32,000 bases of DNA from an uncultured Acidobacteriaceae bacterium (GCA_963829535.1 CAWHIQ010000001.1:1001255-1033254), one strand, 5' to 3'; positions 1 through 32,000 are shown, counted from the first letter of the stretch. The notes: generated by a model from the letters alone, not told the origin. A program made the numbers and translations.

Positions 1-1259
1 ACCAAGTCCGCACCGGTACCGGCATCGCCGAGATTGAGTTTGAAGACAACAGCTCGCTGCGCCTGGCGCCAAATTCAAGTGTGGAGTTTCCGAGCCTTGA
101 GCGCGAGTCAAGTGGCGCCACCATCTCCTCGGTGCACGTCATTAAAGGGACAGCTTACATCAGCCTGCTGAAACCGCAGAACAGCAAGGCGCCTGCGAAT
201 CGGTTTGAATTGATCTTCGGTGCGCGGAAGCTGAATCTCGATCCGGCAACACACGTTCGGCTGGAGCTCCAGGGCACCAAGGCCAAATTGGCTGTTCTTG
301 ATGGTGCGGTTCATGTGGCGGATGCAGACGGGCAAACGACGATTCCCAAAAAGAAAACCGCAACCTTTGATGTGTTTAACCAGGGCGAGCCCGTTGTCGC
401 CAAAGACGTTGATTCGACTCCATTCGACTCGTGGGATCATACGGCCGCCTCGTATCACTCCAATGTGGGGGCTTTCACTGCATTCAACTCACCGTATTCG
501 TATGGCCTGAGCGACATGTCATACTACGGGGGTTTTACGGACGCAGGCGGATGCGGCTCGATGTGGCGGCCATACTTTGCGAGCGCCGCCTGGAGTCCCT
601 ATGCGAACGGCTCGTGGGCGTGGTATCCCGGCGCGGGCTATTCCTGGGTGTCTCCGTATCCCTGGGCGTGGACTCCGTATCATTCCGGTTCGTGGGCGTA
701 CTGCGATAACGTCGGCTGGGGTTGGATGCCGGGCGGTGGATGGAATGGCCTCAATAACGTAGCCGCGCTCACGCCAGCCCAGAGCACTTTGACAGGAAAT
801 CCAATCGGCGGTCCGCGCGTTCCGGTTCATCCGCCTCTCCCGCATGCGCCTTCGATGATCGCAGTGAACACAAAGCCTATTGCTGCATCGGAGATTGCAT
901 CGCCAACGTCCTTTGTTTTCCGGAAAGACTCGGCAGGTTTGGGCGTGCCGCGGGAAACGCTCGGACATTTGAACAAGTTCTCGAACGAATCGATTAGCCA
1001 CGGCAGCGTGACGACGCGTATTTACACGAGCGTTCCGCTGACGGGAAGGGCTGATGGCCGTTTCACGACGACGGAGTCGTTGGCGACATCCGTTCATCGC
1101 GGCTACGCGCCATCGAGTTCGTCGTCCTCCCGGGATTCCTACAGCTCCTCGTTCGGCGGGTCAAATAGCGGCGCTGGATCGAGCAACACTCGTGCGACCC
1201 TGAGTTCGGCTCCGATGGCTCCCTCGGCACCTTCTTCCGGCGGTGGGGTTAGAAAATAG
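1..1259 (+). CDS. FecR-domain protein, 5' end outside the window; Trp/Tyr/Gly-rich middle and Ser-rich tail
   Basis: The frame of ORF 81..1259 stays open back to nt 3 (QVRTGTGIAEIEFEDNSSLRLAPNSSVEFPSL, a FecR-like signature), so the listed GTG is probably internal. Stop TAG is at 1257-1259. Confidence 0.6.
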   Translation, partial: QVRTGTGIAEIEFEDNSSLRLAPNSSVEFPSLERESSGATISSVHVIKGTAYISLLKPQNSKAPANRFELIFGARKLNLDPATHVRLELQGTKAKLAVLDGAVHVADADGQTTIPKKKTATFDVFNQGEPVVAKDVDSTPFDSWDHTAASYHSNVGAFTAFNSPYSYGLSDMSYYGGFTDAGGCGSMWRPYFASAAWSPYANGSWAWYPGAGYSWVSPYPWAWTPYHSGSWAYCDNVGWGWMPGGGWNGLNNVAALTPAQSTLTGNPIGGPRVPVHPPLPHAPSMIAVNTKPIAASEIASPTSFVFRKDSAGLGVPRETLGHLNKFSNESISHGSVTTRIYTSVPLTGRADGRFTTTESLATSVHRGYAPSSSSSSRDSYSSSFGGSNSGAGSSNTRATLSSAPMAPSAPSSGGGVRK

Positions 1260-1368
1260 CGGCAGTAGTTAGTGCTTAAGAGGCGCCCGTTGTGTTGCAT
1301 CCGTATTTCAGGTTGCGCGCACGACGGGCGTTTGTGTCACCGCCCGCCACCGAAGCGCCTCCGCATAT

Positions 1369-2619
1369 CTATGGCTCAGGTTGCGGCTGTAGTGAGGCAG
1401 TATCGGACGGATCCGCGCCAATGGCGAAGTCGGCGTCGGCTGAACTCCGGCTCATCACGGGATGTTGCGTGCGCACGCTTTGCGATACCTGCTGCGACAC
1501 GGAAGCGAAAACCTGGCTGAGTGGGGTGCGTCCCTTGCCCTTTTGCAATGCCTGCAGCAGGAAGTAGGTGAAGTAGCCGTGCTTCAGGTCAGGGCTCTCC
1601 AGGGACTCTTCATTCACGCCGGCAGCCGCGAGCACGATGCGACCCGTTCCATCGGCCATGTGCTTCAACATCTGCTCGGACGGTGCCGAGCTGGGAATTG
1701 GAGAAGCGGACGGAGTGCCAGACTTCACGGCCGCGCCGCTGTAACAGGTGTCGAGGATGACGGCTGTCCGCAGCGACTTCATGCGTGTCGCCACGGCGTT
1801 GGCCAACTCTACCATGGGGTACGCGGTGGCGTAGAGGGCGTCCTCGTTGATGCCGCTTCCACCGGAGATCTCGGTGTCATACGTGACCAGGTAGTTCGCT
1901 CCGCCGGTCGCGTCCAGGAAACGCGGCGTGCCGTGGGTTGCCATGTAGATCAGCACCAGGTCGTTGGGTTCAGCATGCCGCGCGATCCAGTTGAGCTCTT
2001 CCTTGATGTTCTTCGTTGTGGCTTGCTCATCGGTCAGAACATGAACGTTTGCCGGCGGGAAGCGCCCGATACTGGGGTCTTTGAGCGCATCGGCAATTCC
2101 GCTCGCATCCGCGGTCGTATACCGGAGCGCGGGAACGCTGTGGTCTGCGAACCGGCTGATGCCGATGACGAGTGCCCACTTCTGCTTGACGGGGCCGACA
2201 CGAACATTCGATCGAGCGTCCGGGCTTTCCGATCCAGGCACTGCAGAGAGACCGCGGCTTGCAGGAGTGGAAAGAACCAGCGGATTCAATCCCTGTTGCA
2301 GCGCTTCTGAGCTGTTGAGGCGGGCCTTGTCGATTGCGTATTTGGCCAGGGATTCGTGGCCAAGCCGTTTCTCCACGAGGCTTCGGTAATACCACGCATC
2401 GCCAAGTTCGGGGCACTCCGAGACCGCATGCTTTAGCAACTGGAGAGCATCTTCAAATAAATCGTTGCTGCTCTGCGGTGTGATCCGCTCCAGTGCCTGC
2501 ACGACGAGATCCTTGCCGGCGCCGCAGCGGTCATCCTGTGCAGTTGCGGAAGTACAGGCGCCAAGCAACAGGATCGGCAGAGCGATTTGAAGTCGTCCGA
2601 TTCTCCCGGTCCGGATCAT
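1369..2619 (-). CDS. Caspase-family (peptidase C14) lipoprotein with an N-terminal TPR-like region
   Basis: 416-aa ORF with a lipobox signal (ILLLGAC). The caspase His/Cys dyad context is present (LIYMATHGTP ... AVILDTCYSGA), preceded by KWALVIGISRF. Its ATG overlaps the upstream gene's stop by 4 bp (ATGA at 2616-2619). Confidence 0.85.
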   Translation of the reverse strand: MIRTGRIGRLQIALPILLLGACTSATAQDDRCGAGKDLVVQALERITPQSSNDLFEDALQLLKHAVSECPELGDAWYYRSLVEKRLGHESLAKYAIDKARLNSSEALQQGLNPLVLSTPASRGLSAVPGSESPDARSNVRVGPVKQKWALVIGISRFADHSVPALRYTTADASGIADALKDPSIGRFPPANVHVLTDEQATTKNIKEELNWIARHAEPNDLVLIYMATHGTPRFLDATGGANYLVTYDTEISGGSGINEDALYATAYPMVELANAVATRMKSLRTAVILDTCYSGAAVKSGTPSASPIPSSAPSEQMLKHMADGTGRIVLAAAGVNEESLESPDLKHGYFTYFLLQALQKGKGRTPLSQVFASVSQQVSQSVRTQHPVMSRSSADADFAIGADPSDTASLQPQPEP

Positions 2620-3896
2620 TTTTCCGCCAGGGTTTTGCGCGCGGCTCGCACTTTCATGGCTTTGAGGACCTGGTCGCTGACGCCATTCGTCGAAAGGGCT
2701 TGAAGCCCAGATGTGCTCAAGTCAAAGCGAGCAAGCTTTGCGGTGCGGATCGCCTGCGCAACTGTGTCATCATCGAGCCCGGCCTTGACCATCGCAATCA
2801 CTTTTTCATTGGTTAGGGGTTTGGGTTCGCTCGGTTTGGCGTTCGACGCGGCAGAGGCAGGGAGTGATTTGTTGGTGGCGGCGCGCGCTCTTTCGTTCTC
2901 CTCGTTTTCGAGTCTCTTGTAGTGGGCAAGCGCGGTTTCAATTCGTTTCTGAGGCTCGAGGAAATACTTCTCCGACGGCTTGGCGTCGATCGCCTTTCCG
3001 TAGTTGATCGCCGCTTCATCGAGGAACTTCATGGCCGCCTTCTGGTCTTCGGTTTTGTAGGCCAGAGCTTCGTATGCCACTCCGATGTTGTAGAGGCGAT
3101 AAGCATCATCCTCCGGCTTGGGGAGTTGCGGAGCGGTCTCATACGTCTCCAGGGCGCGCTGCCACAGTCCCGCAGTGGCTTCCTTGTCGCCCTCATCAAG
3201 CGGTCCTTTCTGCTTGGCAAGAAAAACTTCGAGGGTCTCGCTGGTATTCACGACGTGAGAGGCGATTTGACGAACGACATCATTCACCAGACGCGAACGC
3301 AATTCCGCATCTGTCGGCGGACCTGTTTGCTCGTTGCCGGCGCTGCCGGTGATCTTCTTCCAGCTATTGGACATGGAATTCAAGATCCCGTGAGTGAGGT
3401 CGTTACCGGCGCCATCGAAGGTCACATCGTACTTTGCGGTTACGTTGTCAGAGATCAGCGTTTGCCCGCCCCCAGTCCTGGCCTGAAACGAGACGCTGAG
3501 TGAGCCGGTGATGCGCGTATTCGTCTGAGTCTTGGCTGCATTTTTGCCGATGCCAAGCGCCGGCTGCGTGGTGGTGATTGGTCGCGGATGGGAGTAATCG
3601 GTGATCTCGCAGAGAACGATGGAAGATGGATTGATTTCGGTGGTGGTCAAGCGAGGATTGTTCTTGAGGAGTTCCGTTTCGAGTTGAGCCTCGAGATCGG
3701 GCGCGAGGGCAGCGTCTTCTTTATGAGCTGTCACTTTGACTTTGATTGTGTTGCCGCTGAGATGCGCTAGAGCCGGGAGTTTACGTTGCAGCACCACCTT
3801 TTCCTTGGCGGCGCCAAAACTCTGTGCATGCGTGGCAATTGAATAAAGCGAAAGAAGAGCGAGGCAACCGAGCAGTGCGAGCGATTTGGTTCTCAT
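2616..3896 (-). CDS. Secreted hypothetical protein with a TPR-like segment and tandem C-terminal helical repeats; co-operonic with the caspase
   Basis: The start at ATG 3896 gives a classic signal peptide (MRTKSLALLGCLALLSLYSIATHAQS). The ORF is open to 3971, an alternative start. The C-terminus has duplicated motifs (VIAMVKAGLDDDTVAQAI / LSTNGVSDQVLKAM). Confidence 0.7.
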   Translation of the reverse strand: MRTKSLALLGCLALLSLYSIATHAQSFGAAKEKVVLQRKLPALAHLSGNTIKVKVTAHKEDAALAPDLEAQLETELLKNNPRLTTTEINPSSIVLCEITDYSHPRPITTTQPALGIGKNAAKTQTNTRITGSLSVSFQARTGGGQTLISDNVTAKYDVTFDGAGNDLTHGILNSMSNSWKKITGSAGNEQTGPPTDAELRSRLVNDVVRQIASHVVNTSETLEVFLAKQKGPLDEGDKEATAGLWQRALETYETAPQLPKPEDDAYRLYNIGVAYEALAYKTEDQKAAMKFLDEAAINYGKAIDAKPSEKYFLEPQKRIETALAHYKRLENEENERARAATNKSLPASAASNAKPSEPKPLTNEKVIAMVKAGLDDDTVAQAIRTAKLARFDLSTSGLQALSTNGVSDQVLKAMKVRAARKTLAEK

Positions 3897-4284
3897 TTTT
3901 TGCAACCCCCCAGGGTCGTTGAATCCGATTCGTGCCTTCCGCAGATCGAGATAAGCCGGTAGTCGACCCATTTACGAACGTGGCCGATTGGCTAGCCGTT
4001 CCGACCATCATGGCCGAAGGTCCACGGGGCGAATTCTGCCAAATTTCGATTCGCGCTCCTATGCTGGGACAGTTGTTCACGCTCGCATGCTTTTCGGAGT
4101 GGGGAGCTTCCGGAAGAAAGAACGCGCGCTTGGACTGCCGTCTATCGGGCCTCCGACGAGGAGTTTTGTAAGGGTAAAGCGAATGAGAAAGAGAATGCAA
4201 CAGGAATTGGGTAACCTGTCTCAGGCAAGAAATTGACGTTAAGACGCGGACAAACCGTGGGAATCGGCGAAAATAAATAGAGAC

Positions 4285-5619
4285 ATGGTGAAGAGCTTCT
4301 TTGGGTTTGATTGGTGCGCAGATTATGCGTACGTGGGCCGGATTCTGGCAATCGCTGCAGTGTTATCAACTTCGGCAGCGCAGGGTCAGCTATTCGGGCA
4401 TCATCCAAAGGATGCCAAGGACGCCGCCCCGGCCGAACCAGCGAGACCCGAACATCCAGCGTCGCAGCCGGCCGCATTCACCATCCCCGTCGAACCACTG
4501 GGTTTTTTTGCACCCGGCGCCATCTATCAAGGCCAACGCGAAAGCCTCGTCTCGCTGGATTTTTTAGATGAAGACCATATCCTGTTTACGTTTCACGCGC
4601 CGGGTCTGATCCGTCGTGAAGGCAATCCAGCGGCGGATAATGAACGCCAGATTCGCGCAATCGTGCTTGCCCTCCCAACCGGCACGGTAAATGCCGAGGC
4701 TCTGTGGACGGTGCATGACCGGGGCCGCTACCTGTGGATGTTGAATGGCGGGCATTTCCTGCTGCGCGATCAGCACGATTTGCGGCTTGGGGATGATTCG
4801 CTGGAACTGAAGCCTTCGTTACAGTTTCAGGGTCCGGTGTTATGGCTGGAGATGGATCCGGCACAGGATCTGGTTGCCACTGATTCGCGCGAGCCGGTGG
4901 GTTCAAAGCCGCAGCCGGGCACGGTGCCGAGCCCCGCGACAGCTTCAGCCTGGATTACGTCGGATGAGGTGAAGTCGTACGCGCAGCCCGACATCGTCCT
5001 TCGTATCGTGCGACGTGCCACCGGCCAGGTGATGCTTGTCAGCCGCACGCGAACGACAGTGCATCTGCCGATCAACTCCGAGGGGCTCGTCGAGACCCTT
5101 CGCGGCAAGGGTCATGAATGGGTACTGAACCTGCACTACTTCAACGGTGGCAATCGCGTCATGGGAAGCCTCGACTCGATGTGTGCTCCATCAGTTGAGT
5201 TTGTATCGAATCCAGAGATTCTGGTCACCACCTGCAATCCCGACAGCAGCCGCTGGATGGTCGCGATGTCGACCGATGGCAAGCGCCTGTGGAATGCCGC
5301 CAAGCCGCCAACCCAGATTTGGCCACGCTTGATTATGGCGCCCAACGGGCTGCGTCTTGCCCGGGAAACTCTTCTCGTGACGCATGCAATAGACACCTTT
5401 GCGCCGCTCAGCTTTGACGATGTGAAAGGCCAGCTGGTTGAGGTTTACGATGCCATCACCGGGAAAGTGGATTTGACTGCGTCTGCCAGTCCGGTACTGG
5501 ATGGCGGCGGAAACGTTGCTATTTCCCCCTCCGCACGGAGAGTAGCCGTTCTTGATGCCGGCGCCATCCAAGTGTATGAACTGCCGGCGCCTGCACCTGG
5601 ATTACCCACGGTGCAGTGA
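4285..5619 (+). CDS. Hypothetical secreted protein
   Basis: 444-aa ORF with a hydrophobic N-terminal signal-like segment (ILAIAAVLSTSAAQGQ). I recognise no catalytic motif. Confidence 0.6.
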   Translation: MVKSFFGFDWCADYAYVGRILAIAAVLSTSAAQGQLFGHHPKDAKDAAPAEPARPEHPASQPAAFTIPVEPLGFFAPGAIYQGQRESLVSLDFLDEDHILFTFHAPGLIRREGNPAADNERQIRAIVLALPTGTVNAEALWTVHDRGRYLWMLNGGHFLLRDQHDLRLGDDSLELKPSLQFQGPVLWLEMDPAQDLVATDSREPVGSKPQPGTVPSPATASAWITSDEVKSYAQPDIVLRIVRRATGQVMLVSRTRTTVHLPINSEGLVETLRGKGHEWVLNLHYFNGGNRVMGSLDSMCAPSVEFVSNPEILVTTCNPDSSRWMVAMSTDGKRLWNAAKPPTQIWPRLIMAPNGLRLARETLLVTHAIDTFAPLSFDDVKGQLVEVYDAITGKVDLTASASPVLDGGGNVAISPSARRVAVLDAGAIQVYELPAPAPGLPTVQ

Positions 5620-5702
5620 GTCGTTTGGGGTATTCAGGGTTTGCTGCAGACGTGTAGACTTGCCTGCGGAGGTTTTTCTTGGCCACGGCTGTCGTCCGGT
5701 AT

Positions 5703-6422
5703 ATGGCTGCTGCGGTCTCCGACCGCGGGCGCAAGCGCCCTTCGAACGAGGATGCCTACGGCTTCTCGGTCGAGGCAGGTGTTTACCTGGTATGCGACGG
5801 TATGGGCGGCGCTGCCGCGGGTGAAATTGCCAGCACGATCGCAGTGGACGAGTTCCTTCGCCTGTTGACTCACCGCAATCCTGAAAATGGTGTTCCGCTT
5901 CCCGATGCAGCTCAGAATGCGATCTGTGCCGCGAACGAAGCCATCTATTCGCGTGCGCAACGGAATCACCGCCTGAGCGGCATGGGCACAACCCTGGTGG
6001 CGCTGGCCGCCCGGGAACAACATGTATGGGTGCTGAATATCGGGGACAGCCGCTGTTATCGCTTTCGCAAGGGCCGGCTGGAGCAGCTTACCCACGACCA
6101 CTCGCTAGTGGAAGAGCAGGTGCGGCTGGGCCGGATGACTCCGCGCGAAGCTTTGCATTCCCCTTTAAAGAATGTGATTACCCGCGCCCTCGGAACACAA
6201 TCGCAAGTGACGCCGGACATCTTTGAACTCGAAGCGGAACCCGGCGACCTGTTCCTGCTTTGCTCCGATGGACTGACCCGCGAACTGGCTGATTCGGCTA
6301 TCCAGACATTGCTGACCGAAGATCTCTCGCTGGAAGCGCTCTCCGCGCGGCTGGTGGAAGCGGCCAAGAAAGCCGGCGGCCACGATAACATCACGTGCCT
6401 GCTGGTGCGCGCCCAGGCTTAG
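5703..6422 (+). CDS. PP2C-family Ser/Thr protein phosphatase
   Basis: PP2C motifs are present: RPSNEDAY, VCDGMGG, GMGTTLV, NIGDSRCY, LLCSDGLT, GGHDNITCLLV. ATG 5703 gives the typical short N-terminus; the ORF opens at TTG 5679. Confidence 0.9.
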   Translation: MAAAVSDRGRKRPSNEDAYGFSVEAGVYLVCDGMGGAAAGEIASTIAVDEFLRLLTHRNPENGVPLPDAAQNAICAANEAIYSRAQRNHRLSGMGTTLVALAAREQHVWVLNIGDSRCYRFRKGRLEQLTHDHSLVEEQVRLGRMTPREALHSPLKNVITRALGTQSQVTPDIFELEAEPGDLFLLCSDGLTRELADSAIQTLLTEDLSLEALSARLVEAAKKAGGHDNITCLLVRAQA

Positions 6423-6433
6423 CGGAACCGGCT

Positions 6434-6838
6434 CTAGCGGCAATGTTCCGGGTTGCTTTGACAAAGCAGGCCGGAGATTGCATCCAACATCACCGTTGGA
6501 TGGATTGGCTTAGCCAGGATTTCGAATTCATGACCTTCGCTTCTGGCTTTTTGCATGAGTCCCTCGGCCGAGGGCTGCCCGGAAAATAGTAGAACGTGAC
6601 ATTCGACGAAGCGACTCTTCAGTTCAACGGCGAAGTCTACTCCGTTCATCTCCGGGAGCATCACGTCGAGGATGGCAAGATGCGGGGACCATTGCGAGAT
6701 GGTCTGCAGCGCGGCTTCCGCCGAATAGGCGACGCGAATGTCGTAGCCGCTAGACGAAAGGATTTTCCCCAACGTATCCGCGACCACTTTCTCGTCTTCA
6801 ACGAGGAGAATCCTTCTTTCTCCCCCGTATGCAGGCAT
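6434..6838 (-). CDS. Single-domain response regulator (CheY-like receiver)
   Basis: Receiver signature: RILLVEDE ... LAILDVMLPEMNG ... ILAKP. The start was chosen at ATG 6838 (MPAYGGERRILLVEDE). The longer ORF to 7150 adds a non-receiver extension. Confidence 0.85.
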   Translation of the reverse strand: MPAYGGERRILLVEDEKVVADTLGKILSSSGYDIRVAYSAEAALQTISQWSPHLAILDVMLPEMNGVDFAVELKSRFVECHVLLFSGQPSAEGLMQKARSEGHEFEILAKPIHPTVMLDAISGLLCQSNPEHCR

Positions 6839-7306
6839 AAATGGCCTCTCTCGTGGGGAGATTGCGTGCCGCCCACTGCTGCTGTGAAGGATGCGGCGTC
6901 GCGCAAGGGGGGTTGGTTGTCCGACGCTCAACAAATGCAAGCATGTCGAGAGTAAAGAAGCTTGCAGCACGGCCGATTGGAATTCAGAACAGCTGAGGAT
7001 TGGACGGTCTGATCGCTCAGCACCGTTCCGGGGTTTGACAGCAGTTCCGATCGAAGTTGCCGGCCGGTCCGGAAAGCGTTTGAGCAGGTAGAAACACCAG
7101 GTGCGCGGGGCTCCGGTACTTACTTTTTGCCTTCCGGTAATGGAAGCCAATTACTGTTTTGCTGGTTTGCCTATCTCGAAGGTGCGAAGCTAAGCTATTC
7201 AATCTGCGTTATTTGTGTCGCTTCATGTCTATAGTAGACAGCATAGCGTTCGAGCATCAATCGCGGTGATCGAGCAAGTGGATCGAACCGCAATTGGGGG
7301 GAGACT

Positions 7307-7606
7307 ATGCCGGCACAGAAGCGTCAAAGCCGCGTCAAAACAAGCCACACAGATTCAATCTCCACCCACGTCAACGATGGTCAATCTCGTGCGGGTCTTC
7401 CGTCGAGTTTTGGCGAAAGCGTTCAACAGGAAATGCCATTTCCAGCTGCGTCGTGCCACCTCTTCGAGCATACCCAGCAGACGCAGGTTCCATTGCCTGA
7501 GCGCTTTCCACGGCTTACGCTTTTGGCGATCGCCGTCGCTGTACTTGCTTCGGCACTTGCGGCGGAGTTCGATTATTTGCGCGGTGCAGGTTATTACTGG
7601 CCTTGA
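7307..7606 (+). CDS. Hypothetical small membrane protein (weak call)
   Basis: 99-aa ORF preceded by GGGGGAG 5 nt upstream of the ATG. It has one hydrophobic helix (LTLLAIAVAVLASALAA). No homology is recognisable. Confidence 0.3.
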   Translation: MPAQKRQSRVKTSHTDSISTHVNDGQSRAGLPSSFGESVQQEMPFPAASCHLFEHTQQTQVPLPERFPRLTLLAIAVAVLASALAAEFDYLRGAGYYWP

Positions 7607-7909
7607 AATGGGGATTCATTTGATCGCAGATAGAACAGGCAATGTTGCTGCGACATTCAGTAGACTCGCGCCCGCTGCGGTGAGCCGCGTTGCCGCGGTG
7701 ACGCGAACAGAACGGGTCCCGGAAAGTTGTGAGTCAAGCTTTTTGCTGGACTGGCTCGCCGGCGGTGAGGCGTGTCAGAGAAATATCCAGGGGTTTTCCT
7801 TCAGATTTGAGGCTCTGAACTCCGTCGTCGCGAGTTGAGCGAAAAACACTATCGGGCCAAAATGAGCTTGCCGGCGCCGCCCCGGATGTGGGGTCACTTC
7901 AGCAACTTC

Positions 7910-7986
7910 TGGTCGGGGCGGAGGGATTCGAACCCCCGACCCTCTGCTCCCAAAGCAGATGCGCTACCAGACTGCGCTACGCCCCG
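7910..7986 (-). tRNA. tRNA-Pro (anticodon TGG)
   Basis: The reverse complement folds as a cloverleaf: acceptor CGGGGCG/CGCCCCG, anticodon loop TTTGGGA, T-loop GGTTCGAAT, encoded CCA. Confidence 0.9.
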
Positions 7987-8044
7987 ACGTGTTCTTTGAT
8001 TGTATCGCGGAACGGCTTGGCCTCCCATCGTTCAGATCTCAGGT

Positions 8045-8593
8045 TCACGGGTGAATGAGCCATTCAATGAGCCAGAGTAGAAGCACGATAGGAATGGCGA
8101 AAACAAGTCCAATCACACACGCGAGCGCGAGGAGAAACACCCAGTCCTTCCAGGTATGACGACGCGGCTCCCCGAGATGGCGCTGCAAAAGCCGGTAGTT
8201 GCGACTGTTCGTTTTCCACCCGATGTCGAAGGCGTCCCCCAGAACCGGAATTGAGCCGACAAGGACACTGATGCAGAGGTTTGCAGCCATGCGAACGATG
8301 GTGATATAGGGAACGCCGCGCACCCACGCGGCGATGGGAATGATCAACGAGAGCAGTCCCGCGATTACGTCTCCGATGCCCGGGACAAGGCCGATCATAC
8401 CGTCAACGCCGAACCGAATCCGCGTGAAGGGAATGCGGAAGGCTTCGTCGAGCAGATATTCCAACTTGCGCAGCGTCTCATCGCTGAAGAGCCCTGTGCC
8501 GCGGCTCCAGCGGCCGGGTGGGATGACAACGCCTTTGACGTCGGGGGAAGCCGACCGGTTGAAACGCGGCGATTTGGCTTTAGAATCCGGCAT
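8045..8593 (-). CDS. DUF4112-family membrane protein
   Basis: 182-aa ORF with the characteristic FRIPFTRIRFGVDGMIGLVPGIGDVIAGLLSL ... GDAFDIGWKTNSRN block. Confidence 0.8.
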   Translation of the reverse strand: MPDSKAKSPRFNRSASPDVKGVVIPPGRWSRGTGLFSDETLRKLEYLLDEAFRIPFTRIRFGVDGMIGLVPGIGDVIAGLLSLIIPIAAWVRGVPYITIVRMAANLCISVLVGSIPVLGDAFDIGWKTNSRNYRLLQRHLGEPRRHTWKDWVFLLALACVIGLVFAIPIVLLLWLIEWLIHP

Positions 8594-8655
8594 CAGGCGG
8601 CTTGTGAGGCGGGCTTCGGTCCTACTTGTTCGATGCTACAATCGTAAGGGTACGT

Positions 8656-8731
8656 GGCGGCTATAGTTCAGCGGCAGAACGCCTGACTGTGGCTCAGGAT
8701 GTCGAGGGTTCGATCCCCTCTAGCCGCCCCA
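8656..8731 (+). tRNA. tRNA-His (anticodon GTG)
   Basis: G-1 pairs with C73 (G+GCGGCTA ... TAGCCGC+C+CCA). Anticodon arm is CCTGA-CTGTGGC-TCAGG and the T-loop is GGTTCGATC. Confidence 0.9.
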
Positions 8732-8824
8732 ATATTCATAGTCCAAAGCCCTGGGTAGTCGGACTTTCGAGCATCCGTGAGCCCTCAATCTCCCCAAAAT
8801 GAAATCCACGCCGACGCAGCCGAA

Positions 8825-9850
8825 ATGTTGAAGGCTGGGCTGCGCCCATTCGAGCCGCGCCGGGGATTGAGAAACGGACATCTGCAAACCATTTTTGGCA
8901 ATTATCTGCCGAGACCAGCGTTTCTCTGTCCTTCGGTGGCCGAACTGGTGGAAGTCGATGCTGCAGATGGCAGCCGGGTGAAGTGCTTCTGCAATTGGCA
9001 GCCGGAGCCGGTGCGTGCAGACCGCCTGACGGCGATCCTGGTGCACGGGCTCGAAGGCTCGTCGGAATCGCGTTACATCAAGGGAATCACAGCCAGAGCA
9101 TGGGAAGCAGGATTCAACGTCGTGCGCATGAATATGCGCAATTGCGGCGACACCGACGAACTGACGCCGACGCTGTATCACTCCGGATTGTCATCGGATG
9201 TTGCAGCGGTGATGCGCCATTACGCCGGACGATTTGGGCTGGAGCGTGTAGCGCTGATTGGCTACTCGATGGGTGGCAACCTGGTGCTCAAGCTGGCTGG
9301 CGAGTGGGGCAGCGGGGCGCCTCTGTGCGCGGTTGCCACCGTGTGTCCGGCGATCGACCTGGCGGCAGGCTCTGCCGCATTGCACGAGCCCGTAAATCGA
9401 GGCTATGAATGGCATTTCCTGCGCGGGTTGATGCGGCGATACCGTCGGAAGGTTGCGCTCTTCCCCCATATCTACGCGACGGACGGCGTAGGCCCCATTC
9501 GGTCGTTGCGACAGTTTGACGACACGATTGTGGCCCGTTACTGCGGCTTTCGCGACGCCGACGATTACTACTACCGGGCAGCGAGCGCACGCGTCGTGGA
9601 CAAGATTGAAGTCCCCACTCTGATCATTCGTGCGTTGGATGACCCTTTCGTTCGGATGTTGCGGGAGACCCGCGCCGCACTGCTTGCAAATCCCAACATT
9701 CTGTTGGTCGAGACTCAGCATGGAGGGCATTGCGCTTACCTCTCGCGTGACCGGGGCGACGACATTCATTGGGCTGAAGCCAGCATCATCCGCTACCTGA
9801 TGCAGTTTGCCGGTGCGACGGAAGCGGCCGCCACTTTGCATGGAAGCTGA
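8825..9850 (+). CDS. Alpha/beta-fold hydrolase (YheT-like)
   Basis: LVHGLEGSSESRYI (oxyanion region) and the nucleophile elbow GYSMGGN, with a C-terminal His region (TQHGGHCAY). The ORF opens at GTG 8777; ATG 8825 is the alternative used here. Confidence 0.8.
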   Translation: MLKAGLRPFEPRRGLRNGHLQTIFGNYLPRPAFLCPSVAELVEVDAADGSRVKCFCNWQPEPVRADRLTAILVHGLEGSSESRYIKGITARAWEAGFNVVRMNMRNCGDTDELTPTLYHSGLSSDVAAVMRHYAGRFGLERVALIGYSMGGNLVLKLAGEWGSGAPLCAVATVCPAIDLAAGSAALHEPVNRGYEWHFLRGLMRRYRRKVALFPHIYATDGVGPIRSLRQFDDTIVARYCGFRDADDYYYRAASARVVDKIEVPTLIIRALDDPFVRMLRETRAALLANPNILLVETQHGGHCAYLSRDRGDDIHWAEASIIRYLMQFAGATEAAATLHGS

Positions 9851-10385
9851 TTGGGAGTTTGAGATCGGTGGCGATGCCCCCATTATCGAGGCGCATTGGA
9901 GAGGTTTCGTGGATTTACGCGCCGACCCGAAACGAGTCGCTGATCTCACGGAAGCCGGGCAGCTTCCGGGTCTTGGTGACACGCTCACACGATTGAACGC
10001 AATGAACTCGCCAGTGTGGACATGCAAAACCGACGTCTTCGCGCCGGGCCAGATTGATCCAGACGAACTCGACGCAGCGGGGGCGGAGGGAGCGCATGGC
10101 GTTGCTTGCTATATCGACCTGTTGATGCGTAGCGATCGACAATGGGATCTTCCGTTGAAGGCGGAACTGGCCTGCAGAGAGTTGTGCGCCCGACTGCGGG
10201 ATACACCACTTCGTCGCTGCAGAGTGGATCTTGTTGTTCGCCGCGCGCATATTGAGCCCGAATTGAATGAGCTCGGCATGACGGCATATTTGACGGCTTG
10301 CGGCCAAACGGAGAGTGAAGCCAAGGCTAGACTCACGGAGTGTCTCTCGCTGTTTTCCGAAGTGATCGCTCCGGCGGCGGGGTGA
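9840..10385 (+). CDS. Hypothetical protein
   Basis: ATG 9840 (MEADWEFEIGG...) overlaps the hydrolase stop by 11 bp. The ORF is open from 9807. No motif is recognised. Confidence 0.55.
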   Translation: MEADWEFEIGGDAPIIEAHWRGFVDLRADPKRVADLTEAGQLPGLGDTLTRLNAMNSPVWTCKTDVFAPGQIDPDELDAAGAEGAHGVACYIDLLMRSDRQWDLPLKAELACRELCARLRDTPLRRCRVDLVVRRAHIEPELNELGMTAYLTACGQTESEAKARLTECLSLFSEVIAPAAG

Positions 10386-10448
10386 CTGATCGACCGTGAG
10401 GGATCCCGTTTCCGCGTGAGATCATTCAAAGCTACAATGTAGAAAAGC

Positions 10449-10525
10449 GGGCGAGTAGCTCAATCGGATAGAGCACCGGCCTTCTAAGCCGGGGGTTGTG
10501 GGTTCGATTCCCGCCTCGCCTACCA
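10449..10525 (+). tRNA. tRNA-Arg (anticodon TCT), copy 1; left 77-bp direct repeat of the island
   Basis: Acceptor GGGCGAG/CTCGCCT, D-arm GCTC-AATCGGATA-GAGC, anticodon arm CCGGC-CTTCTAA-GCCGG, T-loop GGTTCGATT, encoded CCA. It is identical at all 77 nt to 25149-25225. A TACAAT -10-like hexamer lies 11 nt upstream. Confidence 0.92.
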
Positions 10526-10652
10526 CGCTTAAAAATCAACCACTTACGCTATCTTCCGTCCTGCCAGAAATCGTACAGGCCTGGGGTATTTCCTGCAACA
10601 GTAAAGCCATTCCGTTTTTCAATAAATATCCACTATAAAGTAGGAGGAGATT

Positions 10653-10940
10653 ATGGGCCTGTCAAAAAGGATCATGGAACATCAAGAGGACCAGGTGAGG
10701 ACCGCGACCGACATTGCGGTGGAGTCACACGTATTGACCCGCTGCGAATTTCACAATGAGATTTACGATGCGCAGGCGGGCGACAACACCCCGGCTTACA
10801 TGCGCGGCAATCGCCTATTGTCATCGGGCGAGTTGCACGGTGTCTTTTCAGACCGCCGCGAAATGACAGACGCGATCAAGAGCGCCATTGAAGACTCGGC
10901 GATGGAATGCGGCTATTGCGCCAAGATGCGGGGCGATTAA
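10653..10940 (+). CDS. Hypothetical protein (95 aa)
   Basis: A strong RBS (AGGAGGAG) lies 4-5 nt upstream of the ATG. There is a CxxC near the C-terminus (ECGYCAK). Confidence 0.6.
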   Translation: MGLSKRIMEHQEDQVRTATDIAVESHVLTRCEFHNEIYDAQAGDNTPAYMRGNRLLSSGELHGVFSDRREMTDAIKSAIEDSAMECGYCAKMRGD

Positions 10941-11210
10941 GACGCCCTTCTATTTAGAGTGACAATCTCTTAATCACTCGGTCATAGACAGCGCATGATA
11001 TGCGGATGATGCGACACCTCCGCTTGTGCATAGTCTCTGCACCGTCAAGGATGAGGACACTCCCCCTGCTGCCGCTGATCGATTGTGCGATTTGACTGGA
11101 CTTGTAATAGGCGTTAGACGCCCCGCTAAAACGTGCCGTCGTTGGGTCTGCCCATCCTATTGTCTTGTCAGGGGTTGTGAAAGGTGCGATATGATCCTCC
11201 TGAAGCCTAA

Positions 11211-12041
11211 ATGCCAGCCGCCGTTACCAATGCGCCGAAGAAAGACTGTCCGCCATTCTTGCGCTGGGCGGGCAGCAAACGACGTCTGCTACCGGTCCTC
11301 CAAACCTTCTGGACACAAAGGCACAAAAGATACATAGAACCGTTCGCGGGCTCCGCATGTCTGTTTTTCGCGATTAAACCGGCGAAAGCAATCCTCGGGG
11401 ATCTGAATCCAGAACTAATCTCGACATACATTGAGGTCAAGTATCGTATTGATTCCGTACTGGAGGAGTTGAAGTCGCTGCCGCCAGCGAACAAACGGGA
11501 ATACAAGCGGTTGCGCTCACTTGACCCATCGACACTGTCGCGCACGGCAAGGGCCGCGCGATTTATCTACCTGAACCGCTTTTGCTTCAACGGGATTTAC
11601 CGCACCAACCTCCAGGGCCAATTCAACGTTCCTTACAGCGGGGATCGTTGTGGCGCTTTGCCACATGAGAAGATCTTCCAGACTTGCTCCAGCCGCTTGC
11701 GCGTGGCTCGGTTTGTGAATGGCGACTTTGAAGAGGTTCTGAAGCACGCAGAAAAAGGTGATTTGGTCTACATGGACCCCCCTTACGCAGTCCGGGCACG
11801 CCGCGTATTTCGCGAATACGACCCGAGCACCTTCACTCACGAGGACATCTCGCGATTGCGCTTTTGGATGGAACGATTAAACCGCGCTGGAATTAATTTT
11901 GTTGTGAGCTATGCCGAATCCGATGAAGCGGATGTTCTGAAACAAAGCTTTTCCTATGAGACGGTGGCCGTCCGCCGCAATGTTGCGGGTTTTGCTGCGC
12001 ATCGTGCATGGACCAACGAGTTGCTCATCTCGAATATTTGA
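11211..12041 (+). CDS. Dam-family (D12 class) N6-adenine DNA methyltransferase
   Basis: Dam signature blocks: FLRWAGSKRRLLPVL, YIEPFAGSACLFF (SAM binding), GDLNPELI and catalytic DPPY (VYMDPPYA). Confidence 0.85.
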   Translation: MPAAVTNAPKKDCPPFLRWAGSKRRLLPVLQTFWTQRHKRYIEPFAGSACLFFAIKPAKAILGDLNPELISTYIEVKYRIDSVLEELKSLPPANKREYKRLRSLDPSTLSRTARAARFIYLNRFCFNGIYRTNLQGQFNVPYSGDRCGALPHEKIFQTCSSRLRVARFVNGDFEEVLKHAEKGDLVYMDPPYAVRARRVFREYDPSTFTHEDISRLRFWMERLNRAGINFVVSYAESDEADVLKQSFSYETVAVRRNVAGFAAHRAWTNELLISNI

Positions 12042-12049
12042 AGGACTGA

Positions 12050-13093
12050 ATGCCGACCCTAAAGCCTACGCAGCCCGTGATTCCCCAAGTCATCCCTGCC
12101 GGACAGTTGCGTCAGCTCTCGCCCGAGGAAGTGAAGCCTAGCAGTAACAACCCGCGCCACCTGTTCGATCCCGATCAGCTGATGGATCTAAAGAAGAATA
12201 TCGGTGAACATGGCGTCCTTGTTCCGATTACGGTCTATCAGGCGAAAGGGCAGGCCAAGTTTTCCATTCTTGACGGCGAGCGGAGATACAGATGTGTTGT
12301 CGAGCTGGTGAAGGAAGGGCGCGTCGGTAAGGACGGAACGCCATTCAAACTCCCCGCCAATATCGTCGAGCCGCCGACCAAAATTGCTGGTCTGCTCTAC
12401 ATGTTCTCCATCCACAATTACCGTGAAGCGTGGGAGTTGATGCCCACCGCCCTCAGCTTGAGGATTGTGATGGAAGATCTTGAGACAGATGACAACAAGG
12501 CGCTGAGTAAGTTGACCGGATTAAGCGATGCCCAGATCGAGCGCTGCAAGAAGCTGCTCAAGTTTCCGGAGCGCTTTCAGGAGATGTCGCTCGATCCCAA
12601 CCCGCAGACGAGAATCCCGTCGAATTTCTGGATCGAAGCCCTGCCGGTAATTGACCTAGGTATCGCCACCAGTGAGCCGCTCAAGAAGCTGGGGCGCGAC
12701 CGATCGACAGACAAGCTTGTAGAGAAATACCGCACTAAGAAGATCAAGAGCGTGATCCATTTCCGCCGGATCATGGAAAGCTACGAAACTTCCGAAGACG
12801 ATCCACCGGTGCGTGCGAAAGTTCTGCGAAGAGTGGAGGAGTTCTTTCTCAATCCGAAGATAGAAACGCGGGAGGCATTTGACGAATTTGTCGTAGAGAA
12901 GCGGCGGGTCGAGAATGCGCTGGCCGCCTGTGACGGCTTCCTGACTCAACTGCGGCGCTTCAAGCTGAAGTACACGTCGAATGACGAAGAGCGGAAGAAT
13001 CTCCGCAAAGCACTCAAGGAAGTGCGGGCATACTGCGAAAGCCTCGAAAATGCCCTCGAAGGAAGCGATGATCCCGAGGCGAAGCAAGACTGA
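12050..13093 (+). CDS. ParB N-terminal (ParB/Srx fold) domain protein with a central HTH
   Basis: NPRHLFD ... GVLVPITV ... ILDGERRYRC (ParB box II-like GERR) followed by an HTH-like LSKLTGLSDAQIERCKKLL. It starts 8 nt after the methylase stop. Confidence 0.8.
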   Translation: MPTLKPTQPVIPQVIPAGQLRQLSPEEVKPSSNNPRHLFDPDQLMDLKKNIGEHGVLVPITVYQAKGQAKFSILDGERRYRCVVELVKEGRVGKDGTPFKLPANIVEPPTKIAGLLYMFSIHNYREAWELMPTALSLRIVMEDLETDDNKALSKLTGLSDAQIERCKKLLKFPERFQEMSLDPNPQTRIPSNFWIEALPVIDLGIATSEPLKKLGRDRSTDKLVEKYRTKKIKSVIHFRRIMESYETSEDDPPVRAKVLRRVEEFFLNPKIETREAFDEFVVEKRRVENALAACDGFLTQLRRFKLKYTSNDEERKNLRKALKEVRAYCESLENALEGSDDPEAKQD

Positions 13094-13095
13094 CC

Positions 13096-13911
13096 ATGAG
13101 GCGGATAATTTTCAGTATGAGGGCCGCGCTGCGTTTTTGGGGCTATAAACCCCAACCTCTCTCCTTACTTTCTGTTACCAGCTGGATCAAGCAATTCGAC
13201 AAGAAGGATCGGGGGCTCGCCATCAAGCTTCTCGATAATGTCATTTATCTGTCTGAATCCAGAACACGCGACATTCTAGTGGCACAAAACACGGAACTGA
13301 TGAAGCGTTTGAAGGAGGCCGGTCTTCCCGCAAAGAAGCTGATTTATGTGTCATTTCATGAAGCAGGAAGCAGTAGCCCGGTTATGCTGAATCTTCTGAG
13401 AGACTCAGCCAACCTCGAACGAAGGGGCTGCAATTTCATTGACGGGCGCGATTCGCTCGGCCTTGTCAAGATGATGAATAAAGTCGGCGAAGGGGCGTTG
13501 ATTTATGTCGATGACTTCATTGGCACCGGAAAGCAGTTCTGCGACGAGCGTGACTTCATCGCCAAGAACTTTGTTGGAACGTTTTCAGAGTTCGTAATCG
13601 CTCCGAGCATCTGTGAGGAAGCTTTTGAAAAACTGGACGCACGAGGTATTCAGGCATTCACTGGGCATAAGCACTTGAAGATCGAGCGGCCATTGCACGC
13701 GGAATCCACGATCTTCGACGAAGCACAGAGGAACCAGTTGGCCGCGGTGTGTAAACACATCGACAAATTTGGGCTTGGGTTCAAGGGCATTGCGACGATG
13801 GTGGTTTTGTACCGCAACGCACCCAACACGGTTCCAGTTATTTTCCGCGGCAACGTCAATCAACACCCCTATTTTGGGATTTTTCCGCGGGCAATGGATC
13901 TGCCTCTTTAA
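13096..13911 (+). CDS. Phosphoribosyltransferase (PRTase)-like protein
   Basis: A PRPP-binding-loop-like motif (ALIYVDDFIGTGKQF: hydrophobic run, two acidic residues, then TG) sits in a 271-aa ORF. It starts 2 nt after the ParB-like stop. The assignment rests on this single motif. Confidence 0.6.
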   Translation: MRRIIFSMRAALRFWGYKPQPLSLLSVTSWIKQFDKKDRGLAIKLLDNVIYLSESRTRDILVAQNTELMKRLKEAGLPAKKLIYVSFHEAGSSSPVMLNLLRDSANLERRGCNFIDGRDSLGLVKMMNKVGEGALIYVDDFIGTGKQFCDERDFIAKNFVGTFSEFVIAPSICEEAFEKLDARGIQAFTGHKHLKIERPLHAESTIFDEAQRNQLAAVCKHIDKFGLGFKGIATMVVLYRNAPNTVPVIFRGNVNQHPYFGIFPRAMDLPL

Positions 13912-13939
13912 GGACTCCCTTTGAGCGTGAATGATAGTC

Positions 13940-14584
13940 CTAGTCTGGACTCTCCTGTTCTGATTCCACTGCGACACGAATATCATCCAGCGTCTTCCCC
14001 TCGTACATCCAATAGTCAGAGCCACTAACAGTACCCAAGGTATAGCCGCCGAGCTTATGCAGGGCAGCGAGCGCAGATGCCGACAGACTCATAACCTGTC
14101 CCGCGTACTCCACTTTGTTTCCACTGACCACGGTTGCATGAACATCTTCATCCCTAGATAGCGTGAGCACGGTACCCGGCTTAATGCCGATAGCGTCAAG
14201 GTTGATTCGGGCGCGTCTCTTCGTTTCAGCTTTCTCGGCCTTTTCAAACGCCTGCTCTTCCTCTTTCGGGATGTCAACCTTCCCTGGGGTAACCTCATTG
14301 AACGAACCCATCCTGATGGCGAGCACAATCTTCTCCGGGGCGACTTGAAAAAACTCCCGGTTCGGATTAACGCGCTTGTCCGAAAACAACTGATGCAGAG
14401 TCTTTTCCTTAGCAGCCATGTTCTCAACTTTTGCCGCGAAGTGGCATTGAAACGCGACCGGGACGCCCGTAGCAGAGCTGAGTGCCTTAATGCGCTCTTC
14501 TACCGGCCCCGTGGTGCACCCAATCTTCACAAGTCCCGGCATAAATGGGTTAGTTAGGACGTAGAGAATCCCGGAATCTTCCAT
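13940..14584 (-). CDS. GIY-YIG / T5orf172-domain protein
   Basis: N-terminal ILYVLTNPFMPGLVKIGCTTGPVEERIKALSSATGVPVAF ... NREFFQV matches the T5orf172 pattern. The C-terminal domain carries YWMYEGKTLDDIR. Confidence 0.75.
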   Translation of the reverse strand: MEDSGILYVLTNPFMPGLVKIGCTTGPVEERIKALSSATGVPVAFQCHFAAKVENMAAKEKTLHQLFSDKRVNPNREFFQVAPEKIVLAIRMGSFNEVTPGKVDIPKEEEQAFEKAEKAETKRRARINLDAIGIKPGTVLTLSRDEDVHATVVSGNKVEYAGQVMSLSASALAALHKLGGYTLGTVSGSDYWMYEGKTLDDIRVAVESEQESPD

Positions 14585-14609
14585 TACACTCCCTCACCTG
14601 AACGACCCA

Positions 14610-14812
14610 TCACTTGACCGTCAGCCGATTGACCACGCGCTGGTACACAACCCTTGGTATGCGAATGCTTCGATAGATCCTCTTGTGCAAAGACGCGGGG
14701 CGGACCAACACAATGACGCCTCGCTCCAGCTCAAACATTCGCGTCACAGTTTGCCGCGAATAGCCTGTCAAGCGGCAACCTCAACCACGGTGTAAGCTGC
14801 CTTTTCTTCCAC
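14610..14812 (-). pseudogene. Excisionase/AlpA-like HTH gene interrupted by a frameshift
   Basis: On the minus strand, GTG 14812 gives MEEKAAYTVVEVAA then TGA. One frame over it continues LTGYSRQTVTRMFELERGVIVLVRPASLHKRIYRSIRIPRVVYQRVVNRLTVK*. Joined, this is a typical ~67-aa excisionase-type HTH. The ORFs are too short to appear in the track. Confidence 0.5.
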
Positions 14813-14850
14813 TGGCTATCAGCCCTTAACCTCTTGTCCCTCGGGTTCGA

Positions 14851-16437
14851 TCACTCAGCCGCCAAAGTGCCGTGCACGCTCGCCTTCCATTCGCTCATCA
14901 GAACCATTTCACAAGTGACGCTCGCACCGTCCTTGCCCACCAGTTCCAATTCGCCAGCGTGAACCACATCTTCGGCCTTGAAGCACTTTGACATCGCATC
15001 CAGCAACTTGCGCTTGTACGCGGTGTCCAGATTCCCTTCAAGTTGATCGCCCTTCATCTCCCAAACCAGAATGCGCTGCTTCTTGCCGGACTTCTGGTGC
15101 GCAAATATGAAGTCGGGGTAAACCCGATTCTTGCGCCAACCCTGAAGAGCATAGTTCCCGCCCTTGGCGACGTTGCGGTGCCACCAATCCAAGGCCGCTT
15201 GTTCATCCAAGTAACAGGCAAACTCCGCCTCATCCGTGTTGAAGTCTTCCTCATAGACGGGCGCAAAGATGCTCTTCTCTACGGGACCTCCCGATGATGG
15301 CCGCACCAATTTACGGGCCTTCTCAGGCCGTTCCGTCTCCATTGCCATTGGCAATTCCCATACGGCCCGGTCCGCACGCAACCTGAATTGAATCCGCTCT
15401 GCCGATACGTCACCGAAAAATTGCGCCTCTGCTAGCCGGTCACGCTCTTTCACCAGCCACTTGCGAAGCTCCTCAAGAATGTAGCCAGATGCACCGCCAA
15501 GGTCCGCATCGGTCAACCCGCGTCCGCGCAGCGCGGCAAGCAATTCCCCAATGAGGGCACGCGCCACCCAAGGATTCGGCAGAATATCCACCATCAGCCG
15601 GGTTGCGTACACGGTATCAAAACTCGTAGCTTCAACCACGGTTTGCCGTCCCGTCTCCTCAAGCCAATCCTTGCCGGTCCCGATGCCAACCCGCACAACG
15701 TAGCTCGCCTCCGCTGTGGGAGCCTTGGAGAGTTGTTCCACCAGCGGGTTGAGGTCAAGCGCCCCCCAATTCAGCCGGTACAAAACATCCTGCTCATAGT
15801 CGAGTGGGCGCGATGCCTTTCCTTGCACCCAATTCACCATTGGGAGGAAAATCCGCAGTGTGCGGAATTTATCTCGCCTTCGCACCTTGCGGGTAGACTG
15901 CTTGGCACTGGAACTCCCGTCACCCTCTTTCACCTTCCCTGCAAGGTCCGCCATGCCGTCTTTTTCCAATCCCGACTTGATGCTGTCCACCACCTCTTTT
16001 GTCGTCGCATGGTGGCAAAAAATGTAGCACTCATTCAGGACGGCCAATTCCTCTGGAACGTAAGTCGCCTCCGGCTGCCTCAGAATCCGCCCTATAAGCT
16101 GTGTCAGCGCATTGAGGTTGCGATTCGTTGCCAGCGTGCAAAGCACATAAGCAAACGGGCAATCCCAACCTTCCTGCAATGCCTGCTTGGTGATGATGAC
16201 GCGCACGGGGCAAGTGGAACTCAGCAGGTCACTATTGCCTGGATTGCAGTCCACCTTCCCCGCATACATCGGCAACAGTGCCTTCAGCGCGTGCAGATTG
16301 TCCCCGTGGATGATGAGGTTGCCATTGAGAGACGGCTCCCCCACAGACCTCCCCGCATCCGGCACCAGTGGGCGGTACGGCACGGTCAAATGATGGTTGT
16401 AGACAAATTCTTTCCCTTTGAACTGAAGCTCTGGCAT
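14851..16437 (-). pseudogene. Type III R-M remnant: Mod N-terminus fused in frame to Res C-terminus
   Basis: Residues 1-64 (LQFKGKEFVYNHH ... GNLIIHGDNLHALKALLPMYAGKVDC) are the conserved Mod N-terminus, ending just before the expected DPPY block. The rest starts at helicase motif VI (ITKQALQEGWDCPFAYVL ... QLIGRILRQP). It ends with a PD-(D/E)xK-like nuclease (YPDFIF ... LVWEMKG). No Walker A or DEAH motif is present. Confidence 0.7.
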
Positions 16438-16860
16438 ACGGCGAACGATCCTCTGTTTTTCTTTTGAAAGTCTACATCTCTGAGGCTCCGCGCCCCAGTT
16501 GGGTCTCGCATCCCTCAGAAAAGTTTGAGTTATGAGTAAATTCGGCGCGTAAGTGAGCCGTTCCGCTCCGACTTTGCGTTCCGCTCGTCCGTCCTGGTGG
16601 GTGACAATGCCCCCGGGGATTTTCGTTGCCGGACGTGTTCACGACCACATCGGTAGGCGAATGTGACTTTGGTGTGGGTCCCCGTGATCGCGCTCACAGT
16701 ACAGGTCAAAAGCCGTTCGGTATTCTTCGTACGTTTTCCGCTGTAATCGAACGCTCATGGCTAGTCGCTATTTCCAGCGACGCGCCTACGTGCTTTGTAG
16801 CGCGGCTACGGGGCCTTGTGCGCAATATACCAACCATCATCAACAGGAAAAGAGGCAAGG

Positions 16861-17148
16861 ATGGAAAACGTATCAGAGGCAATCAAAGGCGTGACCTCCG
16901 CGATAAAGGACGGTCTTGTCACGCAATCGGTGACCCTAGATTTGGGCGAGAACACCGGAGAATGGCCGGGACTGTGTGTGGCGCTCCACGGCACGCCGGA
17001 TGACCACTCCGTAAAGGTCCACGTGTTTCACGATGGATTTGACCGTCTCTTGATCGCAATCACTGCGCACACGGCAGCACTGAACAACATTGCCAAGGCT
17101 ATCAACGGAGTCAACAAGACTGTGGGCGCTCTGAAGAAGGCAAAATGA
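16861..17148 (+). CDS. Hypothetical protein (95 aa)
   Basis: ATG 16861 is preceded by AAAGAGGCAAGG. The stop overlaps the next start (ATGA at 17145). Confidence 0.5.
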   Translation: MENVSEAIKGVTSAIKDGLVTQSVTLDLGENTGEWPGLCVALHGTPDDHSVKVHVFHDGFDRLLIAITAHTAALNNIAKAINGVNKTVGALKKAK

Positions 17149-17447
17149 AAAAGCTGAGATATATCCGTTTCGTTGGTTGCAAGCCAGCGCCGGAAAAAAT
17201 ATGCGAGAAGTGCGGTAAGAACTCCGGAATCATTCACACGCTTGCCACGGACACCCGAGCTGACTCAACCCTCCCCGTGTTGCACATGATGAGCGAGCGT
17301 CTTGAGGTTTGCTTGGAGTGTGCCGAGTCTCTTGTTTACCGGACGGACAAGGGGATGCCCACTTGGGCTGAAACCCAAAGTCTTGACGGCGGACTCGGTA
17401 TGGACGGGTGGACAAGTCGCTGGCACGCGGAGGACTGGAATCGATGA
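17145..17447 (+). CDS. Hypothetical zinc-ribbon protein (100 aa)
   Basis: Two Cys pairs (CEKCG ... CLEC). It is translationally coupled on both sides (ATGA overlaps at 17145 and 17444). Confidence 0.5.
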   Translation: MKKLRYIRFVGCKPAPEKICEKCGKNSGIIHTLATDTRADSTLPVLHMMSERLEVCLECAESLVYRTDKGMPTWAETQSLDGGLGMDGWTSRWHAEDWNR

Positions 17448-18421
17448 CTCTCACGATTGAAGACCTGAAACTGCAAAAACGTTGGGTCTTGTGGAAGCTG
17501 GAGAAGCGTGACGGCAAAGATACCAAAGTCCCATACCAATCAAACGGTGCCCATGCCGCATCTGACAACCCCGCAACGTGGGGCACGTATGCGGAGCTAT
17601 CTGCCCACGTGCATCGCTTCAGCGGCGTTGGGTGCGTGCTTGGTGATGTTGATGGCTTGCCCTTGTGCGGGGTTGATATTGACAGCTGCTGTGATGCACA
17701 GACAGGCAAATTCACAAAAGAGTCAAAGGCAATTGTCATTAACCTTGACAGCTACAGTGAGTACAGCCCGAGCGGAACCGGTGCTCACATACTCATGCTT
17801 GGCACGTTGCGTTCCCGCAAAGGCATCAAGCTGCCATTCATGGGCGCCAAGGCCGTGGAACTGTATGACAGCGGACGCTATTTGACATTCACCGGGCGTC
17901 ATCTTCCAAAGACGCCCAATGCTGTCCTTGAGCGTGACAACGCTGTCAATGAGCTGTATGACCGGGTGTTGGCTAGCAAAGCAAAAAGCCCGGGGCTGAC
18001 GGTCTGCATCTCAGTGTCTGAGGAAGAGCGGCTCTCGCTGTTGATGGCCGGTGACATGAGCTTGTATCACGATGACCACAGCACGGCGGACTTTGCATTG
18101 TGCTGCCTTTTAGCGAAGAAGCACGATTGCAATGCATTCAAGATGGATGATGACTTCAGGAAGTCCGGCTTGTGGAGGGATAAGTGGGAGCGTGATGACT
18201 ACCGGGAAGGCACCATTGCGCGCGCTATCAAAGCTGTGGCGCGTGAAATTCCCATTGTGTTTGAAGATGACCCGGACGGACTGGCAGAGGACCGTGAGTT
18301 GGAGTATTTGGTCAGCTCGTGGTTTCCCAAGGGCGAAGTGTCACTCATTGGAGCACCAAGCGGAGCGGGGAAGACTAGCTTTGGCTTGAACTTTCTGGAG
18401 GCACTCCGCAATGGCACGTGA
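17444..18421 (+). CDS. Prim-pol (bifunctional primase/polymerase) domain protein ending in the Walker A of a RepA/DnaB-like ATPase; 5' part of a split gene
   Basis: Prim-pol motifs CGVDIDS and EYSPSGTGAHIL, then ELYDSGRYLTFTG. The C-terminal Walker A is GAPSGAGKTS, and the ORF stops 17 codons later. Confidence 0.75.
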   Translation: MTLTIEDLKLQKRWVLWKLEKRDGKDTKVPYQSNGAHAASDNPATWGTYAELSAHVHRFSGVGCVLGDVDGLPLCGVDIDSCCDAQTGKFTKESKAIVINLDSYSEYSPSGTGAHILMLGTLRSRKGIKLPFMGAKAVELYDSGRYLTFTGRHLPKTPNAVLERDNAVNELYDRVLASKAKSPGLTVCISVSEEERLSLLMAGDMSLYHDDHSTADFALCCLLAKKHDCNAFKMDDDFRKSGLWRDKWERDDYREGTIARAIKAVAREIPIVFEDDPDGLAEDRELEYLVSSWFPKGEVSLIGAPSGAGKTSFGLNFLEALRNGT

Positions 18422-19232
18422 AGTGTGGGGGCACCCTGCCAAGGCGCGTGACTACCGCGTTTTGAGTCACGATAGAAGCAAGCGGAGCATTGTGAGCACC
18501 GTGAAGTCATTGGGGCTGCCCGTGAGTGAAGTCTTGCCCCGTGTCATCAGGCTGACCACAAAACAACAATTGGCAAATCCGGCTGAGGTGTTTGCCGCGT
18601 GTCTCGACAACAACCCGGGCGTTGAAGTGTGGTTCATCGAAGGACTCGACATGTGGATTCCCGAGATGAACAAAATGGATGTTGTTGCGCCAATCCTGGA
18701 CGGGCTGCAACGGCTTGCCACTTTGCACGATGTTGCCGTGATCGCCACTGTGGGGTCACCGAAACAGAAAGGCAAAGACAAGTACACAGGCCGTGATGCG
18801 CTGTTTGGCAGTGCAGCCCTTGCACGCAAATCCGAAACCATTGTCACGGTTGGATGGACCAATGACGATGACCCAAACAGCGTGCGCAAGGTTGTGGTGA
18901 TGCCACGGACGGGGCAGTCTGAGACGCTGTTCTTCACTTGGCTCAATGGCCGGTTTGACCAGACAACGGAGCCACAGGCGGTATTCAACAGCGGCACAGA
19001 CACAAACCGCTCCTTGATGGAAGTTGCACTTGCTAGGTTCCCGGAGGACATGCCAGTCACGTATGTGCCTAGCTTTGGCTCTGAGCGGGCATTCTACCGT
19101 TGGAGAGAATGGGCGGCCAACAACGGGCTTATCCGCAAGATAAAGAACCGCTGGTATTGGCAGTGCGTGGCAGTGTCGGAGTGGAGACAGACCCATACAC
19201 TGACAGGCGGTGCAAGGCTTTTGGCGAGCTAA
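18411..19232 (+). CDS. RepA/DnaB-like ATPase, Walker B-containing 3' part of the split primase-helicase
   Basis: It is in the +1 frame relative to 17444..18421 and overlaps it by 11 nt. It contains a Walker B-like VEVWFIEGLDMW and downstream VAVIATVGSPKQ, but has no Walker A of its own. Confidence 0.7.
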   Translation: MAREVWGHPAKARDYRVLSHDRSKRSIVSTVKSLGLPVSEVLPRVIRLTTKQQLANPAEVFAACLDNNPGVEVWFIEGLDMWIPEMNKMDVVAPILDGLQRLATLHDVAVIATVGSPKQKGKDKYTGRDALFGSAALARKSETIVTVGWTNDDDPNSVRKVVVMPRTGQSETLFFTWLNGRFDQTTEPQAVFNSGTDTNRSLMEVALARFPEDMPVTYVPSFGSERAFYRWREWAANNGLIRKIKNRWYWQCVAVSEWRQTHTLTGGARLLAS

Positions 19233-19275
19233 GTTATTGATTCCACACAGGGGATGTACTGTGTACCACGATTAA

Positions 19276-19356
19276 TGTTTGTGTGTGTATATATGCAAAG
19301 AGATATGTACACACACAGACTCCCTCACATGGGTGCGCCCGAAAAAATCACATGGG
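19276..19356. repeat. Imperfect 18-bp inverted repeat with a (TG)n/(CA)n and TATATA core, plus two 9-bp direct repeats; candidate replication origin
   Basis: GTTTGTGTGTGTATATAT (19276-19293) pairs with ATATGTACACACACAGAC (19302-19319), matching 16 of 18. TCACATGGG occurs at 19325-19333 and 19348-19356, 23 bp apart. All of this lies directly downstream of the primase-helicase. Confidence 0.4.
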
Positions 19357-19489
19357 GGGTAGGGGTTGTAATCTCCACTGGCGATGCCCTGTAGCCCTCC
19401 GCCGATCAATTTGGACCATATACGTCCAATTATCAAAAACAGTAAAAACCGTCTGAAAGCAAAGGTTTGCGGCAAGTATAATCCCTCGC

Positions 19490-19705
19490 ATGAATCCCTC
19501 CTATTCAGACATCGCGCTGTGTGTGAAGCGGCATCACGGCTTCGTTCCAAAGACTTGCTGGATAGCGCACGTCAAGGAACTTAACGGACTCTATGTGCGT
19601 GTTGCGACGAATAGAAAGAGTCGGGCCACGAGGATGGTCCCTTGCCCGCCCGAGAAACGGAAAGCCATCGAAGATTGCTTCCGGAAGTTGAGCCTGCTTT
19701 CCTAA
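19490..19705 (+). CDS. Hypothetical protein (71 aa)
   Basis: A basic ORF. A perfect TATAAT (19477-19482) ends 7 nt before the ATG, suggesting a leaderless transcript. Confidence 0.45.
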   Translation: MNPSYSDIALCVKRHHGFVPKTCWIAHVKELNGLYVRVATNRKSRATRMVPCPPEKRKAIEDCFRKLSLLS

Positions 19706-19740
19706 ACCGCAACGTCTAAGCCGTCACCGAGGAACCGAAA

Positions 19741-20088
19741 ATGAGACTTGAAACTGAGCTAATCTCGAACCGCCTTCTCAAGTGCCACGACGCCATTACA
19801 GCAAAGAAGACCCCCGACACCGTAGCGCCGAGCGACCTTCTCCCATACGGCCAATTGTGCAAGGACGTGGGCCTTTCCGATCTAACCCGCGTGGTAGGCA
19901 TCTTTCTTGGAGAACTCGCCGAATGGTGCCAAGGGAACGGCCTCCCGCCACTGAATAGCCTTGCAATCAATGCTGAAGAGATGAAGCCGGGGCCGGGCTA
20001 CAAAGACGCCGTGGGGTGCAGCGAAATCAACTGGTGGAACGAAGTGAAGGCGTGCATTGGGGCTAAATACCCGGCCCGCATTTCCTAG
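19741..20088 (+). CDS. Hypothetical protein (115 aa)
   Basis: ATG preceded by GAGGAACCGAAA. No motif is recognised. Confidence 0.5.
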   Translation: MRLETELISNRLLKCHDAITAKKTPDTVAPSDLLPYGQLCKDVGLSDLTRVVGIFLGELAEWCQGNGLPPLNSLAINAEEMKPGPGYKDAVGCSEINWWNEVKACIGAKYPARIS

Positions 20089-20184
20089 CCGCTTGCTCTT
20101 AGTTCTGTGAGTAGTCGTTCCCACCCGCACACTCGAAATGGAATTTATTCCGGTCCCCGTACGGAAAAGATCCCATGTGGGCTA

Positions 20185-20361
20185 GGGCGGAGAACTCTGC
20201 TTGATGAGGTATTGCACTTCAGACCAGACTTCATTGAGCACCAACTCGCCCACGCTGTCAAAGACCCGAATGGTCGAGCGTACAACCGCACTGCTTTTCT
20301 GGCAGAGCGTCGCGAGATGATGCAAGCTTGGGCCGACTATCTGGACAAACTGAAATCCTGA
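20185..20361 (+). pseudogene. 5'-truncated tyrosine integrase (P4-type C-terminal fragment)
   Basis: TLLDEVLHFRPDFIEHQLAHAVKDPNGRAYNRTAFLAERREMMQAWADYLDKL matches the extreme C-terminus of P4-like integrases, including the catalytic-Tyr region (AYNR). The upstream catalytic Arg/His blocks are absent. Confidence 0.7.
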
Positions 20362-20627
20362 GTTCCATTGAAGCCTGAACTTGAGTCCAGAGGCTAATCG
20401 CCCGTTTCAGCTTTCACCAACTCAGGTCGCCGTTCGCCCGCACTTTTCTGGTCGCATTCAATGTCCAACAGCCTGCCGTGCCATGTCATTTTTTGGCGCA
20501 TCCGCCATTTCTGGCGGACAGCGCGAATTCGCAGAACCTGCTGTGCCATGCCGTTCCGCGCATACATCGTGGTGTTCGCTGCGTCTTAATAAATGTCAAA
20601 ACTGCGAGATAGATTTCGACGATGTGG

Positions 20628-20636
20628 TGCTAATAT
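20628..20636 (+). promoter_or_regulatory. Candidate extended -10 promoter (TGcTAATAT) for the RiPP operon
   Basis: TG-n-TAATAT lies 38 nt upstream of the precursor-A start and ~26 nt upstream of its RBS. Confidence 0.3.
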
Positions 20637-20673
20637 GGGTGTCCTTAGTGGAACTCATCCAAGGAGGACACTC

Positions 20674-20865
20674 GTGCCGGAAACGAAAGAATTCAAGCTC
20701 CCAAAGGATTTTCAAATAACGGTCGTTAACGATGAGGCGAAGGGTGCGGTCATGAGGAACGTTGCGACTGTACAGGCCGGTGGCATAAGCGGAACGAATT
20801 GTGCGTTAAGCGGCGGGAAGTTTAGTCCGAACGATTTTCATTGCAAAGACAAGGATGAAGAATAA
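20674..20865 (+). CDS. Graspetide-type RiPP precursor peptide A (63 aa)
   Basis: GTG start lies 6 nt after AGGAGG (20662-20667). The peptide is MPETKEFKLPKDFQITVVNDEAKGAVMRNVATVQAGGISGTNCALSGGKFSPNDFHCKDKDEE. It is a paralogue of 21025..21213 and lies upstream of an ATP-grasp maturase. Confidence 0.7.
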   Translation: MPETKEFKLPKDFQITVVNDEAKGAVMRNVATVQAGGISGTNCALSGGKFSPNDFHCKDKDEE

Positions 20866-21024
20866 GCTCCATCCTGAACGATCACCTGTCATATCATAGT
20901 CTGAGTTTTAGCAGAATGGTGCAGCATTGGTCAGCTGCTGAGCCAACGGGGGATAATTGCTCCAACTCCACGAGTCAGTTACAAAAAGCCCGGCTCTCAT
21001 TCGAATTGAACTTAGGAGGAGATG

Positions 21025-21213
21025 ATGGTTGAATCGAAGGTATTCAAGCTCCCAAAGGAATTTCAAATAACGCTCGTTAACAAGAAGGCGACGGGTGCGG
21101 TCGTGAGGAACATTGCGATCGAGAAAGCTGCTACAGTTTCCGGAACCGCGGGTTGTGTAATGACGGGCCCTCCCGAAAATCCCAACGATTTCCAGTGCAG
21201 CGATACGGATTAG
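21025..21213 (+). CDS. Graspetide-type RiPP precursor peptide B (62 aa)
   Basis: AGGAGG (21014-21019) is 5 nt from ATG 21025; the ATG at 21022 is too close to it. The peptide is MVESKVFKLPKEFQITLVNKKATGAVVRNIAIEKAATVSGTAGCVMTGPPENPNDFQCSDTD. Confidence 0.75.
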   Translation: MVESKVFKLPKEFQITLVNKKATGAVVRNIAIEKAATVSGTAGCVMTGPPENPNDFQCSDTD

Positions 21214-21214
21214 C

Positions 21215-21409
21215 GTGCCTGAATTCCCGGAAGATTACCCTATTCCTTTCGTTTTGCGAGTTGCAGCAGAATGGTGCCGCATCGACGAGGTTCCCCGCTC
21301 TGATGATGGTGTCATCCGCTACATGAAGCGCGCTTCGCTCACGGGATCTACCGCATTCACGGGAGAGCATGAGGACGTGCAATTCACAGACATTGGTCTG
21401 TCGGGATGA
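21215..21409 (+). CDS. Small ORF (64 aa) translationally coupled to the ATP-grasp gene; function unknown
   Basis: GTG lies 1 nt after the precursor-B stop, and its TGA overlaps the ATP-grasp ATG (ATGA at 21406-21409). There is no clear RBS. An internal ATG at 21323 would give a 28-aa peptide, MKRASLTGSTAFTGEHEDVQFTDIGLSG. Confidence 0.4.
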   Translation: MPEFPEDYPIPFVLRVAAEWCRIDEVPRSDDGVIRYMKRASLTGSTAFTGEHEDVQFTDIGLSG

Positions 21410-22365
21410 TCTTAGTTCTTTCCAACCAAGAAGACGCCCACGTATCCACGGTGACAAAGGAACTAGACAGGCGAGGTGCGATTTATACGGTATTAGATCC
21501 CGCGCTTTTCCCGTCTGATGTCGAATGCGTTGTCGAGAATTGTGGCGAGAGAATTGAAGCGAGGTTGGAAGCACCTTCAATTTCAATCAGCTTGAGTGAT
21601 GTTCGCTCGGTCTGGGTACGTCGTCCGGGAAAGTTTGTCCTCCCGGACCGGTTGTCTCAGGGCGAAGCGAAATGGCTACGTACAGAGTGCGAGCACTTAT
21701 TCGACGGGATTTGGGAGAACCTCCGTGCGTTCTGGATAAGCGAACCTCGTAGAATCAACTGCGCCAGTCGAAAGTTGCTTCAACTTCAGACCGCGTCAGC
21801 AATTGGCCTTAAGATACCGCGTTTCTTGATCACGAACTCTCCTCAACGGGCGGGAGAATTCATCGACGCTTGCCCGAAGGGCACGATCGTAAAGGGGCTA
21901 GCGTCCCCGGCATTAATGACCGAAGATCAATGTGCTTATCTTTACACCCATCTCGTGTCTCAGAGCGATCTGAGATACCTTGATTCTGTCCGGTATGGTC
22001 CGAATTTCTTTCAGGAGTTCTTGCTGAAGCGACTAGACATTCGCGTAACCGTGGTCGGAACGAAGGTCTTTTCAATCGGCATCGATGCGACGAATGAAGA
22101 GTCAGGTAAGGTCGATTTCCGACGGGCGGAGGTTTTCGATTTACCACATTTTCCTCTGGAGCTTCCCCAACGAATGAACGATGCCTGCGTTCAGTTAGTG
22201 CAAGAACTCGGCTTGCAGTTTGGCGCAATTGATCTGATTCAGACGGAAACGGACGAATACTACTTTCTAGAGATAAATCCGAACGGGCAATGGCTTTGGT
22301 TGGAATGGATGACAGAAATTCCGATCTCCAAGGCCATCTGTGATCTGCTCATCTCTGCAGGATGA
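21406..22365 (+). CDS. ATP-grasp ribosomal peptide maturase (microviridin MdnB/MdnC-type macrocyclase)
   Basis: The N-terminal MILVLSNQEDAHVSTVTKELDRRGAIYTVLDPALFPSDV and the C-terminal FGAIDLIQTETDEYYFLEINPNGQWLWLE are the hallmark ends of RiPP ATP-grasp ligases. The central FFQEFLLKRLDIRVTVVGTKVF block also fits. Confidence 0.85.
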   Translation: MILVLSNQEDAHVSTVTKELDRRGAIYTVLDPALFPSDVECVVENCGERIEARLEAPSISISLSDVRSVWVRRPGKFVLPDRLSQGEAKWLRTECEHLFDGIWENLRAFWISEPRRINCASRKLLQLQTASAIGLKIPRFLITNSPQRAGEFIDACPKGTIVKGLASPALMTEDQCAYLYTHLVSQSDLRYLDSVRYGPNFFQEFLLKRLDIRVTVVGTKVFSIGIDATNEESGKVDFRRAEVFDLPHFPLELPQRMNDACVQLVQELGLQFGAIDLIQTETDEYYFLEINPNGQWLWLEWMTEIPISKAICDLLISAG

Positions 22366-22367
22366 CT

Positions 22368-22637
22368 CTATTGATCTGAGTCGATCGCTATGTCTCCGAT
22401 ATGAAGTGAAAGTGTATCTCCCTTTCGATTGAAGTATGCACGCGTGGCTATAAGGTGTATCTCTCCGCCAATGTTGAGATGCGACAGGTGCTCCGCAATC
22501 GATGGCGGAATCTTGACGATGGTCTTTCCTATATCCACCGAAACTGATGTTGCAGGCTGAGAATCAGGCATAGAGAGATCATAAATCTTGTGAATGATCT
22601 GTATGCGCTCGCCGCAGATTTCGACGACCTTCAGCAT
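22368..22637 (-). CDS. Hypothetical protein (89 aa)
   Basis: Convergent with the ATP-grasp gene, with the two stops 2 nt apart. It is AT-rich, with no obvious RBS and no recognisable motif. Confidence 0.4.
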   Translation of the reverse strand: MLKVVEICGERIQIIHKIYDLSMPDSQPATSVSVDIGKTIVKIPPSIAEHLSHLNIGGEIHLIATRAYFNRKGDTLSLHIGDIAIDSDQ

Positions 22638-23287
22638 TCCGATGTTTCTGGGAAATGGAATTCATCGTGACAGCCGTATGGACGCCTGATTGCCGTTATT
22701 TCAGCCAGACTTCTCTGCAATTGCTCCGTGCATCCCGCGCGAGATGCTTCTGATGCAGGGAATTCGTTCGTTTGGCAATGTAGGCTCAATCTCATCATCG
22801 TGATTTAGGTAACAGAGGATCACCCAAAACGCGAATCAAGGGTTCAGACTGCCCTCGTCCCAAGCTCTCATTTGCTTGACACCTTCCGGATCTGAGTCGT
22901 TTTTGCCTGATTGCGTTTGCACTACGTGCGGTAAGGAAATCTGCAAACGGGGTCCCCTATTTCGCCGGGGGCCGTAGGGTGCCAAGCCCCCTGAGGGAGC
23001 GTCGCGGCGAATATCCTGACTTGACACCCGGTCACTGTGCAGCTGAGACCTAGGTCAACCCTAAAGTGTCTGCGAACTCGCTGAATAAGGCGGGAGATGG
23101 CGTGGCCCAGAGGACTCCATACCCCGCCTTATGTCGTCTGTCACGAGCGCCAATAATGTAACCGGCATCGCTTCAGGTGGCGACTGAGGTGTTCGAAGTG
23201 ATTACGCGGACCGTTCGGCTTGCGCCGTTTGTGAAGTCGAACCTCTGTCGTGCACTCTTCGCACAGGGCAAAGCGAAGCCAAGCAAG

Positions 23288-23309
23288 ACGTGGCAAGTAG
23301 TTGCCACGT
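23288..23309. terminator. Perfect 9-bp stem hairpin (ACGTGGCAA-gtag-TTGCCACGT) next to the XRE gene stop
   Basis: The stem is perfect. The T-run (TATTTTA) follows on the + strand, and only a weak U-tract follows on the - strand. It lies 4 nt from the stop of 23314..24267. Confidence 0.4.
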
Positions 23310-23313
23310 TATT

Positions 23314-24267
23314 TTAAAGTCCCTTCAGAAGATCGGACATCTTGGTGTCCAATCCCCGTGCAATTACTTGCAACGTAATCACCCCGATGTCCCTCTTCCC
23401 TTGTTCGATATCGGAAATATGCGTGCGACCCATGTCGAGGTTGACAGCCATGTCCGTCTGAGTCCAGCCCTTCTCCTTGCGATGACTCCTTATTCGCTGA
23501 CCGAGTTCTAGGAGGGTCTTGTTTTTTCGGGTGAACGTCTCGGGCTCCCAAATGCAGTCCTCCACCCCCGTGTAGTTCAATGCAAAGTGCACGTCTTGGC
23601 CGGACTCTTTAATCACGAATCGGCTAACAACCGCTTGTGGGGTGGAATGTGCGCCAGTTTCCGACAGGCGCCCCCACTGCTCATACAGCTCGGACTGCCC
23701 TTTGAATGCTCTATTTTTTTTATCCTTTTCAAAGGCCTCCCTAAATTCAGTCGCTTCTTTAACACCATCGTCTTTGCTCAGCCAGACCCTTTGGAGGTTG
23801 GGGTCACCGAGCATGTAGTGTGCGAAGACGGAGGTTTCAATCGCATCCCTTAGGATCGAGCGCGCTTCTTCCATACATCGACTGAATACAAGTTCCATGC
23901 TCACCCGAATCTTTGCGTGAGCGTTGAGAAAGAGTACTAGCGGGACCATTCGGGTGGTATCCGTGGCCCTTGCCATGTCCTGAAATTCTGTGAACAGAAT
24001 GAGGTCAAGCAAGCCGAAAAATCGCCAGAGATTTGGGGAGCCTTGGACCCCGGCAAAAAAGTTGTTTCTCTTGGCTCGTAAATAGGGCCGGTAGTGTTCG
24101 GGAACTGTGACGCGTTCAAACGGCAATAACAGATCGTCTTCGTTGGGTGTTGGCTCGTTCATGCTTGTCCGTCCGTTTCGATGCGCGCGCGAGAATTTGG
24201 CAGGCGAGCCGGTGAAGTATTGCCAACTCGCCCACTCGTTATTTTGAGAGTAGACTAACGCGCTCAT
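23314..24267 (-). CDS. Protein with a C-terminal XRE-family HTH and an uncharacterised ~240-aa N-terminal domain
   Basis: C-terminal LGQRIRSHRKEKGWTQTDMAVNLDMGRTHISDIEQGKRDIGVITLQVIARGL is a canonical XRE HTH. ATG 24267 overlaps the integrase 3' end by 29 nt; ATG 24162 is an alternative start. Confidence 0.75.
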   Translation of the reverse strand: MSALVYSQNNEWASWQYFTGSPAKFSRAHRNGRTSMNEPTPNEDDLLLPFERVTVPEHYRPYLRAKRNNFFAGVQGSPNLWRFFGLLDLILFTEFQDMARATDTTRMVPLVLFLNAHAKIRVSMELVFSRCMEEARSILRDAIETSVFAHYMLGDPNLQRVWLSKDDGVKEATEFREAFEKDKKNRAFKGQSELYEQWGRLSETGAHSTPQAVVSRFVIKESGQDVHFALNYTGVEDCIWEPETFTRKNKTLLELGQRIRSHRKEKGWTQTDMAVNLDMGRTHISDIEQGKRDIGVITLQVIARGLDTKMSDLLKGL

Positions 24268-25090
24268 GCACGGCCTGAAGGTCCGCTGTCATAAGGTTTG
24301 CGTATCGTCTAGTCATCTCCAACGTTGAATGACCGAGCACCTTCTGCAAATGGAACACAGACCCGCCGCGCCTGAGATAGTTAACCGCGAATGTGTGTCG
24401 GAATGCGTGCAATGTGCGTCCAGGAGGGGTAAATCCTAGCTGCTTGCAGAGCAGCTTCACATCCCGGAGGGCGTTACGGCGACTCCAATGCCCCTCTGTT
24501 CGGCTGGCAAATAGAAGCGAGTCCGGCTGGCGGTCACGCTCCTTGCAGTAACGGAACAGGACTCTCCGCAGTTGGAAACTGAAAGGGACAACTCTCTGCT
24601 TTCTTCCCTTGCCGTCAAGCGTAACGAGCAAGTCCTCCATGTTGATGTCGGAGACGCGCAAAGACAATGCTTCCGAGATGCGGCCCCCAGTGTCCAAAAG
24701 GAACAAGATGAGAAGATGCAATCGCCGTTGGTAGTTCCCTTTGGGCTTCCACTCGATGAGCCGCTTGACCTGCAAATCGGTGAATGTGGGCAGCACCAGA
24801 TGGGGCTCTCTCAGTTGGGGGATTCGCGGGTGATTGCAACCCGCGCCGCATTTTTGTTCCGAGCCGCTGCTCCAATGCAGGTAAGCATTCACGCACCGGA
24901 GCACCGTGTTGACGCCTGTCTCTTTGAGGCCCTTCTCCCGCATCCGCACAATGAGGACCCTCAGGTCCGCTTGCGTGGGAACTTCCGATGGCAGCCATTT
25001 CAGGCACCGCCTGTACCATTCAATTGTTGCCGGGGTCACATTTGTGAGGCATTGCCGTTCGCGAATAAATTGCTCGAAACGCGGTCCCAT
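24239..25090 (-). CDS. Tyrosine recombinase/integrase (XerC/D-like, 283 aa)
   Basis: An N-terminal SAM-like core-binding region is present. The catalytic blocks are GGRISEALSLRV (Arg), HAFRHTFAVNYL (H-x-x-R) and LGHSTLEMTRRYANL (Tyr). Its start is 58 nt from the right tRNA-Arg copy. Confidence 0.9.
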   Translation of the reverse strand: MGPRFEQFIRERQCLTNVTPATIEWYRRCLKWLPSEVPTQADLRVLIVRMREKGLKETGVNTVLRCVNAYLHWSSGSEQKCGAGCNHPRIPQLREPHLVLPTFTDLQVKRLIEWKPKGNYQRRLHLLILFLLDTGGRISEALSLRVSDINMEDLLVTLDGKGRKQRVVPFSFQLRRVLFRYCKERDRQPDSLLFASRTEGHWSRRNALRDVKLLCKQLGFTPPGRTLHAFRHTFAVNYLRRGGSVFHLQKVLGHSTLEMTRRYANLMTADLQAVHERVSLLSK

Positions 25091-25148
25091 GATTCCTCCA
25101 AGCCGGGGGTTAAAATTGGAGGAAGCTCTTGTAAGTTGTTGATTTTAT

Positions 25149-25225
25149 GGGCGAGTAGCTCAATCGGATAGAGCACCGGCCTTCTAAGCCGGGGGTTGTG
25201 GGTTCGATTCCCGCCTCGCCTACCA
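25149..25225 (+). tRNA. tRNA-Arg (anticodon TCT), copy 2; right 77-bp direct repeat of the island
   Basis: Identical at all 77 nt to 10449-10525, and followed by a strong intrinsic terminator. Confidence 0.9.
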
Positions 25226-25233
25226 TTTGACTC

Positions 25234-25266
25234 AAAAGGGATTGCCGATTCGGCAATCCCTTTTTC
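25234..25266 (+). terminator. Rho-independent terminator after tRNA-Arg copy 2
   Basis: AAAAGGGATTGCCG-att-CGGCAATCCCTTTT followed by further T residues. The stem is perfect at 14 bp (11 bp GC-containing core). Confidence 0.75.
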
Positions 25267-25544
25267 ATTCGTGGTTTCATGGATCCACTCCCGAGGGGAT
25301 CTTATGGGGGCCCGGGAGAATTCCCGAAAAAGCCGGGCAACATTGCTAGACTCGTTCAAGGTCGCCGCTTCAGTAGAATTTCCCAGCGCAACCGAAATAC
25401 GTGGTTGGCACGTTTTTGCCGATTTCGGGCTCGGGCGCGTGCAATTTCATCCCCCGTTTTGATTCGATGCGATGAACCAAATCTTCAGCGCTGCGGGATG
25501 AGCGCGCCGTACGTGCAAAGGGATCATTCTGATTTGGCAGGTCA

Positions 25545-28500
25545 ATGGGCTCAAGCTCGGAGGTCACGTCTACACCCGGGGGGACATCTGTGAGATATTT
25601 TGCCGCATTGGCAACTGCGGGCGTGCTGGTTGCAGCCGGTTGCCTTGGTCAGGATGTGGACACGCAAGTTTTGCATTCGCTTCACTGGCGGCTGATCGGC
25701 TCCTTTCGCGGCGGTCGCGTTAGCGCAGTCGCGGGCGTACCCGGTGATCCCAACATCTACTACTTCGGTACGCCCGGCGGCGGTATCTGGAAGTCGACGG
25801 ACGCGGGCCGGGTTTGGGAACCCATCTTCGACAAGGAGCGGGTCGCCTCCATAGGGGCACTTGCTGTGGCGCCCTCGGATTCCAAAATCATCTACGCCGG
25901 CACGGGGGAGCAGACGCCGGGGAAGGGCGTCTACAAATCCTCCGACGAAGGCAAGACCTGGACCCGCGCGGGACTTGAAGACACGCGGTTCATCCAGGCA
26001 ATCATCGTGGATCCGCAGAACTCCGACATTCTGGTCGCGGGCGCCAATTCGATTGGCGTATATGTTTTCGCGCGCCCCTATCCGAAGAATGATCTTTCCA
26101 TCCCGCGAGGCGTCTTCAAGTCCACTGACGGCGGCAAGACATGGAAGCAGACTCTCAACAAGGACGACTCCGCGGGCGTATTCGATATGGTGGCTGACCC
26201 GGATGATCCGCATGTCCTGTACGCTTCGCTGTTGATGCCTGCGCCGGAGCCTGACTCCGAGAAGAAGGAGAGCGGCGCCACCGCGAAGGAGAAAGAGCCG
26301 GAAGACACCTCGGTAATTTACAAATCCACTGATGAAGGCTCGACATGGGCTCCGCTGGTTTCAAAAGGGCTGCCCGAGACGGGCCGTGGTCGGCTCGGCA
26401 TTGCGGTTGCTCCGCACACCCGGGGCAAGAGGCTTTATGCCGTGATCGAACAGGGATTCTTCCGCTCGGACAATGGTGGTGAAACGTGGAGCAAGTCGAC
26501 GCAGGATCCGCGTATTCTGGGCAGTAGTTACTTTAGCCGGATATTTGTTGATACGAAGAACCCTGACGTTCTCTACATGGCACAAACCTCGCTTTACCGC
26601 TCGACGGACGGAGGACACACGTTTGAGGCGTTCGTCGGCGCACCGTCGGGCGACGACTTTCATGTGCTCTGGATCGACCCAACGAACCCGGGCCGAATGC
26701 TACTCGGTGTTGATCAGGGAGCCATCCTGAGCGTGGATGCGGGAAAGACCTGGAGCACCTGGTACAACCAGCCGACGGGTCAGTTTTACCACATCACGAC
26801 GGACGACCAGTTCCCGTATCGCACCTATGCTGCCCAGCAGGACAGCGGCACGCAGTCAGTACCTAGCCGCAGCGATAATGGCGAAATTACCGAGCACGAC
26901 GACGAGCCGGTGGGCGGATTTGAGTTTTGCAACATTGCGCCCGACCCGCTGCATCCGAACTGGATTTATTCGGGCGGCTGGTTCGGATCCGTTGTCCGAT
27001 ACGACAGCAGGACCGGACAGATTGCGACCGTCTTCGAAAAAGGGAACCGGTACCGTGCAAGCCAGATGCCGCCACTGCTTTTTTCTCCACATGATCCGCA
27101 CACCCTCTACTTCGCCACGCAGTACGTGATGAAAACGACGGACGAAGGAAGGACGTGGGACACGATCAGCCCGGACCTGACGGAGTGGAAGAATCCGGAT
27201 GGAGCGAAGCCCGCTCAAGGTGCGCCGCGGCCGCCGGCGATTGAGGCTCTCGCGATTTCGCCCATTGACGCAGGCGAAATGTGGGTTTCGACGACCAATA
27301 GGCTTGTGCAACTCACGCGCGATGGCGGCGCGCATTGGCAAAAGGTGACTCCGCCGGGGGTCGACAAACCGTCAGAGATCCTCTATGCGGAGCCCTCACA
27401 CTTTGTTGCCGGCGAGGCCTTCCTGACGGTCGGAACAAGCCGGCAGGCGGTGCTTCCAGAGATCCTGCGCACGCGCGACTTTGGTGCTACGTGGCAATCG
27501 ATCGTGAATGGACTGCCCACGGACGAAAGCGTTCTTGTGGTGCGCGAAGACACGGTACGCAAAGGGCTGCTGTTTGCGGGAACCGCTTCGACCGTCTATG
27601 TCTCTTTCGACGATGGCGATCACTGGCATCCGCTCACCTTGAATCTGCCTGCTTCTTCGGTTACAGACATCGATGTGCACGGAGACGACCTGGCGATTTC
27701 AACCTATGGGCGCGGACTCTGGATACTTGATGATATTTCGCCGATTCGCAATCTCACATCTGAGATGCTCGCCGCTCCGGTACAACTGCTGCCGCCGGCG
27801 ACTGCGATGCGAGTTCGCTGGGATAACTGGGAAGATACGCCGCTGCCCATTGAAACGCCGACCGCGAAGAATCCAGTGGATGGTGTTTTGCTCGACTACT
27901 ACCTCAAGACTGCGCATCCCGGCGCGGCACAGATCACCATTCGTGATGCCGGCGGCAACGTGATTCGCAGATACACGGGAAACATGAGTGAGCCCAGGCT
28001 GCCGCCGCCAAATGTGCCCGAATACTGGTTTGAAAAGACGGAGTCTGTTGACGGTTCGGCGGGGCTGCACCGCTTTGTGTGGGATCTGCGATACGACTCG
28101 CCCAAGGCGCTGCCGGCTTCTTACTACGGGCCGATCCTGCAATACACCGAGTACACGCTGGCCGATCATGCGATTCCACATGAAACCCCAAGGCAGCAAC
28201 CGCAAGGTCCCTTGGTTGTGCCGGGAAACTATACCGTCGAGCTTGCGGTGGACGGACAAACCTATCGGCAGCCACTTAACGTCAAGCTCGATCCTCGTGT
28301 GCACGCGTCGAATGAGGATCTGGAGGTTCAACTGGTGCAGGCGCGGCGGCTCGTAAGTGGAATGAGAGTTTCCTACGACGAGTACGAGATGCTCGAGGCC
28401 CTGACAAAGGCGATTGAAGGCAAGAAGAAGGAGAAGTTGGAGACCGCCGAGTTGGACAAGCAAATCAAGACGGTTGCTGAGGGCACGCACGAGCAGCCCG

Positions 28501-28721
28501 GCCTGGGTCCGGTAAATCGCGACCTCGGGCGCCTCTTGTTTGGAATCGAGTCAGCCGATCAGCGTCCCTCGGCTCCCCAGTTGCAAGCCATCGAAGAAGA
28601 GTGTGGCGCACTGACCAAATCGCTGGCACTCTGGAAGCAGCTAAACGACGGACTCGCGAAACAGAATCCGCTGAATTTGCCCGTGGATACCGAGGTGCCT
28701 TCAACCGGTTGCGCTCAATAG
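25545..28721 (+). CDS. Secreted Asp-box (BNR) repeat beta-propeller protein, sortilin/Vps10- or GH74-like (1058 aa)
   Basis: Repeated S-x-D-x-G-x-T-W motifs: KSTDAGRVW, KSSDEGKTW, KSTDGGKTW, KSTDEGSTW, RSDNGGETW, RSTDGGHTF, SVDAGKTW, TTDEGRTW, TRDGGAHW, TRDFGATW. GTG 25590 is a likely alternative start that gives a signal peptide (VRYFAALATAGVLVAAGC). Confidence 0.85.
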   Translation: MGSSSEVTSTPGGTSVRYFAALATAGVLVAAGCLGQDVDTQVLHSLHWRLIGSFRGGRVSAVAGVPGDPNIYYFGTPGGGIWKSTDAGRVWEPIFDKERVASIGALAVAPSDSKIIYAGTGEQTPGKGVYKSSDEGKTWTRAGLEDTRFIQAIIVDPQNSDILVAGANSIGVYVFARPYPKNDLSIPRGVFKSTDGGKTWKQTLNKDDSAGVFDMVADPDDPHVLYASLLMPAPEPDSEKKESGATAKEKEPEDTSVIYKSTDEGSTWAPLVSKGLPETGRGRLGIAVAPHTRGKRLYAVIEQGFFRSDNGGETWSKSTQDPRILGSSYFSRIFVDTKNPDVLYMAQTSLYRSTDGGHTFEAFVGAPSGDDFHVLWIDPTNPGRMLLGVDQGAILSVDAGKTWSTWYNQPTGQFYHITTDDQFPYRTYAAQQDSGTQSVPSRSDNGEITEHDDEPVGGFEFCNIAPDPLHPNWIYSGGWFGSVVRYDSRTGQIATVFEKGNRYRASQMPPLLFSPHDPHTLYFATQYVMKTTDEGRTWDTISPDLTEWKNPDGAKPAQGAPRPPAIEALAISPIDAGEMWVSTTNRLVQLTRDGGAHWQKVTPPGVDKPSEILYAEPSHFVAGEAFLTVGTSRQAVLPEILRTRDFGATWQSIVNGLPTDESVLVVREDTVRKGLLFAGTASTVYVSFDDGDHWHPLTLNLPASSVTDIDVHGDDLAISTYGRGLWILDDISPIRNLTSEMLAAPVQLLPPATAMRVRWDNWEDTPLPIETPTAKNPVDGVLLDYYLKTAHPGAAQITIRDAGGNVIRRYTGNMSEPRLPPPNVPEYWFEKTESVDGSAGLHRFVWDLRYDSPKALPASYYGPILQYTEYTLADHAIPHETPRQQPQGPLVVPGNYTVELAVDGQTYRQPLNVKLDPRVHASNEDLEVQLVQARRLVSGMRVSYDEYEMLEALTKAIEGKKKEKLETAELDKQIKTVAEGTHEQPGLGPVNRDLGRLLFGIESADQRPSAPQLQAIEEECGALTKSLALWKQLNDGLAKQNPLNLPVDTEVPSTGCAQ

Positions 28722-28826
28722 CGACGTGATCGCCAGAAATCACGGTCAGATGCTCCGACGCGACATCAATGTTGTACGCACGGTGCCCACCGGCGTCTGC
28801 GGAGTGATCGCGTCTCCAGCCATCCG

Positions 28827-29105
28827 CTAAATGTTTTCGACTTTTTTATTCTTAAGGGATTGACCAATGTGGATTGGAGGGTACTCGCATTCTGCGAAAA
28901 CCCACTCACGGTCCTTCCCATCGATAAGAGCTGAATCAAACAGAATTACTGTCTTGCAGTGTCCGCAACGAAAGCCAAGGTGTCCTCTGTCCCAATTCGT
29001 CTTTTTGAACCAGCCAAGGTCGGTTTGCGATATTTTCAGCGTGCTTTTGCAGCTTGCGCATACGACCTTTTGTGACCATTCGGGTCCGACTGAAACGATT
29101 TCCAT
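28827..29105 (-). CDS. Hypothetical zinc-ribbon protein (92 aa)
   Basis: ATG 29105 (MEIVSVG...) lies 7 nt after AGAGGAG. There are two CxxC pairs (CASCK ... CGHCK). It is markedly AT-rich relative to its neighbours. The ORF is open to 29168. Confidence 0.5.
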   Translation of the reverse strand: MEIVSVGPEWSQKVVCASCKSTLKISQTDLGWFKKTNWDRGHLGFRCGHCKTVILFDSALIDGKDREWVFAECEYPPIHIGQSLKNKKVENI

Positions 29106-29357
29106 GACTAGCTCCTCTTGCATTTTCTTGGTCTGCTGCTCCGTTGGGCTTCGGCGCCGGACAGGCATCGCAGGACTTCGTCACACGGGGAAACCGAAGT
29201 AGTCGAATCCTCTTCTGTCCAAGTGTTAGCGATTGTAATCGACTGCGGGACGTCCCAGACAAGTGGATTTCGTGTGGACTTGCGTGAGCCGAATTGGAGG
29301 AGGGGTTTTCGGAAAAACGCCGAGTGTGCCAATGAGGAATTGGATTCCTTTCACACA

Positions 29358-29753
29358 TCATGCCTGGTATTGCTCGTCGCTCACTTTTTCCATCCAATCG
29401 ACGGTTTTGCCATCGAGCTTCTCCTGAATCGCGATGTGCGTCATCGCCGTCGTTGGCGCCGCGCCGTGCCAATGCTTCTCTCCGGGTGCGAACCAGAGGA
29501 CATCGCCCGGCCGGATTTCCTCGATCGGTCCACCCCACTGCTGCGCCCTGCCACAGCCGGACGTGACAACGAGCGTTTGGCCGAGCGGATGCGTATGCCA
29601 TGCCGTTCGTGCTCCTGGTTCGAAGGTGACGTGCGCGCCAACGACGCGCGCCGGATCGGGTGCCGAGAATAGCGGGTCGACGCGCACGGTGCCCGTGAAC
29701 CAGTCCGCCGGTCCCTTTCCTGAAGGCTGGGAGCCCGCTTTTTTGATCTCCAT
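29358..29753 (-). CDS. Cupin-domain protein
   Basis: Cupin motifs: [17 protein letters not shown] ... [17 protein letters not shown]. Confidence 0.85.
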
Positions 29754-29827
29754 GGTCTTGTCCTCGGTGTATAAGTTGTTTTGGAACCGCTAAGTCGCGA
29801 TACACAGGAAGCAACTCGTCGGTTGAA

Positions 29828-30211
29828 TCAGCTCTTAACGGTGCGCGGCGAGATTCTAACAGTTGCGGAGCGCGCCCGCTCGCTGATCATCGGGGCGAGG
29901 TAAGGGCTTCCCTTGTATTTCTCACGGTACGCATCGTCGATGTCGTCGTTGATCGGTCCATCCACTCTTTCGAACGCCACTTCTTTCGTCATTCCGGCAG
30001 CCGCGATGCGACCCGCCCTCTGGCGAACGGCGGCGTTGTACCAGCGAGACTTTTGTCCGTTGTAGCCGCGCACGTAGAGAGCGCCGTCGACTGTTATGGA
30101 CCAGATCCAGGTCGGGGTGCCATAGGTTTTCCCGTCCTCGCGGAATGGTGAGATGTGCAAATCATCGGACTCCGCGATCTTGCGCAGTTCCTCGTTTGAC
30201 CACGCGCTCAT
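29828..30211 (-). CDS. DUF2255-family protein
   Basis: WSNEELRKIAESDDLHISPFREDGKTYGTPTWIWSITVDGALYVRGYNGQKSRWY is characteristic of DUF2255. Confidence 0.75.
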   Translation of the reverse strand: MSAWSNEELRKIAESDDLHISPFREDGKTYGTPTWIWSITVDGALYVRGYNGQKSRWYNAAVRQRAGRIAAAGMTKEVAFERVDGPINDDIDDAYREKYKGSPYLAPMISERARSATVRISPRTVKS

Positions 30212-30253
30212 TTCCGTTTCTCCTTTGTGCCTTTCCGTGTGTGCCTTACATCA

Positions 30254-31255
<1,002 letters not shown>

Positions 31256-31311
31256 TCACCTCTAATATCTGAAAGCGAATTACTCAAGCGTCGAATCCCC
31301 GCGAGCACCGC

Positions 31312-31788
31312 TTAATAGTGTTCCCAGGTGACCGACCAATGTTCGTCGGGCCGAGTTGACTTAATGATCAGGCGACCGTCCGGGTTTAGCTGGTAAACGC
31401 GTGGAAGGTCTTTCCCTACGAGGAGGTCGCGCGTGTTGGATCCCTGCACGTGATGGGTCAATGTGTGCGTTGCTTCATCCACGTCGTAGCTGCCGAACGA
31501 AGCCTCGTACCCATCCTGGACATACTGGTTCGATTGAGTGTTCGCCGACTTCGGGTACATAAGTTGCACCGACATGTGGCCATCGGACGTGTAGATTAGC
31601 ATCCCCTGTGGCTGTACGGTGTTCGCAGACTTGCCATCCGGCCCTGGCGAATCGATGTGCGCGAGGTGCCAGGCACCGACGAGCCTTTCCCGATCGGTGC
31701 GTGGCGTCTTCATTGACTGAGCCTGAGTAAGATTGGAGATCGCCATAAAAACAACGAATGCACCGCCGCACCGACTTTTCATTTTCAA
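31312..31788 (-). CDS. Secreted lipocalin-like domain protein
   Basis: A signal peptide is followed by LVGAWHLAHIDSPGPDGKS ... GMLIYTSDGHMSVQLM, the lipocalin-like beta-barrel family pattern. Confidence 0.65.
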   Translation of the reverse strand: MKMKSRCGGAFVVFMAISNLTQAQSMKTPRTDRERLVGAWHLAHIDSPGPDGKSANTVQPQGMLIYTSDGHMSVQLMYPKSANTQSNQYVQDGYEASFGSYDVDEATHTLTHHVQGSNTRDLLVGKDLPRVYQLNPDGRLIIKSTRPDEHWSVTWEHY

Positions 31789-31827
31789 TTTCTCCCGCCG
31801 ACGGCGCTCACCGGCCGTTGATCGCCC

Positions 31828-32000
31828 TCAGCGCCCAACCATTTTTTGGAGCTGCGCGGGGTAACGCTCCCCTTGCACCTCAATGCCGGATACCGCGTTC
31901 TCAATGTTGCGCAGGTCGTCGCTGGTCAACTCGACGCCTGCCGCACCCAGGTTCTCTTCCAGCCGATGCAACTTCGTCGTGCCCGGAATCGGAACGATCC
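31828..32000 (-). CDS. Aldo/keto reductase, 3' end only (5' end outside the window)
   Basis: The reverse-strand translation [56 protein letters not shown] parallels the C-terminus of 30254..31252. It is absent from the ORF track because there is no in-window start. Confidence 0.7.
   Translation of the reverse strand, partial: IVPIPGTTKLHRLEENLGAAGVELTSDDLRNIENAVSGIEVQGERYPAQLQKMVGR

Follow-up and report, generated by a model that had tools for sequence, protein, structure and literature searches.

Phosphoribosyltransferase (PRTase) folds serve as effectors in several described systems. Type III-A retrons such as Retron-Eco11 combine a reverse transcriptase (RT), a noncoding RNA (ncRNA)/msDNA, and a PRTase with a fused C-terminal winged helix, and PRTase-fold effectors also act in ShosTA and in DS-32 (PRTase plus NADAR), two experimentally validated anti-phage systems. 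Activation of the Retron-Eco11 effector depletes PRPP (PMC12746101), and ShosT couples PRTase and pyrophosphatase activities (PMC11961720). CTP-switch clamps (ParB/Spo0J, Noc, and KorB) contain a ParB/Srx domain with PR and GERR boxes, followed by a helix-turn-helix (HTH). The combination of ParB/Srx domains and N6-adenine methylases is likewise found on mobile DNA, in the ParB-methylase fusions of phages and plasmids (e.g., Bce_0392) and in polyvalent proteins (PMC5512222). Here, we describe an operon from an uncultured Acidobacteriaceae bacterium that shares features with these systems. The initial annotation could not assign it to a named system, and neither could we: PADLOC v2, NCBIfam r20, and literature searches returned no named system matching the three genes. 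Judged from sequence comparisons, the operon makes a good candidate for a previously unrecognized immune system of bacteria.

The window, i.e., the whole stretch of DNA that was analyzed, is 32,000 nt long (GCA_963829535.1 CAWHIQ010000001.1:1001255-1033254). Translation of its open reading frames (ORFs) gave three plus-strand genes separated by 8 and 2 nt, the same gaps reported in the initial annotation: a Dam/DpnM-type N6-adenine methyltransferase (positions 11211 to 12041, 276 aa), a ParB/Noc/KorB-type protein (12050 to 13093, 347 aa), and a PRTase-CE phosphoribosyltransferase-like protein, the predicted effector (13096 to 13911, 271 aa). We refer to these as Dam, ParB, and PRTase, and to the ~2.7-kb, three-gene cassette as the trio. 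The Dam/ParB junction reads TGA-AGGACTGA-ATG, with AGGA inside the 8-nt spacer, and the ParB/PRTase junction reads TGA-CC-ATG, with a 2-nt spacer. Public gene callers start PRTase at Met8 (264 aa); we favor the start at 13096 because the first 8 residues are conserved across homologues. A −10-like hexamer, TATGAT, can be read from the plus strand at 11190 to 11195, 15 nt 5' of the Dam ATG, and TA(C/T)G(G/T)TATGAT-like elements lie ~15 to 30 nt 5' of the Dam start at many unrelated loci. A generic sigma-70 scan did not call the TATGAT upstream of Dam. This element is probably the cassette's own promoter, which would imply a very short leader.

Dam exceeds the family cut-offs of Pfam PF02086 (MethyltransfD12; 3.8e-42, 145.2 bits, cut-off 22) and NCBIfam TIGR00571 (190.4 bits, cut-off 114.85) and matches PADLOC MTase_II at 3.1e-67. 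Its translation contains EPFAGSACLF, with the FxGxG-like SAM-binding FAGSA, and VYMDPPYAV, with the catalytic DPPY, both intact, which bears out the earlier identification of a Dam-family m6A methylase with an intact DPPY motif. We predict that the methylase is active. The closest solved structures are those of M.DpnIIA (4.4e-42) and E. coli Dam (3e-27), and Dam also resembles T4 Dam, another GATC enzyme, making GATC a plausible target. Across the window, GATC is neither depleted nor otherwise unusual. The Dam/DpnM-type m6A methylase, with M.DpnIIA as its nearest structure, is what the trio shares with DpnII-like type II restriction-modification (R-M) systems. As in methylation-based self-marking systems, the methylase is never seen lost with the other genes intact; here, it comes first in the operon. 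Membership in type II R-M was rejected because there is no restriction endonuclease partner, and Pfam and PADLOC reveal no restriction endonuclease or nuclease domain in ParB or PRTase.

ParB matches Pfam ParB_N (PF02195) above its cut-off over residues 19 to 84 (2.9e-12, 46.9 bits, cut-off 26.3), and phmmer aligns it with Noc (7nfu; 1e-7) over residues 19 to 181, covering the N-terminal domain and the HTH, the latter at residues 130 to 181. The ParB/Srx fold with NPR and GERR boxes and an HTH that had been noticed earlier is thus recovered by these searches. In the translation, the boxes are NNPR (residues 33 to 36) and GERR (residues 76 to 79); NNPR and GERRYRC align with QPR and GERRWRA of Noc, and the catalytic Gln of Box I is replaced by Asn. 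Box III (ENLQR in the family) appears divergent, since the Pfam match does not extend past position 66 of the 95-position profile. ParB scores below the cut-off of NCBIfam TIGR00180 (parB_part; 49.3 versus 58.45 bits) and has no PADLOC v2 match at E <= 0.1. The AlphaFold models are mediocre (pLDDT 63 and 65, and <50 for the ParB N-terminal domain); with this mediocre ParB model, the best Foldseek matches were CTP- and CDP-bound ParB, Noc, and KorB clamps (E ~2e-3), and the matches include N-terminal-plus-DNA-binding structures of ParB, Noc, and KorB. Beyond the HTH, ParB continues into additional conserved basic helices and a C-terminal coiled coil. It is the best conserved of the three proteins: its 119 best matches, the window protein excluded, are 71 to 86% identical to it, and nearly all are 347 aa long.

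ParB therefore resembles the CTP-switch clamps in domain and boxes but differs from them in its apparently divergent Box III, its unique helical/coiled-coil C-terminal half, its constant pairing with a methylase and a PRTase, and its lack of a ParA, KorA, or membrane-targeting partner. No ParA-like gene was found among the conserved partners in 33 related loci or in the Pfam-annotated neighborhoods; the earlier view that a partition role is unlikely stands, and membership in ParABS was rejected for want of an adjacent cognate ParA. The ParB domains of the phage and plasmid fusions are, by the description in PMC5512222, methylase-fused and of nuclease/nickase types, whereas the ParB of the trio is a separate, HTH-bearing, Noc-like protein. 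In addition, the trio always has a PRTase, unlike those fusions.

The third protein matches Pfam PF24390 (PRTase-CE; 3e-32, 112.9 bits, cut-off 27) over residues 27 to 265 and profile positions 1 to 253 of 253, and the polypeptide stops at residue 271, right after this domain. Its PRPP loop (ALIYVDDFIGTGKQ / ALIYVDDFIGTG), of the type I PRTase pattern in which a hydrophobic stretch precedes DD-x-x-(S/T)G, includes VDDFIGTG at residues 138 to 145, confirming the PRPP-loop-like motif first noted in the 271-aa protein and placing that protein in a family. The C-terminal family motif is G228-x14-P243-N-T-V-P247 ... RG..NQ..GIFPR, and across the wide PRTase family, invariance is limited to three residues of the DDFxGxG loop, namely its second Asp (D140) and both Gly (G143 and G145). 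Five PADLOC retron PRTase_III-A models match PRTase (1.5e-17 to 1.9e-7; the best spans residues 22 to 266), and PADLOC contains no other match at E <= 0.1. NCBIfam DS32_1, an anti-phage PRTase model, aligns with residues 26 to 151 only (1.5e-9). Among solved structures, all top Foldseek matches are type I PRTases (OPRT, UPRT, and HGXPRT; E ~1e-4), and in BFVD, the top match is annotated as a "PRTase-CE domain-containing protein." A PRPP loop ending GTGxQ and a G-x14-PNxxP motif have been described for the Retron-Eco11 effector (PMC12746101), and both are present here. Distant PRTase-CE relatives are fused to nSTAND1/AAA_16 NTPases, DAC, or His_Phos_1 (histidine phosphatase) domains, and one such fusion protein adjoins a BrxL-like gene. 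The initial annotation had also considered an ordinary nucleotide-salvage PRTase; PRTase-CE membership, the retron III-A matches, the Eco11 motifs, and the fusion partners exclude it.

The type III-A retron effector and PRTase thus belong to the same family, both with a PRPP loop ending G(S/T)GxQ and G-x14-PNxxP, and both are coupled to a DNA-binding function. The trio is nevertheless not a type III-A retron: although the effector clade matches, there is no RT among the conserved neighbors, no ncRNA, and no winged helix fused to the 271-aa PRTase, which is instead partnered by a methylase and a ParB-type protein. Rfam shows only a tRNA in positions 10400 to 17000, and the 8- and 2-nt gaps leave no space for an msr/msd ncRNA between the genes. 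The STAND-NTPase (AVAST/NLR-like) and DAC fusions have the same PRTase-CE domain (1e-39 to 1e-54), and the STAND fusions join an NTP-switch sensor to an effector, a logic common to the model proposed below, but in the trio, a stand-alone ParB-type protein takes the place of the fused STAND ATPase as the proposed sensor, and the methylase is an obligatory third part. The core genes of BREX and DISARM are absent from the trio, whose predicted effector is a nucleotide-metabolism enzyme. We also rejected membership in ShosTA (no ShosT model matches PRTase, and no DprA-like gene is conserved with the trio), DS-32 (DS32_1 is far below its cut-off, at 37.5 versus 250 bits, and no NADAR gene is conserved), and Dpd (ParB has no PADLOC match, and no TGT-like gene is conserved with the trio). 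Among the parallels suggested in the initial annotation, the one to retron PRTases thus holds, while the HMM searches lend no support to those to DpdB and ShosT.

A different use of the same parts would be DNA hypermodification, with PRTase positioned by an NTP-driven ParB so that it phosphoribosylates or exchanges DNA bases, Dam providing either a precursor or a competing mark, and the product protecting the element's DNA or marking it epigenetically. ParB-like NTPases do assist DNA modification in the Dpd (DpdB helping DpdA) and Dnd systems. The distantly related PRTase of DS-32, paired with a NADAR glycohydrolase, is compatible with a ribosylated-base product (bioRxiv 2025.01.08.631726). 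However, the trio has no conserved companion gene for a transglycosylase, a NADAR protein, or any other enzyme of modification or erasure, ParB matches none of the PADLOC models, the domains fused to PRTase-CE (STAND NTPase, DAC, and His_Phos) point to signaling or nucleotide chemistry and an effector role rather than to DNA modification, and the characterized PRTase relatives act on PRPP and nucleotide pools. We therefore regard hypermodification as improbable.

The three genes were found together at ~90 other places in public genomes and metagenomes. At 76 loci, a full-length ParB match is accompanied by Dam and PRTase matches, and we saw no locus with full-length ParB and PRTase from which Dam is demonstrably absent. 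Searches anchored on PRTase, ParB, or Dam each recovered the trio; the co-occurrence check proposed in the initial annotation thus reveals a conserved cassette whichever gene is the anchor. The order Dam-ParB-PRTase is kept in 26 of the 29 species-representative genomes that could be assessed, while loci L060, L065, and L066 have ParB-PRTase-Dam, the L066 copy of Dam being encoded on the opposite strand. The trio persists where PRTase identity is only 21 to 28%, down to about 20%. Only Dam, ParB, and PRTase recur, with no other ORF cluster found in more than 3 of 33 loci. The distribution is patchy across several phyla, including Acidobacteriota, Verrucomicrobiota, and Ignavibacteria, as well as prophage contigs. 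Because the same genes occur in the same order in dozens of unrelated contigs, the trio is not a chance arrangement; the comparison of loci shows that the three genes are passed on as one unit, which apparently includes its own promoter.

This pattern also bears on whether ParB could act in segregation, transcription, or epigenetic regulation as a housekeeping protein, with Dam and PRTase as unrelated passengers. The ParB N-terminal domain and HTH do resemble Noc, Spo0J, and KorB, and the trio adjoins dnaA in one lineage. A housekeeping role is nonetheless very improbable: ParA is missing, the trio travels as a unit across unrelated contexts and phyla, PRTase is of the effector rather than the salvage type, and the scan of species-representative genomes, which used narrow peptide patterns, matched only 33 of 185,579.

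We propose that these three genes make up a conflict (defense-type) cassette that is self-contained, moves horizontally, and has a methylation-gated PRTase, a model that we hold with about as much confidence as doubt. In the translations, the catalytic or binding motifs of each of the three proteins are intact. In this model, Dam would place m6A marks on resident DNA, with GATC or a similar site as the probable target. ParB would be a DNA-reading nucleotide switch that contacts DNA with its HTH and the extended helical region and, in the manner of ParB, Noc, and KorB, closes into a clamp that depends on an NTP, probably CTP, with its loading or residence depending on the methylation state of its sites. 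PRTase would be held off via ParB on marked self DNA and licensed by unmarked, foreign DNA. Once active, it might consume PRPP or corrupt nucleotide metabolism, as reported for Retron-Eco11 and ShosT, and so stop phage replication or the infected cell; with no nuclease in the trio, this last step is pure inference. ParB would then provide in trans the DNA binding for which retron III-A effectors have a fused winged helix, and it would fill the role of the STAND NTPase in the fused PRTase-CE relatives. The more specific idea, that a ParB-type CTP-switch clamp is an immune sensor of m6A state that licenses a stand-alone PRTase-CE, acting through PRPP/nucleotide starvation or nucleic-acid phosphoribosylation, is tentative, and we consider it possible rather than probable.

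If the trio is an immune system, it joins methylation self-marking, ParB-type nucleotide-switch clamps, and nucleotide-metabolism PRTase effectors, which have so far been studied separately, and provides a model of ~2.7 kb and three genes for epigenetic gating of a non-nuclease effector. It would also offer a handle on the chemistry of PRTase-CE effectors, those of the type III-A retrons included, and extend defense diversity to soil Acidobacteriota, which current defense catalogues cover poorly. If ParB is in fact the sensor, this would be the first instance of ParB-CTP clamp mechanics in self/non-self discrimination and an R-M-like system without a nuclease, i.e., an undescribed class of epigenetically gated immunity.

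Decayed copies of the cassette show which genes are lost together. In L036-38, L010, and L032, Dam is missing along with the ParB N-terminus; in L030, ParB is wholly absent and PRTase is cut short. The breakpoints in L036-38, L010, and L030 are each marked by an IS element, and the chimeric P0331 joins the N-terminal half of Dam to the C-terminus of PRTase. Loss of Dam on its own was never seen, which fits a methylase that is required for safety when ParB and PRTase are intact. For an R-M-like logic, with the methylase protecting self, this absence of solitary Dam losses is the sole and indirect support. The same observation suits a guard or addiction module, in which ParB keeps PRTase inactive on Dam-methylated resident DNA and loss of that state, through cassette loss, host DNA degradation, or phage interference with methylation, fires the effector, leading to post-segregational killing or abortive infection. 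Such a module is consistent with the loss of the ParB N-terminus or of the whole of ParB wherever loss of Dam can be traced, and with carriage of the cassette by an integrative island and prophages; it also has a precedent in the msDNA-built complex of Retron-Eco11, which restrains the PRTase effector until triggered (PMC12746101). However, these observations fit foreign-DNA sensing, our preferred explanation, equally well, and in the many chromosomal copies without mobile-element genes nearby, an addiction function would have no obvious beneficiary. We judge the addiction reading unlikely, although less so than hypermodification; even if it were correct, the obligate coupling of Dam to ParB-PRTase would make a clean, testable system.

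The divergence of the three proteins hints at how they are coupled. In statistics that ignore kinship, Dam divergence tracks that of the ParB C-terminal half (Spearman 0.65) more closely than that of the adjacent N-terminal half (0.36), and PRTase divergence tracks the ParB N-terminal half (0.72) more closely than the adjacent C-terminal half (0.55), again with kinship ignored. This crossed covariation hints at coupling of the methylase to DNA reading and of the NTP domain to the effector.

In the window, two identical copies of tRNA-Arg enclose a 14.7-kb island that carries an integrase. The trio is located at the edge of this island, where it forms the second transcription unit counted from the att site. 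In the L043 prophage, it sits between the lysis genes and the integrase, in a lysogeny-side accessory slot. Another alternative is an establishment or anti-restriction kit of mobile elements, in which an orphan Dam would pre-empt host restriction while the ParB-like protein and PRTase act on host DNA or nucleotide pools soon after entry, a role proposed for such domains in phage and plasmid polyvalent proteins. Iyer et al. 2017 (PMC5512222) indeed describe polyvalent proteins with PRTase, ParB, and N6A-methylase domains in phages and conjugative elements, the place of the trio in the island, as the second unit from the att site, speaks for this reading, and four IMG/VR contigs carry the trio. 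On the other hand, none of 50,697 sequenced phage records matched, and among 72,556 plasmids, there was a single, remote match; most copies are chromosomal; the L043 trio is beside the integrase rather than among early or injected functions; and ParB is of the classical HTH-bearing ParB/Noc type. Like hypermodification, this alternative has a low probability in our estimation.

The defense-flavored neighborhood noted in the initial annotation is present in the window, where a T5orf172 gene matches PADLOC PDC-S57 (2.6e-70) and a type III Mod/Res fusion remnant also occurs, but neither is conserved with the trio elsewhere. Flanks vary among loci and comprise housekeeping genes, a prophage accessory region, integrases, and IS elements. 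Many copies are found between housekeeping genes (hemE/hemH, dnaA, and GroEL) rather than in recognizable defense islands. The 94 flanking ORFs include resolvases, integrases, IS transposases, AbiEi, a type II R-M system, HEC-01A, and PDC-S70, with only a minority of the 94 appearing related to defense or mobile elements.

The Dam, ParB, and PRTase genes, here called the trio, make up a conserved and mobile unit. Within the window they occupy a single run on the plus strand, and the reading frames and junctions bear out the gene arrangement proposed in the initial annotation: a Dam-family methylase (gene 1, 11211-12041, 276 aa), a ParB-type protein (gene 2, 12050-13093, 347 aa), and a member of the phosphoribosyltransferase-like PRTase-CE family (gene 3, 13096-13911, 271 aa). 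The spacer between the first two genes is 8 nt long (TGA-AGGACTGA-ATG), and that between the ParB and PRTase genes is 2 nt long (TGA-CC-ATG). Judged by their sequences, all three genes look functional.

The methylase matches Pfam MethyltransfD12 (3.8e-42) and scores 190 bits with TIGR00571 (cut-off 115), and its FAGSA and DPPY motifs are both intact. Among solved structures it is nearest to two GATC enzymes, M.DpnIIA (4.4e-42) and E. coli Dam (3e-27). In the window as a whole, in the island, and within the trio, neither GATC nor the other palindromic 4-mers that we counted were depleted or enriched; the counts therefore give no clue to the methylase target. In gene 2, Pfam detects a ParB N-terminal domain (2.9e-12), and residues 19-181 align with the nucleoid-occlusion protein Noc over NNPR/QPR, GERRYRC/GERRWRA, and the HTH region. 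No family matches the remaining approximately 160 residues, for which helices ending in a coiled coil are predicted. In gene 3, the match to Pfam PF24390, "PRTase-CE," spans the entire domain (3e-32), and the PRPP loop reads ALIYVDDFIGTGKQ. AlphaFold2 models built from shallow alignments were mediocre for both ParB (pLDDT 63, with the N-terminal domain below 50) and the PRTase (pLDDT 65), and we did not judge nucleotide-pocket residues from them. The PDB structures matching the PRTase model are all type I PRTases; searching PDB sequences with a profile of the PRTase family yielded no significant match.

We built an alignment of PRTase homologues and used it to scan one genome per species, which yielded 33 loci, mostly from Acidobacteriota, with some from Verrucomicrobiota and one each from Ignavibacteria and Chloroflexi. 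With all island proteins as queries, tblastn recovered Dam, ParB, and PRTase with unchanged order and spacing from 26 of the 29 loci with enough upstream DNA, and no other island gene traveled with the trio in these species-representative loci. All-against-all clustering of the ORFs from the 33 loci placed the PRTase in 31, ParB in 27, and Dam in 24, and the next most recurrent cluster was found in only 3. The PRTase family is small: among 1.84 billion representative proteins, a profile search detected 59 representatives at E <= 1e-30 and 525 at E <= 1e-3. Distant members (approximately 280 aa) were then aligned and used to scan metagenomes; upstream of PRTases only 21 to 28% identical to the one in the window, ParB (32 to 42% identity) and Dam (42 to 52%) were still present. 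The gene order was ParB-PRTase-Dam in three loci, in one of which Dam lay on the opposite strand, and a further locus carried a D12 methylase two genes upstream of the ParB-PRTase pair. Searches anchored on ParB or on Dam recovered the same trio everywhere examined, and no ParA, nuclease, reverse transcriptase, or other conserved partner was present alongside it. One genome with the trio is that of Paracidobacterium acidisoli 4G-K13 (L002). Over all loci, 76 combined a full-length ParB match with Dam and PRTase matches, and none combined full-length ParB and PRTase with a demonstrated absence of Dam, one locus that ends directly after the PRTase being unjudgeable for Dam.

The PRTase belongs to a family of immune-effector PRTases and is not the ordinary salvage enzyme that the initial annotation had named as one outcome that would refute its reading. 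In addition to the PRTase-CE domain, gene 3 matches five of the PADLOC models for the retron type III-A effector (1.5e-17 to 1.9e-7). In the Retron-Eco11 effector, whose activation is reported to deplete PRPP, the PRPP loop ends in GSGNQ and is accompanied by a clade-specific G-x14-PNNxP motif (PMC12746101); the gene 3 family has GTGKQ and an invariant G228-x14-P243-N-T-V-P247. A weak NCBIfam match, below cut-off, connects gene 3 to the PRTase of DS-32, a validated system consisting of a PRTase and a NADAR protein (bioRxiv 2025.01.08.631726). Across the whole PRTase family, only the second Asp and two Gly of the PRPP loop are invariant, and because these positions are retained, the enzyme is probably still catalytic. 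Among distant relatives, the PRTase-CE domain is fused to STAND NTPases (nSTAND1/AAA_16; L114, L116, and L118), to diadenylate-cyclase-like DAC domains (L084, L112, and L123), and, in protein P0378, to a histidine phosphatase (His_Phos_1). These fusions may represent further uncharacterized conflict systems. At L116, the STAND/PRTase-CE fusion is preceded by another STAND gene and by a BrxL-like Lon ATPase.

We rate the cassette as a methylation-linked conflict system, in which a known effector family is placed in an undescribed architecture. Dam would mark self DNA, and ParB, as an NTP-switch clamp, would read DNA in a methylation-dependent manner and control the PRTase, which once activated would perturb PRPP or nucleotide metabolism. 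The cassette has its effector in common with retron type III-A but lacks the reverse transcriptase, the ncRNA, and the fused winged helix; we rejected its assignment as a retron because there is no reverse transcriptase, and the only Rfam match is a tRNA. A DpnM-like methylase is likewise a feature of type II restriction-modification systems, from which the cassette differs in having no nuclease. It matches none of ShosTA, DS-32, and Dpd, and PADLOC v2 made no call for ParB. The trio could alternatively be a DNA hypermodification pathway, a reading under which a methylase and a PRTase-like enzyme would both act on DNA bases. Our full-text literature searches, which were incomplete in coverage and leave room for an earlier description, found no account of a system combining Dam, ParB, and PRTase. 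The interest of the cassette is that it is compact, deeply conserved, and directly testable.

Decaying copies of the cassette bear on the relationship between the methylase and the other two genes. Wherever the loss of Dam could be traced, Dam was never gone alone. An identical PRTase protein (P0012) is found in intact trios at L035, L039, and L040 and, at L036-38, in copies where an IS element lies at a deletion that has taken out Dam together with codons 1-44 of ParB. At L010 only the C-terminal half of ParB is left, beside a Mu-like transposase; at L030 an IS66 element adjoins a truncated PRTase; and at L032 two half-genes are left. In the chimeric protein P0331, the N-terminal half of Dam is joined to the final 77 residues of the PRTase. 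In this small sample, the pattern is indirectly in keeping with what would be expected if ParB and the PRTase are harmful without the methylase. The logic could also be the opposite of the one we propose: the PRTase would be retained on self DNA as long as this is methylated and set free once the methylated state is lost.

An exploratory analysis of co-variation used 60 non-identical complete trios (L002-L132), 52 of which form a close group; the correlations and intervals refer to this group, with ParB divided into residues 1-185 and 186-347 and with shared ancestry uncorrected. Dam divergence followed the C-terminal half of ParB (Spearman 0.65) more closely than the adjacent N-terminal half (0.36), whereas PRTase divergence followed the N-terminal half (0.72) more closely than the adjacent C-terminal half (0.55). 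Bootstrap intervals for both differences excluded zero, and Dam and PRTase divergence were nearly uncorrelated with each other (0.21). Simple linkage would predict the reverse of this crossed pattern. Where Dam is of a different lineage (45% identity), the N-terminal half of ParB is typical and the C-terminal half more divergent; at least one swap of the Dam lineage has taken place. The crossed pattern suggests co-adaptation of the DNA-reading part of ParB with the methylase and of its nucleotide-binding part with the effector, which we treat as a lead because kinship is uncorrected.

The resemblance of the cassette ParB to Noc, ParB, and KorB raises the question of whether the trio is partition or regulatory machinery. 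We consider this very unlikely; the cassette has no ParA. The score of its ParB is below the family-level cut-off. A search upstream of the cassette across loci found no palindrome or parS-like site; the only recurring element is a -10-like TATGAT (11190-11195 in the window), which accompanies the cassette together with a conserved upstream extension. A generic promoter and terminator scan was uninformative.

The flanks of the trio are heterogeneous. The 94 flanking ORFs include resolvases, integrases, and IS transposases, as well as AbiEi, a type II restriction-modification system, HEC-01A, PDC-S70, and an ORC-CDC6-like gene; housekeeping neighbors include GroEL, hemE/hemH, and dnaA. In the prophage at L043, the trio lies between tail-fiber/lysozyme genes and the integrase. 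The slot between lysis-side genes and integrase is the usual place for accessory cargo in prophages. The overall impression is one of mobile accessory cargo, which is compatible with defense and is not proof of it. Another alternative is that mobile elements use the trio as a kit for establishment or anti-restriction. The PRTase subfamily had no match in 50,697 phage records and was essentially absent from the plasmid collection, where the one remote match, from Bacillus mycoides, is a 527-aa protein of different architecture; the reading as a phage or plasmid establishment gene is therefore weakened. Two adjacencies are probably coincidental: in one metagenomic lineage (L133-L137, about 6733-8160 in locus coordinates) the trio is directly beside dnaA, and in a Bryobacteraceae lineage (L125-L128) an HhH-GPD DNA glycosylase gene is immediately upstream of Dam.

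In the window, the trio lies at the left edge of a 14.7-kb integrative island bounded by two identical full-length 77-nt copies of tRNA-Arg(TCT), at 10449-10525 and 25149-25225. A tyrosine integrase (24239-25090, minus strand) adjoins the right-hand copy, and the island also contains an HTH/DUF5677 gene (23314-24267, minus strand), a primase-polymerase, and an ATP-grasp ligase. Directly downstream of the trio and convergent with it is a gene for a T5orf172/MUG113 protein (13940-14584, minus strand), a full-length match to the PADLOC candidate single-gene system PDC-S57 (2.6e-70). The next feature is an in-frame fusion of 528 aa (14851-16437, minus strand), in which approximately the first 64 aa correspond to a Mod methylase of type III (PADLOC MTase_III, 3.9e-26) and the remainder matches type III Res over its C-terminal half (REase_III, 1.8e-77, profile positions 415-876 of 883); this ORF is a type III restriction-modification system inactivated by deletion. 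The defense-flavored neighborhood described in the initial annotation is therefore real, and it is also a mobile one. Between the left tRNA and the trio is a small ORF akin to phage lambda ea8.5 (10653-10940, plus strand; Pfam 8.6e-08), which is also on an identical Logan contig (L034) and is not beside the trio elsewhere. We rejected the T5orf172 gene, the type III remnant, and the ea8.5-like gene as parts of the system because they do not accompany the trio at other sites.

Two further features of the island were observed. Two paralogous small ORFs (20593-20865 and 21022-21213, plus strand) lie directly upstream of the MvdD-type ATP-grasp ligase (21406-22365, plus strand); they have in common an FKLPK(D/E)FQIT leader-like part, Ser/Thr/Asp/Glu-rich ends, and an 88-nt DNA repeat with 88% identity, and together with the ligase they look like an island-borne graspetide (omega-ester peptide) RiPP cluster. 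The replication gene of the island encodes a primase-polymerase with an NrS-1 polymerase HBD domain and the beginning of an AAA_25 helicase domain. It is divided between two reading frames that overlap (17408-18421 and 18411-19232, plus strand), which could reflect a frameshift, a pseudogene, or programmed recoding.
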